In this document: in pieces, positions 1 through 64,000 of the stretch | How positions within the stretch are numbered: the stretch's first letter is position 1 | How the letters are laid out: every line of letters begins with the position of its first letter | DNA from: Candidatus Aminicenantes bacterium | GTDB taxonomy: Bacteria; Acidobacteriota; Aminicenantia; Aminicenantales; Saccharicenantaceae | Assembly (NCBI GenBank): GCA_963813235.1 | Contig: CAWEYF010000015.1 | Coordinates: 283,003-347,002, forward strand | Length of the DNA: 64,000 bases | Direction: 5' to 3' | Translations under genes and position numbers: made by a program | Notes under the pieces: model-generated | Databases searched by the model: none | Seen by the model: only the letters and a program-made list of their open reading frames with translations | Told to the model about the DNA's origin: nothing

Positions 1-627
1 AAGGTCCGTTTCATCGAGGGGGACCTATTCAAAGCCGACTTTCGCGAAGCCACGGTCGTATCTCTCTACCTCCTGACGAGCGTCAACCTCAAGCTGAGGC
101 CGCGGCTCCTTTCCGAGCTCGCGCCGGGGACCAGGATCGTCTCCCACAATTTCGCCATGGACGCGTGGAAGCCCGATGCCGCGTCCGAGATCAAAGTCGA
201 CGGGCGGACCCATACGGTCTACCTGTGGACCGTCCCGGCCAACGTCGGGGGGAAATGGACATGGACCATGGGAAAGCCCGCGGCCGCCTGGGAGATGACC
301 CTCGACCAGAGCTTCCAATTCGCCGTCGGGGCCGTGACCTTCAACGGGACGCCGCTCGCCGTCAAGGAGGTGGAGGTCCGCGGCGAGGTCGTTCGCGTCA
401 CGGCGGACGGGCCGGCGGGGCCGGGGACCTCCGTCGTCTTCGAAGGGAAGGCCGCCGACCATTCCCTCAGGGGCACGGCCAGGTTCAGGACTCCCGGCGG
501 GGAGCGCGAATGGAAATGGGATGCCTCGCGCGATCCGATGACGTCCAAGCCGCTCGACGTCGTGACGGACGCCGGAGAGTTCCGCCTTTCGGGAAATCGG
601 CCCGGAACCCTATCGCCGGCGCCTTGA
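1..627 (+). CDS. SAM-dependent methyltransferase, C-terminal part (5' end outside window)
   Basis: Frame +1 is open from nt 1 (KVRFIEGDLFKADFREATVVSLYLLTSVNLKLRPRLLSELAPGTRIVSHNF) and runs into listed ORF 157..627. That stretch resembles the distal strands of a class I Rossmann methyltransferase and is followed by a beta-rich extension of about 150 aa. Family-level call only. Confidence 0.55.
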   Translation, partial: KVRFIEGDLFKADFREATVVSLYLLTSVNLKLRPRLLSELAPGTRIVSHNFAMDAWKPDAASEIKVDGRTHTVYLWTVPANVGGKWTWTMGKPAAAWEMTLDQSFQFAVGAVTFNGTPLAVKEVEVRGEVVRVTADGPAGPGTSVVFEGKAADHSLRGTARFRTPGGEREWKWDASRDPMTSKPLDVVTDAGEFRLSGNRPGTLSPAP

Positions 628-1203
628 GGCCAAAGCCTTCCGGTAATCGTCCGGACGGTCCATGTCCGCTAGGACCGCCGGCGTCCTGACCGAGACCTCG
701 AGAACGTCGTCCGGGTGGTCGCGCAAGAGCTGTCTCAGCCCGACCGAAGGGTCCAGGGCCGTCACATCGTCCCGGTAGCGTTTATCGATGAGGACCGGAT
801 GGCCGCGTCGTCCGCGATAAACGGGCAGAACGACGCCTTTCCCGGTCCTTTCATGGGCGGCGATGAGCCGGTCGATGACGGACGCCGGGGGAGACGGATG
901 GTCGCCGAGAACGACGAGGAAGGCCCGTGCGGCGTCAGGGACTTCGCGAAGCCCCCGGAGGACCGAAGAGAGCATCCCGGCGCCGAAATCTTCATTAAAG
1001 ACGGCGCGGAACGCGAATTTCGAAACGACGGGCTCGATCGCCTCCCGATGGGCGCCCAGGACGACCACGACGTCGTCGACGCGCGACCTCAGGACCCCGG
1101 CGAGGACCGTCTCGATGAGAGTCTTCCGGCCGAACGGAAGCAGCATCTTGGGGCGGCCCATCCTCTCGGACCTTCCGGCGGCGAGGACGACGGCCGTAAT
1201 CAT
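610..1203 (-). CDS. MobA-like nucleotidyltransferase (Moco cytidylyl/guanylyl-transferase, MocA-type)
   Basis: Lies inside ORF 610..1437(-). Start taken at MITAVVLAAGRSERMGRPKMLLPF (ATG at 1203), which carries the LAAGxSxRMG signature. ATGA overlap with the stop of the upstream XdhC-family gene (1200-1203). The 78 upstream codons are Pro/Arg/Gly-rich read-through. Confidence 0.8.
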   Translation of the reverse strand: MITAVVLAAGRSERMGRPKMLLPFGRKTLIETVLAGVLRSRVDDVVVVLGAHREAIEPVVSKFAFRAVFNEDFGAGMLSSVLRGLREVPDAARAFLVVLGDHPSPPASVIDRLIAAHERTGKGVVLPVYRGRRGHPVLIDKRYRDDVTALDPSVGLRQLLRDHPDDVLEVSVRTPAVLADMDRPDDYRKALASRRRR

Positions 1204-2261
1204 GCCGGGCAACCGCCCTTCTCCATGTTCTCCCGGCGCGCCAGGACGAGCTCGGCGGCGATGCTGACGGCGATCTCCGGAACCGTCCGGGAGCGGATGG
1301 GCAGGCCCACCGGCGCGTGGACGCGGTCGAAGGCCTCGGCCGTCGCCCAACGCCGCCGGATGAACTCCTCCCGCTGGAGGGCGATCTTGCTCCGGCTCCC
1401 GATCATGCCGATGTAGCCCGCCCCCGAACGGATGCACGCCCTCAAGGCTTCTGTATCATGCCGGTGGCCTCGGGTGACGATGACGATGTAGGTGTCGCCG
1501 GAGATGCGAATGGCCCGGAGCGCCGCGCTGATGTCGCCGCAGACGATCTGGTCGGCCTCCGGGAGATTCGCCCGGTTCGCGAACGCGCGCCGGTCATCGA
1601 TGACCGATACCTCGAATTCGAGAAGATCCCCAAGCCGCGCGATCGCCCGGCCGATGTGGCCTGCGCCGGCGACGACCAGCCGGCAGGGCGGGAAGGCCGG
1701 TTCGATGAAGAGGAGGTTCTCGGTCACGGTCCCCCCGCGGCCCGGGACCCGGACCGTCGCCAGCCTGGGCGTCCCATCGGCGAACGCCGCAACGACCTTC
1801 CTGTCGATAGGAGAGCGCGACGACGCCTCGATCCAATCCCTCTTCACGGCGGTCCGCCCGCCGGGAGCCGTCGAGATCAGCGTCGCCAGGACGCCCCGCC
1901 GGCCCCGCGCGAGCGAACGCGCGAGCGCGGCGAAAACGCTCTTATGCCTGTCGGGCCGGGGGTCGACGAGGACTTTGACCTCTCCCCCGCAGACCTCCTC
2001 GTCCTCCGCGAGATCCTTGCCCCCAAGAGCCCGATCGAAGACGAGCGGGCCGCCCGTCCTCAAGCCCCGGGACGCGGCTTTTCGGGCGGCGGCCTCGAGC
2101 GCCCCGCCACCGACCGTGCCGTCGATGAGCTTGCGCGCGGAGAAGAGCGCCGCGGCCCCGGCCTTCTGCGGCGCGGAGCCTTTTGCTTCCAGGATCACCG
2201 CCAGCGCGATCCTCTCCCCTCTCTCCAACCTGTCGGACAGTCGAACGTGAAAGCTCTTCAT
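1200..2261 (-). CDS. XdhC/CoxI-family Moco insertion/maturation protein
   Basis: ORF 1200..2288(-). N-terminal XdhC_CoxI-like region (ALAVILEAKGSAPQKAGAAALF) plus a Rossmann-like C-terminal region (RLVVAGAGHIGRAIARL). Start preferred at ATG 2261 (MKSFHV), which has GGAGGA 9 nt upstream; GTG 2288 is the alternative. Confidence 0.85.
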   Translation of the reverse strand: MKSFHVRLSDRLERGERIALAVILEAKGSAPQKAGAAALFSARKLIDGTVGGGALEAAARKAASRGLRTGGPLVFDRALGGKDLAEDEEVCGGEVKVLVDPRPDRHKSVFAALARSLARGRRGVLATLISTAPGGRTAVKRDWIEASSRSPIDRKVVAAFADGTPRLATVRVPGRGGTVTENLLFIEPAFPPCRLVVAGAGHIGRAIARLGDLLEFEVSVIDDRRAFANRANLPEADQIVCGDISAALRAIRISGDTYIVIVTRGHRHDTEALRACIRSGAGYIGMIGSRSKIALQREEFIRRRWATAEAFDRVHAPVGLPIRSRTVPEIAVSIAAELVLARRENMEKGGCPA

Positions 2262-2337
2262 GCCCCTCGTCCTCCGCGGGTTCTTCACTTATTGTTAGCA
2301 TATCGGGAAGACGATGGGAAGCGTCCCGGCGACGGTT

Positions 2338-2366
2338 TTGACAACCCCCGGGGAACGTGGTAATTT
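2338..2366 (+). promoter_or_regulatory. candidate sigma70-type promoter for the oxidoreductase operon
   Basis: TTGACA (2338-2343), 17-nt spacer, TAATTT (2361-2366). It sits 24 nt upstream of the ATG at 2390, which has a GGGAGG SD. Confidence 0.4.
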
Positions 2367-2389
2367 CCCTTTAGCAAGGGAGGCCCGTA

Positions 2390-2878
2390 ATGAAACGAAC
2401 CATCCGTTTCACCCTGAACGGTGAGCCCGTGAGCCTATCGGTCGACGGGGACCGCATGCTCCTATGGGTCCTGAGGACCGAACTGGGGCTTACCGGGACG
2501 AAATACGGTTGCGGCGAAGGTCATTGCGGGGCCTGCACGGTCCTCGTCGGCGTCGAACCCGTCCGGTCCTGCCAGTACCCGGTCAAGGACATCGAGGGCA
2601 AGCGGGTGACGACGATCGAGGGATTGGCCAAGGAGGGGACGCTTCATCCCCTGCAGGAAGCCTTTGCGAAGCATGACGCCCTCCAGTGCGGCTATTGTAC
2701 GCCGGGAATGCTCGTCACCGCGCACGCTTTTCTCCTGAAAAGCCCGAAGCCTACGGAAAGCGACATTCTGGCCGCGCTCGAAGGCAACCTCTGCCGCTGC
2801 GGCGCCCATCGACGCATCGTCATGGCGGTCGCGGACGCGTCCGCGGCCCGGAAAGGAGCCTCCCGTGAAAAAGGATGA
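2390..2878 (+). CDS. (2Fe-2S)-binding small subunit of a xanthine dehydrogenase/aldehyde oxidoreductase-family enzyme
   Basis: Both Fe-S motifs are present: CGEGHCGACTV and CGYCTPGM...CRCGAH. GGGAGG SD 7 nt upstream. Confidence 0.9.
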   Translation: MKRTIRFTLNGEPVSLSVDGDRMLLWVLRTELGLTGTKYGCGEGHCGACTVLVGVEPVRSCQYPVKDIEGKRVTTIEGLAKEGTLHPLQEAFAKHDALQCGYCTPGMLVTAHAFLLKSPKPTESDILAALEGNLCRCGAHRRIVMAVADASAARKGASREKG

Positions 2879-5012
2879 GCTCGACGAATACTCCCGCCCC
2901 GGAGGGTTGGCCCGTCGGGACTTCCTGAAGATCGCCGGCGGCGGCGTAGTCGTCGCCGTCTCGCTCGGGGACCTCCCGGCCCTCCAACAGGAGGCGCGAC
3001 GGAGGGGTCCGGGTTACCCGGAGGACTTCAACGCCTATCTCCGCGTCGGGGAGGACGGCCGGGTGACCGGGTATACGGGCAAGATCGAGATGGGGCAGGG
3101 CGCGATCACGTCCCTGCCCCAGATGATCGCCGACGAGCTGGACGTCCCGGTCGAATCCGTGAACATGGTCATGGGCGATACGGACACCTGTCCGTGGGAC
3201 ATGGGGACGTTCGGATCGCAGACCACACGGTATTTCGGGCCGGCCCTGCGAGCGGCGGCGGCGGAGGCCCGTGGCGTCCTGATAGAGCTCGCGTCCGAGA
3301 AGCTCAAGGTCCCGAAAGAGCGCCTCGCGGTCTGCGACGGAGTCGTCTACGACACAGCCCGCCCTTCCGTGAAGGTCTCTTACGCGGAGCTCGCCGCGGG
3401 CAAGCGCATCGAACGGCATATCACGCCTAAGCCCTCCCCCAAGCCGGTCGGAGAGTGGAAGGTCATGGGGAGGCCTTTCCTCCATAGGGACGCCCGCGAT
3501 AAGGTCACGGGGAAGGCCCTGTACGCCGGGGATATCCGCCTGCCGGGCATGCTTTACGCGAAGGTCCTCAGGCCGCCGGCCCACGGCGCGAAACTGAAGG
3601 CCTTGGACACGGCCGCGGCGGAAACGGTCGCGGGGGCCAGGATCCTTCGGGACGTCGACCTTGTCGCCGTCCTTCACGAGCTTCCGGATGCGGCGTCGGC
3701 AGCCTTGGTCCTCGTCAAGGCGGAGTACGAGGTGCCGGAGGCGAAGCTCGACGGCGAAAACATCTTCGACCACCTGCGCGCCGTCGCGCCGGAGGGCGAT
3801 GTCGTGGCCCATGGAGGCGACCTCGGCAAGGGCGAGACCCTCGCGACATCCGTGTTCGACGAGACCTATCTGAACGGCTACGTCGCCCACACCCCGATGG
3901 AACCGCATACGGCCCTGGCGAGCGTCGAAGGGGACCGGGCGACGGTCTGGGCGTCGACCCAGGCGCCGTTCCGGCTCAAGGACGAGGTCGCCCAGGCGCT
4001 GGGCGTCCCGCCGGCGAACGTCCGGATCATCACGCCGTTCGTCGGCGGAGGGTTCGGCGGAAAAACCCGCAACATCCAGGCCGTTCAGGCCGTGCGCCTG
4101 TCGAAGCTCGCGGGGAAGCCCGTCCAGGTCGCCTGGAGCCGGGCCGACGAATTCTTCTACGACTCCTTCCGCCCTGCGGCCGTCGTTCGCATCAAGTCGG
4201 GGACCGACGCTACCGGGAGAATCGTCCTCTGGGATTACGAGGTCCTCTTCGCCGGGGAACGGAGCTCGGCCCAGTTCTACGACATCCCCCACCACCGGAC
4301 CGTCTCGCGCGGGGAATGGGGCGGCGGGCCGAGCGCGCACCCGTTCGCGGTCGGGGCGTGGCGGGCGCCGGGCTCCAATACCAACGTCTTCGCCCGTGAG
4401 GGCCAGATCGATGTCATGGCGGCGAAATCGGGAGCGGACCCGTTCGAGTTCCGGCTGAAGAACCTGGCCGACGAGCGGATGAAGCGAGTCCTCGGCGCGG
4501 CCGCGGACAGGTTCGGCTGGAAGCCGGCGGCCGCCCCGAGCGGCCGGGGCCTGGCCATCGTTTGCTCGGATTACCTGGGGACTTACGTCGCCACCGCCGC
4601 CGAGGTCGGCGTCGACAGGGAGACCGGGCACATCAAGGTCAAGAGGGTCGTCTGCGCCCAAGACATGGGCCAGTGCGTCAATCCCGAGGGGGCGCGTATC
4701 CAGATCGAAGGCTGTATCACGATGGGCCTCGGCTACGCCCTGACCGAGGAGGTCCGTTTCAAGGGCGGCGAGGTCCTCGACCTGAATTTCGACACATACG
4801 AGATCCCGCGTTTCTCGTGGCTCCCGGAGATCGAAACCGTCATCGTGGAGAACGACGCCCTTCCGGCCTCTGGCGGAGGGGAGCCCGCCATCATCAACAT
4901 GGGCGCCGTCCTGGCCAACGCCGTGTTCGACGCGACGGGGGCTCGGCTCTTCCGGCTTCCGATGACGCCGGCAAGGGTGAAGGCGGCGCTTGCCGGAGCG
5001 GCGGTGAAATGA
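2865..5012 (+). CDS. molybdopterin-binding large subunit (IorB/aldehyde oxidoreductase-like) with twin-arginine signal
   Basis: 715 aa. N-terminal TAT motif ARRDFLKIAGGGVVVA. Xanthine dehydrogenase-family aldehyde oxidase a/b-hammerhead and Moco-binding type sequence (GGGFGGK, GEPAIINMGAVLANAV). GTG start preceded by AAGGAG; overlaps the small-subunit stop. Confidence 0.9.
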   Translation: MKKDELDEYSRPGGLARRDFLKIAGGGVVVAVSLGDLPALQQEARRRGPGYPEDFNAYLRVGEDGRVTGYTGKIEMGQGAITSLPQMIADELDVPVESVNMVMGDTDTCPWDMGTFGSQTTRYFGPALRAAAAEARGVLIELASEKLKVPKERLAVCDGVVYDTARPSVKVSYAELAAGKRIERHITPKPSPKPVGEWKVMGRPFLHRDARDKVTGKALYAGDIRLPGMLYAKVLRPPAHGAKLKALDTAAAETVAGARILRDVDLVAVLHELPDAASAALVLVKAEYEVPEAKLDGENIFDHLRAVAPEGDVVAHGGDLGKGETLATSVFDETYLNGYVAHTPMEPHTALASVEGDRATVWASTQAPFRLKDEVAQALGVPPANVRIITPFVGGGFGGKTRNIQAVQAVRLSKLAGKPVQVAWSRADEFFYDSFRPAAVVRIKSGTDATGRIVLWDYEVLFAGERSSAQFYDIPHHRTVSRGEWGGGPSAHPFAVGAWRAPGSNTNVFAREGQIDVMAAKSGADPFEFRLKNLADERMKRVLGAAADRFGWKPAAAPSGRGLAIVCSDYLGTYVATAAEVGVDRETGHIKVKRVVCAQDMGQCVNPEGARIQIEGCITMGLGYALTEEVRFKGGEVLDLNFDTYEIPRFSWLPEIETVIVENDALPASGGGEPAIINMGAVLANAVFDATGARLFRLPMTPARVKAALAGAAVK

Positions 5013-5668
5013 ACCGAAAGGAATTGGGCATGAACAAAAGAACGATCGCGAAGAGCACGGGGACGGTCATCGCCCTGGGGGCGGTCTGGGGCCTCGCCGA
5101 GTGCGCCCTGGGGGCGGGACTGCAGGCGTGCGCGAAGTCGATCTCCGGGTCCTTGATGACCGGGGTGGCGCTGTTCTTCGTCGCCGCGGCCTGGGCGGTC
5201 TCGAGGAAAGCGCTCAACGTGGCCCTCCTGGTCGGGATCGTTGTCCTGTTCAAGACGTTCGACGCCCTGCTCCTCGGTCTTCCCCTCGGGTCCGGGGCGA
5301 TCGCGAACCCGGTGTTCGCGTTCGTCCTGGGAGGGGCGGGGTTCCTCGCGGCGGCGGCCCTCGTCGGAAGGTCCCGTGGCGAAAGGACGTCCGGGCGGGC
5401 CCTGATGGGCGGCGCGGGGGCTTTCCTCGCCGTCGCAGCCTTCCCCCTCGTCGGCTTCTTCACCGGAAACGCCGCCTGCCTGGCTGCGGGGACTACGATC
5501 CCCATGGTCTGGTACTACAGCCCGATCGCGATCGCGCTGTCGCTTCTCACCGTGCCGCTCGGCATGAGGTTCGGAGAGAGAGCGCGGATATTCGAATCCA
5601 GGGTTCTGGCGCCGTCGCTCGCCCTGGCCCTGAGCCTCGCCCTTATGGTCATCTTCAGGAGCCTCTAG
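5009..5668 (+). CDS. hypothetical polytopic membrane protein, third gene of the oxidoreductase operon
   Basis: The ATG at 5009 overlaps the large-subunit TGA (ATGA). The protein is Ala/Gly/Leu-rich with about 6 hydrophobic spans. The first 149 codons of listed ORF 4562..5668 overlap the large subunit and are not credible. Confidence 0.55.
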   Translation: MNRKELGMNKRTIAKSTGTVIALGAVWGLAECALGAGLQACAKSISGSLMTGVALFFVAAAWAVSRKALNVALLVGIVVLFKTFDALLLGLPLGSGAIANPVFAFVLGGAGFLAAAALVGRSRGERTSGRALMGGAGAFLAVAAFPLVGFFTGNAACLAAGTTIPMVWYYSPIAIALSLLTVPLGMRFGERARIFESRVLAPSLALALSLALMVIFRSL

Positions 5669-5690
5669 GGGCGGAAAAACCCAGGATCTC

Positions 5691-7256
5691 ATGACCATAT
5701 TCGACAGGGCGGGCGCTTTCTATGGAAGGCGGCGGGCGGCCGTCATCGTCGGGGGCATCGGGGCTTTTTGTCTCGTCGTCAACCTCGTCTGGCTCGCCCG
5801 CGACACCCTCCCCCCGCCTGGGACCAGGCCGCCCACGCCGATCATTGCCTCTCCTATCTCAGGCTTCTCGGGGCGCCGGCGGCGCTTTCGCTGACCAAGC
5901 TCCTGACGGTCTCGTCCTATTACCCGCCATTCTTTTATCTCATAACGGTCCCAGATGAGCGCCCTGTTCGGTTTCTCATGCGACGTCATCGCCGCGACGA
6001 ACGTCGGCTTCCTCCTGGTCCTGGGATTCGCCGTATTCAAGGTCGGCGAACGCCTCTTCGGTCCTGCTGCGGGGACCGGCGCCGCGGTTCTCGTCGCGCT
6101 GTACCCGGCTGTTTTCGGGCTGTCTCGGGAGCTCCTTTTGGACGTCCCGGTATTGGCCATGGTGGGTTTGTCCCAATATGTCATCCTTGCCGGCAAGGCC
6201 GGCACGAGCCTCAAGAGGGGCGCCCTCCTGGGTCTCGTCATCGGGCTCTCGGTCATGACCAAATGGACCGCCGTGGCTTTCCTGGCCGGAACGTTCCTCG
6301 TGGTCTACGGGGAAGAGTTCGTTAAGGGGAACGGGCTTTCCCGCAAGAAGCTCCTGGCCTCCCTGGCGATCGCCCTGGGCGTCTTCCTGGCCATTGTCCT
6401 TCCCTGGTTCCTGGCGAACCGCGTGGAATTCGCAAAGATCTCTTCCTCGGCCCTTTACGTGGATTCCGCTCTTCAGGGCGACCCGACCCGTTTCGCGGCC
6501 TCGGTCGCCTGGTATGGGAAAGCTCTTTGGAAAGCGCTGGTCTCGCCTCTCCTCGCGATCTTCACGCTCCTCGGGATGGCGGCGTTCGGCTTCGGCGTCC
6601 GGAAGGGAAAGGCCGCGGCCTTCCTCGCCGCCTGGGCCCTTCCGGCCTTTCTCGTCTTCGTCCTGGTCCCGAACAAGGACGGAAGGAATATCGTCCCCCT
6701 CCTCCCGGCCCTGGCCCTCTGCGCCGCGGCCGGGCTCGACACCCTGCGACCGGCATTCTTGAAACGGGCCGCCTGGTGCCTCCTCGTCCTTTCCGGGACC
6801 GTCCAGTTCTTCGCTTTCTCGTTCGGGATCCCTCCCGGCCTGAAGAACGGCTATGCCCGTCCGCCCCGGCATGAGGATTGGAGGGCCGGGGAGATCCTGA
6901 GGTTTCTCGCCGACCGCCGGCCGGGCCGTTCGCTCCGCGTCGCGTTCCTTCCCGACCTCCCCTATTTCAACTTCAGCACATTCAGGTTCACCGCTCATCT
7001 CGCGAACCTGCCTTTCGTCATCGATCCCGTCGGGACCGGACCCCAGACGCTCGAAACGCTCGGCGGGTACGACGTCCTGATATCGAAGTCCGGGCCTCTC
7101 GCTGTTCGGCACACGCTGAAGGAGAGGGCGGCCTTCCGGGAACGATTCGACGTTTCCCTGAAGAGAGAGGCCCGGAAGGGGTTCCCTTTCCGTCCCTGGA
7201 AGACGTTCCGCCTGCCGGACGGGTCGAAGGCCCGCCTTTTTGCCAGACTGGAATAG
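5691..7256 (+). pseudogene. GT39-like (ArnT/PMT-type) membrane glycosyltransferase, two frame changes as assembled
   Basis: The N-terminus starts in frame of 5691. It continues in frame of ORF 5768 (PPAWDQAAHADHCLSYL...SSYYPPFFYLITVP, the typical GT39 motif region). It then moves to ORF 5955..7256. Frame changes at about 5810 (C-run) and about 5950. Confidence 0.6.
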
Positions 7257-7351
7257 GAGTGACCCGAGGGCCCCATGCGCCAGGTGATCGGCCTTCTCAC
7301 TACGGATGGCGCCAAAACATACCCGAAGAACTTTTTTCCCTCCCGGAAGTT

Positions 7352-7380
7352 TTGACAAAAAATAACGTCTCAAATATTAT
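7352..7380 (+). promoter_or_regulatory. strong sigma70-type promoter for the tolC-MFP-RND operon
   Basis: TTGACA (7352-7357), 17-nt spacer, TATTAT (7375-7380), in a locally AT-rich patch 36 nt upstream of ATG 7416. Confidence 0.55.
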
Positions 7381-7415
7381 GGATAACTATATCCGGACCG
7401 AAACGAGCCTCTAAC

Positions 7416-8762
7416 ATGAGCAAAAAAAGCCGTTCACGCATGCGCGTCCGGCCGGCCACGGCCGTCATCGGGGCCCTCCTGTCCCTCGCCCCCTCGATTG
7501 CCCGCGCCGAGGACGCCGGCCTGACCCTCGAGACCGCCGTCCGGCTGGCCCTGACCCGGAACGAACGAGCGCTGGCCGCCGATGCCCAGATCAAGGCGGC
7601 CGAGGCCCGCGTTACGCGGGCGCGGTCGTATTTCATGCCGACGTTGACCACTACCGGCACATATACCCGCAGGCCGTTCGAGGTCAAGAGGACGGTCGGG
7701 GACACCGATATCGTCATCCAAAGCTACAACGCATTCGGTGCGGTGGCCCAGGTCAATATGACCCTGTTCGACGCCCGAAGCCTTCCGGCCCTCCTCCAGG
7801 CCAATTCCGAGCGGAACGCCCAACGTTTCGCCTCGGCCGAGAGCCTCCGCCAGCTGTCCTTCGAGGTCAGCAACGCGTTCCTAGCCAGTCTTGGCACAGA
7901 CCAGGTCCTCGAGGCGTCCCGGAACCGCTTCGAATATGCCCGGCAAGCGATGGAGGCCGCCAAGGCCCGCTACGTCGCCGGCCTGGTCTCGGTCAACGAC
8001 GTGACCCGGGCCGAGCTCGAGTACGCCACGGCGGAGATGGGGGTCATCCAGGTCAAGGGGCAGGTCGAGACGACCTATCTCGAGCTTGGTTTTCTCCTCG
8101 ACGACCCGGAAACGGCCAGGAAAAAGCTCGTCATTCCCGAGTTCCTGCTCCGGGAGGCCGAGGACGGGCCGCCGGCCGTCGAGCGGATGATTGCCGAGGC
8201 CCAGGACCGCCGGCTCGACCTGGGGTCCCTGCGCTATCTCGCAAAGGCCCAGCGCGCCCTGATGATCGAACCCACGCTCCGCTGGCTGCCCGCGCTGAGC
8301 TTCAACGGACAATACCGGTACACGAACGAATCGGGGCTGACCGGACGCCCGACGAACTGGAACTTGGGCCTGACCCTGACCTGGGCCATCTTCGACGGGT
8401 TCAGCCGCAACGCCGACTACAAAGAGCGCAAGGCTCTGGCCGTGCTGGCCGACCTCGACGTCAAGACGGCCATGCGCAAGGTCGAGCTCGACGTCCGGGA
8501 CGCCCTGGTTTCCCTGGACAACCAGAGGGCCACACTGAAGCAGGCGTTGGTCGCCCGGGATGTCGCCCGGAAGAATGCCACGGAGACGGCCGAACTCTAC
8601 CGGCAGGGTCTCGGCACCGCCCTCCAGGCTGCCGATGCCAACGTCCGGCTGTTCGAGGCCGAGGTCGAGCTCGTCCGTGAACGTTACGGCCTGGGGATCG
8701 CCTTTCTGAATTTTGAAGCCGCACTGGGACTCGATCCGTTCGGCAAGGAGCCAACGCTGTGA
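7416..8762 (+). CDS. TolC-family outer-membrane efflux channel
   Basis: 448 aa with a signal peptide (AVIGALLSLAPSIARA). Two OEP-type repeats with coiled-coil-like Ala/Leu/Glu/Arg-rich segments. GTGA overlap with the next gene. Confidence 0.9.
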   Translation: MSKKSRSRMRVRPATAVIGALLSLAPSIARAEDAGLTLETAVRLALTRNERALAADAQIKAAEARVTRARSYFMPTLTTTGTYTRRPFEVKRTVGDTDIVIQSYNAFGAVAQVNMTLFDARSLPALLQANSERNAQRFASAESLRQLSFEVSNAFLASLGTDQVLEASRNRFEYARQAMEAAKARYVAGLVSVNDVTRAELEYATAEMGVIQVKGQVETTYLELGFLLDDPETARKKLVIPEFLLREAEDGPPAVERMIAEAQDRRLDLGSLRYLAKAQRALMIEPTLRWLPALSFNGQYRYTNESGLTGRPTNWNLGLTLTWAIFDGFSRNADYKERKALAVLADLDVKTAMRKVELDVRDALVSLDNQRATLKQALVARDVARKNATETAELYRQGLGTALQAADANVRLFEAEVELVRERYGLGIAFLNFEAALGLDPFGKEPTL

Positions 8763-9927
8763 AAACGAAGAAGATCATCATGCCCGTCATCGTCGCGGTC
8801 GCTCTCGTCTTTTTCGCCGCATCGTGTAAGAAGGGCCCGGGGGGGGCAAAGGGGAAGGGACCGGGAAGAAAGCAGCCTTCGACAGGTCCAAGATCACGTT
8901 CCCCGTCGAGACCCAGCCCGTCTCGCTCCGGTCGCTCGTGTACACCGTCAACGCCGTCGGCTCGGTCGATGCCTTCGAAAAGGTCCAGGTCACGGCCCGC
9001 GTGGCCGGCGTCGTCGACCGCGTCCTTTTCTCGGAAGGGAACCTCGCCCGGGTGGACCAGGTCCTCGTCGAGATCGAGCCGGAACGCTACAGCCTGGCCG
9101 TCGAGGCGGCCCAAGCCTCCACCGAGAAGGCCGTCGCCTCGCTGGCCGACGCCGAGGCCGGCCTCAAGCGCCGCGTGGCCGTCACCGACCAGAATCCGGG
9201 CCTGATCCCGGGCGAGGAGGTGGAGACGTGGCGGACCCGGGTGGCCGTGGCCAAGTCCGACGTGGCCCAGGCGAAGGCCGCCCTCAACCAGGCCAAGCTC
9301 AACCTCCACGACGCGTACGTCCGGGCCCCGTTCTCCGGGATTCTCCAGACCCGGACGGTCCAGACCGGCGCGTACGTCGAGACCGGGACCGTCCTGGCCA
9401 CGCTCGTCCGGCGCGACCCCCTGCTCCTCCGGTTCAAGGTCCCCGAACGCGACGCCGTCCGGCTCCGGGCCGGTATGAAGGCCGATTTCAGGGTCCGGAA
9501 CTCGGAGGCGCAGTTCGCGTCGAAGATCGTTCACGTCGCCGAATCCGCCGACGACAGCACGCGGCTGGTGGCGGTCACCGCCGAGGTCGAAGACACCCGG
9601 GACGAGGCCCTCCGTCCCGGCACGTTCGCCGAGATCGTTGTCCCGGTGAGCAGCGAGCGGACGGCCCCGATCATCCCGCAGACGGCCATCCGGCCGTCCG
9701 ACCGCGGGTTCATCGCTTTCGTCGTCGAGAACGACGCGGCGGCGGAACGGATCCTCCAGCTCGGGATGCGGACCGCCGACGGCCAGGTCGAGGTCCTCTC
9801 GGGGCTCAAGCCCGGCGAACGGCTTGTCATCCGCGGGGCCGAGGCCCTCCGCAACGGCGCGCCCGTCAAAGAGACCGCCTCGGAGGCCGCGCCCTCCCCC
9901 GACCGGCCGGTTCCGGGGAAGGACTAG
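8759..9927 (+). pseudogene. RND efflux periplasmic adaptor (MFP/HlyD family) lipoprotein, one frame change
   Basis: The lipoprotein signal MKTKKIIMPVIVAVALVFFAASC is in frame of 8759. The body (ORF 8938..9927: barrel-sandwich hybrid domain VTARVAGVVDRVLFSEGNLARVDQVLVEIE) is in another frame. The switch lies between 8835 and 8865, which contains a G8 run (8839-8846). Confidence 0.85.
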
Positions 9928-9951
9928 ACCGGAGAGCCCGGGAGACGAGCC

Positions 9952-12900
9952 ATGAACCTGACAGAAGTCTGCGTCAAGAAGCCGGTCCTGGCCTGGATGC
10001 TCATGGCGGCCACCATCGTCTTCGGACTCGTGGCGGCTACGCGCATCGGCATCAGCCAGTTCCCCGACGTCGACTTCCCGACGATCTCGGTCTCCGTGGT
10101 CTGGGAGGGGGCGGCTCCCGAGGTCATCGAGAACGACATCGTCGAGACGCTCGAAGAGGCCCTGGTCCAGATCGAAGGCCTCCGGACGATCACCTCGAGC
10201 TCGCGCATGGGCTCGGCCAACATCACCATCGAGCTCGACCTCTCCCGGAACGTCGACCTCGCCCTCCAGGACGTCCAGACGAAAGTCTCCCAGGCCGCCC
10301 GCCACCTGCCCCGGGACATCGATCCTCCCGTCATCTCCAAGTCCAACCCCGAGGACCAGCCCATCCTGATGGTCTCGATGGGCGGCCCATTCCCGCCCCG
10401 CGTCGTCAGCGATTACGTCCAGTACGGTCTGAAGGAGAAGCTCCAGACCATCCCGGGCGTCGGCGAGATCTCGATGATGGGCGTCCAGAACCGCAACATC
10501 CGGGTCTGGCTTGACGCCGCCCAGCTCGACGAGAAGGGCCTGACCGTCAACGACGTCATCCTGGCCCTCCAGCGCGAGCACGTCGAACTCCCCGCCGGCC
10601 GCCTCGAGACCCCCGGCCGGGAAGTCAATGTCCGGGTCCTCGGCGAGGCCGTGGACCTCGAAACGCTCCGCCACATCGTCATCCGGGAGATCGGCGGGAG
10701 TCCCATCTATCTCAGCGACGTGGCCCTCGTCGAGGACGGGTTCGAGGACGTCCGGCGGATGGCCCGCATCAACGGCACGCCCGCCCAGGGCATCGGCATC
10801 AAGAAACAGCGCGGCGCCAACGCCGTCGCCGTGGCCAAGGCGGCCAAGGCGGCCATGGCCGAATACCAGAAGACCCTGCCCGAAGGCATGGACGTCAGCA
10901 TCGATCTTCGACTCGACGACGTTCATCGAGGATTCGGTCCAGGAGATCCAGCTCGAGCTCTTCCTGTCGGTCATCCTGACGGCCCTCGTCTGCTGGATGT
11001 TCCTGGGATCGCTTCTCGAGCACGCTGAACGTCATCCTGGCCATCCCGATGTCCCTGATGGGGACGATCGCCATCATCTATTTCCTCGGGTTCACCTTCA
11101 ACACCTTCACCCTGCTCGGCCTGGCCCTGGCCGTGGGCATCGTCGTCGACGACGCCATCATGGTCATGGAAAACATCTTCCGCCACCGGGAGGGCGGCAA
11201 GGGCCTCGTCGCGGCCGCCCTGGAGGGAACGCGCGAGATCGCCTTCGCGGCCCTGGCCGCGACGCTGGCCGTCGTCGCCATCTTCGTCCCGGTCGTTTTC
11301 ATCAAGGGCATCATCGGCCAGTTCTTCCTCCAATTCGGCATCACCCTCTGCCTCGCCGTGCTTCTCTCCTACGTCGAGGCGGTCACGCTGGCCCCGGCCC
11401 GCTGTTCCCAGTTCCTGAAGACGACGAGAGAAGGCCGGACCCGCCTCGGGCGCGTCGTCGACGACAGCTTCCGCTGGCTCGAGCGGAAGTACGCCGTCGT
11501 CCTCCGCCGGAGCCTCAAGCGGCCAGGTCTCATCCTCGTCGGGGCGCTCCTTCTGTTCGCGGCCGCCTTGGCCGTCTTTATGACGATGCGCGCCGAGTTC
11601 GTCCCGTCCCAGGACCTGAGCCGGCTTATCGATCCGGATGCAGACGGCCGTCGGCTCCGATCTGACGGAGACCGATAAGCTCATCCAGAAGGCCGAGGAC
11701 ATCGTCGTCAAGCGGCCCGAGGTCACCCAGCTCTACGGCTTCATCGGCGGGTTCAGCGGCGGCGTCAACCAAGGCAACCTGTTCGTGACGATCGTCCCAC
11801 CCAAGGAAAGGAAGCTCAGCCAGGCCGAGCTGTCGGCCGTTCTCCGGCGCGAGCTCAACGCCATCCCCGGGGCTGCGGGCCGTCCTCCAGGACCTCTCCC
11901 AGCAGGGCTTCACGGCCCAGCGCGGGTTCCCGATCGAGTTCTCGGTCCGCGGCTCGAACTGGGACCAACTCGTCGCGGAGAGCCAGCGGGTCATGGACGA
12001 AGCTCCGTGAGAGCGGCCTCGTCGTCGACCTCGACACCGATTATCAGCTCGGAATGCCCGAGCTCCGGATCGAACCCGACCGGGCCATGGCCGCGGACAT
12101 CGGCGTTTCGATCGACGACGTGGCCACGACGATCAACGCGCTTGTCGGCGGCATCCGGGTCGGGAAGTACAGCTCGGGGGGACGCCGCATCGACGTCCGG
12201 CTGAAGCTCATGGCCTCCCAGCGGTCGAGGCCCGAGGACATCAGTCGGCTCCAGGTACGGACGCGCGGAGGCGATCTCGTGCCGTTGTCCTCCCTCGTGA
12301 CGTCGAAAGAGCAGCCGGCCCTCCAGGCCATCACCCGCCGGGACCGGGAGCGGGCCATCACGATCTTTGCGAACGTCGCCCCCGGGCGTTCCCAGAACGA
12401 GGCCATCAAGTACGTCGAGGGCCTGGGTCGGGACATCGCGGTCGGCAACCGCATCGTCCTCGGCGGGGCTAGCGTCGCTTTCCAGGAGTCCATGTGCGAG
12501 CCTTCTCTTCGCCATGTTCCTGGGGATCGCCATCGCCTACATGATCCTGGCCTCGCAGTTCAACTCCTTCAAGGACCCCATCACGATCATCACCATCCTG
12601 CCGCTCTCGGTCGCCGGGGCCGCGTTCGCCCTGGTCATGACCGGGCAGAGCCTGAACATCTTCAGCATGATCGGCCTCCTGCTCCTGATGGGGATCGTCA
12701 AGAAGAACTCCATCATCCTCGTCGACTACGCCAACGCCTTCAAGGCTCAGGGGTTCAGTCCCCGGGAATCGATGGAGAAGGCCGGGCCCATCCGGCTGAG
12801 GCCCATCCTCATGACGGCCACGGCGACACTGATGGCGGCCATCCCGCCGGCCCTGGGGCTCGGCTCGGGATCGGAGATCCGGACCCCGATGGCCATCGCG

Positions 12901-13020
12901 GTTATCGGCGGGCTGGTCCTGTCGACGGCCCTTAGCCTGGTCGTCGTCCCGGCGTTCTACGTCATCGCCGAAAAGGCGGGCGCCAAGCGCAAGAAGGATT
13001 CGGGGATAGCCCCCCGTTAG
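9952..13020 (+). pseudogene. RND (AcrB/HAE1-type) efflux permease, full length (3069 nt) but with at least 6 frame changes
   Basis: Fragments in ORFs 9952.., 10628.., 11049.., 11638.., 12054.. and 12367..13020 tile one AcrB-like protein (MNLTEVCVKKPVLAWML...; GIVVDDAIMVMENIFRH; KKNSIILVDYAN). Frame switches traced at about 10900, 11012, 11626, 11870, 12003 and 12495. Confidence 0.9.
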
Positions 13021-13114
13021 GGATCGTCTTCGAAAGACTTGGAGACATCCCCTCTCCAACGAGCTTGGGCTGGCCTCCATCGCCGCACGCCGAGCGCTGA
13101 GAAGGCGATCCCAA

Positions 13115-13143
13115 TTGTGATAAGCTAAGGATTCGTCTATACT
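13115..13143 (+). promoter_or_regulatory. candidate promoter for the formamidase gene
   Basis: TTGTGA (13115-13120), 17-nt spacer, TATACT (13138-13143). An AAGGAGG SD precedes ATG 13166. Confidence 0.45.
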
Positions 13144-13165
13144 CGCATCCGAGAAGGAGGGCAAC

Positions 13166-14188
13166 ATGCGAAGCGAACGGGTTCGATACATCTCTCTGGC
13201 CATCGCGTTCATGGCAGCGCTTGCCGCCGTTCAGCTCGGAGCGCAGACTGTCCGATATATCCCAAAGCATGACGAGTTGAAGTATACGTTCGGAGGTCAC
13301 GCACCGGTCATGACCATCAAACCGGGGACCGTCATAGAGTCGTGGACCGAGGACTGCTACGACGGCCTGGTCAAGAGCCCGACGGACGTCCCTTCGAAGA
13401 TCATTCCGGCGAACCACGATAATCCGCAGACGGGGCCGTTCTTCATCGAGGGCGCGGAGCCGGGCGACGTCCTCGCCGTCCGCATCCTGAAGCTCGAACC
13501 GGCGCTCCCCTACGGCATCAGCAGTTCGTTCCCATTCTTCGGCGCCCTGACCGCCACGGACTACACGGCCATGCTCCACGAGGCCCTGCCGGAAAGGGTC
13601 TGGTGGTATGACGTGGACAAGGCCAAGGGGACCGTGAGGTTCAGGGCCCTGAAGGGGACCCAAGCCGTGGACATCCCGATGCGCCCGTTCCTGGGCTGTC
13701 TGGGCGTGGCGCCGGCGAGAGGCGAGGTCCGTTGGAGTGTGACGCCGGAGGCCTATGGAGGGAACATGGACTGCCCGGAGGTTTGCGAAGGCAATACGAT
13801 CTACCTGCCTGTCAGCGTCAAGGGCGCCCTCCTTTATTTCGGCGATGGACACCTCGTTCAGGGCGACGGCGAGATCATCAGCACCGCCGTCGAGGCGGCG
13901 CTCGACGTCCGGCTGCAGGTCGACGTCATCAAGGGCCGGACGATCTCCTGGCCGCGCATCGAGAGCGATACGGAGATCATGACCATGGGCAGTTACCGGC
14001 CCCTCGAGGACGCCTATCGGATCGCGCACAAGGGGATGGTGGACTGGCTCGTCGCGGACTACGGCTTCGACATGATGGACGCCTATCAGCTGCTTTCCCA
14101 GGTCGGGAAAGCCCAGGTCTCCCAAGCCGTCGACCCCAATTATACGGTCCTCGCCCGCTTCCCGAAGAAGTACCTGCCCAAGACCTGA
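13166..14188 (+). CDS. acetamidase/formamidase-family amidohydrolase with signal peptide
   Basis: 340 aa. N-terminal signal (LAIAFMAALAAVQLGA). Sequence is FmdA/AmdA-like (NHDNPQTGPFFIEGAEPGDVLAVRI; GGNMDCPE; FGDGHLVQGDGE). Confidence 0.8.
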   Translation: MRSERVRYISLAIAFMAALAAVQLGAQTVRYIPKHDELKYTFGGHAPVMTIKPGTVIESWTEDCYDGLVKSPTDVPSKIIPANHDNPQTGPFFIEGAEPGDVLAVRILKLEPALPYGISSSFPFFGALTATDYTAMLHEALPERVWWYDVDKAKGTVRFRALKGTQAVDIPMRPFLGCLGVAPARGEVRWSVTPEAYGGNMDCPEVCEGNTIYLPVSVKGALLYFGDGHLVQGDGEIISTAVEAALDVRLQVDVIKGRTISWPRIESDTEIMTMGSYRPLEDAYRIAHKGMVDWLVADYGFDMMDAYQLLSQVGKAQVSQAVDPNYTVLARFPKKYLPKT

Positions 14189-14231
14189 GCCGGGTCACGG
14201 CTCGTGCGAATCGGCGAGGGCGTCGTTAGGT

Positions 14232-14843
14232 TCAGGTCTTGGTCATATCCAGCGCCCAACGAGCCATGTCCGCCAAGGGCGGCTCGTAGGCTTCGAATTT
14301 CGCCACGAGCGCCGCGGGGTCTGCGTCGACAAGGATCATGGCCCGGTGTTCGGACTGGATGAACCGCTCGCTCACGGCTTGGTCCAGGAATTCCAGGAGC
14401 CTGTCGAAATATCCGGCCGTATTCAGGAAGCCGCAGGGCTTCCGGTGCATCCCGAGCTGTGCCCAGGTCAGAACCTCGAAGATCTCTTCGATGGTCCCCA
14501 GCCCTCCGGGAAGGGCTACGAAGCCGTCGGCGAGCCCGGCCATCTGGGACTTGCGCTCGTGCATGGTCTCGACGACGCGCAGGTCCCGGATATCGGTAAA
14601 GGCCAGCTCTTTCTCGACCATGTCCCGCGGGATGACGCCGATGACCTCGCCGCCGCCCTTGTGCATGACGCGGGCGACCTCGTACATCAGGCCGACGCGC
14701 CCTCCTCCGTAGACGAGGCCGACGCCGCGGCGGAGCAGTTCCCGGCCGAGCTCCCGCGCCGCCTCCGGGTAGTCCGGCTTCGCCCCGGGGCTCGAGCCGC
14801 AAAAAACGCAGAGCCTGCGGAGGGACCTGGGCTTGTCGCTCAT
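14232..14843 (-). CDS. LOG-family protein (cytokinin riboside 5'-monophosphate phosphoribohydrolase / lysine-decarboxylase-like)
   Basis: Motifs GLVYGGGRVGLMYEVA and PGGLGTIEEIFE. Start placed at MSDKPRSL (ATG 14843). ATG 14870 and the ORF-track start at 14903 are possible alternatives. Confidence 0.85.
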   Translation of the reverse strand: MSDKPRSLRRLCVFCGSSPGAKPDYPEAARELGRELLRRGVGLVYGGGRVGLMYEVARVMHKGGGEVIGVIPRDMVEKELAFTDIRDLRVVETMHERKSQMAGLADGFVALPGGLGTIEEIFEVLTWAQLGMHRKPCGFLNTAGYFDRLLEFLDQAVSERFIQSEHRAMILVDADPAALVAKFEAYEPPLADMARWALDMTKT

Positions 14844-14960
14844 CTCGGGATGCCTATTTCCCTCCTTCATTTGAACTCCGCCCCTATGATAACAACCACC
14901 CAAAATTATGCAATCCCGGCGATTGCGCTATAATGGGCGCGTCGGGTGCAAGGAGGAGAC

Positions 14961-15731
14961 ATGAACGCGCGATTCAAAGCAAGGCTCTGTGGCGGCGAGC
15001 GGCTCCTGGGCACCATCCTGACGCTCCCGGCGCCCGAGCTCGCGGAGATCGCGGCCGGAGCTGGGTTCGACTGGCTCTTCCTCGATATGGAACACGGTCT
15101 GCTGGACATCGCCGCCGCCCAGCGATTGGCCCAGGCTGCCGGAACTTGCCCCTGTCTCATCCGCATCCCCGCGAATGGGCCCGTCTGGATCAAGAAGGCC
15201 ATGGATATCGGCGCGGCGGGGCTCATATTCCCCAACGTGAAGAGCGGGGAGGAGGCTGAATGTGGGATTCGCGAGGCAAAATATCCGCCGGAAGGCGTTC
15301 GGAGCGTCGGTATCGGACGGGCCCACGGCTACGGGGCGCGGTTCGCGGAATATGTCGCATCGGCGAACCGGGGTTCGACCATGGTCGCCCAGGTCGAACA
15401 TATCGAAGGCGTCCGGAACATCGATGGGATTCTGGAGGCGACTGGAGTGGACGCTGTGTTCGTCGGCCCCTTCGACCTGTCCGCCAGCATGGGTAAGCCC
15501 GGACGGACGGGCGACGTGGACGTCCGGGAGGCTATCGGCATCGTCAGGAAAGCGTGCGCGGCCCGCGGCATCCCGGCCGGCATATTCGCCCCGGACGAGG
15601 AGGCGGCCCGGACCGCCCTCGGGGAAGGCTTTTCGTTCGTCTGCGTCGGCACGGACGTAACGCTATATGCCCGCGCGGCGGCGCGCATCGCAAACATTGG
15701 GGGACACAATACCAATTTCCCGATATCGTAG
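14961..15731 (+). CDS. HpcH/HpaI-family aldolase (2-keto-3-deoxy-sugar-acid aldolase type)
   Basis: MNARFKARLCGGERLLGTILTLPAPELAEIAAGAGFDWLFLDMEHG is the typical HpcH/HpaI N-terminus. Start at ATG 14961, preceded by AAGGAGGA. A perfect TATAAT at 14929-14934 may be its -10 element. Confidence 0.85.
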   Translation: MNARFKARLCGGERLLGTILTLPAPELAEIAAGAGFDWLFLDMEHGLLDIAAAQRLAQAAGTCPCLIRIPANGPVWIKKAMDIGAAGLIFPNVKSGEEAECGIREAKYPPEGVRSVGIGRAHGYGARFAEYVASANRGSTMVAQVEHIEGVRNIDGILEATGVDAVFVGPFDLSASMGKPGRTGDVDVREAIGIVRKACAARGIPAGIFAPDEEAARTALGEGFSFVCVGTDVTLYARAAARIANIGGHNTNFPIS

Positions 15732-15788
15732 CCACGGGGGTTTCCCCCCTGGAAATTCAGACAATTCGGAAATTGGTATTGTGTCCCC
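15700..15788. repeat. perfect 21-bp inverted repeat with 47-nt spacer between convergent genes
   Basis: GGGGACACAATACCAATTTCC (15700-15720) is the exact reverse complement of 15768-15788. The spacer contains a GGGGG-TTT-CCCCC mini-hairpin (15736-15748). The left arm lies in the last codons of the aldolase. The right arm abuts the TAG of the minus-strand gene. Confidence 0.85.
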
Positions 15789-16783
15789 TAAAAGATGAGG
15801 GCGAGGTTGAGGGAGCCGATCATGGGTTTGAGGCTCTGCCCGCTGAACCGCCGGGTCTGGTAGGCGTAAAGCATGCTGGCCTTGAAGCGCTTGTGCCGGA
15901 AGGCCAGACCGGCCGTGACGTCGGCAGTGAGCGGTATCTTGTCAACCCTATGGCTGCTCCGGAAGCTGTTCCCGTCGAGCAGGAGGTCGTGAGCGACGGC
16001 GTGAACCTCCAGCCCCGCGAAAACGTGAAAACCGGCATGGCCGGGCCCGGACCTCGGCCATTCCCGGTCCTCTAAGAGGATCCCGGCGCCGCTCGCGGGG
16101 CCGAGCATGGACGTCCCGAAGTCCGAAGGCAGGTTCCACCCCGCCCTGACCTCGAGCCCGCCGCCCAGCCCCGTGAAAAGACTGGAAAGGGCCCCTCCCG
16201 CGTGGCCGATAAGCTCCCAGTCAAAGGCGTTCGAGGCAGCCGCGGCCCGCACCTTCCACCGGCGATCGTAGCCGACGCCGAGGAAAGGCTCGTCCTTGAG
16301 TTGGTGCGTCCAGCCTTCGGGGTAGGTCCACCCGAAGGCCCTGTGAAGGAGCTTTTGGATGTCCCCGGCAAAGGAATGAGGGCCGACGATGCCGGCCTCG
16401 AACCGGAAGCTTTCCATGGAGCTCCCGCGACGGAGATGGAAGCCCAATCCCACCATGAAGACGCCCGCATAGGGCCGGTCGGCGGCGACGAGGTCCTTCC
16501 GGGTGATGTCCTCGGGAGTATATATGCTCAGGCCGGCCCCGACGGAAACGAACCTGCGAGCGCCCGGGGCCCGGGATGAAGACAGCCTCCGGCTCAGTGC
16601 GTCCAGCCAGCGGGGAGCCCGCCCGCCGCCGGGACCGAGGGCTGGGGACAGCCAGTCGATCTCGACACCGTTCGTATAGCCGCCGTCGGAGAGGGCAAAG
16701 ACGTCGTTCTCGACGTAAAGGACGAAAGTGCCCTTCGGCTTCCGGCCCCCCGCCCCGGCGAAGGAAGGGATTAGGAGGAGCAT
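15788..16783 (-). CDS. LpxR/DUF2219-like outer-membrane protein (lipid A deacylase family)
   Basis: This is the C-terminal 331 codons of listed ORF 15788..18130(-). The hydrophobic leader MLLLIPSFAGA is followed by FVLYVENDVFALSDGGYTNGVEIDW, which I recall as the DUF2219/LpxR N-terminal signature. The remainder looks beta-rich. Start ATG 16783 (a nearby GTG is possible). Confidence 0.6.
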   Translation of the reverse strand: MLLLIPSFAGAGGRKPKGTFVLYVENDVFALSDGGYTNGVEIDWLSPALGPGGGRAPRWLDALSRRLSSSRAPGARRFVSVGAGLSIYTPEDITRKDLVAADRPYAGVFMVGLGFHLRRGSSMESFRFEAGIVGPHSFAGDIQKLLHRAFGWTYPEGWTHQLKDEPFLGVGYDRRWKVRAAAASNAFDWELIGHAGGALSSLFTGLGGGLEVRAGWNLPSDFGTSMLGPASGAGILLEDREWPRSGPGHAGFHVFAGLEVHAVAHDLLLDGNSFRSSHRVDKIPLTADVTAGLAFRHKRFKASMLYAYQTRRFSGQSLKPMIGSLNLALIF

Positions 16784-16804
16784 GATGAGCACGACGCTTG
16801 TCCT

Positions 16805-16825
16805 CCCCCCTTTGAAAAAGGGGGG
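16805..16825 (-). other. GC-rich hairpin between ffh and the LpxR-like gene, function unknown
   Basis: CCCCCCTTT-GAA-AAAGGGGGG: perfect 9-bp stem with a 3-nt loop, 60 nt downstream of the ffh stop. There is no U-tract, so it is not a canonical intrinsic terminator. Confidence 0.3.
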
Positions 16826-16884
16826 TCGGGGGGATTTTTCCCGCCTGGACTTCCTTCGATCAGGTCTTCCCATTGGGCCCACCG

Positions 16885-18207
16885 TCAACGCATTCGGGAG
16901 AGCATGTCCCGGAACATGGAGCCCTTCATCATCTTCCGCATTTCCGCGTACTGCTTGAGGAGCTGGTTGACCTCGTGGACCGGACGGCCGCTGCCCCTTG
17001 GCGATGCGCAGGCGCCGGCTCCCGTTGAGGATCTTCGGGTCCTCCCGTTCCGCGGGGGTCATGGAGCTGAGGATGGCCTCGAAATGGAGGACCTTGCGGT
17101 CGTCGACCTGGACCTTGGAAAGCCCCTTGAGCATCCCCGCCTTGGGGAGCATGCCGAGGATATTGGATAGGGACCCCATCTTCTTCATCTGACCGAGCTG
17201 TTTCCGGAAGTCCTCCAGGGTGAACTCCTGGCGCCGCAGTTTGCGGGCCGTCTCCTCGGCCTCTTCGAGATCGGCCTTCTCCTCGGCTTTCTCTATGAGG
17301 CTGAGGATGTCGCCCATGCCCAGGATGCGGGAGGCCATCCGGTCGGGGTGGAAGACCTCGAGCTTGTCGAACTTCTCGCCGACGCCGGCGAACTTGACCG
17401 GCTTCCCGGTGACGGAGACGATGGACAGGGCCGCCCCGCCCCTGGCGTCGCCGTCGAGCTTGGTCAGGATGACCGAGGTGATGCCGATCCTCTCCCCGAA
17501 CGCCTTGGCGCTCTTGACGGCATCCTGGCCTGTCATCGCGTCTCCGACATAGATGACCTCGACGGGGTCAAGGATGTCCCGGACGACCTTTAGCTCGTCC
17601 ATGAGCTCGTCGTCCACGTGGAGCCGGCCGGCCGTGTCGACGATCAGCGGGTCGAACGCCCTGTTCCGGGCGTGGAGAACGAGGTCCTTGAGGGCCTTTT
17701 CGGGGACGGCCATCTGGTCCGCCGTCATCTCGTAGAAAGGCAGGTCGAGCGACAACGCGATTGTCTTGAGCTGTTCCTGTGCGGCCGGCCGCTTGAGGTC
17801 GAAGGAGACCAGCAACGGGTTCCTGCCGATGCCCCGGACCCATCGGGCCAGCTTGCCGCAGGTCGTCGTCTTGCCGCTTCCCTGGAGCCCGACGAGCATG
17901 AATATGGACGGGGGCGCCGACGCAAAGGTCAGGGGCTTGTCGGTCCCTCCCAGGATGGCGGCGAGCTCGTCCCGAACGATCTTGATGACCTGCTGGGCGG
18001 GGCTCAGGCTCGAGAGAACCTCCTCCCCCAGGGCCTTCTCCCTGATCCTGGCCTCGAAGTCCCGGACGACCTTGTAGTTGACGTCCGCCTCGAGGAAGGC
18101 CAGTCGGATCATCTTCAGGGCCTCGGCCATGTTCTTTTCGGTGACCTTCCCTTCCCCCGGAGGAACTTCATCATCTTCTCGAGGCGGCCGGAAAGCTGGT
18201 CGAACAT
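16885..18207 (-). pseudogene. ffh: signal recognition particle protein Ffh, two single-base frame changes as assembled
   Basis: N-terminus MFDQLSGRLEKMMKFLRGKG (ATG 18207) is out of frame with VTEKNMAEALKMIRLAFLEADVNY (one A missing in GGGAAAGG, near 18145). GTPase motifs GLQGSGKTTTCGKLA and DTAGR are present. The M domain ...RRLRIAKG then needs a shift to read SGRPVHEVNQLLKQYAEMRKMMKGSMFRDMLSRMR* (one extra G in AAGGGG, near 16995). Restored length is 441 codons. Confidence 0.9.
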
Positions 18208-18403
18208 GTTAGAAGGCCCTCGCTTTCGTGTTCATCCTCAACATCTTAGGGCAATACCCGGGAGCCGTCAAATGCCCGCAGAGCGGACGAGACCGGCGAG
18301 CCAAGCAAGACAACCGGGCGATTCGGGTATCCTGTGTGTTTTGCGAGTCTCTCCAACCTTGCCGGCCTCGCCAGTTTCGCTCATTCGTTGTATAATACCG
18401 GCG

Positions 18404-19534
18404 ATGAAAAGCATCGCGAAGGCCGCCCTGATCGCTGCGATCGTCAGCACCGTTTCCGTCGCGTCATCCACGGCCGCCGGCCAGGCCGGGGGGACGATCC
18501 GCGGGCCTCGGCCGCCGGAAGGGATCGACCGCAAGGGCCGGGTTTTCGATGCCCTTCGACTTCTTGAAGCGACGGTCGTCGGGCTCCCCGCTTATCTTGA
18601 GAGGCACGGCAGCGGGCCGACGGCCGCAGCGATGGTATTCGCCTATCATGACGGCCGAGGCTTCCCCTATCTGCTCCCCGGGGACGCCTCGATCCAGACC
18701 GACCTGGTCAACCTGGCCATCGCTTCCGAAGAGCATTATAACGACTATGCCCTTCCCCTGGATGCCCCGCCCGACCTCCTCCCCGATAAGTCGGAACTCC
18801 CGCCCGAGGAACGGCATTCCGACAACTGCCTGGCCGACTATTGTCTAACCTCCCGAAGCCTTTACGGCAATTACTACGGTTGGACGAAGGACGCCGACCT
18901 GGGGCCCGGCATCGAAGCGTTCGTCCGCGCCGGCGGCCGCTATATCGTCATCACCGAGGCCTTCCCTGCATCGATAATCACCCTGACGACGGTCCGGAAC
19001 GAGCTCGCGAGCGGCCGTCCCCCAGTCTTCGCGGTGGACACCGACGCCGACGGCACGGAGGACCGGTTTGTCGCTGTCGCCGGGGTCAATTCGGAGGCGG
19101 GCGTCGACTACTACGGCGCCTACACCGGATGGGACACGGAGCTTCACTGGTACGAATTCAAGCCTGCGGCGGACGGGGTTCCCTGGGGGGTCGTCACGGT
19201 CCATACGATCGCCCTTGCCTACGGGGTGTTCCCGCCGTCCAACGTCGCGCTCGAGCGCCTGGTCAACGACCTGATCTTCTTCAAGGAATACATCAACCGC
19301 CTGTCCTGGGCGCCCAACCCCGACAATCTCTCCCGCATTCTCCGGTACAAGATCTACCGAAAGGTGACCGGCGCCCCCGACTCGACCATCGACCTCCTGG
19401 CCGAGGTCGATGCCTCCTCGACCGGGTACGACGACCGGGGGCTGAAGAGCGGCACGGGATTCACCTACCGGATCACCTCGGTGGACGAATCCGGCCGGGA
19501 AAGCCCGGCCGCCGTCGTCCGCGGCCCGAAGTAG
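18404..19534 (+). CDS. secreted hypothetical protein with a C-terminal Fn3-like domain
   Basis: Start at MKSIAKAALIAAIVSTVSVASSTAAG (ATG 18404, signal peptide). The C-terminus (RLSWAPNPDNLSRILRYKIYRKV...GTGFTYRITSVDESGRESP) has a fibronectin-III-like pattern. The upstream 262 codons of listed ORF 17618..19534 are antisense to ffh. Confidence 0.6.
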   Translation: MKSIAKAALIAAIVSTVSVASSTAAGQAGGTIRGPRPPEGIDRKGRVFDALRLLEATVVGLPAYLERHGSGPTAAAMVFAYHDGRGFPYLLPGDASIQTDLVNLAIASEEHYNDYALPLDAPPDLLPDKSELPPEERHSDNCLADYCLTSRSLYGNYYGWTKDADLGPGIEAFVRAGGRYIVITEAFPASIITLTTVRNELASGRPPVFAVDTDADGTEDRFVAVAGVNSEAGVDYYGAYTGWDTELHWYEFKPAADGVPWGVVTVHTIALAYGVFPPSNVALERLVNDLIFFKEYINRLSWAPNPDNLSRILRYKIYRKVTGAPDSTIDLLAEVDASSTGYDDRGLKSGTGFTYRITSVDESGRESPAAVVRGPK

Positions 19535-19618
19535 GGGACCTCGCCCCCCTGGACGGCTTGACTTTTCCCCCCCATCAGTTTAAGGTAGAGCTACTTTTTC
19601 GAGGAGCGGCACAGCCAT

Positions 19619-20134
<516 letters not shown>

Positions 20135-20140
20135 GGCGCC

Positions 20141-21526
20141 ATGATCTCCAAGATCCTGATCGCCAACCGCGGGGAGATCGCCCTCCGCGTCATCCGCTCG
20201 GCCCGGGAGCTGGGCATCAAGACGGTCGCCGTCTATTCCGAGGCCGACCGCAACTCCCTCCACACCCTCCTCGCCGACGAGAGGGTCTGCATCGGGCCGG
20301 CCAAGGCCTCGGAGAGCTACCTCAACATCCCGAACATCCTGAGCGCGGCCGAGATCACCAAGGCCGACGCCATCCATCCCGGCTACGGCTTCCTGGCCGA
20401 GAACCCCCGCTTCGCCGAGATCTGCGAGACCTCCGGGATCACCTTCATCGGCCCCCCGGCCTCCATCATCCGGCTCATGGGCGACAAGAACAAGGCCCGC
20501 CAGGCCATGAAAAAGGCCGGCCTGCCGGTCATCCCCGGCAGCGACAAGATCCTCGAGGACGTCGCCGAGGCCAAGAAGGTCGCCCAGAAGATCGGCTATC
20601 CCGGTCATCATCAAGGCCGCCGCCGGCGGCGGCGGCAAGGGCATGCGGATCTGCCGCAACGCCGCCACATCTCGAGGAGCAGTTCCCCATCGCCCAGAAC
20701 GAGGCCAGATCGGCCTTCGGCGACCCGTCCCTCTACGTCGAGAAGTACCTCGCCGGTGCCCACCACATCGAGATCCAGATCATCGGGGACAAGAAGGGCA
20801 AGGTCCTCGCCTTCGGCGAGCGGGAATGCTCCGTCCAGCGGAAGTACCAGAAGCTCATCGAGGAGACGCCCTCCCCCTTCGTGGACGAGAAGCTCCGCAA
20901 GAGGATGATGAACGCGGTCGAGGACGCGGCCAACGAGATCGGCTACCAGAGCCTGGGAACGTTCGAGTTCCTGGTCGACGAGAAGAAGCGCTTCTACTTC
21001 ATGGAAGCCAACGCCCGGGTCCAGGTCGAGCATCCGATCACCGAGATCGTCTACGGGATCAACCTGGTCAAGGCCCAGATCCGGGTGGCGGCCGGGGAGA
21101 AGGTCAACTTCCCCTTCGATCTCGAGCTGCGGGGCCACGCCATCGAGTGCCGGATCAACGCCGAGGACCCCGTGACCTTCGTCCCCTCGCCGGGAAGATC
21201 GACTTCCTGGTCCTGCCCGGCGGCGAGGGCATCCGGGTGGATTCGGCGGCCTACGGCGGCTGGCAGATCCCGCCCGATTACGACTCGCTCGTCGCCAAGA
21301 TCATCGCCTTCGCCCCGACGCGTGCCCTGGCCATCAGGAAGATGCAGACCGCCCTGGAGATGACGACGATCGTCGGGATCAAGACCAACATCCCCCTCCA
21401 CCTCCAGATCCTGGCCAACGCGGAGTTCCTCAAGGGCGAACATACGACACCCAGTTCATGGAGCGGTTCCTGGCCAGCAAGAAGACCGCCGCACCTGAAG
21501 CGGCGCTCAGGCCGGCGCGTTCTTGA
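20141..21526 (+). pseudogene. accC: acetyl-CoA carboxylase biotin carboxylase, at least 4 frame changes as assembled
   Basis: [36 protein letters not shown]...; [67 protein letters not shown]. These are spread over three frames, with switches at about 20600, 20663, 21192 and 21445. Restored stop TGA at 21524-21526. Confidence 0.9.
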
Positions 21527-22031
21527 TAGATCGTAACACCGGAATTCCCCGTCGTTGTCCTTGACGACGTTCTCGTTGACCCCGAGGTAGAGCCGGCCCG
21601 GACGGGCATGGCCACGGCCGCTCCCGCCCGATGATAGAACTACCGACGATCTCGTCCCGGATCTCCTCGCCGGTCTTCTCGTCTCCGGACGGCGACCTGG
21701 GCGACCTTTCCCGGCCAGGCGCGCCCAGGTTCCGCTCGGGCACGGGCTGCTGCATCCCCTGGATATCATAGCCCTCCGGCCCGCAGGCGGCGTCGGGATT
21801 GCCCTTCTGGAGGGAGATCTCGCCCTCGCCCTGGAACTGGAGCTCCTCGCCTTCTTGACGTCGAGCCCGAGTCCACCCAGCCGGCGTCCCCGGGACAACG
21901 AGCTCCTTGACCGGCTCGAGTCCTGGGGCGGCAGTCCGGCCGGCCGGCGCAATGCCGCGGCAGGCCGGGAGTAAGAGAACGAGGCCGTGCCGCCGGATCC
22001 GCGGCAAGTATAGGCGAAGCCTGCGGCTCAA
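21507..22031 (-). pseudogene. possible PA-IL (LecA)-like lectin-domain lipoprotein, frame-disrupted
   Basis: Signal/lipobox-like MSRRLRLYLPRIRRHGLVLLLPAC. Fragments in three frames read ...ACGPEGYD...GAPG... and GRLYLGVNENVVKDNDGEF, which resemble the PA-IL-like domain pattern from memory. The 3' end overlaps the accC stop by about 20 nt (convergent). Weak call. Confidence 0.3.
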
Positions 22032-22058
22032 GCCCCGGGCCTGCCGACGCAGTCGGCT

Positions 22059-22863
22059 TCACGGGCTCTCGCCTGACGTTCCCGCGAGGACGGCCAGCAT
22101 GTCCTCGTGGAGCAGGCCGTTCGAGGCGAGGGACCTCCCGGCTGAAGGGATCGACCGGCCCGCCCTTCGAAATCCGACACCCGGCCGCCGGCCTCCTCGA
22201 CGATGAGGGCCCCGGCGGCGACGTCCCAGGGCTTGAGCTTGAGCTCCCAGAAGCCGTCGAACCGGCCGCAGGCGACATAGCAGAGGTCGAGGGCGGCCGA
22301 GCCGCAGCGGCGGATGGCCTGGGCGCGGACGACGAAATCGCCGAATTCCCGGACATTGTTGTTCCGGCTCGTCCGGACGTCGTAGGGAAATCCCGTGGCC
22401 AGGAGCGCCTTCCCGAGGTCGGGGACCGCCGAGACCCGGATCGGCCGCCCGTCGAGCCGGGCCCCGCGTCCCCGGACGGCCTCGAACATCTCGTCCCGGG
22501 TCGGGTCGTAGACGACGCCGAGGACGAGACTCGCCGCGCCGCTCGAGGGCGATGGAGACGCAGAAGACGGGGAAGGTGTGGGCGAAATTCGTGGTCCCGT
22601 CCAGGGGGTCGATGATCCAGCGGAAATCGGAGCTCCCCGCGCGCGGACAGGCCCTCCTCGGCCAGGAAACCGTGGTCCGGGAAGGCGGCCGAAAGCCGCC
22701 GGAAGATCATGTCCTGGGACGGCCGGTCGAAGTCGGTGACGAGGTCGACGGCGCCCTTGTACATGATCTCGCCGCGCTCCGAGCGTTATCCCCGAGGAGC
22801 GCGCCGGCCTCGCGGGCGGCCGGCTTGCGCCGGTCTCGAGATAGGCGGTCTGCGGAGATCCAT
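22059..22863 (-). pseudogene. suhB: inositol monophosphatase-family protein (SuhB-like), multiple frame changes
   Basis: [52 protein letters not shown] (alternate frame); [27 protein letters not shown]. Three frame switches occur within the first 100 nt or so after ATG 22863, and at least two more near the 3' end. Restored stop at 22059-22061. Confidence 0.8.
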
Positions 22864-22956
22864 ACGGGGCCTCATCTTACCAGCTTCGCCCCGGCGGCCA
22901 ACCCGGAACGCCGAAAAACTTTTTTCCTGGCCGGTCCGTAATATACAATAGTTCTT

Positions 22957-24230
22957 ATGTATGCGATTTCGGATAGGAAGGACCCCGACCATGGCCGAGA
23001 AGAAGAGCTTCTTCGGAGGAGACGGAAACGGACGATCATCATCCTGGGCGTCGTCCTCGTCATCGCCCTCGTCATCGTCTTCAACCTGAGGTCCCAACGG
23101 GAAAAGACGGTCAAGGTGACGATCGAGAAGGTCAAAGCGGCCGACCTGACCTCGATCATCTCGGCCTCGGGCGAGGTCAAGCCCAAGAAGAACGTCAACA
23201 TCAGCGCCCACGTCCCCGGCCGGATCATCAAGATCGGGGTCGAGGAGGGCGACGAGGTCAAGGCCGGGGATTTCCTCCTGAAGCTCGACTCGACCCAGTA
23301 CGAGGCCAACGCCGAGGGGAACCGGGCCGCCATCCGGTCCTTCAGGGCCCAGCTCATCCAGGCCGAGGCGCGGCTCCAGAAGGACAAGAACGCCTACGAG
23401 CGGCAGAAGAAGCTCTTCGACGAACAGCTCATCTCCAAGGACCAGCTCGAGACGGCCAAGCCCCAGTTCGACGTCTCGACCGCCCAGGTCCGGGCCATCC
23501 ACTCCCAGATCCAGCAGGCCGAGGCCTCGCTCAAGAGCACCATGGACAACCTCAACAAGACCACCTTCGTCTCGCCGATCGACGGCATGATCACCAGCCT
23601 CCGGGTCGAGGAGGGCGAGGTGGCCATCATCGGCACGATGAACAACCCCGGCACGGTCCTCCTGACCATCGCCGACCTGTCCGTCATGGAGGTCGAGGTC
23701 GAGGTGGACGAGACCGACGTCGTCGGCGTCGAGCTCGGCCAGACGGCCAACGTCCGGGTCGACGCCTATCCCGGAAACGGTCTTCAAGGGCAAGGTGACC
23801 GAGATCGGGAGCTCGGCCCTGCAGAAGACGCTGCCGCGACGACCCAGGAATCCAAGGACTTCAAGGTCGTCGTCACCCTGGACGACCCGTCCCGCAAGCT
23901 CAAGCCCGGCCTGTCCGCCTCGGCGGACATCATCACCGCCGAAAAAAAGGGGGTCCTGGCCGTCCCCATCTCCGCGCTCGTCCTGAGGGACAAGGCCGGT
24001 CGAGCGGGCAAGGACAAGCGAGACGGCCGGGGAAGAGGAAGGCGTCTACGTCGATCGAGAACGGCCGGGTCAAGTTCCAGCCGGTCGTCAAGGGCATCAC
24101 CGGCGGCATGAACATCGAGATCGTCTCCGGGCTCAAGGAAGGCCAGGAGATCGTGACCGGGCCGTACAACGCCCTCCGGGAACTCAAGGACGGGACGCTG
24201 ATCAAGGCCGACGAGAAGAAGGCGAAGTGA
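22957..24230 (+). pseudogene. MacA/HlyD-family periplasmic adaptor, frame-disrupted in the C-terminal third
   Basis: TM anchor TIIILGVVLVIALVIVF. Lipoyl-like domain (SAHVPGRIIKIGVEEGDEVKAGDFLLKLD), coiled coil, then VSPIDGMITSL. The sequence after about 23770 needs at least 3 shifts to read ...TFKGKVTEIGSSALQ...GVYVDRENGRVKFQPVVKGITGGMNIEIVSGLKEGQEIVTGPY...KAK* (stop 24228-24230). ATG 22991 has a better SD but is out of frame. Confidence 0.8.
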
Positions 24231-24231
24231 C

Positions 24232-24936
24232 ATGGCCCCGGAGAACGACGTGGTGATCCGGGTCGAGGACCTCTCGAAGATCTACCAGCTCGAACGGCAG
24301 GAGGTTCGGGCCCTCCACGGCGTCACCTTCACCATCGAGCGCAACGAGTTCGTGGCCATCATGGGGCCGTCCGGGTCCGGGAAATCGACCCTCATGAACC
24401 TCATCGGCTGCCTGGACACGCCGACCGAAGGGACCTACCACCTCAACGGGAAGCTGGTCAGCGCCATGAGCGAGGACGAGCTGGCCCACGTCCGGAACAA
24501 GGAGATCGGTTTCGTCTTCCAGGTCTTCAACCTCCTGGCCCGGGCGACCGCCTTCCGGAACGTCGAGCTGCCCGATGATCTACGCGGGGCTCACGGAAAA
24601 AGGAACGCGAGGACCAGGCCCGCCGGGCCCTCGAGATGGTGGAGATGAAGGACCGCATGCACCACAGCCCGCCCGAGCTGTCGGGCGGCGAGCGCCAGCG
24701 GGTCGCCATCGCCCGGGCCCTGGTCAACGAGCCGTCGCTCCTCCTGGCCGACGAGCCGACCGGGAACCTCGATTCCAAGACCGGGCAGGAGATCCTGAAC
24801 CTGTTCCACAAGATCCACGCCCAGGGCAACACCATCGTCATCGTCACCCACGACCGCGACGTCGCCGACCAGACCCAGCGGATCATCCACCTCCGGGACG
24901 GCGGTGATCGAACGGGAAGAACGGAAAGGAGCCTGA
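24232..24936 (+). pseudogene. MacB/LolD-type ABC transporter ATP-binding protein, at least 2 frame changes
   Basis: Walker [11 protein letters not shown]-loop [11 protein letters not shown], signature [15 protein letters not shown], Walker [14 protein letters not shown]-loop IVIVTHD. Switches at about 24580 and about 24905. No FtsX-type permease gene follows. Confidence 0.85.
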
Positions 24937-24937
24937 C

Positions 24938-25656
24938 ATGTCGTTCTTCAAGCGCATAGAAGGGGTCTTCTTCGGGCCCGGGCCCATGTTCCGGCCCTGG
25001 CCGAGAAGCCGGTCTGGGTCGACGCCCTCGTCGTCCTCCTCGTCCTCCTGGCCGTTTTCTCCGTGGTCGTCGCCCCCTACTCCCAGAAGCGACCAGCTCC
25101 GGATGATGAAGGACAACGCCAAGCTCAAGGAGCGGATGGGCGAGACCCGGTACACGGAGATGATCGCCCGGCTCGAGAGCGCCTCCCCGTCGGGCGTCAT
25201 CACCGAAGGTCGTCGTCCTGGGCCCGGCCATGAGCGTCATCGGGCTCCTCTTCTCGAGCCTCGATCCTCATGATCCTCGGGCCGATTCGTCTCCACCCAG
25301 GGGAAGTACGTCCAGGTCCTGGCGGCCGTCATCCACGCCAATTTCATCGACAAGCTCGCTGGGCAACGCCGTGCGCGCTGTTCCTCATCGCCGACGCGGA
25401 AGTCGGTCATGCAGACCTCGACCAGCCTGGCCCTGCTCTTTCCGAAGATGGAGATCACGCGCCCGCCTACATCGTCCTCGGGCCAGATCGATTTCTTCCA
25501 GATCTGGATGTTCGGCGTCCTGGCCCTCGGCGCTGTCGGCGATCTTCAAGATCGATCTCAAGAAGGCCGCTGTTCATCTCCTACGGCTTCTGGCTCTTGA
25601 AGAGCCTCATCTACATCGCCCTCGGCATCATCGGGCTGTCTAGTACACTGAAGTAG
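24938..25656 (+). pseudogene. Yip1-domain-like polytopic membrane protein, heavily frame-disrupted
   Basis: [18 protein letters not shown]..., VWVDALVVLLVLLAVFSVVVAPY, VLGPAMSVIGLLFSS, QIDFFQIWMFGVLALG and ISYGFWLLKSLIYIALGIIGLSSTLK* are scattered over all three frames. The family call is from memory of Yip1/DUF1282-type proteins. Confidence 0.45.
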
Positions 25657-25660
25657 GAGC

Positions 25661-26789
25661 ATGACATCACGTGGATCAGAACGACATCCGTTCGCGGGCG
25701 AACTCGCCGAGAACCCGTTTTCCACAGGTCCTTGGCCTGATCTGGCGGGAGGAGAGGTCCGGCTTCCTTCGGTCCGGAGGGGCACGGCGGAGAGGGCTTT
25801 CACGTTCGAGAGAGGGGACGTGGCCGTCGATCGGAACTCCTTCGACGAGACCGGCTTCCTGAGGGGATCGCCTGGCGCGCTGGGACTGGTCCGGCCCGCC
25901 GACCTCGCCCGGGGCGAGGCCGTCGCCAACCGGGGACGCGGACGGGCCTGCTGCGGTGCTCTCGTCGAGGATCGGGCGTATTCCCGGCCGCCCGGCTCTG
26001 GGAGCTCGTCGAGACTTTCTCGCATCGGGGAAACCATCCGCAGGTTTTCGACTGGCCGAGGGCGACTTACGACTTCGGCCCGGCGCCGCGGCCCGCGGAA
26101 CCGTCCTGGTCCGCGGCATCCACTCTGCCCGGCCTCATCCTGGAAGGCATCCGCCGGATGGCCAACATCACGGTCATCGAAGCCGCATCTGCCCCGGCCG
26201 CGACGAGAACCTCCAGGCTTCTCGTCCCCAAGGTGGAGAACTTCCATCGCGCTCGCGCCGCACGAACGGTACGTTCTCGTGCCGCGGCCGACGGGTCCGA
26301 GAGCCTCGGCGAGATCGTGCCGCGCCAGCGCGCTGGGCGAGAAGGAGACGAAGAGGGCTCTCTTCGCGCTCCTCGTCCTGGGGATCCTGGGACACGGAAC
26401 GGGAGGACCGGCCGTCGGCCGAATACTCCCTCGGCGACGTGGACCGCCTCTTCGAGGCCTTCAACGACCGGTGCTCCTTCATCTTCAAGTACATCTCGAA
26501 GGAGATCGGCCCGGTGGCCCTCAACGTCATCGAAAAATCCCTGGACGAGATCCGGGGCCGGATCGACCCGGCCTTCCAGGCCTGCGAAGTGAAGCCGGAC
26601 GGGCGGCTCGAGCTCCGGACCCTCCTCCGGAAGAACATGGGCGTCTCGAGCGACGACGGCAAGCGAAGCCTGCTCCGGAGCTTCGACGAGATCCTGGCCG
26701 CGGAGGTCCTGGCGGTCAAGCGGACCCTCGGGAACGGGCACGAATCCGCCCTTGTCAAGGGGCTGGAACGGATGGGGGACCTGCCGTGA
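25661..26789 (+). pseudogene. DUF4388 (PATAN-like) domain protein, heavily frame-disrupted
   Basis: The N-terminus reads GELAENPFPQVLGLIWREERSGFLRV.RGTAERAFTFERGDVAVDRNSF across two frames (the DUF4388 pattern). The C-terminal part is clean from EYSLGDVDRLFEAFNDRCSFIFKYISKEIG... to GLERMGDLP* (stop 26787-26789). Confidence 0.4.
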
Positions 26790-26862
26790 ACAGGAAGCAG
26801 CTCGCCGGCCTGCTCCTCTTCGTCTCGGCCTTCGCGCTCTGGCTTCTGGGGAAAATTGGACT

Positions 26863-27791
26863 CTGAAGCCCGGGACGCTCGTCGTCATCCTGGGGCCCAC
26901 GGGCGTCGGGAAGAGCGGGATCGCTCTCAGCCTGGCCGCGAAGTTCCGCGGGGAGATCATCAACTGCGACTCCATGCAGGTCTACCGGGGCTTCGACATC
27001 GGCACGGACAAGCCCTCGCCGGCCGACCGGAGGGCGGTCCCCCACCATCTCCTCGACGTCGCCGAACCCGCGGGACCAGTTCACGGCCGCCGATTTCGTC
27101 GCCGGCGCCGCTCGAGGCCATGGCCGGCATCCACGCGAGAGGCGGCATTCCCGTTCATCGTCGGAGGCACGGGGCTCTACCTCAAGGCCCTCCTGGACGG
27201 CCTGTTCCCCGGCCCGGGGCGGGACCCTGAGGTCAGGGCGCCGGCTCGAGGCCGAGGCGGCGCGAGACGGGCTCGACGCCCTGTATCGGCAGGCTGGAGA
27301 CGGTCGATCCCGCCTACGCCCTCAAGGTCCGGGAGCCGCGACCGGGTCCGGATCGTCCGAGCCCTCGAGGTCTTCGAAACGACGGGAAAACCCATCTCGG
27401 AGCATTTCCGCGGCACGGAATCCTTCGTCAAAGGCTTGCCGTCAAGTCCGGATCGGCCTGAGCTCGACCGGCCCGAGCTGGTCCGGCGGATCGAAGAACG
27501 GGTCGACCGGATGTTCGCACGGCGGGCTCGTCGAGGAGGTCGAAAGCCTCCTCGCGCAGGGGCGTCCCGGACGGACGCGCCGGCCGTTCCGGGCGCTCGG
27601 ATACAAGTAGGTCCTGAACTTCCTCCGGAACGAGATCGGCCTGGACGAAGCCCGGGACCTGGACCAAGCTCGAGACGCGGCGTTACGCCAAACGCCAGAT
27701 GACCTGGTTCCGGAAGATGGCCGGGATCGCCTGGTTCGCTCCCGAGGAGCAATCGGGCCTTGAGGACCACGTGGGAAAAAACATACAATAG
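26863..27791 (+). pseudogene. miaA: tRNA dimethylallyltransferase, many frame changes, 5' end unresolved
   Basis: LVVILGPTGVGKSGIALSLAAKFRGEIINCDSMQVYRGFDIGTDKPS; PFIVGGTGLYLKALLDG; RIVRALEVFETTGKPIS; TRRYAKRQMTWFRKM. Restored stop TAG at 27789-27791. Confidence 0.8.
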
Positions 27792-27797
27792 AGGACC

Positions 27798-29072
27798 ATG
27801 GAAAAAGCGATCCTCGTCAACCTGGCCACGACCAAGAAGGAAAAGGAAGAGGCCGCGGACTCCATGGACGAGCTCGCCGGGCTGGCCGTCGGCCGCCGGG
27901 GCCCGAGGTCGTCGGGACCGTCTTCCAGAACCGTCCCCGGGCGAGCGTCCGGCGCCTTTCTCGGCAAGGGCAAGGTCGAGGAGGTCCACGAACTGAGGAA
28001 AGAGCTCGGGGCCGATCTCGTCATCTTCGACCACGACCTGACGCCCATCCAGCAGCGGAACCTCGAGGACGAGATCGGGGTCGGGTCATCGACAGGACCC
28101 AGCTCATCCTGGACATCTTCGGCCCAGCGGGCACGGATCGAACGAAGGCAAGCTCCAGGTCGAGATGGCCCAGCTCTCCTATCTCCTCCCCCGCCTCACG
28201 GGCAAGGGCGCCGCCATGTCCCGTCTCGGGGCCGGCATCCGGACGAGGGGGCCCGGGCGAACAGAAGCTCGAGGAAGAACGCCGGAGGATCAACGACCGG
28301 ATCGCGAAGTCCGGAAGGACATCCTGGCCATCCAGAAAAGGCGGGCCGGCCAGCGGGAGAGCCGCCGGAAGAGCCCCGTGCCCACGGTCTCGCTGGTCGG
28401 GTATACGAGCGCCGGGAAATCCACTCTGTTCAACACGCTGACCCGGGAGAGGCGGTACACGTCGCCCAACCTCTTCGCGACCCTCGACCCGCTCCTGCGC
28501 CGTGTCTCCTACCCGGACGGCCTCCATTTCTTCCTCTCGGACACGGTCGGCTTCATCCGGAAGCTCCCGGTCGAGCTGGTGACATCGTTCCAGGCCACCC
28601 TGGACGAGGTCCGCGAGGCCGACGCCGTCTGCCACATCATCGACGCGACGAGCCCTCGCGCCCGGGAACAGGCCGCGGCCGTCGACGGCCGTCCTGGCCC
28701 GGATCGGCGTCAGGGACGTCCCGGTGCTCAGGGTCTTCAACAAGATCGACCTCCTGGCCGGAGGCCGAGCGGGCGGACCTCCTGCGGCGGAACGGGGCCC
28801 CGGAGGCCCGGACCCTCTACCTCTCGGCCCTGACGGGGAAGGGATCGGGGACCTGATGGGAAGGCTCCGGGAGATCCTCTTCCGCGACCACCGCCCCTTC
28901 ACGTTCCGCATCCCGGCGGACCGCGAGGACCTGGCACGTTCCCTGCCCCAGCGCTCCTGATCCTGAAGCGGCGGGAGCAGGAAGGCGCCCTGGAGTTCAA
29001 GGTCATGGCCGACCCGGCGGTCATTGTCGAGCTATCTCCCCTACCTCCGGCAAAGGAGAAGACCCATGGTGA
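27798..29072 (+). pseudogene. hflX: GTPase HflX, many frame changes
   Basis: MEKAILVNL...; [36 protein letters not shown]; G1 motif LVGYTSAGKSTLFNTLT; DTVGFIRKLP; NKIDL. The pieces sit in all three frames. The restored end ...GEDPW* overlaps the next ATG (29066) in ATGGTGA. Confidence 0.85.
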
Positions 29073-30397
29073 AGAAGATCCTCCTCATCGCCGGCTTCGC
29101 CGCCCTGGCCTGGTCCTGCGCCACGTTCAAGCCCCAGCCCCGCTTCGTTCTACGTCGACGACCTCCCCCAGTCCCTCACGACGGCGATGACGCTCGAACA
29201 ACGGATCGCCGCCGAAGAGGCCTGGCAGGACCTGCGGACCGGGAATAACGACAGGGCGGCGAAGGCGTTCGCGAAGCTCGGCCCCGGGAGCCCGGTCTCC
29301 CATCTCGGCCGGGGATTCTTCGCCCTGCAGGCCGCAGGACCTCCCGGCCGCGGAGCAAGGCTTCAAGGAGGCGCTGGGGCGCAATCCCGGCCTCGTCCTG
29401 GCCCACGTAGGGTTGGCCCAGGTCGCCCTGGCCCGGGACGACGAGGATCAGGCCTATTCCCAATACCGGGAGATCCTGAAGCTGGGAGCCGGACCACGCC
29501 TGGGCAAAGCCCCGGTTCGAAGCCCTGCGGGAAAAGAGGACCGAGGAATTCGCGGCCGAGGCCAAGACGGGCCTTCGAGGCCGGGGACACTGAGGCCGGA
29601 AAAGAAGGCCTATCTCAAGGCCCTCTTCTATTCTCCGGAATCCGTCGAGGCCAACCTCAACCTCGCCAGGATCTACAGGAAGGAGAAGAACGTCCCAGAG
29701 CGCCGTCCTCCATTACAAGGCCGCGAGCGCCGGCGCACCCGAAGAATAAGGCCATCCTGAAGGAATACGCCGAGGCCCTGTACGAGGCCGAACAGTACGG
29801 CAGGAGCCTGGACGTCTACGAACGGCTGGCCGAAGCTGGACCCGAAGGACAAGGACGTCCGGGAGCGCATCGAGGGCCTGAAGAACAGGCTCGGGATCTA
29901 TGAGCTTCCGAGCCTGTACAACGACATCCCGGCCTCGGGGGCGATCTCCAGGGAGGATCTGGCCGCCTTGATCGCCGTGAAGTTCAAGGCCGTCCTCGGC
30001 GGAGGAGAGGCGAAGCCGCCCATCCTCGTCGATATCGCCGACGTCCTGGGCCTCTCGATTCATCCTGAAGGTCACGGCCTTGGGCGTCATGGAATCCTAC
30101 GAGAACCACACGTTCCAGCCGAGGAAGATCATCAACCGGGCCGAGCTGGCCGAGACGCTGGTCCGGCTGGTCAATTTCCTGAAGAACAAGGGGTACCGGT
30201 TCGCGCCCCAGATGGCCGCGGACAGGGTCCAGATCTCCGACGTCCCGCCGGACAACTATTACCATGCGCCGATCACCCAGATCGTCGCCTATCAGATCAT
30301 GGATCTGACGCCGCAGAGGACCTTCCGGCCGGACGCGGTCGTCGAGGGCCGGGAGGCCGTCGGGGCCCTGGACGTCATTCTGGGGCTGATGAAATAG
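29066..30397 (+). pseudogene. lipoprotein with TPR repeats and two C-terminal SLH-like domains, frame-disrupted
   Basis: AAGGAG SD, then MVKKILLIAGFAALAWSC (lipobox). TPR-like segments (AYLKALFYSPESVEANLNLARIYRKEKN...). The clean C-terminal frame reads SWASRFILKVTALGVMESYENHTFQPRKIINRAELAETLVRL and ISDVPPDNYYHAPITQIVAYQIMDLTPQRTFRPDAVVEGREAV, which match the S-layer-homology pattern. Confidence 0.55.
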
Positions 30398-30418
30398 GAT
30401 GTAGCGACAGCGATAGAC

Positions 30419-31001
30419 ATGAGCGCGAAATTCTGGAAAGACCTCTGCCTTCCGCCCAACCTCCTGACCCTGTCCCGGGTCCTGCTCATCCCCGTGTTCG
30501 TCTGGATGATGGTTGCCGGCCGGGCGAGAGACGCGTTCCTGGTCTTCCTCCTTGCCGGCCTCACCGACGTCCTCGACGGCCTCGCGGCCAGGCTCTGGCA
30601 CCAGAAATCGAGGCTCGGGCTATGGCTCGATCCGGTCGCCGACAAGCTCCTCCTGACGTCGGCCTTCGTCCTCCTCGGCCTCGTCCGGTGTCAGCCGCCC
30701 CAACGCCATCCCCTTCACGGTGGTCGCCATCGTGATCGGGAGGGATGTCCTGATCGCGTTGGGCGCCCTCATCCTCTTTTGGCTGAGGGGGCAAAAGGCC
30801 TTCTTCCCGACCCTCCTGGGAAAGGTCAGCACCGTCGCCCAGGTCCTGACGGTCCTCGCGGTGCTCGCCCTGAACGCCCGGGGGACGGCGTCCCCTCTCC
30901 TGAGCTGGGCTTACGACGCGACGATCATCGCCACCGTCGCCTCAGGCGTCCAGTACTTCCTCATGTCTCTGCCGCTGCTCGCAGATCGGAAGAGATCGTA
31001 G
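30419..31001 (+). pseudogene. pgsA: CDP-diacylglycerol--glycerol-3-phosphate 3-phosphatidyltransferase (CDP-alcohol phosphatidyltransferase family), one frame change
   Basis: The DGxxARxxxxxxxxGxxxDxxxD motif is present as DVLDGLAARLWHQKSRLGLWLDPVADK. The frame switches at about 30690 into ORF 30720..31001 (VVAIVIGRDVLIALGAL...). Confidence 0.8.
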
Positions 31002-31121
31002 CCAGCAGCGGACCAGCACGCTCATCACCTCATGTTCGCCCGCATGAGGGTGTTCTGCTTGAGGAGAAGAACGCCGCCGGCATCAGAATAATTAGGACGG
31101 TGAACACGATGACCTGTCGCG

Positions 31122-31937
31122 CTATTGTTCGGTGCCGGCGATCTGGGCGAGCCGACACGTCGAGTCCTCGAGCGGCTTGAGGGAGACATCCGCGCCGGAG
31201 AAGCGCTCATAGTAGCCGAAAGGATTGTCGAGATCCCTGATGAGCATCAGGAGAAAGATCATCAGATAGGAGATGACGCCCACGAAGAACAGCGACTCAT
31301 AAAAAGGCTCGATCCTGACCAATATGAGCCCTAGGCAGAGAAGGCCGGTGATGATGTCGGCCAGCAAGTAGCCCGCGGAAACGAAGGACGTTTCCCGAAT
31401 GGTATGAATGCGGATGAGGGTGCGCCGGAGATTGCTCTGCTCCTGCTTCAGTCGGGCCAACAATGTCCCTTGAGTCCATTTTTCCATCACGGCGAACTGG
31501 GGGGTCAGAGCGTTCACGTGCTCCAGCAATTCTGCCGTGCGGTGCTTCTTATGGAACCACCCCAGAATATCGTTGCTAAGTTGCGATAGAAGGATCAGGC
31601 ACGGGCCGACGTCGGCTTCGGGTCTAGCCATCCTGATGCCGGAAACTTCCTGCGCCAGGTTCTCCAGGCACGCGCTCAATTCGCCCGGAAGACGCTCGCT
31701 TTCCTTGAAATCCGATAGGACGCCGCTCAGAAGAAACCCCATCAGGAAGACGTTGGCGGCTACGATCCCGGAGAATAACGGATTGATCGAGATCACTTCC
31801 CACCCCAGGAAGTGGACGACGAGTTTTGCGCATACAACTCCAACAACCACGGCGCTTACGCGCAGCAGAAGACGGTATCGGCTATGGATGGTCATCTTTG
31901 CCTTTCTCTGTCTGATCGGGTCGAACGAGGTTATCAC
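31122..31937 (-). CDS. hypothetical membrane protein (DUF4239/bestrophin-like by recollection)
   Basis: 271 aa. TM pairs at both ends flank a helical soluble middle. C-terminal ...LLMLIRDLDNPFGYYERFSGADVSLKPL resembles the DUF4239 'dld.Pf.G...vs..pl' pattern. Last gene of the minus-strand operon. Confidence 0.45.
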   Translation of the reverse strand: MITSFDPIRQRKAKMTIHSRYRLLLRVSAVVVGVVCAKLVVHFLGWEVISINPLFSGIVAANVFLMGFLLSGVLSDFKESERLPGELSACLENLAQEVSGIRMARPEADVGPCLILLSQLSNDILGWFHKKHRTAELLEHVNALTPQFAVMEKWTQGTLLARLKQEQSNLRRTLIRIHTIRETSFVSAGYLLADIITGLLCLGLILVRIEPFYESLFFVGVISYLMIFLLMLIRDLDNPFGYYERFSGADVSLKPLEDSTCRLAQIAGTEQ

Positions 31938-31992
31938 TGTGACCGTAAAGATGTCAAGGTTTTGGGCCCTGGCCCGATCGCTTCAGGGAGTG

Positions 31993-32679
31993 TCACTTGA
32001 TATCGACGGCCGTCTCGACCGTGAAGAACCTGTATTTCTTATAGACGACGGAAATCCGGGCATTCGCGATCTTATGATCGCCCGGGAGGATGTAGCCTTG
32101 CTCCGAATAGTTGCGGCTGGGGAACCGGAGCCCGTTCTTCTCGCGTCCGTATTCCGAAAAGGCCGTGATCTGCGGCTCGGCGCCCTGGCTCTTGGCGAAC
32201 TCTTCGATCATCTTGAAGTTCCGGAGGGATCTTTGGTCCCAGACGATCTTTAAGACGCTGCCGTCGTCCTCTTTGATCCAGATCCTCCCGTAAGGGTGCG
32301 TTTCGACGAGCTCCGGCCTGGGCGTCGCTTCGATGACCACGGTCTTTTCTTTACCGATCTTATCCTCTCCGATGAGTTTGTAATCATGAGCCAACTGCCA
32401 GGATTCGCTCAGCAGTCCGACCGGCCCGAAGAGAACGTTCTCATAGAGGAACATGACCGTCTGCAGGGGGGACTCCCGGATCTTGGTCTTTCGACCGTCG
32501 ACCGCGATAAGGTTGCGCTTCTCTTGCGTCTTTTTGTTCTTCCTGATGAGCTGATAATCGTAGAGATAGACCTTGGTATCCCGGGTAAAATGGACCGTCT
32601 CTTCCGTCACTTCCTCGAAACAGACAAAATCAATCGCGGCCTGCTCCAATCGCCGGCAATATTCCGCCGATTTCTTCAA
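31993..32679 (-). CDS. LolA-like (outer-membrane lipoprotein-sorting fold) periplasmic protein; listed start is TTG, true 5' end probably near 32793
   Basis: 228 aa, beta-rich. The pattern ...KLIGEDKIGKEKTVVIEATPRPE...YGRIWIKEDDGSVLKIVW... is typical of LolA_like/lipoprotein-sorting proteins. The same frame upstream encodes a signal-peptide-like ARNLILLAALCAVALQPNAQE but has no in-frame start (see findings). Confidence 0.5.
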   Translation of the reverse strand: MKKSAEYCRRLEQAAIDFVCFEEVTEETVHFTRDTKVYLYDYQLIRKNKKTQEKRNLIAVDGRKTKIRESPLQTVMFLYENVLFGPVGLLSESWQLAHDYKLIGEDKIGKEKTVVIEATPRPELVETHPYGRIWIKEDDGSVLKIVWDQRSLRNFKMIEEFAKSQGAEPQITAFSEYGREKNGLRFPSRNYSEQGYILPGDHKIANARISVVYKKYRFFTVETAVDIK

Positions 32680-32856
32680 GATTGCAGCCAGCCTCGACTG
32701 GTCGGTCCGCTCTTGAGCGTTCGGCTGGAGAGCGACGGCGCATAGTGCCGCGAGTAGGATAAGATTCCTGGCCGCCGAGAATGCGTGTCATCATCCCCCG
32801 CCGTTTCGAATGATAGGGCCGCCTCTTCGCCCCGTCAAGCCGCAATGGTTCGGACT

Positions 32857-33777
32857 TCAGAAGACGAACATGATCTCGGAAGCGATCACGTTATCCGAAA
32901 AGTTCATGTCGGGCCGGGTGGAGATCTTTTTCTTGTAATTCTCTCGGAATACCAGGAAGAGCTGTTTCTGGAGCGGGATCCTGATCTCTAGAAGAAAGTT
33001 GTGGTGGCGGTCGTGCCGTCCGAAGTTCCGGTTGGTCGCGATATCGGTGACGTAGCGTCTCCAGGCCAGCCGGTAGCGGACGAACAGGTTGAGGCCGTTG
33101 GGCCTGGCATAGCTGGCCGCGGCCATGACCTCGGGCTTTTTGTACGAATAATTGATCTCACGGGCGTTTTCGCGGCCCCAGGAGAATCCGATCCGCGGCG
33201 TCAGCGAGGGACTGATCTTGTAGTGCACTTCTGTAGCCCACGTATTCCTGGTCATATTGCGGCCCGGAGCGGTCAGCCCATAATCCTGCCGCTCGCGTTC
33301 GACCTCGAGCCTCAACGCGAGCGACTTCGAGAGGCTCACCCTGTAGAAGGCGCTCAAAACCCGGCTGTCGTAGAGGATATCACCGGATGACTGGCTCACA
33401 TAAAGCAGGCGGCCCGGGGCGGAGGACCATTCGACCCCGAGCCGATGTATGCCGGAGCGGAGTTCCAGCCCGCCCAGGGCCTGTACGTAGGTGGCGACCG
33501 TGTAATTTTGGTAGCGATTCAATCGCAAACTGAGGAAGGGGATCAGGGTTATCTTTTTGCCGAGCCGAAGATCGCCTTGGACCTGTCCACCCAACCCTGT
33601 GATCCAGTCCGGCTTGGATACGCCCAATTCCTGGAAGATATTGCTCTCGCGGGCCAGCCCCGCGCTCAAGCGGAATTCCCGAAAACGGAACGAGGCGCCC
33701 TCCAAGGGCATGGATAGAACGGCCAGGCCGATGAGCGCGGCCGCGAAGAATCTCATTTTTGCCGAGTCTCGTCTCAT
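32857..33777 (-). CDS. outer-membrane beta-barrel protein (family unassigned; possibly DUF560/Slam-like barrel)
   Basis: Signal peptide MRFFAAALIGLAVLSMPLEGA. Alternating hydrophobic pattern, many Y/R/N strand ends, and a C-terminal ...ASEIMFVF with terminal Phe (an OMP sorting signature). Confidence 0.6.
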   Translation of the reverse strand: MRRDSAKMRFFAAALIGLAVLSMPLEGASFRFREFRLSAGLARESNIFQELGVSKPDWITGLGGQVQGDLRLGKKITLIPFLSLRLNRYQNYTVATYVQALGGLELRSGIHRLGVEWSSAPGRLLYVSQSSGDILYDSRVLSAFYRVSLSKSLALRLEVERERQDYGLTAPGRNMTRNTWATEVHYKISPSLTPRIGFSWGRENAREINYSYKKPEVMAAASYARPNGLNLFVRYRLAWRRYVTDIATNRNFGRHDRHHNFLLEIRIPLQKQLFLVFRENYKKKISTRPDMNFSDNVIASEIMFVF

Positions 33778-33789
33778 GTCACGCTCCTT

Positions 33790-35070
33790 TCAAACAAGAT
33801 CGATATCCCGCTCAGCCAGGCTGATCAAGGTTTCAAAATGCGCGGCCTCCCCGGGCTGGATCGTGGCGCGGCAGGCCAGCCGCAAAAAGGCCGAAGCTCG
33901 ATACCAGGCGAGGGCCGGGTCGGCCAGGACACCTCCGCCGCTCTCATAGGCATCCTTGAAGAATCCGCCCAATCGAACATGCCGATCCGCCCTCCCGATG
34001 CTCTCCAATCCCCTGAGTTCGAGATGGGCCAAGAAATTGCCGGCGTCGCGCTCGGCGGGCGCCACGCAGGCCATGTCCAGGTCCAGGACGGTCATGATCC
34101 TTTTGTCGAAGAGGAGCTGCTTATCATAAAAATCGCCGTGGCCCGGATAATGGGGTCGGCGGGCCACGTCCATCTTCGCGGCCAGCCTGCCGAGAAGGCG
34201 GCGGACCGCCGACATCTCCTGGAATTCGATCAACTCAAGCGCCGAGGCCCAGCTTTGCAGGATGCCGAATTCTTCGTCCGGACCCTGGACGGGAAGGGGA
34301 AGCCCGATCGAGGCCCTGTGATAAGCGCAAAGAAGCCGTCCCGCTTCGGCGGAGGACCGCGTTGCCTTCGGCGAATCCAGCAGCTCGAAAACCGTTTTGC
34401 CGGCAGCCGGAGCTATCAGGGCGGCCCGAAGCTCTCCGCAATAGCCGATAGGAGCGGGGACTTCAAGGCCGCGACGCCCGTCAAGCCCGGCGGCCCGAAG
34501 AGCCCTGTGGATATCCAGGAGGCTCGTGGCGGCGTTTTCCAGGAAGACCTTAACATAAAAATGCGCGGACGCGTTTTCCCCGAGGCTTCCTTTGTACCTG
34601 AGCAGACATTTGCGGCCCGGCCAGTAGCTGAGAGGCTGGACGGCTCGCAGATGAAAGCCTCGCCATCCTGTCTCGGCGTCGTCGAGCACGGGCCCAATGA
34701 TGTTTCGGGCTTTAAAGGGGGAGGCTGCGATCCTCAGGTAGGGCATTCGATAATCGCTGGGGAAACGTTGGACATAGGCGTTCCATTCAGGGACATAGCT
34801 GGCCCGGGATGGGCAGGACGGCCGCCGAGGGCGCCCGGGCGGAAAGAGAAAGGCCACAGCCCAGGCCGTTCCCGTTCCATCCGTGATCTCATAGAGGAAG
34901 ATGAACATGTTGCCTGGCTTGGGCCAGGCTTTTAGGATCTTCGCAGAGCGGATCTCGCGGCCCTGGAAAAGATGCCGGCCGAGGATGTCGCGCGCCGCTT
35001 CCGGATCAGCCGCCTGTCGGAAGGCCCGAGCGAGCGGTGAGCCAGGGACATGGTCAAACATCGGGTTCAA
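33790..35070 (-). CDS. protein-kinase-like-fold phosphotransferase (APH / LPS-kinase-like)
   Basis: Catalytic-loop-like HGDFYDKQLLF followed by TVLDLDMAC (DxD/DFG-equivalent). 426 aa. Its 5' end overlaps the ABC exporter stop by 17 nt. Confidence 0.65.
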   Translation of the reverse strand: MNPMFDHVPGSPLARAFRQAADPEAARDILGRHLFQGREIRSAKILKAWPKPGNMFIFLYEITDGTGTAWAVAFLFPPGRPRRPSCPSRASYVPEWNAYVQRFPSDYRMPYLRIAASPFKARNIIGPVLDDAETGWRGFHLRAVQPLSYWPGRKCLLRYKGSLGENASAHFYVKVFLENAATSLLDIHRALRAAGLDGRRGLEVPAPIGYCGELRAALIAPAAGKTVFELLDSPKATRSSAEAGRLLCAYHRASIGLPLPVQGPDEEFGILQSWASALELIEFQEMSAVRRLLGRLAAKMDVARRPHYPGHGDFYDKQLLFDKRIMTVLDLDMACVAPAERDAGNFLAHLELRGLESIGRADRHVRLGGFFKDAYESGGGVLADPALAWYRASAFLRLACRATIQPGEAAHFETLISLAERDIDLV

Positions 35071-36910
35071 GCGTCGGAACGGCGGCGCGCTTGCGGCCTT
35101 TCTGGAGATTATAGACCTTCCGGAACCAGGCGCAGGATTCCAGGAGTTGGGGGTGCGTCCCCTGAGCGATCAGGCCTCCTTTATTGAGGACGAATATCCT
35201 GTCGGCTTCAGCGAGATCATGGAGGTCATGGGTGACGAAAAAGGTCGTGCACCTGCGCCGCAGCCGGGACAGGGCCTGCTTGATGTCTTCGACGCTGACC
35301 GCATCCAGCCTGGCAAAAAGCTCATCCACGAGCAGGATATCAAAATCCTTGACGAACGCCCTGGCCATGGCGATCCTTTGCTGCTGGCCGGAGGAAAGCG
35401 TCGTGCCTGTTTCGCTGACCTCGGTCTGATAACCCTTCGGCAAGCCCATGATGAACTCATGGGCATGGGCGCTCCCGGCCGCTTCTTCGATCTCCGCGGG
35501 TGTGGCCCCGGGCCTGCCATAGGCGATGTTTTCGGCCACGGTCGTCTTAAAAAGGATGGGCTCGGGGAGGACGACGGCGAACCGCTCGCGATAGGCTTCG
35601 ACATCATAGTCCCTGATATCGCGGCCATCGACCAGGATCTTCCCTTTCGTCGGGTCATAGATGCGCAGGAGGAGGTTGAGCAGCGTAGATTTCCCGGCCC
35701 CGCTCGGCCCGACGATGCCGATCAGCTTGCCGGAATCCACCTCGAAGCTGAGGTCTTTGATGGCCGGCCGACCTTCACTATATCTAAAACTGACATCGGA
35801 GAATTGGATCTCGCCCCGGAGCCGGTCGGGGACGGACGCGTTCGGCCTGTTTTGGATCGCTTCCTTGACGGAAAGAACCTCCATCACGCGTTCGCTGCAG
35901 GCCGCGACCCTGGACAGTCGTGCCGTGACCCGGGCCAACCGCCGCAGCGGACGATAGAACCCACGGAGGTAGGTCATGAAGACCAGCAGGTCGCCGGGGC
36001 TGAGGATCCCGAGCTTGGCCCGATAAGCTCCGAGGCCGAGAACCCCGCAGATCCCCACGGCCGTGATGAGGTCGACCGACCGGGTCATGTTGGCCTCCAG
36101 CCTTTTTGTCCGGAGGCTGAATTTCATATTTTTGCTGTTCTGGTCCGCGAATCGGTTGTCATGATATTCAGCCCTCGCGTAGGCCTGGATGACGCGTATG
36201 GCGCGAAGAGCTTCGGAGGCCGTAGCGGCTATCCGGCCCTCGTGGGCTCGGCTCTTCCTGGACGCCTGACGGATATTGCCGCTGAAGTGGAAGGAAACCA
36301 GGGCCAACGCCGGGAGGACGATCAAAGAAACAAGTGTGAGGAGGGGGTCCACGGCCAGCATGACAACGGGCATGCCGATCAGGATCAGGACTTCGCTGAC
36401 CGAAGTCATCATGGATTCCACGAGCATCTCCCGGAGCATGTTGATGTCGTTGGTGATGTTCGTGACGAGCTCGCCGATCGGCTTCTTATCGTGGAACTGA
36501 AGGGAAAGGCGCTGGATATGGGCGAAAAGCTTCCGGCGGATGCTGTAGACGATGCGATGACCGGCCGTGGCGACAAGGACGGTGTATCGGTAGCTGAAGA
36601 CGCCGTCAAGAATGATGACGGCGATGTACGCGGCGATCGACGCGCCCAGAATGGTTTCGGGCGAGGCCGAGCCGAACAAGTTCGCCAGGAGTCCGGTCTT
36701 GGGCAGGGGGCGCCGGATCAACACGTAGTCAAAAATGATCTTCAGCGGCCATGGCTGGGCCAGGATGAAAGCGGACTGGATCATGGCGCTCAACAGCCCC
36801 AGGATGAGAAGGCTCTTCTGGCTCTTGAGATAAGGTTTGAAATAGTGGAATACGCTTCCCGGGCGGTGTTTCTTGACCTCCCGGAGCATCTGGTTGAGCT
36901 GGACCCTCAC
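35054..36910 (-). CDS. fused TMD-NBD ABC exporter (MsbA/NdvA-type half transporter)
   Basis: 618 aa. Six-helix type I exporter TMD. Walker A GPSGAGKST, signature LSSGQQQRIAMARA, Walker B ILLVDE, H-loop FFVTHD. The Q-loop position is atypical (VVLPEPILF). GTGA overlap with the upstream GT4. Confidence 0.9.
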   Translation of the reverse strand: MRVQLNQMLREVKKHRPGSVFHYFKPYLKSQKSLLILGLLSAMIQSAFILAQPWPLKIIFDYVLIRRPLPKTGLLANLFGSASPETILGASIAAYIAVIILDGVFSYRYTVLVATAGHRIVYSIRRKLFAHIQRLSLQFHDKKPIGELVTNITNDINMLREMLVESMMTSVSEVLILIGMPVVMLAVDPLLTLVSLIVLPALALVSFHFSGNIRQASRKSRAHEGRIAATASEALRAIRVIQAYARAEYHDNRFADQNSKNMKFSLRTKRLEANMTRSVDLITAVGICGVLGLGAYRAKLGILSPGDLLVFMTYLRGFYRPLRRLARVTARLSRVAACSERVMEVLSVKEAIQNRPNASVPDRLRGEIQFSDVSFRYSEGRPAIKDLSFEVDSGKLIGIVGPSGAGKSTLLNLLLRIYDPTKGKILVDGRDIRDYDVEAYRERFAVVLPEPILFKTTVAENIAYGRPGATPAEIEEAAGSAHAHEFIMGLPKGYQTEVSETGTTLSSGQQQRIAMARAFVKDFDILLVDELFARLDAVSVEDIKQALSRLRRRCTTFFVTHDLHDLAEADRIFVLNKGGLIAQGTHPQLLESCAWFRKVYNLQKGRKRAAVPTLEPDV

Positions 36911-38121
36911 CGGGACGGTTCCTCCATCGCGGACCGGACAAGCTCAAGGATGGCTCGGGCGTTATGATCCCACGTCAAGCTTTTCGAGGATTCCCGAGCC
37001 CTTTCCCCCAGCTCTTGGCGCAGACGCGAGTCGGAACGCAGCAGCCGGAAACGCCGGGCCAGCGCCGCGACGTCTCCCGGCGGGTAGAGGAGAGCCGTCG
37101 TCCTGTTCTTGAGGACCTCGGCGATCTGGCCGACCCGGCTGGCGACGATCGCCCGGCCCGAGGCCATATATTCCGCGATCTTGAGCGGAGAAAAATAGAA
37201 CTCGGCCGAGGTGGGGTAGGGAGCGACGGCAACGTGCATCTTGGAGAGCCAGGCCGGAACGTCCTCATGCTTGATCATTCCCGCCCAATTGATGTTATCT
37301 TCGAAGCCCAAACGACGCGCCTTGGACTCGAGAGCCGGCCTTTCGGGGCCGTCCCCCACAATGAGGAGCCGGGCATCCGGGACGTGCTTGAGCAGGAGCC
37401 GAAAAGCTTCCAGCAGGTCGAGAAGGCCATGCCACGGCTTGAGGCTTCCCACGAAGCCGACGACGAAGGGCTGGGCCGCGGGGGGGGAATCCACGGAGAT
37501 CGCGTGGAACATTTCGTCGGCGGCATTGGGCAGGACGGCAACGTGCTCGGGCTTCGTGCCGCACGAAACGGCGAAATTCCGGATCGCGCCCGAGACGGCA
37601 ATGACCCGGTCGGCTTCGGCCAACAGGGTCGACTCTATGGCGGAGGCAAAATCTTCGAGCTCCATCTGACGATGCTGTTTGTGCTCATCGGTCAGGGGGG
37701 CGTTGACTTCGAGAAGGTAAGGAATCTTTTTCCGGCGGGCGAACTGAAGCCCGGCGAAGCTGAACAGACTCATCCTCTCGAGGACGGCGTCGATGGGGGC
37801 TTCCTTATGGAGACGCTCCAGCTTCCGGCTCAGTTCGATGTTCCGGGCCAGGTCCAGGAAAACGCGTCCCTTTTCCAGCCCGGCCTTGGCCTGGATGACC
37901 TGGCTTATCCTCTGAGAAAGGGATTCCTTGGGAAGCGGCTCGATGGATACCCCGGGAACACTATCATCCTCCCGGGTCCGGGCAGCTAGGAGCGTTGTAT
38001 CGATGCCGACTCGGACCAAGGCCGCCGCCAGCTGACGCAAATGAACCGAGGATCCCATGTGGCCATCGACCGGGATCCCCCGGTCGGCGCAGATGTAGAC
38101 GATGTGACGCCGAGGGGTCAT
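36907..38121 (-). CDS. GT4-family glycosyltransferase
   Basis: 404 aa. N-terminal IVYICADRGIPVDGHMGSSVHLRQLA. C-terminal GT-B retaining-type E-x7-E region (PYPTSAEFYFSPLKIAEYMASGRAIVAS). ATGA overlap on the upstream side. Confidence 0.85.
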   Translation of the reverse strand: MTPRRHIVYICADRGIPVDGHMGSSVHLRQLAAALVRVGIDTTLLAARTREDDSVPGVSIEPLPKESLSQRISQVIQAKAGLEKGRVFLDLARNIELSRKLERLHKEAPIDAVLERMSLFSFAGLQFARRKKIPYLLEVNAPLTDEHKQHRQMELEDFASAIESTLLAEADRVIAVSGAIRNFAVSCGTKPEHVAVLPNAADEMFHAISVDSPPAAQPFVVGFVGSLKPWHGLLDLLEAFRLLLKHVPDARLLIVGDGPERPALESKARRLGFEDNINWAGMIKHEDVPAWLSKMHVAVAPYPTSAEFYFSPLKIAEYMASGRAIVASRVGQIAEVLKNRTTALLYPPGDVAALARRFRLLRSDSRLRQELGERARESSKSLTWDHNARAILELVRSAMEEPSR

Positions 38122-39392
38122 GCCTTCCTCCGGGGTCCGGGAGGCCGTGATCCTTTATAATTTCGGGCGGATGAGGCCAGGAGGCGACGCAGGCGGAAGA
38201 CATTCCGACGGATGTCGAAGTCTCTCTCGGCCTTTTCGCGGCCGCGCCGAGAAAGGCGTCGGCGCTGCCGGGGATGCCGGAGCAGGCCCGCCATGGCCTT
38301 GGCCAGGCCTTCCGAGTCCTTCTGCGCAACGATAAGGCCGCATTTTCCTTTGTCGAGGATCTCCGGGATGCCGACGACATCGGTGGAGATCACCGGGAGG
38401 CCTGTAGCCATGGCTTCCAGCAGGACGGTGGGCAAAGCATCGCGATTCCCGTCGTCGGCGATGATGGCGGGGAGGACAAAAACGGCGGCTTCCTGCATGC
38501 TTCTTAGAACCACGTCCTGGGGCAGCCCGCCCAGCAGTTTGACCGTTCGGCCGAGGTTGAGTTTTAAAATGAGCGACTTCAGGGCAATCTTCTCCTCACC
38601 GTCGCCGATGATCCGGCAATCCAGCTTAACGCCCTGTCTTTGAAGGATATCGATAGCCTCGATGAGATACCGAAAGCCCTTTTTCTCCACCAGCCGTCCC
38701 ACGGAAAGGACGACCGCGTCGCTTCGCGGGGATTTCGGCGGCAGAAAGATATCGAGGTTGACGCCATTGTAGAGACGGACGATCTTTGGCCGGCAGGCCG
38801 GCGGGAGATTCTTGCGGAGATAGTCCCGGTTGGAGCGGGAGACGGTCACCAGGAAAGCCGAGTTCATCGCGATGTCCCGGAGAAGCCTCCAATGCACGTC
38901 CTTATGATAAATGTCCTTTGCGTGCGCGGTAAAACTGTAGGGAATGCCCGTCATCATCGAGGCATACATCGTCACCAGGGCCGGTTCATCGGCAAAATGA
39001 GCATGGAGGTGATGCAGCTGGAGGTCAAGGGCTGTTTCGGCGATGAAGGCCGCCCGCATGAAATACTTGAGGCCGGAGTCCGTCGGGCAGGCCAAGGCAT
39101 GCCGAAGGGCTCGGCCGTACCCTTTCCGATGCTCCTGGACGCGCGCCCGGATCTGCCGCAGGTGGCTCCAAAAATCGGAGTAGCCGGGGCTCGGGAGGTA
39201 ACGGATGCCCGCGCGCAGTTTGGACAAATGGGGGTGGAAGCGGCCTTCCGTAGGGGGGCGGATCGAGAAGATTTCGACTTCCAGGCCTTGCCGTTCAAGC
39301 TCCAGGATCTCATTAAGGACAAAGGTCTCCGAGAAGCGGGGAAACATCTTCAGGACATATCCGATGCGAATCCCCTTGGCCTTCTGAGTCAT
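38118..39392 (-). CDS. GT4-family glycosyltransferase (WcaL-like N-terminus)
   Basis: 424 aa. IGYVLKMFPRFSETFVLNEILELERQGLEVEIFS is the WcaL-type start. C-terminal ...DALPTVLLEAMATGLPVISTDVVGIPEI. ATGA overlaps at both ends. Confidence 0.85.
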   Translation of the reverse strand: MTQKAKGIRIGYVLKMFPRFSETFVLNEILELERQGLEVEIFSIRPPTEGRFHPHLSKLRAGIRYLPSPGYSDFWSHLRQIRARVQEHRKGYGRALRHALACPTDSGLKYFMRAAFIAETALDLQLHHLHAHFADEPALVTMYASMMTGIPYSFTAHAKDIYHKDVHWRLLRDIAMNSAFLVTVSRSNRDYLRKNLPPACRPKIVRLYNGVNLDIFLPPKSPRSDAVVLSVGRLVEKKGFRYLIEAIDILQRQGVKLDCRIIGDGEEKIALKSLILKLNLGRTVKLLGGLPQDVVLRSMQEAAVFVLPAIIADDGNRDALPTVLLEAMATGLPVISTDVVGIPEILDKGKCGLIVAQKDSEGLAKAMAGLLRHPRQRRRLSRRGREKAERDFDIRRNVFRLRRLLASSARNYKGSRPPGPRRKA

Positions 39393-40597
39393 GGTTCGAC
39401 TCCGGCATCATCGGATCGAGGCTCTCCCAGAAGCTCTCCCAAATGGCGAACGGCGTTCGTGACCCCGTCGAACGTCAAACCGGGAACGGGCGATCCCGGC
39501 GGGGGCGTGGAAAGGATCTTCATGACCTTCCGACTAATCAGCTCCGGTGTCAGATGGTTCGGATGGATCATTTCGATCAGGCCGCGGCCGGCGAGAACTT
39601 TTGCCCTGATGAGCTGCTCCCGCCGCGGAAAAGCGCGGGGTATGACGAGAAGCTTCTTTTTCAGCGAAAGGGCTTCATACACGGTGTTGTAGCCTCCCAT
39701 GGCTACGACAAGGTCGGAGGCCCGGAGCCAATCCGCAAAATCGAAAACATAGTAGTGAATAAAGACATTCGGGGCGCCGCCGAAGGAGGCCACGATCTTG
39801 TTTCTCTTGGCAAAGGGGAAGAACGGGCCCAAAAGGATGAAGTGCTGGGTATCTTTAAGCCCCGGACAATCGACAACGCCCTTGAGGTAGGTCTGGATCA
39901 AGGCGAATCCGTCTTCGCCTCCCCCGGCGGTCACCGTAACCATCGGCGTCCCGGCATGGGGAAAGGATTTCGGATCGGACGGGGTCGGGTGCCGGAACGA
40001 GAGGGTGCCCAGGAATCCGCAGAAACGAGTTTTTCGAGCGGCTGCCGGCGGGAAGCCATAGGCCTCCACGGGGTTGAATAGCTCAGGCCGGCTGAAGACA
40101 AGAATCCGGTCGTAGAGCCGGCAAAGGGCCTCATAGTCTCCCCGCTTAGCCCAAGTGGACCTGATGTGCCGGGGTGAATCCAGAACATCCCTTAGCAGGA
40201 GCACGGTCTTGATAGGCCTTCCTTCCGCCCTGATCCGTTCGAGAAGAGGCAGAAGCTCGCCGTTCATGCCCCGAGGGACGTTGTCCACGATGAATAGGTC
40301 CGGCCGGAAGCTCTCGACGGCGGCGCCGAGGACGTTCGAGCGGATCGAGGTCAGCATGCTCATGGGAACGCCGAGGCGGCGCGCCTTGTATTTCTCGGGC
40401 CCTATCTTGGTCACTCCCGGCACGCGGACGAAATCGATCCTTCTTGAGGGTGGAATGATCCCGGGCTTTTCCAGTCCGGTCAAGATCAGACACCGCGCGT
40501 CCGAAAAGGCCTGGGTCAGCCCTCTGGCCAATTTGGCCACGCGCTGGGTGTGTCCGAGCCCCAACGTGTCATGTGTGTACAGGGCGATTCGCGGCAT
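39389..40597 (-). CDS. GT-B glycosyltransferase of the COG4671 / GT28 (MurG-like) type
   Basis: 402 aa. N-terminal MPRIALYTHDTLGLGHTQRVAKLARGL. C-terminal nucleotide-sugar-binding-like ...LVVAMGGYNTVYEALSLKKKLLVIPR. First gene of the minus-strand operon. Confidence 0.7.
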   Translation of the reverse strand: MPRIALYTHDTLGLGHTQRVAKLARGLTQAFSDARCLILTGLEKPGIIPPSRRIDFVRVPGVTKIGPEKYKARRLGVPMSMLTSIRSNVLGAAVESFRPDLFIVDNVPRGMNGELLPLLERIRAEGRPIKTVLLLRDVLDSPRHIRSTWAKRGDYEALCRLYDRILVFSRPELFNPVEAYGFPPAAARKTRFCGFLGTLSFRHPTPSDPKSFPHAGTPMVTVTAGGGEDGFALIQTYLKGVVDCPGLKDTQHFILLGPFFPFAKRNKIVASFGGAPNVFIHYYVFDFADWLRASDLVVAMGGYNTVYEALSLKKKLLVIPRAFPRREQLIRAKVLAGRGLIEMIHPNHLTPELISRKVMKILSTPPPGSPVPGLTFDGVTNAVRHLGELLGEPRSDDAGVEP

Positions 40598-40742
40598 AAA
40601 TCTCCCTCAAAACGTCTTCATGGGGAATTAGGCTCCATTACCTTAGCGGTACGATGCGGATAAGTCAATAGCCTTCAGGGGTGAAAAACAAGGGGGGGGA
40701 AGGCATGTCCCTGCTGATTTTTCGCCCTCCTTTGGCTATACT

Positions 40743-41489
40743 ATGGTCTCCATGGCCGAACTGAAGTCCCCGGACCGCTGCCCTCAGAACGATCCCTCGG
40801 TCGTCGCCGAATTGATCGGGGCGTCGAAGGTCTTCAAGACCGGCGGGCAGGAGATCGTCGCCCTCCAAAGAACCGACCTGCTCTTGAAAAAAAACCAGCT
40901 TCTCCTGATCATCGGACCCTCGGGTTCCGGAAAGACGACCTTGCTCTCGCTCCTCGGCTGTGTCCTCTATCCTACGGAAGGTTACGTCTGCATCCAGGGC
41001 GTCAACACCAAGGACCTCAACGATCGACAGCTGGCCAAGCTCCGCCGGACCCTCATCGGGTTCGTGTTTCAGAACTTCAACCTGATCTCACCTCTCAATT
41101 CCGAAGAGAACATCATGGTGCCCCTCCTCCTGAACAAATTTCCCAAAGACGCCGTCCGGGATAAAGTCCGGCGCGCTCAGGAAATGGTCGGGCTGACCCA
41201 TCGAAGAAGGTCCCTCCCCAGACAGCTGTCCGGCGGCGAGCAGCAGAGGGTGGCCATCGCCCGGGCCCTGGTCTCCGACCCCGCCATCATCCTCTGCGAC
41301 GAGCCAACGGCGGCGTTGGACTCCGGTTCCCTCGAGACGATCATGAAGGAGCTCCGCCATCTGGCCGATCTTGGTAAATCCGTGGCGGTCGTCACGCACG
41401 ACCCCCGACTCGAAAAATACGCGGATAAGATCATCTACATGGAAAACGGGAACGTCGTCGAAAAAAAGGGCAGGGATGGAACGCCATGA
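40743..41489 (+). CDS. DevA-family ABC exporter ATP-binding subunit
   Basis: Walker A GPSGSGKTT, Q-loop [45 protein letters not shown]. The second ATG (40752, MAELKS) is an alternative start. ATGA overlap with the next gene. Confidence 0.85.
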   Translation: MVSMAELKSPDRCPQNDPSVVAELIGASKVFKTGGQEIVALQRTDLLLKKNQLLLIIGPSGSGKTTLLSLLGCVLYPTEGYVCIQGVNTKDLNDRQLAKLRRTLIGFVFQNFNLISPLNSEENIMVPLLLNKFPKDAVRDKVRRAQEMVGLTHRRRSLPRQLSGGEQQRVAIARALVSDPAIILCDEPTAALDSGSLETIMKELRHLADLGKSVAVVTHDPRLEKYADKIIYMENGNVVEKKGRDGTP

Positions 41490-42445
41490 AAAGACCACGG
41501 ATGAAATTTCTCGGCTGGGCCCTGGCAACCCTGGCGGTCGGGTTCACGGCGGGGTGCCGATCGGAGACGGCCTCCCCGCCGGAGGACAAGCCGAAGATGG
41601 ACATGTCCCCCGCTCAGGTCGTGGGGCTCGGCCGGATCGAACCGGAGCTCAAGATCCTCGATCTCCAGAGCGAGGTATCCGGGACCGTGACGGGGATCTT
41701 CTTCCGCGCCGGCGACATCGCGGCTAAGGGCCAGACCCTCGTGGAGGTTTCAAGCGCAATCGAAAAGGCCGGGCTCGAGCTGAAAGCGGCGCAGGTCCAA
41801 TCCCAGCGTTCCCAGATCGACGCGGCCAAGGCCTCCCTGGGGTCGTCGCGCGCCAGGGCGGAAAATGCCCGGCTTTCCTTCATCCGGGCCAAGACCCTCA
41901 CCGAACAGGGCGCCCAGGCCCTGTCCATGCTCGACGCGGCCAGGGCCGACTATGATTCGCTGCTCGAGGACATCAAACGGCTCGAGGCGGGCGTACTAGC
42001 GGCCGAAGACCTCCTGAAGCAGTATCAGGCCGATCAAAGGCTGGCGCAGGCGGAATACGACCGGCGGTTCATCAAGGCTCCATCCGATGGGCAGATCCTG
42101 TCCCTGGAGATCACGGTCGGCTCGCTCATCTCGCCTGAGATGCCCTTCGGGACATTCGCCCCGAACAGCCCGCTCATCGCCCGGGTCGAGATCGACGAGC
42201 TGTTCGCCGGCCTCATCCAGCCGGGACAGAAAGCCTACGTCCGGGCGCCGGGGATGACGGAGGCGCTGGCCCGGGGCAAGGTCACATTCGCCGGCCCTTC
42301 CCTGAGAAAGAAATCTCTGTTCTCCGACGACGTCGGGTCTCTGGAAGACCGGCGCGTCCGGGAGATCCGGATCACCCTGGATCCCGGATCCCGCATCCTG
42401 TTCGGGACCCGGGTGGAGGGCGTCATCCTGCTCAAGGAGTCCTGA
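41486..42445 (+). CDS. DevB-family membrane-fusion lipoprotein
   Basis: Lipobox LAVGFTAGC. VVGLGRIEPELKILDLQSEVSGTVTGIFFRAGDIAAKGQTLVEV matches the DevB-type 'GRIEP' N-terminal signature. A coiled-coil middle is followed by a beta-barrel-like C-terminus. Confidence 0.8.
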   Translation: MKRPRMKFLGWALATLAVGFTAGCRSETASPPEDKPKMDMSPAQVVGLGRIEPELKILDLQSEVSGTVTGIFFRAGDIAAKGQTLVEVSSAIEKAGLELKAAQVQSQRSQIDAAKASLGSSRARAENARLSFIRAKTLTEQGAQALSMLDAARADYDSLLEDIKRLEAGVLAAEDLLKQYQADQRLAQAEYDRRFIKAPSDGQILSLEITVGSLISPEMPFGTFAPNSPLIARVEIDELFAGLIQPGQKAYVRAPGMTEALARGKVTFAGPSLRKKSLFSDDVGSLEDRRVREIRITLDPGSRILFGTRVEGVILLKES

Positions 42446-42454
42446 CGGCCCGCC

Positions 42455-43576
42455 ATGCTGCGATTCGCCTTCCGTTTCATCACCTACGACAAGGCCAAAT
42501 CCATCGGCGTCGTCTTGGGCATCGTCATTTCCACGTTCCTCGTGGGCCAGCAAACCGGGATATTCCTGTTCCTGACAGGGGCCATGGCCTCGCTCGTGGA
42601 CAACACCCGGACCGATCTCTGGATCGTCGACAACAAGACGACCAACGTCAACGCCCTCGGCCCGATCGACGTACGGATCGGACGTCAGCTCGAGTCCGTG
42701 CCGGGCGTCCGGAAAGCCTATCCGTTCATCGTGGCCGGAGGGACGGCCAAGTTCGAGGCGGGGCAGTCCGCGCCCGTCCAGATCATCGGCGTCCAGCCGC
42801 CGAGCTTCCGCGGCGGCCCGTGGCGGATCGTCAGCGGCGCCCTGACCGATCTTCTCGAAGAGGGGGCGGTTTCCGTCGACGTCTTCGAGCGGAAGAACCT
42901 GAACAACGCCGGGATGGGAACGTCGTTCGAGATCAACGGCCGGCGGGCGCATGTCGCCGTGGTGAGCCGCGGCGTCCGGGGATTCGGAGGAATCTTCATG
43001 TTCACGACGGTGTCCCGGGCCCGGGAATTCGGCGGCATCCCCACTAATAAGGTCAGCGCCTTCCTTGTCGAAACCCAGGCGGAGGCCGATCTTCGAGCCA
43101 TCCGGGACCACATCAACGCCTCGATCTTCGGGGTTCGGGCCTGGACCAAGAAGGATTTTTCGCGGGCCACGGTGTCCACCATCTTAGCGACGAGCGGCAT
43201 CGCGCTGTCCATCGGGACCCTGATCATCTTCGCGGTCATCGCCGGGATGATCATCATCGGCCTGACCATGTACTCGGCGGCCGTCGACCGGCTCCGGGAT
43301 TACGGAACGCTCAAAGCTATCGGGGCCGACAACCGGTATATCCGGAAGCTGATCATGGCCCAAGCGCTCATCTTCGGACTCGTCGGCTACGGGATCGCCG
43401 TCTTTTTCATCCAGGGATTCCGGAGCGGGATCGCCAAGTCCGGGATCCTTTTCGATTACAGCCCGGAGATCAAGATCGGGTTTTTCGTCATCACGATCCT
43501 GATCGCCCTGGCCGGCGCGGCCTTCGCCATGCGCCGCATCGCCAAGATCGAGCCCGCTTCGGTCTTTCGCACCTGA
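42455..43576 (+). CDS. DevC-family (MacB/FtsX-type) ABC exporter permease
   Basis: 373 aa. TM1 (SIGVVLGIVISTFLVG), then a large periplasmic domain, then a three-helix FtsX-type C-terminus (...IFAVIAGMIIIGLTMYSAAVDRLRDYGTLKAIGA...). Confidence 0.8.
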   Translation: MLRFAFRFITYDKAKSIGVVLGIVISTFLVGQQTGIFLFLTGAMASLVDNTRTDLWIVDNKTTNVNALGPIDVRIGRQLESVPGVRKAYPFIVAGGTAKFEAGQSAPVQIIGVQPPSFRGGPWRIVSGALTDLLEEGAVSVDVFERKNLNNAGMGTSFEINGRRAHVAVVSRGVRGFGGIFMFTTVSRAREFGGIPTNKVSAFLVETQAEADLRAIRDHINASIFGVRAWTKKDFSRATVSTILATSGIALSIGTLIIFAVIAGMIIIGLTMYSAAVDRLRDYGTLKAIGADNRYIRKLIMAQALIFGLVGYGIAVFFIQGFRSGIAKSGILFDYSPEIKIGFFVITILIALAGAAFAMRRIAKIEPASVFRT

Positions 43577-43590
43577 CAAAGGAGGACATC

Positions 43591-44004
43591 ATGACGTTCA
43601 AAGAAACGTTGATCCTGTACGGGGTCACCCTCGCGGTCTTTTTCCTGATCGATATGATCTGGCTTGGCCTGGTGGCCAAGGGCTTCTACCGGCGGCACTT
43701 GGGCGGCTTCCTCAGCCCCAATGTCCGCTGGGGCGCGGCATTCCTCTTTTACCTGCTCTATATCGTCGGCCTGCTCGTCTTCGTCGTCCGCCCCGCTCTG
43801 CTGCGTGGCGCGCCGCTCGAAGCGCTGGTCTTCGGGGCTCTGTTCGGGCTGATCTGCTACGCGACGTACGATCTGAGCAATATGGCGACGCTCAAGAATT
43901 GGCCGCTGATCGTGACCGTGGTCGACCTCGTTTGGGGAACGGTCCTGGGCGGGGTCGTATCGCTCCTGAGCACCGTCATCGGCCGTACCTGGCTCAAGCT
44001 CTGA
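43591..44004 (+). CDS. small four-helix membrane protein (DUF2177-like by recollection)
   Basis: 137 aa. AAGGAGG SD. MTFKETLILYGVTLAVFFLIDMIWLGLVAKGFY... Starts 15 nt after the DevC-type gene. Confidence 0.5.
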   Translation: MTFKETLILYGVTLAVFFLIDMIWLGLVAKGFYRRHLGGFLSPNVRWGAAFLFYLLYIVGLLVFVVRPALLRGAPLEALVFGALFGLICYATYDLSNMATLKNWPLIVTVVDLVWGTVLGGVVSLLSTVIGRTWLKL

Positions 44005-44149
44005 GCCGTCGTCCGTCCGTCATGGTACGGGTTCGCGCCGCGTGGCGATAAAGAGATCGTAATCGGCTACGGTATCTGCTACACTTAGTCATCAGAATTC
44101 TTTTTCGCGTTCAAAGAATGTCCCCTAACATCAAAAGGAGACCTCACAC

Positions 44150-47100
44150 ATGCAGGTGAGCAGGAGGGCCATTCGCAGGACCTTGCTCCATTTGTGGGCG
44201 CGTCTCCGCAGAAGCGGCTTGGCCCAAAAACTCGCCAGTACCGCGCCACCGCTGCGATCGGAACTGTTCAGCAGCGACCAGATGATGCAGCATGGCAAGG
44301 CCCTGGCGGAATCGCATGCGCTGAGTTCGGGAAGCGCTCCGGACCAGTTGCTGGCGCGGCTCGCGGAGAACGAAGCCGTCCTGATTGGAACCTGCCAGCT
44401 GCTTACGGAGGCGGTCCAGACCCATCGGCGGATCGCGCCGGCCGGGGAATGGCTGCTCGACAACTTCTATCTGATCGAAGAACAGATTCGCACGGCCAAG
44501 CGCCACTTGCCCAGGGGTTACAGCCGGGAACTGCCACGCTTGCTGAACGGCCCATCGGCCGGCCTTCCCCGCGTGTATGACATCGCGCTGGAGACGATTT
44601 CGCACGGCGACGGACGGATCGACCTGGAAAGTCTCAGCAGTTTCGTAGCTGCCTACCAAACGGTGACCGTTTTGAAGTTGGGCGAAATATGGGCCATTCC
44701 GATCATGCTGCGCCTGGCCCTCATCGAGAATCTCCGACGCGTCGCAGCCCGGATCGCGGCCGATAGGATCGACCGCAACCGCGCCGACTACTGGGCGGAC
44801 CAGATGACGGAGACCGCCGAGAAAGACCCGAAGAGTCTCGTTCTCGTGATCGCGGACATGGCGCGTTCGAGCCCGCCCATGGTGAGTTCGTTTGTCGCGG
44901 AATTGGCCCGGCGGTTGCAGGGACAGAGCCCCGCTTTGGCATCGCCCCTCACCTGGATCGAACAGCGGCTCTCCGAGTCCGGCCTGACGATCAAGCAGTT
45001 GGTGCAGTCGGAGAACCAACAACAGGCCGCCGACCAGGTTTCCATAAGCAACAGCATCGGCAGCCTCCGCTTTCTGGGGGCGATGGACTGGCGCGAGTTC
45101 GTCGAGACGATGAGCGTTGTCGAGCAGGTCCTGCGGGAGGATCCCGGAGGAGTCTACGGCAAGATGGATTTTGGCACCCGGGATCGCTACCGTCATATCG
45201 TCGAGAAGATCGCGAGGAGCAGCCCACTGTCCGAGAGCGAGGTGGCCCGCAAAGCGGTCCAATTGGCCCGCGAAGGGGCGGCCCAGAAAGGCAGCGACGA
45301 ACGAACGGCACATGTCGGGTACTACCTGATCGACAAGGGATGGCGACGGCTCGAGCGAACGGCGGAGGTGCGTCGCTCCATTCCTGAGGTTCTCCGGCGA
45401 GTGAGCGACCGGTTTCCTTTGCTCCTTTATCTGGGCACGATCGCGCTGATCACGGCGATCTTCACCGGGAGTTTGTTGGCCAAGGCGCATGCCGGCGGGC
45501 TCCGGGGTTGGCGCCTCGCGCTGATCGGGCTCCCCTTGCTGCTCGGGGCCAGTCATCTTGCGGTGGCGTTGGCGAATTGGCTGGCCACCCTGGCGGCGAC
45601 GCCGCGATTGCTGCCGCGGATGGACTTTTCCGGAGGAATTCCGCCGGAATCGCGCTCTCTCGTGGTGATCCCGACCATGCTCACGAGCGCTCAAAACATC
45701 GAGGATCTGGTCGAGGCTCTGGAGGTCCGGTTTCTGGCCAATCGGGACGAAAACCTGCAATTCGGCCTTCTGACGGATTATCGGGACGCCCGGGAGGAAA
45801 CGATCCCGGACGACGAGCCGCTGTTGCGGCTGGCCCGGAAGGGAATCGAAGAATTGAATGAAAAGTACAGGAGCGTCAAGGGCGACACGTTCTTCCTCTT
45901 TCATCGCCCGCGACGCTGGAACCCCCGGGAGCGGATTTGGATGGGCTACGAGCGCAAACGGGGGAAGCTTGCGGAATTGAATGCGCTCCTGCGCGGCGGT
46001 TCAAAAGACGGTTTCTCCCTCATCGTCGGGGATATTGCCGTCTTGTCGAACGTGAAGTACGTGATCACCCTGGACACGGATACGCAGCTCCCCCGCGATT
46101 CGGCCTGGCAGTTTGCGGGAGCCATGGCCCATCCGCTGAATCGGGCGCGGTACGATGAGGACAAGCAGCGGATCGATGAAGGGTACGGCATCCTCCAGCC
46201 GCGCGTGGCCGTGAGCCTGCCGGGAATGAACCGGTCGCGCTACGCGCGATTGTGCGGCAGCGAGCCGGGCATCGACCCGTACACCCGGGTTGTCTCCGAT
46301 GTCTACCAGGACGCGTTCGGTGAAGGCTCGTTCATCGGTAAGGGGATCTATGACGTCGATGCGTTCGAGCGGGTCCTCAAGGGGCGCTTTCCCGAGAACC
46401 GGATCCTCAGCCACGACCTGGTGGAAGGATGCTACGCGCGGGCGGGGCTGTTGAGCGACGTGCTGTTGTACGAGGAATATCCATCCCGCTACAGCGCGGA
46501 CGTGAGCCGGCGGCGCCGCTGGATTCGCGGGGATTGGCAAATTGCCCGCTGGATGCTTCCGGGCGTTCCCGGCCCCGGGGGAAGTCGCCTGAAGAATCCG
46601 CTCTCCGGGCTGTCCCGATGGAAGATTCTCGACAATCTTCGTCGGAGCCTCGTATCGGCGGCGTTGACCCTGCTGTTGCTCCTCGGCTGGACCGTCTTGA
46701 CGCCGCACTGGTTATGGACCCTGGCCGTCATCGGAACCGTCCTGATCCCTCCCTGGATGGCCTCTATTCTGGATCTGTTTCAGAAGCCGGGCGACGTGCT
46801 GTTACGTCAGCATTTCGCCGCGACGGTGCGAGCGGCGGGTCGGCGCTCCGCTCAGGCGGCCTTTACGTTCGCGTGCCTTCCCTACGAGGCTTTCTTCAGT
46901 CTGGGAGCGATCGGACGCACGGTCGCACGGATCCTGCTGACCCACCGGCGACTTCTGGAATGGAATCCGTCGGGCAGCGCGGATCGCCAAAGCCGCACGA
47001 ACCTCGCCGCCTCCTGGCGGACGATGTGGATCGCTCCCGCCCTGGCCATTGCCGCGGCGGTTTATCTGGCTTTTTCGAGGCCGGCCGCGCTCGGTGTGGC

Positions 47101-50100
47101 CGGGCCCATCCTGGGCCTCTGGTTTGCCTCTCCAGCCATCGCCTGGTGGATCAGCCGGCCTCTCGCTCGCCGGGGGACAAAGCTGACGGCCGATCAGGCC
47201 CTCTTTCTCAGGAAGCTGGCCCGAAAGACCTGGGCGTTCTTCGAGACTTTCGTCGGCCCGGAAGATCACGGACTGCCGCCGGATAACTATCAAGAGCATC
47301 CGAATCCCGCGGTGGGGCATAGAACGTCGCCCACCAATATGGGACTCGCTCTCCTGGCAAACTTGTCCGCGTACGACTTTGGCTATATTTCGGCCGGACA
47401 ACTCATCGGGCGCACGGAGAATGCCTTTCGCTCGATGGAAGCCTTGGAACGGCACCGGGGCCACTTCTATAACTGGTATGACACCCAATCTCTGAAACCG
47501 CTGCAACCGACCTATATTTCGACGGTGGACAGCGGGAACCTCGCGGGCCATCTGCTGACTTTGCGCCCGGGTCTGCTCGCCCTTCCCGATCGCCCCATCC
47601 TGGAAGCACGATGGTTTGACGGACTCAGCGACACCCTGCGGATTCTTGTGGATGCTGCGGGTGAAGCCGCTCCAGCCCAGCTCGGTCAACTCCAGAAGCA
47701 ACTGGCGTCGGCGTCCGCCTCCCGGCCAACGACGCTCGCAGCGGCACAGCGAACCATTAGCCAGCTGGCGGCATCCGCCGCCGCGGAGGTGGCTCGCAGC
47801 CTCGATGCGGACCCCGCAAGCCAGGCGAGCTGGTGGGCCCACGCCTTCGCCCGGCAATGCCAAGACGCCGTCGATGAGCTGACCTTCCTCACGCCTTGGG
47901 CCCTGCTGCCGATTTCTCCGAATGGATTAAACAACTTTCGCGGCCTCGATGAGATTCCCACGCTGCGCGAACTGGCCGGATTCGAGGGGAAGTTGCTGCC
48001 GGCCATTGAGGATCGCCTCGGCACGGAGCCGATTCCCGAGGAAAACGAGCGATCCAGCGAGCTTCGCCGGCTCATCACCCAAGCGAGTCGCCGCGCTAAA
48101 GAAAGAATCGCGGCCATCGAACGCTTGGCGCGGCAATCCGGCGAAATGGCCGATATGGAGTATGACTTCCTGTTTGACAAGGCGCGTCATCTGCTGGCGA
48201 TCGGTTACAACGTCGGTGAGCGACGTCGGGACTCGAGTTACTACGATCTGCTGGCTTCCGAAGCAAGATTGTCCACTTTCGTAGCGATCGCGCAGGGAAA
48301 ACTGCCCCAGGAGAGCTGGTTTGCCTTGGGGCGCCTGCTCACCATCGCCGGCGGAAAACCGATCCTCCTTTCGTGGAGCGGTTCGTTGTTTGAGTATCTT
48401 ATGCCGCTTCTCGTGATGCCGACCTACGAAGACACCCTGCTCGACCAGACCTACCGGGCGGCGGTAGAAAGCCAGATCGCATATGGAAGGCACCGCGGGG
48501 TCCCGTGGGGGAGTTCGGAGTCCGGCTTCAATGCGATCGACGTTCATCTCAATTACCAGTACCGGGCGTTCGGCGTGCCCGGCCTGGGCCTCAAACGCGG
48601 CCTCGCCGATGATTTGGTCATTGCCCCGTATGCCTCGGTGCTCGCCCTGATGGTGGCGCCCGAGGAGGCGTGCCTGAATCTCGAGCGACTGGCCGCCGAA
48701 GGGTTTGAAGGAAAATACGGCTTTTATGAAGCGATCGACTATACTCCTTCGCGGCTGCCCCGCGGAAAATCCAACGCCGTGGTCCGTTCCTTCATGGCCC
48801 ATCACGAAGGCATGAGCTTGCTCTCTTTGGCCTACGTACTCCTGGACCGTCCGATGCAGAAACGATTTCAGTCGGACCCGTTAGTCCAGGCGACCACGCT
48901 ATTGCTCCAGGAACGAGTTCCCAAGGCCACGGCCACCTATTCGCACGCGGCCGAGTCCTCAGACTCACGTACGACTCCCAATGGCGTAGAAACGCCGGTG
49001 CGTATTTTCAGCAGTCCGAACACGTCGATACCGGAAGTGCAGTTGTTGTCGAACGGCAGATACCACGTGATGATCACGAACGCCGGCGGCGGGTACAGCC
49101 GCTGGAAGAACATGGCCGTCACCCGCTGGCGCGAAGACAGCACATGTGACAACTGGGGCACATTTTGTTACCTCCGCGACCTGGCCAGTGGGGAGTTCTG
49201 GTCGACCGCCTATCAGCCGACACTCAAGCCTTCGGACCATTACGAAGCGATCTTCTCGGAGGCGAAAGCGGAGTTCCGCCGTCGCGATCACGATTTCGAC
49301 ACCCATACGGAGATCGCCGTTTCGCCCGAGGATGATATCGAACTGCGTCGCATCACAATCACCAACCACTCTCACACGCACCGGACGATCGACGTCACGA
49401 GTTACGCAGAAGTCGTTCTCGCCTCGCCTGCCGCGGACGCCCTGCATCCGGCGTTCAGCAATCTCTTCGTTCAGACCGAGATCCTCCGCCCGCAGGGGGC
49501 GATTCTCTGCAGTCGCCGGCCCCGCTCGGAGGGTGAGCGGGCGCCATGGATGTTCCATCTGATGGCCGTGCACGGGGCCGACATCGGAGAAATTTCCTAT
49601 GAGACCGACCGCATGCAGTTCATCGGCCGCGAGCACACGGTCGCCGATCCGCAGGCGATGGACGGGTCCGCAGCGCTCTCGGGCAGCCAGGGCTCTGTGC
49701 TCGACCCGATCGTGGCGATCCGGTATCGGATCACGTTAGATCCGGAAGCATCGGTGACCATCAATATTGTTTCCGGCATCGGCGAGACGCGAAGCGCCTG
49801 CCTGAGCTTCGTCGGGAAATACCAGGATCGGCGTCTGGCGGACCGCGTCTTCGATCTGGCGTGGTCACACAGCCAGGTGGTCCTGCGGCAGCTGAATGCC
49901 ACCGAGGCTGACGCGCAACTTTGCGGACACCTGGCCAGCTCCGTCATCTACGCCAATTCCTCGCTGCGCGCCGATGCGAGCCTTCTCATCAAGAACCGCC
50001 GCGGGCAATCCGGTCTCTGGGGCTACTCCATCTCCGGCGATTTGCCCATCGTCCTGCTGCAGATCGGCGACCCGGCCAATATCGATCTCGTGCGTCAACT

Positions 50101-52873
50101 CGTGCAGGCCCACGCTTACTGGCGCCTGAAAGGACTGGCGGTGGACCTGGTCATCTGGAATGAAGATCATGCCGGCTACCGACAGCTCCTCCACGAACAA
50201 ATCATGGGGCTCATTGCCGCGGGGCTCGAAGCCAACGTGACCGATCGACCCGGCGGCATCTTCGTAAGACCGGGGGACCAGATATCGAACGAGGACCGCA
50301 TTCTTCTCCAATCGGTCGCCCGGGCCATCCTTACCGACAGTCGGGGGACCCTGGCGGACCAGATCGACTGTCGCGGCCTTGTGGAGGAGTCCGTGCCGCG
50401 CCTGACTTTCGCCCGAACCCGCCGCACCGAGCCCCCGGCGGCCGCCGCCCTGCCTCGTCCCGATCTGCTCTTCTTCAATGGCCTGGGAGGATTCACCCCG
50501 GATGGACGCGAGTACGTCATCTCGACCGCGCACGGGCAAGCGACGCCGGCCCCGTGGGCGAATGTGCTGGCCAACCCGGACTTCGGAACCCTCATCTCGG
50601 AGAGTGGCCTGGCCTGCACCTGGAGCGAGAATGCCCACGAGTTCCGCCTCACCCCCTGGGGGAACGACCCCGTGGGCGACTCGAGCGGAGAAGCCTTTTA
50701 CATCCGTGACGAAGAGAGGGGCCACTTCTGGTCCCCCACACCGCTGCCCAGCCGCGGATGGATGCCTTACATCAGCAGGCACGGATTCGGATACAGCGTC
50801 TTCGAGCACACCGAGCGCGGCATCCGCTCCGAGATGTGGGTTTACGTGGCCTTGGACGCGAGGATCAAGTTCACAGTTTTGAAAGTGCGCAATGAGTGCG
50901 GCCAATCCCGCCGGCTCTCGGCTACGGGCTATGTGGAATGGGTGCTGGGAGATCTGCGGCCGAAATCGGCCATGCACGTGGTCACCGAGGTCGATCCCAA
51001 GAGCGGAGCGCTTTTTGCGCGGAACCCCTACAACACGGAGTTCGCCGACCGGGTGGCCTTTTTCGACGTGAACGATGCGAATCGGACCGTGAGCGGCGAC
51101 CGGACGGAGTTTCTCGGGCGTAACGGCACGATTCGGAGCCCGGCTGCCATGACTCGGTCGCGCCTTTCCGGCAAAGTGGGGGCCGCTTTGGATCCCTGCG
51201 CCGCGATCCAAGTCTCCTTCGAGCTGGCGGACGGACAGGAGCGTGAGTTCATCTTCACCCTCGGCGTAGGGCGAGACGCCAAGGACGCCGGCAATCTGGT
51301 CCGTCGCTTCCGGGGATCGGCTGCCGCGCGGGGCGCGCTCGAAGCGGTGTGGCAGCACTGGAACCACACCCTCGGCGCCGTGCAGGTGGAAACACCGGAC
51401 CTGTCCCTCAACGTGCTGACCAACGGCTGGCTTCTATACCAGACTCTGGCGGGCCGTCTTTGGGGGCGGATCGGATACTACCAGCCGGGGGGGGCCTTCG
51501 GTTTCCGCGACCAGTTGCAGGACGGGATGGCGCTCGTCCACGCGGCGCCATACCTTTTGCGCGAGCATTTGCTCCGCTGCGCCGCCCGTCAGTTCCCGGA
51601 GGGAGACGTCCAGCACTGGTGGCATCCCCCCTCGGGCCGGGGCGTGCGGACTCGCTGTTCCGATGATTACCTATGGTTGCCGCTGGCGACAAGTCGCTAC
51701 GTTCTCAGCACGGGGGACACCGGAGTGTTGGATGAGCCCATCCACTTTATCGAAGGCCGCCCGGTAAACCCGGAGGAGGACTCGTATTACGATCTGCCGA
51801 GCCGGTCGCAAGAAGCCGTCCCTCTCTACGAACACTGTCGGCGAGCCATCCTGAGGGGACTCAGATTCGGGGAGCACGGCCTTCCGCTCATCGGCTCCGG
51901 AGACTGGAACGACGGCATGAATATTGTGGGCGAACGCGGCAAGGGCGAAAGCGTCTGGTTGGGGTTCTTCCTATACGAAGTGCTCATGCGGTTCACGGAG
52001 CTTGCCCGTACCCGGGGTGACCTGCCTTTCGTCGAACGTTGCCAGAAGGAAGCGGCTCAAGTGCGCCGGAATATCGAGCAGAATGGCTGGGACGGCAAGT
52101 GGTACCGCCGGGCTTACTTCGACGACGGCTCACCCCTTGGGTCGGCGAGTAATCCCGAATGCCAGATCGATTCGATTGCCCAGAGCTGGTCGGTTCTATC
52201 CGGAGCGGGCGATGCCGAGCGTTCGCGTCTGGCCATGGAAGCGGTGGATCAGCGCCTCGTTCATCGGGACCATGGGTTGATCCAACTTTTAGACCCCCCG
52301 TTCGACAAGTCGAACTTGAATCCCGGCTATATAAAAGGGTACGTCCCGGGCGTGAGAGAAAATGGCGGTCAATACACTCAGGGTGCGGTCTGGGCGGCGA
52401 TGGCCTTCGCTGCCTTGGGCGACAGTCGGCGCGCCTGGGAACTGTTGGCCATGATCAACCCGGTGAACCATGCGAGATCTCCGGAGGAGATTGCGACCTA
52501 CAAAGTAGAACCGTACGTCGCCGCGGCTGACGTCTATGCGCTCCCGCCGCACACGGGCCGCGGGGGATGGACATGGTACACGGCTTCGGCCGGTTGGATG
52601 TACCGCCTGATCGTGGAATCGCTCCTGGGGCTGAGGCTGGAAGTGGACAAACTGCGTTTTGCCTCGTGCCTCCCGGCGGATTGGCCGGGATTCAAGGTGC
52701 ATTACCGGTATCGCGAGACGGTCTACCACATCGTCGTTCTCCAAACGCGTGCCGGAAACGGCGAAATGAGCGTGACCGTGGATGGCGTCGAGCGACCCGA
52801 CCGGGCGATTTTCCTTGTTGACGACCGCCGGGAACACTCGGTCGAGGTGAGGATACCCGCGGCACACAGCTAA
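44150..52873 (+). CDS. ndvB: cyclic beta-1,2-glucan synthase-like giant protein (NdvB/ChvB/Cgs family: GT84-like + glucoamylase-like middle + GH94-like phosphorylase)
   Basis: Single intact 2907-codon ORF with SD AAGGAG (44135-44140). N-terminal EWLLDNFYLIEEQI. TM clusters flank a GT-A domain with ITLDTDTQLPRDSA. Mid-region RTSPTNMGLALLANLSAYDFGY. C-terminal GH94-type GSGDWNDGMN and GVRENGGQYTQGAVW. Confidence 0.88.
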   Translation: MQVSRRAIRRTLLHLWARLRRSGLAQKLASTAPPLRSELFSSDQMMQHGKALAESHALSSGSAPDQLLARLAENEAVLIGTCQLLTEAVQTHRRIAPAGEWLLDNFYLIEEQIRTAKRHLPRGYSRELPRLLNGPSAGLPRVYDIALETISHGDGRIDLESLSSFVAAYQTVTVLKLGEIWAIPIMLRLALIENLRRVAARIAADRIDRNRADYWADQMTETAEKDPKSLVLVIADMARSSPPMVSSFVAELARRLQGQSPALASPLTWIEQRLSESGLTIKQLVQSENQQQAADQVSISNSIGSLRFLGAMDWREFVETMSVVEQVLREDPGGVYGKMDFGTRDRYRHIVEKIARSSPLSESEVARKAVQLAREGAAQKGSDERTAHVGYYLIDKGWRRLERTAEVRRSIPEVLRRVSDRFPLLLYLGTIALITAIFTGSLLAKAHAGGLRGWRLALIGLPLLLGASHLAVALANWLATLAATPRLLPRMDFSGGIPPESRSLVVIPTMLTSAQNIEDLVEALEVRFLANRDENLQFGLLTDYRDAREETIPDDEPLLRLARKGIEELNEKYRSVKGDTFFLFHRPRRWNPRERIWMGYERKRGKLAELNALLRGGSKDGFSLIVGDIAVLSNVKYVITLDTDTQLPRDSAWQFAGAMAHPLNRARYDEDKQRIDEGYGILQPRVAVSLPGMNRSRYARLCGSEPGIDPYTRVVSDVYQDAFGEGSFIGKGIYDVDAFERVLKGRFPENRILSHDLVEGCYARAGLLSDVLLYEEYPSRYSADVSRRRRWIRGDWQIARWMLPGVPGPGGSRLKNPLSGLSRWKILDNLRRSLVSAALTLLLLLGWTVLTPHWLWTLAVIGTVLIPPWMASILDLFQKPGDVLLRQHFAATVRAAGRRSAQAAFTFACLPYEAFFSLGAIGRTVARILLTHRRLLEWNPSGSADRQSRTNLAASWRTMWIAPALAIAAAVYLAFSRPAALGVAGPILGLWFASPAIAWWISRPLARRGTKLTADQALFLRKLARKTWAFFETFVGPEDHGLPPDNYQEHPNPAVGHRTSPTNMGLALLANLSAYDFGYISAGQLIGRTENAFRSMEALERHRGHFYNWYDTQSLKPLQPTYISTVDSGNLAGHLLTLRPGLLALPDRPILEARWFDGLSDTLRILVDAAGEAAPAQLGQLQKQLASASASRPTTLAAAQRTISQLAASAAAEVARSLDADPASQASWWAHAFARQCQDAVDELTFLTPWALLPISPNGLNNFRGLDEIPTLRELAGFEGKLLPAIEDRLGTEPIPEENERSSELRRLITQASRRAKERIAAIERLARQSGEMADMEYDFLFDKARHLLAIGYNVGERRRDSSYYDLLASEARLSTFVAIAQGKLPQESWFALGRLLTIAGGKPILLSWSGSLFEYLMPLLVMPTYEDTLLDQTYRAAVESQIAYGRHRGVPWGSSESGFNAIDVHLNYQYRAFGVPGLGLKRGLADDLVIAPYASVLALMVAPEEACLNLERLAAEGFEGKYGFYEAIDYTPSRLPRGKSNAVVRSFMAHHEGMSLLSLAYVLLDRPMQKRFQSDPLVQATTLLLQERVPKATATYSHAAESSDSRTTPNGVETPVRIFSSPNTSIPEVQLLSNGRYHVMITNAGGGYSRWKNMAVTRWREDSTCDNWGTFCYLRDLASGEFWSTAYQPTLKPSDHYEAIFSEAKAEFRRRDHDFDTHTEIAVSPEDDIELRRITITNHSHTHRTIDVTSYAEVVLASPAADALHPAFSNLFVQTEILRPQGAILCSRRPRSEGERAPWMFHLMAVHGADIGEISYETDRMQFIGREHTVADPQAMDGSAALSGSQGSVLDPIVAIRYRITLDPEASVTINIVSGIGETRSACLSFVGKYQDRRLADRVFDLAWSHSQVVLRQLNATEADAQLCGHLASSVIYANSSLRADASLLIKNRRGQSGLWGYSISGDLPIVLLQIGDPANIDLVRQLVQAHAYWRLKGLAVDLVIWNEDHAGYRQLLHEQIMGLIAAGLEANVTDRPGGIFVRPGDQISNEDRILLQSVARAILTDSRGTLADQIDCRGLVEESVPRLTFARTRRTEPPAAAALPRPDLLFFNGLGGFTPDGREYVISTAHGQATPAPWANVLANPDFGTLISESGLACTWSENAHEFRLTPWGNDPVGDSSGEAFYIRDEERGHFWSPTPLPSRGWMPYISRHGFGYSVFEHTERGIRSEMWVYVALDARIKFTVLKVRNECGQSRRLSATGYVEWVLGDLRPKSAMHVVTEVDPKSGALFARNPYNTEFADRVAFFDVNDANRTVSGDRTEFLGRNGTIRSPAAMTRSRLSGKVGAALDPCAAIQVSFELADGQEREFIFTLGVGRDAKDAGNLVRRFRGSAAARGALEAVWQHWNHTLGAVQVETPDLSLNVLTNGWLLYQTLAGRLWGRIGYYQPGGAFGFRDQLQDGMALVHAAPYLLREHLLRCAARQFPEGDVQHWWHPPSGRGVRTRCSDDYLWLPLATSRYVLSTGDTGVLDEPIHFIEGRPVNPEEDSYYDLPSRSQEAVPLYEHCRRAILRGLRFGEHGLPLIGSGDWNDGMNIVGERGKGESVWLGFFLYEVLMRFTELARTRGDLPFVERCQKEAAQVRRNIEQNGWDGKWYRRAYFDDGSPLGSASNPECQIDSIAQSWSVLSGAGDAERSRLAMEAVDQRLVHRDHGLIQLLDPPFDKSNLNPGYIKGYVPGVRENGGQYTQGAVWAAMAFAALGDSRRAWELLAMINPVNHARSPEEIATYKVEPYVAAADVYALPPHTGRGGWTWYTASAGWMYRLIVESLLGLRLEVDKLRFASCLPADWPGFKVHYRYRETVYHIVVLQTRAGNGEMSVTVDGVERPDRAIFLVDDRREHSVEVRIPAAHS

Positions 52874-53092
52874 CCCGGTTTGCAGACTGATCGTTCCAAG
52901 AAATCCCCGGGACCTGGCGATGCCTGTCCGCGAGGAGCTGCTGAACCCGGAAGGGGCCGAGCGCATTCTCTCCCGGCGGCACCTCAGCTCTTCAGGCGCC
53001 GATTCCCGGCTGTTGACGACGCCGCGCGGCCTGTAATATGAGACAGGCCCATCCCCCGTCCGGACTCGCCGTCGAGGGAAGATCGAGGCGGC

Positions 53093-53590
53093 TTAATCGA
53101 ACCGCTTGAGCTCGATGACGTTCTTGAAGAAATTCCCCGTCAGGATCCCGCTCCACTCGAGCTCATCGACCATCTTGCGGTTCAGGGCAAAATTCACGTA
53201 GGGCTTCCATTCCCCCGGAACCTGGGGATCATTGGTCGTCAGCTGGAAGACGACACGGTCCAAGGCCTTGAACTTCCCGTAAAGCGCCTCGATCTTGGGG
53301 CCCAATTCCCTGACCATGTCATCGTCATAATTCTTCATGTCGTCGTCGTAATAGCGGTAGGAAATGATCAGCTCGTTCGCGTCGCCGGTCACGTCCAGGA
53401 TCCCGGAAGTGTCCTCCCGCGCCTCGCCGAGGACGGGTCTTAGGACGTCGAGAGTGTACACTTCCTGCTCATCGACGGGTTTCAGTGCTTCACTCTTCTT
53501 CCCCTTGCAGGCTGCCAGAGATCCGACGATCATCAGGGCCAGCACGGCGATCCCGATGAGCTTCGCCGGACGAGATAGAGCGTTCCTCAT
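53093..53590 (-). CDS. hypothetical lipoprotein
   Basis: Start at MRNALSRPAKLIGIAVLALMIVGSLAAC (ATG 53590, with GGAGGA 4 nt upstream). Lipobox LAAC. Acidic, Asp/Tyr-rich mature part. No family recognised. Confidence 0.6.
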   Translation of the reverse strand: MRNALSRPAKLIGIAVLALMIVGSLAACKGKKSEALKPVDEQEVYTLDVLRPVLGEAREDTSGILDVTGDANELIISYRYYDDDMKNYDDDMVRELGPKIEALYGKFKALDRVVFQLTTNDPQVPGEWKPYVNFALNRKMVDELEWSGILTGNFFKNVIELKRFD

Positions 53591-53748
53591 GTAATCCTCC
53601 ATAAGAGATCCATATCGAGAGATACTTTAGGCGCTTTTTCGCAGGCTGTCAATCCCGTGGCCTCGCGCCGGGCGGCTCGATCAATAACCACGAAAAGCCC
53701 CAAAGATCGGCGCTCGAATCCGGCCGTTCGAGTCCCGATTTCGGGCGG

Positions 53749-53778
53749 TTGACAGCGCCCCCCCGGCCGCGGTATATT
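53749..53778 (+). promoter_or_regulatory. candidate sigma70-type promoter for the peroxidase/barrel pair
   Basis: TTGACA (53749-53754), 18-nt spacer, TATATT (53773-53778), then GAGGAGGG SD and ATG 53809. A CTCGAA-N8-TTCGAG palindrome (53713-53732) lies just upstream. Confidence 0.5.
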
Positions 53779-53808
53779 TTCATTCCAATTCTTTGAGGAG
53801 GGATCCGA

Positions 53809-54886
53809 ATGGGACGAAAAATCTTTCTGCTGGTCCTGACAGTTTGTCTATTCCGGGCCGGCTCGAACGCAGGCTCCGCCTCGGCCGACGATAAGACACA
53901 GCCCATCACCCAGGTCAACGTGCAGGTGCTCGGCCCCCAGCGGCTCGGCCCTTTGCCCCCCGTCATCGCCCCGCCGGGAAACCCGCCGTCGAGCCTGAAG
54001 ATCCACCTGGGAAAAGAGCTCTATTTCGACCCGCGTCTCTCGGCCGACGGCACGGTCAGCTGCGCCTCCTGCCATGATCCGGCCCTGGGCTGGTCCGACC
54101 AGGGCCCGACGAGCAAGGGCATCCGCGGCCAGCTCGGCGGCCGCCGGGCGCCCCCCGTTTCCAACGCTGCTTACAGCCCGCTGCAGTTCTGGGACGGACG
54201 TTCTCCGTCGCTTGAAGATCAGGCCAAGGGGCCGATCCAGAACCCGATCGAAATGGGCAACACCCATCAGGCGATGATCCAGACCGTGGGCCGGATTTCG
54301 GGCTACGTCGATGAGTTCAAGAGCCGTGTTCGGGGAGGGCCCGATCACCGTCGATCAGGTCGCCGACGCCATCGCCGCCTTCGAGCGGACGGTCGTCACG
54401 ACCGATTCGCGTTTCGACCGCTACGCCCGGGGCGACCATCAGGCCATGACCCCCCTCGAAAAGCAGGGGCTCGAGATCTTCAACGGCAAGGGGCATTGCA
54501 CCTCATGCCACTGGGGCCCTTACTTCAGCGACGGCCGCTTCCACAACATCGGCCTACCAGCCAAGGACCCCAAGAATCCCGACCTCGGGCGGTTCGCCGT
54601 GACCAAGAACCCCCTTGACATGGGAGCCTTCAAGACCCCCACGGTCCGCGACGCGGCCCGGCGCGCGCCGTACCTCCACGACGGGTCGGAAAAGACGCTC
54701 GAGTCGCTGATCGATTTCTACGACCTCGGCGGCGGCAAGGACCCCAACCTCGACCCGCTGATGGTCCCCCTGGGCCTGAGCAAGCTCGAGAAAACGGCGC
54801 TGGTGGCCTTCATCAAGGCCCTGGACAGCCTCAACCCGGAAGTCGCGGACGTCAAGCCGATCGCGCCGGCCAAATTGCATAAGTGA
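53809..54886 (+). pseudogene. di-heme cytochrome c peroxidase (CcpA/MauG family), one frame change
   Basis: Signal peptide. First heme site VSCASCHDP, then FWDGR. The frame switches at about 54325 (YVDEFK / AVFGEGPIT) into ORF 54311..54886. The second heme site is GHCTSCHWGPYFSD, and the sequence continues FKTPTVRDAARRAPYLHDGS. Confidence 0.85.
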
Positions 54887-54896
54887 GGAGGGAGCC

Positions 54897-56156
54897 ATGA
54901 GAAAAACACTGATCTCTTCCTTGGCCGCCGTTTTCGCCCTTCTCGTCCTCAGCCAGACGGCGCTGGCGATCCCGGCGTTCGCCCGGAAGTACGGCTTCAA
55001 CTGCAACATGTGCCACGTCGCGTTCCCCAAGCTCAACGACTGGGGCCAGCGCTTCCGCGACAACGGCTATCAAGTCCCCGGGCAGGCCGGCCTCGAAAAG
55101 ACCGTCTTCGAAACCGGCATCCCCCTTGCCGTGCGGACCAGCGCCGGATACAGCAGCTACGACGGAGGGGACGGGACGGCGGCCGGCTTCCACCTCTACG
55201 GCCTGGACCTGCTGGCCGCTGGCGTCCTCCACAAGAACATCTCGTTCTTTTTCGTTTACACCCCGCGCATCGATGAGCCGGCCGCGGATTTCTCCGGCCC
55301 GGGCTACGGGAACAATCCCGCCCAGCTCGCGGCCATCGAATCGGCCAACGTCGTTTTCAGCAACATCGTGCGGGACAAGCTCAACATCCGCGTCGGCCGC
55401 TTCGAGCCGGGCTTCCAGCTCCTCAGCTCCAAGCGCTTGTACTACCTCCTTCAGCCTTACGAGATATACAACTTCGCCGGCTCCCGGAACAGCTTTGATT
55501 TCTCGGCCAACCACATCGGGATCGAAGCCACGGGCCGGTTCAAGCCGGGCCTCAAGTACGCCCTGGGATACATCAATGGCACCGGCGGGAACCCCGATAA
55601 CAATAAGTTCAACGACCTCTATTTCGCCGCTTCGAAGACCTTCGGCCCGGGCGAGGGCCAATCGGCCGGACAGCGCTTCGGCGTCTTCGGATATCTCGGC
55701 TGGCAGCCGACCGATCTCAACCGTCAAGCGGTGTCGCCGTTGGGAGACACCAACGGCCGCGGCAACAGGAGCTTCACCCGAATCGGCGGCGACATGAGCC
55801 TGAACTGGAAGACGCTCAATCTCCAGGCCATGGCCTTCCGTGGCCGGGACAACAGGGCCTTCAACGAGGTCGACCCGACCAAGGGCTACGCCTTCTGGGG
55901 CGGGGCCGTCCAGCTCGACTGCGCCGCCCTGGCCAACAACCGCCTGGTGGCGTCGGTGATGTACAACTGGGTCCGCCCGCCGAGCTATCATGACATCGGT
56001 CCGGTGGACAGCTATTCCGCCCTCGCGCGCTACTATCTCGGGAGCTGGTCGGCGGTCAACATCGCCCTGCACGCCGAGTACACCCATCGGACGAGCGGGT
56101 CCATTCTCGTTCTGAAGGAAAACTTGTTCACGCTCCTTCTGGATTTCGATTTTTAG
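54897..56156 (+). CDS. predicted outer-membrane beta-barrel protein with an N-terminal single CxxCH heme-binding motif
   Basis: GGAGGGAG SD. Signal peptide ending ALA/IPAF. The mature N-terminus is PAFARKYGFNCNMCHVAFPKLNDWGQRFRDNGY. The remaining 370 aa or so have an amphipathic strand pattern and end ...LLLDFDF (terminal Phe). Starts 11 nt after the peroxidase stop. Confidence 0.6.
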   Translation: MRKTLISSLAAVFALLVLSQTALAIPAFARKYGFNCNMCHVAFPKLNDWGQRFRDNGYQVPGQAGLEKTVFETGIPLAVRTSAGYSSYDGGDGTAAGFHLYGLDLLAAGVLHKNISFFFVYTPRIDEPAADFSGPGYGNNPAQLAAIESANVVFSNIVRDKLNIRVGRFEPGFQLLSSKRLYYLLQPYEIYNFAGSRNSFDFSANHIGIEATGRFKPGLKYALGYINGTGGNPDNNKFNDLYFAASKTFGPGEGQSAGQRFGVFGYLGWQPTDLNRQAVSPLGDTNGRGNRSFTRIGGDMSLNWKTLNLQAMAFRGRDNRAFNEVDPTKGYAFWGGAVQLDCAALANNRLVASVMYNWVRPPSYHDIGPVDSYSALARYYLGSWSAVNIALHAEYTHRTSGSILVLKENLFTLLLDFDF

Positions 56157-56259
56157 GCGGTGTTTCGTCACCTCGAACGGGGGTGGTGGCCGGAGAGGGA
56201 TGCCGGGAGAGATCCGTGGCTTGAAGTTCGAGCGGGTCCTATAAGATTGAGCTTCTATC

Positions 56260-57710
56260 TCACATGTTCCTGTCGATGAACCCCTTCCGGAGGGTCATCC
56301 AGAGGATCTTGATGTCCAGGGCGAAGGACCAGTTCTGGATGTAATAGAAGTCGTACTCCAGCCGCTTCTCGATCGAGGTGTCCTGCCGCAGGTCGTGGAC
56401 CTGGGCCCAGCCCGTGATGCCGGACTTGACCTTGTGGCGGAGCATGTACTTGGGGATCTTCTCCGGGAACTCCTGGACGAACTCCGGCCGCTCGGGCCGC
56501 GGCCCGATGAGGCTCATCTCCCCCTTGAGGACGTTGACGAGCTGGGGGAACTCGTCGACGCTGTACTTGCGGAGGAACCGCCCGAGCCGGGTGATGCGCG
56601 GATCGGCGGTCCGCACATGACCGGGCCGGTCGCCTTCTCGGCGTCGCAGACCATCGTCCGGAACTTGTGGATGACGAAGCGGCGGCCGTCCAGGCTCACG
56701 CGCTCCTGGTGGTAGAAGACCGGCCCGCGGGAGGTCAGCTTGATCAGGACGGCGACGATCAGGATGAACGGCGCGAGGAGGACGAGGAGCAGGGCCGAGA
56801 CGAGCGATGTCGGTCGCCCGCTTGACGAGTCGGGCGCCCCCTGGAGCGGGACGTCGTCGACGGAGATGACCGGGAATCCGTCGAGGTCCTGGATGTTCGC
56901 CTTGAGGGTCAGGAGCTGGAAGAGGTCGGGGATGAGCCGGACGTGGACGGGATACTTGTCGATGATCTGGAACGTCTCGATGATCTTGGCGTAGTTGTGG
57001 AGGTCCAGGGCGACATAGACCTCGGAAATCCCGTATCCCTCGATGACGGGCCCGAGGTCGGCGAGCGGGCCCGAGGACGGCGATCCCGCCGTCGATCCCG
57101 ATCTCCGTCCCTTCGCGAGCTCGTCGTCCAGGAAGCCCAGGACCCGGAACCCGAGGTCCCGGAAGTCCGAAGAGCTTCTGGGCGACGGTCTTCCCCATGT
57201 CGCCCGCACCCACGATGAGGACGTTGGTCAGGTTCAGCCCGCGGGCGTAGCGGCGCTTCATGAAGAAGTAGATCTGGTTCCGGAAGATGAGGATCACGAA
57301 GATGACGGTCACGAAATAGACGGCCAGAAAGCCGTGGGAGAGCTTGAAGGTCATCCGGTAGATGGGGGCCTGCCCCTGGCTGTAGTTGTAGAGATAGTTC
57401 AGAACGGAGAAGACGACGAGGATGGTCAGGATGCCGTTGATGGAGACGTACAGGAAGTCGTCGATCCGGGCGCGCCGGAGCTTGCTCCTGTAGAAGCCCT
57501 GCAGGTAGAAGATCGCCGAGATGGACGGCCAGGAACAGGGGGAAGACCATGACGTACGACCGGAGCGGAGGGATGCCCCGGGCCGGGTCGACCGGGATGA
57601 TATAGGCGTAGAAGCGGAAGAGGTAGGAATAGAAGTAGGAGACGAGGATGGCCAGGCTGTCGCTGAGGACGAACAGCCCGATCAGCCGGAGCGCGTTTTT
57701 CCCTGATCAT
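56260..57710 (-). pseudogene. polyprenyl-phosphate hexose-1-phosphate transferase (WbaP/EPS priming sugar transferase), about 6 frame changes
   Basis: The C-terminal bacterial sugar transferase domain is clean (DPRITRLGRFLRKYSVDEFPQLVNVLKGEMSLIGPRPERPEF...GWAQV). The N-terminal TM region and the NAD-like linker (NVLIVGAGDMGKTVAQ; VLGFLDDE) are spread over three frames, with switches at about 57695 (A5 run), 57515, 57190, 57115, 57075 and 56625. The ATG at 57710 overlaps the upstream GT4 stop (ATGA). Confidence 0.85.
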
Positions 57711-58831
57711 GCCCGGGCTCCGCGCTCGGCCCAGGCCTTCCGAGGTAGGCGGAGATCTCTCTCCTTGAACACTTTCCCGGGAGAATCTCATGGCGTTCGA
57801 CCTGATCGGTTTCCTTATTACATGCGAAGGTCCGGAATTTGTCAAGCGCGCCCAGGAGGCCGGGGACCGTCGGCTCAGCGAAGAGAAGCCCGGTCTCCCC
57901 GGCGACGACGGTCTCCAGGGAGCCTCCCCGGCCGTAGGCGATGACGGGCGTCCCGCAGGCCTGGGCTTCGAGGGTGGCGATGCCGAAATCCTCCTCGCCG
58001 GGCAGGATGAAAGCGCGGTCGCTCCCCGATAGAGCCGCCGGAGGTCGTCGGCGCTCGACGCTCCCAGGAACTCGACGTTCGACCGGGCGCACCTCCGGAG
58101 CGCCCGGTATTCGGGCCCGGTGCCGACGATCTTCAGCGGGGCGCCCGTCCGGTTGAAGGCGTCGATCGGCCAGGTCGATCCTTTTGTAGGGGACGAGGGC
58201 CGAGACGATGAGGTAGTAGATCTCCGCGGACGCCGGACTCGTCCGGCGGGAAGAACTCCGTGTCCACGGGCGGCGGGATGACGTCGGCCTCACGCCGGTA
58301 GTACTTCTCGATCCGGCGGGCGACGTTGGCCGAGTTGGCGACGAAGTGGTCCACCCGCGCGGCCGAGGTCACGTCCCAGATCCGCAGGCCGTGGATGACG
58401 GGCGGGATGAGCCACCGGGAGAACGGGGACAGCCGGTCCGGCGCGAAATAGGAGAAATACAGGTTCCAGGCGTAGCGCATCGGGGAATGGATGTAGGAGA
58501 CATGGAGGGCGTCGGGCGCGCGGGATGACGCCCTTGGCCACGCAATGGGAGGTCGAGACGACGAGGTCGTATTCCTGGAGGTCGAACATCTCGACGGCCA
58601 GGGGAAGAGCGGCAGGTAGGAGCGATACTTTTTCTCGAGGAACGGCATGCCCTGGAGGAAACTCGTCCGGATGTCGCGCTTCTCGATGTCCGGGTGCTGG
58701 CTGCCCTTGAAGTGGAAGAGCGTGTAGATCGGGGCCTTGGGGAAGATCTCGGCCAGGACCTCCAGGACCTTTTCGCCCCCCCTCTGGCCGGTCAGCCAGT
58801 CGTGGACGAGGGCGACCTTCAAGTTTTCCAT
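57707..58831 (-). pseudogene. GT4-family glycosyltransferase, multiple frame changes
   Basis: MENLKVALVHDWLTGQRGGEKVLEVLAEIFPKAPIYTL (typical GT4 start); HVSYIHSPMRYAWNLY; EDFGIATLEAQACGTPVIAYGRGGSLETV. The pieces are in three frames. The restored C-terminus ...KAWAERGARA* ends in the ATGA at 57707-57710. Confidence 0.8.
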
Positions 58832-58839
58832 CGTCGGTA

Positions 58840-58868
58840 ATTATATCTCAAGAGGAGGCTAGTTTAAA
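58840..58868 (-). promoter_or_regulatory. candidate promoter giving a leaderless transcript for the GT4-wbaP unit
   Basis: On the minus strand: TTTAAA (58868-58863), 17-nt spacer, perfect TATAAT (58845-58840), then only 8 nt to the ATG at 58831. No SD is present. Confidence 0.4.
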
Positions 58869-58978
58869 GCGACACGGCTCGCCCGGAGGGAGAAGCCATC
58901 CCTCCCTCTCAAGACGGGGATTCACGAGAGGCCTGAGACCCCGGCGGAATGCCCTTCGACCCCTAGAACCAGCCCTTT

Positions 58979-59944
58979 TTATTCCGGACATAGGTCTGGG
59001 CAAAATCCTCGTCCGGTTTCGTCAAGTAAAGGATCCCTTCGATGAAGCTGATCAGGCCCATCGCCGCGGGAGCGAGCCCGATCGACCACGGAGAGGATGC
59101 TCTCGACCACGAGGTCGGGAGCGTCCAGGTAGAGGTAGTGAGAACTGCGCTCGGCCAGGACAAACCGGCCGTTCGAGGACTTCCGGCTCAGGGCGAGGCT
59201 CTGTTCAATCCAGAAATCTTGATATTCCTCGGCGACGGCTCCGAACCGGGGATTGGGCGCCCCGGCGGCCATCACCACGAGGGCCGTTTTGCCGAAGGAC
59301 GGGATCTCCGCGGCCAGTCTCGCACTCTCCCCGAACATCTCGCGATGTTCCGATGCGATCATCCGGAAGAACCCCGCCCGGGCCCTCTCCATCGCGTCCG
59401 GCGAACCGGCGCCCGAGTCAGCGATGGCCTGCCATTCCGCGGTCATTCTCTCGGCCATCGCCCCGAGCTCCGCATACTCCTTCTTGAGCAGGAAGGAAAT
59501 GGGCGGAGGGTCGAGCAGGACGATCCCGGCCACGTCTTTCGGGTACTTCGTGGCGAAGACCTGGGCGTTGAGCGCGCCCAGCGAATGGCCGACGATCACG
59601 TACGGTCCGGGGATCGAGGCCGCGTCGAGGAGCGCCTTGAGTTCCTCCGCCTCGCGACCGCTGTGCCGCGGGAGCGGTCCCGTCTCGCTTCGCCCGTATC
59701 CCGCGCGATCGTAGGTACAGACCAGGATGGCTTTGGCGAGGCGGTCCTGCAGAGGCTTCAGCCTATCGATGCCGTCGGTGATTCCCGCGTCGATGACGAC
59801 GACGGGAGAGCCCTCCCCCTCCAGGCGCATCTGAAGGCGATGCGTCCCCACGCTAAAGATCAGGTCGGAGGCGGAGGGTCTTCCCCCTGTGCAGAAAACA
59901 AGGGACAGACCGGCCGCTATGAGCAGGACCTTCTTCGTGTTCAA
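58979..59944 (-). CDS. alpha/beta-hydrolase-fold lipoprotein
   Basis: TTG start at 59944 after AGAGGGAGGA. (M)NTKKVLLIAAGLSLVFC lipobox. Nucleophile elbow VGHSLGA. The upstream 154 codons of listed ORF 58979..60406 overlap the neighbouring GT4 and are not credible. The C-terminal about 40 codons are uncertain (see findings). Confidence 0.7.
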   Translation of the reverse strand: MNTKKVLLIAAGLSLVFCTGGRPSASDLIFSVGTHRLQMRLEGEGSPVVVIDAGITDGIDRLKPLQDRLAKAILVCTYDRAGYGRSETGPLPRHSGREAEELKALLDAASIPGPYVIVGHSLGALNAQVFATKYPKDVAGIVLLDPPPISFLLKKEYAELGAMAERMTAEWQAIADSGAGSPDAMERARAGFFRMIASEHREMFGESARLAAEIPSFGKTALVVMAAGAPNPRFGAVAEEYQDFWIEQSLALSRKSSNGRFVLAERSSHYLYLDAPDLVVESILSVVDRARSRGDGPDQLHRRDPLLDETGRGFCPDLCPE

Positions 59945-59982
59945 TCCTCCCTCTTGATCAATATCCTGGCTGCCCGGGGTTG

Positions 59983-61118
59983 TTAACTCCGGGACTTGGC
60001 GGATATGACCTCGAGATAAAGCGTTTCCGTTTCGCCGATCATGCGCTCGACGGAGAATCGGGGCGGGATCTCGTTCCGGGCAGCCTCGCCGAGACGAGCG
60101 GCGAACGCCTTGTCCTTGAGAAGAAAGAGGATCGACGCGGCCAGCGCACCCGGGTCGCGGGGCCGTACGAGCATCCCGGTCGCCCCGCTCCGGATGACCT
60201 CGCGGACGCCGTCGATATCGGCGGCGATGATGGGCTTCCCCAGGGCGGCGGCCTCGACGAGCACGTAGGGCAGGCCTTCCCAGAGAGACGGCAGGACGAA
60301 CAAATCCGCGGCGGCCAGAATATCCGCGCGTCCTTTCTCTCCCCGAGGAGCGCGGCATGATCCCCCAGCCGCATCGCTTTGAGCTCGGCCCCCAGCCGGT
60401 CGGCAAGCGGTCCGCCTCCTGCGACCACGACCCGCACGGCCGGGATCTCGGCGCGGACGAGAGGAACGGCCCTTAGGAGATAAGTCACGCCCTTCTGCCG
60501 ATGGAGACGGGATACCGCGACGACCAGCGGTCTCCCCACGGCCCCGAGCTCGGCCCGCACCGCGGCGGGATCGCGGAGGCGCTCGGGCGGGATCGGAGCG
60601 ACTCCGTTTCTTATGAGCCGGGCCTTTGGCGGTAAAGCGAGCCTCAGGCGCGCGGCTCGCTCCATGTCCGCTAACGAAACGAAGACGACCGCGTCCGTGG
60701 ACCGGGAAAGCCGGCGCTCGAGGAGGATCGAGGCCCGTTTGGCCGCGGGATTCCGGTAGTGGAGATAGTGGATGCCGTGGATCGTATGGACGACGGCCGG
60801 GGTCCCGGCTCTCCGGGCCGCCAGGCGCCCGTAGAGCCCGGCGATGCCGCCGTGGGTATGGAGGATGTCGACGGCGTTTTCCTGAAGGACCGAGGCGATG
60901 GCTCCGGCCGCCGAGAGGCCGGAGAATTTTCCGAGCCTGATAGGAATGTGACGAATCCCGATCTTTTCGAGCTCGTCGACCAGCGGGCCACCCTCCTCGG
61001 ACGCAACGAGGACCTCGAACTTCTCTTTGTCCAGGCCCCGAGCCAGCGTCAGGACGGTGATCTGCCCCCCGCCGAGGAACGGCCTGTCGATCATTTCGAG
61101 GATCCTGACGCGTGTCAC
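59983..61118 (-). pseudogene. GT4-family glycosyltransferase, one frame change
   Basis: GTG start in a GTGA overlap (61115-61118). MTRVRILEMIDRPFLGGGQITVLTLARGL... reads cleanly to ...LGERKDA. The frame switches at about 60330 to DILAAADLFVLPSLWEGLPYVLVEAAALGKPIIAADIDGVREV...SRS* (stop at 59983). Confidence 0.85.
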
Positions 61119-62026
61119 GGCCGCCCACCCTTCGCCCCCCGGAGGGCTTCCCGGAACTCGCTCCGGAGCGCCGCTCCGTCCGGGTCCCGTCCGAACGCGC
61201 CTCTCAACGACAGCCCGGCCAGGGAGAGCCTCAGGTAGGCCTTGAGGAGTCGGAGCGAGGCCGTCGAGCCATACTTCCGATAGAATCGCAGTTGGCTTTT
61301 CCGGTATTCCACGCGGCTCCGGAGCGGACGGGCCGAGGTCACGGCGCCGCCGTGATGCAAGGAAATGGCGGCGGGAAGGAATATCACCCGGAATCCCTTA
61401 TCGAGGATCCGCTCGCAGAGATCGATGTCCTCGAAGTAGAGGAAGAACCCCTCGTCGAATCCTCCGGACTCCAGGAACGCCTTCCGCCGGGCCAGCAGGA
61501 ACGCCCCGCTCACCCAGCGGACCTCGCGCCGGAGCCGGTCCTTTCGGAGGGCCCGAGTCCGCAGACGGTTCAGCAGGCCCTTCTTCGCGAATTCCGCGAA
61601 GAAGCTTGTCCGGCCGCCGAACGAGGCCTGGAACGATCCCGCAGGCGTGAGGAGGGCAGGGCCGACGACGCCCGTGTCCGGATGGGCCCGCATTTCTTCC
61701 ATGAGGAGCTCGAGCGTGCCCGGGTGGAGGATGACGTCGGTGTTCATGAAGAGGATGAACTCGCCCCGGCTTTCCCGGGCGGCCCGGTTATTCGCCCGGC
61801 CGAAACCCTCGTTCTTTGCGTTTCGGATGAGCCTGACCCGGGGAAATCGCTCGGCGACGAGAGAAGCGCTCCCGTCGGACGAGGCGTTGTCGACGACGAT
61901 GATCTCGCGGTCGAAGCCTCCGGCCTTCTCATCGATCGAGGACAGGCATTCCGGAAGATGGGCCCCGTCGTTGAAATTCACCAGGATGATCGAAAGGACG
62001 GGCGCGGGACCGGTCTCAGCCTTCAA
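61115..62026 (-). CDS. GT2-family glycosyltransferase
   Basis: TTG start at 62026, with GGAGGA 5 nt upstream, inside the end of the preceding gene. LSIILVNFNDGAHLPECLSSI...IIVVDNASSDGS...FMNTDV (DxD) ...FFLYFEDIDLCERI. The upstream 87 codons of listed ORF 61115..62287 overlap the GT4 gene. Confidence 0.85.
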   Translation of the reverse strand: MKAETGPAPVLSIILVNFNDGAHLPECLSSIDEKAGGFDREIIVVDNASSDGSASLVAERFPRVRLIRNAKNEGFGRANNRAARESRGEFILFMNTDVILHPGTLELLMEEMRAHPDTGVVGPALLTPAGSFQASFGGRTSFFAEFAKKGLLNRLRTRALRKDRLRREVRWVSGAFLLARRKAFLESGGFDEGFFLYFEDIDLCERILDKGFRVIFLPAAISLHHGGAVTSARPLRSRVEYRKSQLRFYRKYGSTASLRLLKAYLRLSLAGLSLRGAFGRDPDGAALRSEFREALRGAKGGRP

Positions 62027-63167
62027 GGCATTCCTCCAACACGCGCTCGATCTTCCGGAGTTGGCCTTCGAGGGAATAGTCCGCGGCGACGAACCTCCGC
62101 CCGCCTTCGCCGAGCCTTCGGGCGAGCGCCGGGTCGTCGAGAAGGCGGGCGATCGCGGCCGCCAGGAGCGCGGGCTCCGGCGACTCCACGAGCAACCCGG
62201 TTTCGCCGTCACGGACCACCTCCGGGAGCCCTCCTGCCGCAACGGCGACGACGGGCGTCCCGGCGGCCATGGCTTCGAGCGCGACACGACCCAAGGAATC
62301 TACCGACGACGCGACGACGAGGACATCGAGCAAGCCGGTGATCACGTCAAAATCATCGCGATAGCCGAGGGACAGGACGTTCCGCTCCAGCCCGAGTCTG
62401 CCGACGGTCTCGTAGATCCTTTCGTCATACCGCGCGTCACCTACCGCACCGATCACGAGGAGCCGGAGATCCGGGCGGGCGCGCCGGAGGATATCCGTCG
62501 CCAGCACGGCCTCCATCTGCCCCTTGCCGGGGTAGATCTTGCCGACGATGCCGATGGCCGGAGCGCCCGGCTCGATGCCCAGGGAAATCCTGAGGGCGGA
62601 CGTGTCGGGCACCGGGCCGTTGCGCGTGGCGATGCCGTTCCCGATGACGACGGCCTTGCCGGACCCCGCGAAGGCCCGGGCCGAAGCCTCGGAGTTGGCG
62701 ACGATGCGGTCCGAGAGCCGGGTCATGCGCCGGACGAAGGCCTTGCGCCCCCAGAGGCACCTGAGGAGTGGCCTTTCCCCGTCGAGGATCTCGTGGACGA
62801 ACCAGACGTGGGGAACGCTCGCCCGCCGGGCGGCTAAAGCGCCCGTCCAGATCGCCGCCGTATTCGTGACAACGAGACCGATCCCCCGGCGGCGAATGAG
62901 CCGCGCCGCCGCCCGCACGATTCGGATGTTCCAGGCCCAGGAGAACAGCTGCTTCCAGACCTTGCGGCCTTCCGTCAGGGTCCACTTCATGGGCAGGAGC
63001 AGGCATTCGATCCCGGCTGCGGCCGCGGCCTCTGCCAGCGGCCCGGGACGCGGGACGACGAGGAGCGGAGAGAACTTCCGGCGGTCGAGCCCCCGGACCG
63101 TGTCCAGGAGCATCCTCTCGGCCCCGTTGAGCTCGGATGAATGGGACACGAACAGGACGTTCGTCAT
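62016..63167 (-). CDS. GT4-family glycosyltransferase
   Basis: 383 aa, intact. MTNVLFVSHSSELNGAERMLLD...; C-terminal ...DSLGRVALEAMAAGTPVVAVAAGGLPEVV. Confidence 0.85.
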   Translation of the reverse strand: MTNVLFVSHSSELNGAERMLLDTVRGLDRRKFSPLLVVPRPGPLAEAAAAAGIECLLLPMKWTLTEGRKVWKQLFSWAWNIRIVRAAARLIRRRGIGLVVTNTAAIWTGALAARRASVPHVWFVHEILDGERPLLRCLWGRKAFVRRMTRLSDRIVANSEASARAFAGSGKAVVIGNGIATRNGPVPDTSALRISLGIEPGAPAIGIVGKIYPGKGQMEAVLATDILRRARPDLRLLVIGAVGDARYDERIYETVGRLGLERNVLSLGYRDDFDVITGLLDVLVVASSVDSLGRVALEAMAAGTPVVAVAAGGLPEVVRDGETGLLVESPEPALLAAAIARLLDDPALARRLGEGGRRFVAADYSLEGQLRKIERVLEECLEG

Positions 63168-64000
63168 CCTACCCCCGCCGTCCGTTCATAGAAAGCAAGC
63201 GTCCGTCGGGCGGTCTCGGCCCAGCTGAACCCGGAAGCCCGCCGCTTCCCCCGCTCCGCGAGGTCGCGCCGCCGCTGTTCGTCTCCCAGGAGCTCCAGCA
63301 TGACCCGGGCCATGTCCGCGGGATCTTCGGGCTCGAAATAGGCCGCCGCGTCGCCTCCGACCTCGGGAAGAGCGCCGGCCCTGGATACCGCGGCCGGGAG
63401 GCCCGAGGCCATGGCTTCGAGGAGGGGCAGGCCGAACCCCTCGCACAGCGAAGGGAAGACGAGGAGCCGGGCGAGCCGGTAGAGATCGCGCACCTCCGTG
63501 TCCGGGAGATAGCCAAGGTTTCGGACCGCGGGCCTGAGGCCGAGCCTCTCCGCGGCCGCGGCAACCCCGGCTGAAGCCTCCCCTTCCCTCCCGGCCAGGA
63601 CGAGGTCGACCGGTTCTCCGGCCCGCCGGACACGGGCCAAGGCCTCGAGGAGATTCACGAGGTTCTTCCGCCTTTCCACGGCCCCGACGAAAAGGACGAA
63701 GCGTTCCGGGAGGCGGTGCTTGCGCCGCGTCTCTTCCAAGACCGCGGCCGGGACCTCTTCGGCGAACAGGGGGTCCAGGCCGAGCGGCGCGACCGAGATC
63801 TTCTCCTCGGGCACAGGAAACCGGTCGAGGATGGACGTGCGGGTGAATTCGGAGATGGCAAGGATGCCGTCGGCCGCGGCGAGGGAAGCGCCTGCGGTCC
63901 CCGCGAAAACGCGCCGGGCCTCCCGGACGGACCGTCGCGGGGTCGTCGAGGAAGAACAGGTCATAGACCGTGACGATCTTCCGCGAGCGGCCCGGCAGGG
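63164..64000 (-). pseudogene. GT4-family glycosyltransferase, 5' end outside the window, one frame change near 63950
   Basis: ...FVLFVGAVERRKNLVNLLEA...LLVFPSLCEGFGLPLLEAMASGLPAAVSRAGALPEV...ERTAGVG* (ATGA overlap 63164-63167). Upstream of 63950 the sensible reading (KIVTVYDLFFLDDPATV) is in another frame and runs off the window. Confidence 0.8.

Follow-up and report, generated by a model that had tools for sequence, protein, structure and literature searches.

Eleven consecutive frame-disrupted genes in a Candidatus Aminicenantes genome very probably reflect assembly consensus errors

Residual indels in long-read assemblies depress MAG completeness, and more so at low coverage (PMC8103633). 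The error profile of PacBio continuous long reads has been quoted as 2% / 8% / 3% (proovframe preprint 10.1101/2021.08.23.457338), whereas nanopore consensus sequences are typified by homopolymer deletions. Many consecutive frameshifted genes also occur in reductive genomes, such as those of Mycobacterium leprae and recent endosymbionts, in which pseudogene decay is accompanied by deletion bias, a build-up of nonsense and missense changes, gene loss and mobile elements. A deletional bias in bacterial pseudogenes was reportedly described by Mira, Ochman and Moran in 2001. Programmed ribosomal frameshifting, as in prfB and dnaX, requires a +1 or -1 shift for the protein to be read, at sites that are single, motif-tied and conserved. 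Here we compare with these systems a window of 64,000 nucleotides from a Candidatus Aminicenantes bin, in which the eleven genes of the accC-pgsA run (20141-31001) can each be read only with frame hops (Table 1). Sequence comparison indicates that these frame breaks are very probably errors of the assembly consensus rather than mutations of the organism.

Loci from three same-genus genomes (G006, which is colinear, G001 and G007) served as references, with the same-order genome G015 added for accC; a G003 row cut at wrong coordinates was left out of the accC counts. The three same-genus relatives have intact, normal-length ORFs for every gene, accC is intact in G015, and a homologue search returned >100 intact TPR/SLH homologues of 438-443 aa. 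With intact G006 orthologues as tblastn queries, accC, the lipoprotein, suhB, macA, the ABC ATPase, the Yip1 gene, miaA, hflX, the TPR/SLH gene and pgsA are each split over two to five frames. Together with nucleotide alignment to G006, these splits bear out an earlier note on this DNA that described all eleven genes as frame-disrupted. DUF4388 appears in a single frame in tblastn and has 26 frame-changing events by nucleotide alignment, a count that, like that of the lipoprotein, may be too high because of alignment noise in diverged stretches. The note had traced at least four switches in accC; exactly four are found, and the Pfam domains Biotin_carb_N, CPSase_L_D2 and Biotin_carb_C are spread over three frames. 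Its three same-direction switches within the first ~100 nt of suhB agree roughly with insertions at 22864, 22847, 22830 and 22822 at the 5' end of that gene, and its mention of ffh as a further casualty is correct, with that gene cut at both ends (16982-18151, minus strand). The lipoprotein and suhB genes lie on the minus strand, which corrects the earlier account. The label "lectin-like" for the lipoprotein is not confirmed: its orthologue matched no Pfam family.

Table 1. Frame-disrupted features in the window. Coordinates are window positions; events are relative to the intact relatives.
Feature	Coordinates	Strand	Frame disruption	Evidence or remark
AcrB-type RND transporter	9949..12996	+	at least 5 frame pieces	outside the accC-pgsA run, another patch
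ffh (SRP54)	16900..18210	-	frame junctions near 16981 and 18151	
accC, biotin carboxylase	20141..21493	+	4 frame-changing events: +1 near 20597, +1 near 20668, -1 near 21184, +2 near 21443	five-genome alignment
Error-dense patch, ~10.1 kb	20597..30689		~100-125 small indels, mainly single-base insertions; first to last frame-changing indel	alignments to G006, G001, G007, G015; 36 tracker junctions
Small secreted or lipoprotein-like gene ("lectin-like lipoprotein")	21507..22066	-	21 frame-changing events vs G006 (may be too high)	tblastn pieces in three minus-strand frames
suhB, inositol monophosphatase family	22059..22865	-	11 frame-changing events	G006 orthologue matches PF00459
MacA/HlyD-type membrane-fusion adaptor	22961..24230	+	7 insertion events	tblastn and nucleotide alignment
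ABC transporter ATPase	24232..24936	+	3 single-base insertions: 24570, 24586, 24902	
Yip1-domain membrane protein	24938..25658	+	13 frame-changing events	
DUF4388 protein	25653..26789	+	~26 frame-changing events (may be too high)	
miaA, tRNA isopentenyltransferase	26832..27791	+	14 frame-changing events; one in-frame stop after projection	
hflX, GTPase	27798..29072	+	14 frame-changing events	four-genome alignment: every indel unique to the window
TPR and S-layer-homology protein (440 aa in relatives)	29066..30397	+	9 single-base insertions	
pgsA, CDP-alcohol phosphatidyltransferase	30419..31001	+	one single-base insertion near 30683	
Sugar transferase and GT4 glycosyltransferase genes	56263..61130	-	~10 frame junctions	Bac_transf and Glycos_transf_1 profiles split

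Alignment of window positions 21464-31003 to the G006 locus reveals 130 gap events, among them 85 single-base insertions and 22 single-base deletions, and accC adds 4 further events. When only isolated single-base events are counted, 64 insertions stand against 18 deletions, an insertion:deletion ratio of ~3.5:1, and genes on both strands are hit. Insertions of 2-4 nt are also present, and the net length change is +79 nt over 9.5 kb. A codon-usage frame tracker places 36 junctions in these genes, a density far above chance; in the orthologous loci it finds a single event across 9.8 kb of G006 and none in G001 or G007, which validates the tracker. The locus is colinear with G006 and full length, gene order is fully preserved, and the alignment contains no large deletions or mobile-element insertions. 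Both flanks are clean (accB upstream at 19619-20131, and window positions 31-54 kb downstream), with clean stretches of >20 kb directly adjoining the dirty patch. Indel placement rests on relatives at 84-90% identity because no conspecific sequence was found elsewhere. An exact-product look-up for the intact accB found no near-identical copy, a 29-mer that is invariant among four genus members had no match in metagenome contigs, the best match to the frame-projected TPR/SLH protein in a homologue search had only 87% identity, and a scan of genome contigs returned only distant Aminicenantes relatives.

The indels are confined to this assembly. In a four-way alignment of hflX-TPR/SLH (2.6 kb), 23 indel columns are unique to the window (19 insertions and 4 deletions), none is unique to G006 or G007, and G001 differs by a single 3-nt deletion that keeps the frame; in accC, 4 insertion columns and 1 deletion column are found in the window alone and none in any one of the four relatives. 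Substitutions follow a different pattern. Over the same 2.6 kb, the window has 83 unique substitutions (24/18/41 by codon position) and its sister G006 has 97 (32/17/48), with the same third-position bias in both lineages, and accC has 17 in the window compared to 33, 18 and 21 in G006, G001 and G007, respectively. Frame projection yields 2 stops in 3047 codons and 72-90% amino-acid identity to G006. The earlier statement that there are no premature stops is nearly right. These values weigh against genuine pseudogenisation, in which the locus or the whole genome would come from a decaying, host-dependent or dead lineage whose genes small indels have inactivated. Such a lineage would suit the facts that the genes are truly unreadable as deposited and that the bin contains no other, intact copy of miaA, hflX, suhB, Yip1, DUF4388 or TPR/SLH, the broken copies being the sole orthologues there. 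Substitutions are not in excess, however, and retain a normal third-position bias, stops are nearly lacking, the 3.5:1 excess of insertions runs counter to the bias toward deletion known from bacterial pseudogenes, and the locus has kept its gene order without large deletions or mobile elements. Moreover, the damage occurs in kilobase-scale patches that follow neither gene boundaries nor strand and adjoin intact 20-kb stretches, and it affects the essential genes accC, ffh and pgsA. Pseudogenisation is, thus, very unlikely. We give still less credence to indels that are real in the population DNA, whether in a lineage or relic extracellular DNA that had just undergone a burst of mutagenesis by small insertions, or in an organism with correction at the RNA or ribosome level; such a reading would need ~100 motif-less insertions per 10 kb without accompanying substitutions.

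Sequence context provides further constraints on the origin of the indels. At isolated insertions, the inserted base is unlike both neighbours in 73% of cases, and same-base neighbours number 17 compared to 28 expected (P=0.003); the homopolymer concentration of indels of the nanopore R9, 454 and Ion Torrent type was not found. No recurrent motif, slippery site or four-letter word was detected at the 64 isolated insertions, among which the commonest 5-mer context occurs 2 times. All four kinds of base are inserted, and codon phase is uniform (23/15/19). Biological recoding, through programmed +1 frameshifting, quadruplet decoding, transcriptional slippage or RNA editing, would be compatible with events that are mostly +1 insertions in otherwise well-conserved encoded peptides. 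Lack of a shared motif, insertion of all four bases, the existence of deletions and 2-4-nt insertions, conservation of 0 events in any relative and a density that varies from 0 to ~20 per kb along one contig make recoding barely conceivable. A different artefact, strain collapse, deserves more weight while still being unlikely. If the consensus retained both alleles at polymorphic sites, one-base insertions would result without low depth as their cause, and the insertion bias, non-homopolymer contexts and patchiness would all be accounted for; local intra-population heterogeneity can indeed leave regions unpolishable (proovframe preprint 10.1101/2021.08.23.457338). However, the inserted base lies beside its transition partner in 28 cases compared to 26.8 expected, which is no enrichment, insertions are not enriched at third codon positions, and deletions are present too. 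With more insertions than deletions, random context and no measurable substitution excess, the profile is like that of PacBio continuous long reads, which it appears to resemble more closely than homopolymer-type nanopore errors.

Frame disruption is widespread in this genome. The tracker identifies ~940 junctions on all large contigs, ~75% of which are insertion-like. They are patchy (variance-to-mean ratio of 4.07 in 5-kb bins, with no junction in 231 of 533 bins), their autocorrelation fades within ~3-8 kb, and event density along the same contig ranges from 0 to ~20 per kb. By density, the accC-pgsA locus ranks within the top three patches. Junction density is weakly correlated with GC (rho 0.16), and high GC was rejected as the cause of bad patches on this basis. 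Splits confirmed by Pfam elsewhere in the window affect AcrB, ffh, CCP_MauG and glycosyltransferases; in AcrB, ACR_tran profile positions 3-317, 362-559, 565-648, 699-861 and 864-1020 are matched in successive frame segments. The AcrB and glycosyltransferase patches are the same artefact as that at accC-pgsA. Structured RNAs were also sought as sites of indels, and Rfam and tRNA scans found no RNA genes within the window. Errors, thus, extend beyond the stretch to which the earlier note drew attention and are patchy, non-uniform and not of homopolymer type, which refines its description. The bin comprises 2.73 Mb in 29 contigs with an estimated completeness of 69.6%, and most same-genus bins with 70-500 contigs are 92-95% complete.

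We favour consensus error because the indels occur only in the assembly, without extra substitutions, are biased toward insertion, are independent of context and occur genome-wide in patches. Every indirect test agrees with the earlier preference for consensus errors over pseudogenisation. Contig count and error profile suggest that noisy long reads are the most likely source of the bin. In regions with too little read depth or polishing, random single-base indels would survive in the consensus at up to ~1 per 100 bases, while adjoining well-covered stretches would stay clean. The 20.6-30.7 kb interval of the window would be one of the worst such patches, probably because depth was low there or polishing failed. 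In the living cell, the genes themselves should be whole and working.

The importance of these observations is practical only: the region is an annotation hazard and not a biological feature. Automated annotation of this species-representative genome would fragment or fuse hundreds of genes or call them pseudogenes, including the essential genes accC, ffh, hflX, miaA and pgsA. The completeness estimate is depressed, and this Aminicenantes-like lineage would be given wrong pangenome analyses, metabolic reconstructions and inferences of "gene loss". Any further oddity of the genome that depends on reading frame should be weighed against this background of errors.

Comparison with known systems places the locus among assembly artefacts. 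It shares with prfB and dnaX the need for a shift to read the protein, but it has ~100 motif-less sites, with 0 conserved. It shares with M. leprae and recent endosymbionts a run of frameshifted genes, but none of the other marks of reductive decay is present. Nanopore consensus differs in its typical homopolymer deletions from the random-context insertions found here, which lie nearer to the PacBio continuous-long-read profile. Likeness is greatest to residual indels in long-read (meta)genome assemblies (Cusco et al. 2021, PMC8103633; 10.1101/2021.08.23.457338; Sereika et al. 2022, PMC9262707), in which single-base indels likewise split conserved genes, occur genome-wide, worsen under poor coverage or polishing, lower completeness despite high contiguity and can be corrected by frameshift-aware protein alignment.

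All eleven genes from accC to pgsA (window 20141–31001) are frame-broken, as an earlier reading of the sequence alone had claimed and as is now confirmed by Pfam, tblastn and nucleotide alignment to G006, a genome of the same genus (95% complete) used as reference. Because the window has 60–68% G+C, long spurious ORFs occur in every frame; ORF lists alone are uninformative and homology is therefore needed. Pfam searches of stop-to-stop ORFs place accC in three frames, with four events (+1, +1, −1, +2), which matches the four or more switches traced by eye. Orthologues of accB, accC, a secreted protein of 179 aa, suhB, macA, the ABC ATPase, Yip1, DUF4388, miaA, hflX, a 440-aa TPR/SLH protein and pgsA are all intact in G006, and their identities are backed by Pfam except for the small protein, whose G006 orthologue matched no Pfam family. 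When these proteins are searched against the window with tblastn, all genes save accB and DUF4388 are recovered as pieces in different frames. Window 21464–31003 aligns to G006 as a single colinear 9.6-kb HSP with 85.8% nucleotide identity. The window has gained a net 79 nt through 130 gap events: in 85 a single base is inserted and in 22 one is missing, ten are 2-nt insertions, and a few are of other kinds. Frame-changing events range from 1 (pgsA) to 26 (DUF4388) per gene, and the small protein and suhB lie on the minus strand.

Comparison with relatives reveals that the indels are unique to the source assembly. Full-length ORFs also span the locus in G001 and G007, two further genomes of the genus in few contigs. 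When hflX and the TPR/SLH gene (2.6 kb) are aligned across four genomes, 19 insertion and 4 deletion columns are unique to the window, compared with none in G006, none in G007 and one in-frame 3-nt deletion in G001. In the accC alignment, 4 insertion columns and 1 deletion column occur in the window only, and four relatives have no unique indel columns. More than 100 public homologues of the TPR/SLH protein have lengths of 438–443 aa. Neither exact-protein look-up nor a scan of metagenome contigs for a conserved 29-mer turned up a conspecific sequence, and the best match in a homologue search had 87% identity. As a separate observation, the G006 locus has two additional minus-strand genes (3863–7641) between accC and the small lipoprotein gene, encoding a 645-aa beta-lactamase-like membrane protein and a 614-aa protein, and the corresponding window interval (21493–21507) has none. 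G001 appears to lack both (its accC match is colinear to 1800 of 1860 query bases). This seems to be a genuine structural difference between members of the genus.

Decaying genes are expected to accumulate extra substitutions evenly over codon positions together with nonsense codons, and real bacterial pseudogenes have a deletion bias. Over hflX–TPR/SLH, 83 substitutions are unique to the window (24/18/41 at codon positions 1/2/3) and 97 to G006 (32/17/48), which bears out the absence of missense decay noted earlier; accC has 17 unique substitutions in the window, 33 in G006, 18 in G001 and 21 in G007. Projected onto G006 codons, the window has 72–90% amino-acid identity and is stop-free apart from 2 stops in 3047 codons, so the earlier statement that premature stops are absent holds with those two exceptions. 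These counts show that an indel process ran without a substitution process, which is the signature of indel-dominated sequencing error and not of evolution. Insertions outnumber deletions by ~3.5:1, opposite to the bias of real pseudogenes.

Frame breaks were also mapped genome-wide with a seven-state Viterbi frame tracker based on a codon-usage log-odds model trained on 907 long ORFs of the source genome. A junction is called where neighbouring coding segments on one strand differ in frame and both frames remain open across the join for 10 codons or more. The tracker recovers the alignment-derived sites in the locus, with 36 junctions versus 1 (at a gene boundary) in the orthologous 9.8 kb of G006, none in G001 and G007 over hflX–TPR/SLH and none in four relatives over accC. 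The whole genome has 940 junctions (3.4 per 10 kb; ~75% insertion-like) on all large contigs, a number that is an undercount in dense patches, where closely spaced indels merge, and that may include false calls up to roughly 1 per 10 kb. Junctions are strongly patchy (variance-to-mean ratio 4.07 in 5-kb bins; 231 of 533 bins have none), their autocorrelation is lost within about 3–8 kb, and their density correlates weakly with G+C (rho 0.16). Of the four densest 5-kb bins genome-wide, two lie at positions 305,000–315,000 of the contig (window 22–32 kb; the window spans contig positions 283,003–347,002).

Frame-broken features in the window; tracker junctions outside the locus were checked independently with Pfam
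Feature	Window position	Strand	State	Evidence
accC frame piece 1			Biotin_carb_N + start of CPSase_L_D2	Pfam
accC frame piece 2			CPSase_L_D2 positions 57–208	Pfam
accC frame piece 3			Biotin_carb_C 12–103	Pfam
AcrB	9949–12996		at least 5 frame pieces	tracker + Pfam
ffh	16982–18151	minus	cut at both ends	tracker + Pfam
di-haem cytochrome c peroxidase (CCP_MauG)	53809–54883	+	one isolated frameshift at ~54322	tracker + Pfam
Bac_transf + GT4 genes	56.3–61.1 kb		split	tracker + Pfam

Damage to ffh outside the locus, also suspected earlier, is thus borne out. The CCP_MauG profile is matched at positions 3–110 in one frame and 112–148 in the next, which shows that otherwise clean regions, too, contain isolated errors. 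Window 31–54 kb is junction-free and contains an intact 2907-aa ORF (44150–52873, plus strand) with a weak, below-cutoff GT2-like match, a glucoamylase-like domain, a GH94 supersandwich and a GH94 catalytic domain. This predicted architecture is that of a cyclic beta-1,2-glucan synthase (Cgs/NdvB type), which is unexpected in an Aminicenantes-like genome. An error-free block at 33.8–43.6 kb encodes GT4 glycosyltransferases, an ABC exporter and a MacAB-like set (ATPase, HlyD adaptor and FtsX permease). Window 1–5700 has a MobA-like NTP transferase, XdhC, a 2Fe-2S subunit and a molybdopterin-binding dehydrogenase subunit, a xanthine or aldehyde dehydrogenase-type cluster.

The error profile was taken from 64 isolated single-base insertions (A 22, G 20, C 14, T 8). 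The inserted base differs from both neighbours in 73% of cases and same-base neighbours are rarer than expected (17 versus 28, P=0.003), which excludes homopolymer-type errors. No 5-mer recurs more than twice at the insertions, and motif-dependent recoding and quadruplet decoding are excluded by the profile. Strain collapse, in which both alleles are retained as an inserted base, has no support: codon phases are uniform (23/15/19) and a transition partner lies beside the inserted base about as often as expected (28 versus 26.8). Across 21464–31003, A is enriched among inserted bases (34% of insertions versus 18% A in the region) and insertions avoid lengthening same-base runs, which might be characteristic of the sequencing platform or the polisher.

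The indels are assembly-unique, unaccompanied by extra substitutions, insertion-biased, context-free, genome-wide and patchy, and the proposal of consensus errors rather than pseudogenisation is supported. From these comparisons, the frame breaks are best regarded as an assembly artefact of a well-described kind and not a biological feature. For miaA, hflX, suhB, Yip1, DUF4388 and TPR/SLH, the bin contains no second, intact copy. Read literally, the deposited sequence describes an organism without accC, ffh, hflX, miaA and pgsA. The intact accB protein has related records in Candidatus Aminicenantes/Aminicenantales MAGs. The source genome has 2.73 Mb in 29 contigs, with 69.6% completeness and 2.6% contamination, and such high contiguity with low completeness fits a noisy-read assembly. 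Genus members with 8–20 contigs (G001, G003, G007) are 61–84% complete; those with 70–500 contigs (G002, G004–G006) are mostly 92–95% complete, except G002 at 84%. The pattern suggests the same indel problem in further contiguous MAGs of the genus, yet G001 and G007 are intact at accC–pgsA. The use of these results is to urge caution over all other findings from the source genome.

Most economically, the assembly would have been built from noisy reads, probably long ones, of a population at low abundance and would have kept residual indels, with consensus quality following local depth or polishing success at read-length scale. We infer the platform as well as the cause, which would be low depth or failed polishing. 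Indels in long-read MAGs are known to lower completeness, more so at low coverage, and frameshift correction raised it from 84.99% to 93.86% (PMC8103633). The error profile of the window resembles the spectrum of 2% substitution, 8% insertion and 3% deletion quoted for PacBio continuous long reads (bioRxiv 10.1101/2021.08.23.457338), which may indicate the type of platform used here.

Follow-up and report, generated by a model that had tools for sequence, protein, structure and literature searches.

The six minus-strand genes at 32857-40597 of the window (the 64,000-nt stretch of Candidatus Aminicenantes DNA analyzed here) form a cassette that we read, with a probability of roughly 0.55, as a translationally coupled operon for an accessory, ABC-exporter-dependent pathway producing a secreted or surface glycan. 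We infer this function from protein families, coupling, gene order, catalytic motifs and predicted folds (Table 1). The cassette is found in many uncultured bacteria, none of its members has been studied, and the profile libraries, PDB and literature searched gave no characterized homologue. A sequence-only reading of the region had proposed a unit dedicated to assembling and exporting a glycoconjugate, with an outer-membrane (OM) barrel of its own, and this core idea is supported by the co-conservation of glycosyltransferases (GTs), ABC exporter, kinase and barrel described below.

Table 1. Cassette genes and neighbouring features, with positions in the window.
Feature	Position	Strand	Basis or remark
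Cassette gene 1: GT-B glycosyltransferase, GT28 C-terminal domain, 402 aa, MurG/MGT-like	39389..40597	-	Pfam Glyco_tran_28_C, E=6e-10
Cassette gene 2: GT4 glycosyltransferase, 424 aa	38118..39392	-	Pfam Glycos_transf_1, E=1e-37
Cassette gene 3: GT4 glycosyltransferase, 404 aa	36907..38121	-	Pfam Glyco_trans_1_4 + Glyco_transf_4
Cassette gene 4: fused TMD-NBD ABC exporter, MsbA/Sav1866 fold, 618 aa	35054..36910	-	Pfam ABC_membrane + ABC_tran
Cassette gene 5: APH/ELK-fold kinase with N-terminal cap, 423 aa, maltokinase-like	33790..35061	-	Pfam APH, E=1e-10
Cassette gene 6: small outer-membrane beta-barrel, 306 aa, signal peptide, C-terminal ...MFVF	32857..33777	-	14-strand model
LolA-like ORF, neighbour, apparently frameshifted in signal-peptide region	31993..32679	-	Pfam LolA_like, sub-threshold; upstream piece ~32680-32790
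271-aa membrane protein, neighbour	31122..31937	-	Pfam Bestrophin-like (ex-DUF4239), marginal, E=0.1
Divergent intergenic region, 145 nt	40598..40742	.	synteny with closest relative (L006) ends inside
DevA/MacB-type ATPase (40743-41489), HlyD-type adaptor (41486-42445), FtsX/MacB permease (42455-43576)	40743..43576	+	profile searches
DUF2177 membrane protein, neighbour	43591..44004	+	Pfam, E=2e-45

An ORF check found all 12 open reading frames of the earlier reading in place, and ORF ends and start codons confirmed its 4-nt overlaps: ATGA at 39389-39392 (genes 1 and 2), 38118-38121 (genes 2 and 3) and 41486-41489 (the divergent ATPase and adaptor), and GTGA at 36907-36910. The 17-nt overlap it had placed at 35054-35070, with a TTG start at 35070, is more likely one of 8 nt with the ABC gene (ATGTTTGA); because database homologues begin MFD, ATG 35061 is the most likely start of the kinase. 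By ORF coordinates, successive cassette genes overlap by 4, 4, 4 and 8 nt, and a 12-nt gap then precedes the barrel gene. The genes do not look like a single operon running on to 31122: the barrel gene is followed by a 177-nt gap containing the best sigma-70-like match of the region, and comparison with a 92%-identical genome (L006) shows the LolA-like gene to be an indel. On the other side, the alignment with L006 ends at window position 40673, inside the divergent intergenic region. Profile searches (Pfam/NCBIfam) gave firm family calls for the GT28_C-like GT, both GT4s, the fused TMD-NBD ABC exporter and the APH-fold kinase, and profile searches did the same for the divergent ABC ATPase, HlyD-type adaptor, FtsX permease and DUF2177 protein. 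The barrel, LolA-like and DUF4239-like labels correspond to sub-threshold Pfam matches, although the barrel fold is backed by a 14-strand model (pLDDT 81, pTM 0.74).

The cassette was compared across about 95-96 related loci. Among the 31 that are informative for gene order, in which 6.5 kb or more can be seen upstream of the kinase, the order GT28-like, GT4, GT4, ABC, APH kinase on one strand is kept in 22 (strict count) to 24, and it holds across kinase identities of 24-90%. Of 36 informative loci, 22 have an OM barrel gene directly after the kinase (a small barrel of the window's family in 13, an Alginate_exp (AlgE-type) barrel with DUF5666 in 6 and a large OMP of the OMP_b-brl_4 type in 3) and 14 have no recognized barrel, with near-duplicate loci (L003/4/5/17, L008/9 and L027/28/30) making such counts overstate the independent observations. 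An OM porin that can be exchanged in this way speaks for export through the outer membrane. In the loci compared, members of the small-barrel family always come after the kinase gene, and a homologous barrel sits there even at ~25% identity (L008, L018, L020 and L025), so the three GTs are indeed conserved together with the kinase, the ABC exporter and the barrel. The window locus fits the cassette definition of five genes, their order, a common strand, tight spacing and usually a barrel gene after them. The cassette is rare and patchy: a pattern-limited scan of 185,579 species representatives gave a single locus. The barrel family is rare too (8 word-index homologues; 94 representatives at E<=1e-3 among 1.84 billion). 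The GT28-like gene heads the cassette in 29 loci, and the pair of GT28-like and GT4a genes is also present on megaplasmids of Azospirillum, Ensifer and Mesorhizobium and in Manganitrophus. Additions are seen in relatives: a UDP-glucose dehydrogenase directly upstream in L011, L041 and L053, a GT4-methyltransferase in some other loci, and in some, sulfotransferase-like ORFs called from sequence only.

Matches of the GT28-like protein to the NCBIfam models MGT, MJ1255 and MurG are weak, and the top models of the two GT4 proteins are EpsE (gene 2; 204 bits vs a cut-off of 400, with 41-44% identity in distant loci) and stp3 (gene 3; 130 bits vs 442). The ABC exporter is 37-44% identical in distant loci and, on sequence inspection, has its Walker A, signature, Walker B-Glu and H-loop motifs all intact; it scores under every NCBIfam equivalog cut-off (HepA, 325 vs 725). 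The barrel protein matches no Pfam model at threshold and has the generic marks of an OM beta-barrel, including a helix at residues 6-21 that fits a signal peptide, an invariant C-terminal F306 and an even strand number. Its invariant residues lie mainly on the predicted lumen face by a rough estimate. OmpG and CymA are the best PDB matches of the model, at a TM of ~0.6 that is generic for 14-strand barrels, and porin matches reach a probability of 1.0. Against Slam/SlipAM (PF04575, DUF560) the protein scores 18.8 bits vs a threshold of 22, over part of the barrel only, and its 306 aa leave no room for the N-terminal TPR domain of that family.

These proteins could instead serve a glycolipid route, where the GT28-like enzyme would glycosylate a membrane lipid, the GT4s extend it, the kinase phosphorylate it, the ABC exporter flip it and the barrel insert or expose it in the outer membrane. 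Known GT28 enzymes use lipid acceptors (MurG, MGDG synthase and UgtP glycosylate membrane lipids), MsbA and PglK are lipid flippases of the ABC type, and the top NCBIfam matches of the exporter are MsbA_rel and MsbA; the weak SlipAM match of the barrel points the same way. In addition, none of a priming polyprenyl-phosphate transferase, polymerase, periplasmic adaptor or OPX protein is in the cassette, which counts against the glycan reading, and the missing priming enzyme makes a pre-existing lipid acceptor attractive. We nevertheless regard this route as doubtful, because no lipid-synthesis or acyltransferase gene was found conserved in the cassette, the cassette lacks a conserved periplasmic carrier (only the window has the LolA-like gene, which is apparently frameshifted), relatives swap the barrel for AlgE-type porins, known for soluble polyanionic polysaccharide, and the kinase fold is nearest to free-sugar kinases.

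The kinase scores 41.8 bits against Pfam APH (PF01636; gathering threshold 23.2), which places it among APH/ELK-fold small-molecule kinases, and its ATP-binding Lys, catalytic loop and metal-binding Asp are conserved: K171, H308-x-D310, Q315, D327 and N342 are invariant in an alignment of 15 sequences. One relative, P0024, is a GT4-kinase fusion protein. A PDB sequence search gave no significant match (best E ~0.9); the model (pLDDT 92) is best matched by mycobacterial maltokinase (Mak/Pep2; 4u94/5jy7), actinobacterial glucosamine kinase (6hwj) and APH(9), the first two carrying the same N-terminal cap. Maltokinase comes closest in fold, although for it and the glucosamine kinase the TM is only ~0.5 and the identity 15-16%, and no TreS/GlgE gene was found near the cassette. 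The kinase also resembles the antibiotic kinases APH(9) and Mph, the corramycin kinases and, weakly, LxmK. Together with the MGT (macrolide GT) matches of the GT28-like protein and the range of MsbA-fold exporters, which also transport lipids, peptides and drugs, this would fit modification and efflux of a small molecule or peptide (natural-product self-resistance or detoxification), the GTs and kinase inactivating the compound and the ABC exporter and barrel expelling it. Such a role seems improbable given that no conserved biosynthetic or precursor-peptide gene was found nearby, that the cassette has three GTs, two of them GT4, and that the UDP-glucose dehydrogenase, AlgE-type porins and sulfotransferase-like ORFs in relatives point to a glycan.

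A rival reading is a waa-type block for the LPS inner or outer core, made up of WaaG-like GT4s, a WaaP-like kinase and MsbA; the sequence-only reading had allowed for an LPS-core block of this kind. Such a block would follow the same logic, with sugars and phosphate added on the cytoplasmic side before an MsbA-type flip, and ORF 15788-18130, at another place in the window, encodes an LpxR homologue, which suggests that the organism makes lipid A. However, the Waa, RfaP and KdkA models are unmatched, the kinase matches APH and not the Kdo/WaaP kinase family (Pfam/NCBIfam), and a Pfam/NCBIfam search of the cassette found no GT9 heptosyltransferase or GT30 Kdo transferase. The exporter reaches 393.8 bits vs a cut-off of 602 for the lipid A exporter MsbA (TIGR02203) and 325.4 vs 867 for PRK11176. 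With a cassette this rare and patchy, 8 barrel homologues, and an OM porin of its own that would be superfluous for LPS core synthesis, we consider a core block quite improbable. WaaP/MsbA and PglK/Wzk systems likewise combine cytoplasmic glycosylation, with or without phosphorylation, and MsbA-fold transport; the cassette differs from them in scoring under the family cut-offs, in a kinase that is maltokinase-like and not WaaP-like, and in having its own barrel.

We take the LolA-like gene, the 271-aa protein, DevABC, DUF2177 and a further gene described below to be neighbours and not cassette components. The region had been pictured as a self-contained route, parallel to Lpt/Lol, that includes a soluble lipid carrier and a MacB-type pump from the periplasm to the outside; this is unsupported because searches with the LolA-like, DevC and DUF2177 proteins gave no matches in 96 loci. 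The LolA-like ORF scores 24.2 bits against LolA/LolA_like (PF17131; threshold 30), has the lowest GC of the block (0.54), and is missing from the same position in L006 and from all 96 loci. As encoded it has no signal peptide, and since an out-of-frame ATGATG and signal-like peptide lie just upstream, a 1-nt frameshift or assembly error there is suggested. A 91%-identical copy of the 271-aa membrane protein directly follows the barrel gene in L006, the only other locus in which it adjoins the cassette, as it is absent from every other locus. L006 itself has no LolA-like gene and carries a sulfatase-family gene at the DevABC position.

Across the intergenic region, the three-part architecture of ABC ATPase, membrane-fusion adaptor and FtsX/MacB_PCD permease recalls DevBCA and MacAB-TolC, but the three proteins score under the cut-offs of the DevBCA heterocyst-glycolipid exporter models (TIGR02982/TIGR02971/TIGR01185; DevA 180 bits vs 296, DevB 80 vs 129, DevC 42 vs 290), and the analysis revealed no link with glycolipid genes. 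The permease has >1000 homologues, relatives of the trio occur in unrelated contexts in three other genomes (once, in Hymenobacter, followed by a TolC-like OEP gene), and the trio never adjoins the cassette in other loci; it is a widespread stand-alone pump. The DUF2177 gene again adjoins the pump in an Aminicenantaceae MAG, on the pump's other side. Starting 146 nt after DUF2177 is a gene overlooked earlier, encoding a 2907-aa cyclic beta-1,2-glucan synthase (Cgs; GT2 + GH94). An accessory role to this enzyme, with the ABC exporter as the NdvA/ChvA partner of Cgs, the kinase and GTs decorating the glucan and the barrel releasing it, is very unlikely even though Cgs lies 3.5 kb from the cassette, NdvA/ChvA exporters share the ABC fold and the cyclodextrin channel CymA is among the best barrel matches, because Cgs adjoins the cassette in no other locus (the 92%-identical relative included), is separated from it by DevABC and DUF2177 on the opposite strand, and the exporter scores 313 vs 733 for PRK13657 and 236 vs 585 for TIGR01192 (chvA). 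NdvA/ChvA systems resemble the proposed cassette pathway in pairing an MsbA-fold exporter with a soluble glycan made in the cytoplasm, but they have no dedicated kinase or barrel.

Other known systems share parts of the arrangement. In the Sinorhizobium meliloti msbA2 operon (SMb21188-SMb21191), GTs are co-transcribed with an MsbA-type ABC exporter, and polysaccharide synthesis and export has been proposed for it (PMC3687685). The cassette likewise groups GT genes with an MsbA-type exporter, but the two are not orthologous: the exporters are 29% identical, no GT28-like match was found in the region, and the msbA2 operon has an acyltransferase and neither kinase nor OM barrel. As proposed for the cassette, KpsMT or Wzm/Wzt capsule and O-antigen pathways complete a glycan in the cytoplasm and export it with ATP, though through an ABC-2 permease and separate ATPase where the cassette has a fused MsbA-fold half-transporter. 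Neither the cassette and its surroundings nor its relatives contained a Wzz/PCP or Poly_export/OPX family member, which sets it apart from capsule pathways. As a stand-alone OM exit or entry for glycans, the barrel can be compared with AlgE-type (Alginate_exp) porins, OmpG and CymA; relatives of the cassette have true Alginate_exp barrels, and the window's barrel is structurally nearest OmpG/CymA. It differs from AlgE of synthase-dependent systems in its 14 strands, 306 aa and sub-threshold Pfam score, with no AlgK/TPR partner, and the inner-membrane step belongs to an ABC exporter and not to a c-di-GMP-controlled synthase.

Under the reading we prefer, an accessory glycan-export pathway, the GT28-like and two GT4 enzymes would work on the cytoplasmic side of the inner membrane and assemble a short glycan there. 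The maltokinase-like kinase would phosphorylate a sugar, either in the product, which would make it anionic, or as a precursor. The product would then cross the inner membrane via the MsbA-fold ABC exporter and the outer membrane via the 14-strand barrel, whose charged interior is conserved, and the exported glycan would probably be phosphorylated and anionic.

ORF calling recovered every gene named in the sequence-only reading, and the ATGA and GTGA overlaps between genes are as it gave them. The kinase overlap had been put at 17 nt, but kinase homologues begin MFD, so the start is probably ATG 35061 and the overlap 8 nt. The 30-54 kb stretch has a lower G+C content (0.58-0.63) than the window as a whole (~65%). 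The cyclic glucan synthase gene (Cgs), absent from the sequence-only reading, starts 146 nt past DUF2177, and a GT4 and GT2 gene pair lies at 60039-62287 (minus strand), ~20 kb from the six-gene cassette of GT28-like, GT4, GT4, ABC exporter, kinase and barrel genes.

Features of the locus, with window positions
Feature	Position	Strand	Basis
GT28_C-type GT-B enzyme	39389-40597	-	profile search
GT4	38118-39392	-	profile search
GT4	36907-38121	-	profile search
Fused ABC_membrane + ABC_tran exporter	35054-36910	-	profile search
APH-fold kinase	33790-35070 (as listed)	-	profile search
306-aa protein (barrel)	32857-33777	-	sub-threshold SlipAM and DUF2490 matches only
LolA-like ORF	31993-32679	-	sub-threshold LolA_like match
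271-aa membrane protein	31122-31937	-	sole hint Bestrophin-like (ex-DUF4239), E=0.1
ABC ATPase, HlyD-type adaptor, FtsX/MacB-type permease, DUF2177		+	profile searches
Cyclic beta-1,2-glucan synthase, 2907 aa, NdvB/ChvB/Cgs type	44150-52873	+	GT2, glucoamylase-like and two GH94 domains

The six genes form a real, conserved and uncharacterised unit. Barrel relatives numbered 8 in a word-indexed set of 5.8 billion proteins, one of them labelled Acidobacteriota, and a full HMMER profile search over 1.84 billion representatives retrieved 94 proteins at E<=1e-3, of which 5 reach E<=1e-30. The contigs that carry them have GT28-like, GT4, GT4, ABC, APH and barrel genes in identical order. Kinase relatives reach further than those of the barrel, from P0009, a database protein with 100% identity over 99% of the window's kinase, down to 24-34% identity, and the distant ones are likewise preceded by GT28-like, GT4, GT4 and ABC genes. 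A further 80 loci came from scanning metagenomes with the kinase alignment, and ORFs called in 96 loci were searched by iterated profiles seeded with the proteins of the window. Where the sequence 5′ of the kinase extended for 6.5 kb or more (31 loci), all four upstream genes lie on the kinase's strand in 22 by a strict count and in 24 once two ORF-overlap artefacts are corrected, so the ABC exporter and kinase do travel with the three glycosyltransferases as had been proposed. Several loci are near-duplicates (L003/L004/L005/L017, L008/L009 and L027/L028/L030), and locus counts are therefore non-independent observations. A contig scan with the barrel alignment returned a single locus, L006, which is weak evidence of rarity because the scan was pattern-limited.

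Plasmid searches with the kinase gave partial or low-identity matches in Manganitrophus and Paracoccus only. Searching with the GT28-like protein showed that a GT28-like and GT4 pair often occurs on the megaplasmids of rhizobia and Azospirillum, where its partners are phosphatases or deacetylases and there is no ABC exporter, kinase or barrel. Other combinations around this pair were seen in cultured Alphaproteobacteria and Nitrospirota: L012 (an Azospirillum thermophilum plasmid), L013 (Ca. Manganitrophus) and L014/L015 (Ensifer, Mesorhizobium), the partners including a histidine phosphatase, polysaccharide deacetylase, radical SAM protein, alginate-lyase-family protein, 900-aa ABC protein or additional APH kinases.

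The remaining genes behaved differently from the cassette. They had been read together with it as a twelve-gene route for glycoconjugate assembly and export parallel to Lpt/Lol, but iterated profiles of the LolA-like protein, DevC-type permease and DUF2177 had zero matches across the 96 loci, those of the DevB-type adaptor and 271-aa protein matched in L006 only, and the DevA matches reflect generic ABC ATPase similarity. In the closest relative, L006, which is part of a GTDB representative MAG, the six cassette genes are 92% identical to those of the window. The L006 barrel gene is followed directly by the 271-aa gene, and therefore the LolA-like gene and its flanks (~31937-32856) are an indel. 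Upstream, the alignment ends at window position 40673, within the 145-nt intergenic region, and the DevABC position is taken by a 687-aa protein that, judged by sequence, resembles the sulfatase/LtaS family; the facing of pump and cassette is thus an accident of rearrangement even among close relatives. The twelve-gene reading is not supported, and the LolA-like carrier and DevABC pump form no Lol/Lpt-like pathway with the cassette genes. Comparison of L006 11869-12428 with window ~31003-31128 also gave a ~1.1 kb insert, absent from the window, between the 271-aa gene and a convergent CDP-alcohol phosphatidyltransferase gene; it holds two small overlapping ORFs of 92 and 94 aa that resemble a toxin-antitoxin pair in arrangement only.

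The ATPase, adaptor and permease each fall under the DevA, DevB and DevC model cut-offs and make up an ordinary MacB/DevC-type tripartite pump. The permease has >1000 close relatives, among them Aminicenantes MAGs and Bacteroidota, and the trio is found beside amino-acid catabolism genes in locus L097, beside DUF2177 in an Aminicenantaceae MAG and, in Hymenobacter, just ahead of a TolC-like OEP gene; it moves as a unit of its own. A TolC-like OEP protein (7416-8762) and another HlyD-type adaptor (22957-24111), both on the plus strand, are a second tripartite pump with no relation to the cassette finding; where L006 is syntenic there, it has ORFs resembling DevA (38% identity) and DevB (25% identity).

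No signal peptide was found on the LolA-like ORF as encoded. Upstream of it, at ~32680-32790 on the minus strand, lie an out-of-frame ATGATG and then, in the ORF's frame, a signal-peptide-like stretch (ARNLILLAALCAVALQ; ARNLILLAALCAVALQPNAQ); this points to a 1-nt frameshift at the 5′ end of the gene or an assembly error. A mechanical 780-aa ORF at 15788-18130 (minus strand) joins SRP54/Ffh (residues 2-379) to an LpxR lipid-A deacylase barrel (residues 449-779). The barrel is complete with its own signal-like segment, the Ffh C-terminus is abnormal past 'RIAKG', and rather than a genuine fusion the ORF is likely the result of a frameshift or assembly error that cost ffh its stop codon. The two cases together suggest an assembly with indel errors. 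The region's best sigma-70-like match, by consensus only, falls within the 177 nt (32680-32856) that separate the barrel gene from the LolA-like ORF, and no sigma-54 promoter with canonical spacing was seen by eye in the 145-nt intergenic region.

The kinase was modelled confidently (pLDDT 92), and its best PDB matches by structure are mycobacterial maltokinase and glucosamine kinase, both of which carry the same N-terminal cap; APH(9) and further small-molecule kinases rank next. Neither the kinase nor the GT28-like protein had a significant match when its sequence was searched against the PDB. The kinase's ATP-binding Lys, HxD catalytic loop, metal-binding Asp and following N-F-L-A-H motif are invariant. 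Kinase relatives include a 740-aa GT4-kinase fusion (P0024) and tandem double-kinase proteins of 735-740 aa (P0020 and P0032; L010 8632-10839), and there are also cases of two adjacent kinase genes (L011 8634-11308). In the sequence of the ABC exporter the Walker A, signature, Walker B-Glu and H-loop motifs are all intact, and no equivalog cut-off was reached for MsbA, NdvA/ChvA, HepA or PglK. The barrel model has 14 strands (pLDDT 81) and most resembles OmpG and CymA, which are monomeric sugar channels (TM ~0.6). By a rough estimate from strand parity alone, the lumen side holds 54 of the 82 strand residues that are invariant, and 22 of these 54 are charged.

The outer-membrane partner of the cassette is interchangeable. 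Across 36 loci with ABC then kinase genes and sufficient downstream sequence, it is a small barrel of the window's type in 13, an Alginate_exp (AlgE-type) barrel in 6, often with DUF5666 periplasmic domains, and an 890-aa CarboxypepD_reg + OMP_b-brl_4 protein in 3 (L027, L028 and L030), with none recognised in 14. AlgE-type replacement barrels 3′ of the kinase (L022, L041, L042, L045, L051, L053 and L064) are 490-620 aa long with N-terminal DUF5666 domains, and a separate 210-aa DUF5666 protein sometimes accompanies them. Some relatives have UDP-glucose dehydrogenase directly upstream, a GT4-methyltransferase downstream of the barrel, or ORFs that look sulfotransferase-like on sequence only. 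In 12 of 29 loci the cassette is directly preceded by a response regulator paired with a histidine kinase, several of the regulators being sigma-54 activators. Such pairs precede the GT28-like gene in L008, L011, L013, L018, L041, L042 and others, and the window's own sub-clade has none. The swappable barrel, accessory genes and regulators together are a better match for a secreted glycan, decorated and probably anionic, than for a membrane lipid.

We tentatively suggest, with a probability of about 0.3, that the cassette is an undescribed minimal route for glycans across the envelope, in which an MsbA-fold ABC exporter works with a stand-alone, interchangeable outer-membrane barrel and no PCP/OPX, synthase or polyprenyl priming enzyme, the maltokinase-like kinase is obligatory, and the system is widespread and often under an adjacent two-component system. 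The barrel would be of the 14-strand, AlgE or large OMP type, and the obligatory kinase step would yield a phospho-oligosaccharide or phosphoglycan. Hosts would include uncultured Acidobacteriota, Nitrospirota and Verrucomicrobiota, among others, and control by the two-component system may be sigma-54-dependent in several loci. A lipid-anchored product is a possible alternative, since lipids serve as acceptors for GT28 enzymes and the cassette has no gene for a priming enzyme; a conserved periplasmic carrier is absent. Modification and efflux of a drug or peptide is also possible and compatible with the kinase and GT folds, but at odds with the glycan-type accessory genes of the relatives; no conserved small precursor-peptide ORF was found by the cassette, the small ORFs of L001, L002, L003 and L010 being mutually unrelated. 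A waa-type LPS core block is disfavoured, since no Waa or WaaP/Kdo-kinase model matched, the MsbA cut-offs were missed, GT9 and GT30 enzymes are absent, and the cassette, rare and patchy in its distribution, brings a porin of its own. A role as a cyclic-glucan accessory is disfavoured by the missed NdvA models and by Cgs adjoining the cassette here only; in every other locus examined Cgs adjoins neither the cassette nor a DevABC-type pump.

Bacterial glycans are thought to exit through Wzx/Wzy, ABC-2 transporters with OPX, synthases with a porin, or Lpt for LPS. The minimal glycan route proposed here would belong with ABC-exporter-dependent glycan export, and the cassette differs from capsule systems of the ABC-2/OPX kind, from synthase/AlgE systems and, as far as the published abstracts describe them, from composite OPX/beta-barrel translocons. 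The cassette was not described in anything returned by literature searches (COG4671; MsbA + GT + APH; AlgE-like + ABC; DUF5666). Among published systems the S. meliloti msbA2 operon comes nearest, in which an MsbA-type exporter for an unidentified polysaccharide shares a transcript with GT genes (PMC3687685); unlike the cassette, it has no kinase and no barrel. We rejected it as an orthologue, as only the ABC exporter matches (29% identity).

The cassette joins an MsbA-fold exporter to a sugar kinase and a dedicated outer-membrane porin, and it recurs in environmental lineages without genetic systems. With six genes it is plausibly transferable to another host. If its product were identified, the cassette would add a compact, portable route of glycan export and would partly explain the envelope or matrix chemistry of poorly known phyla.
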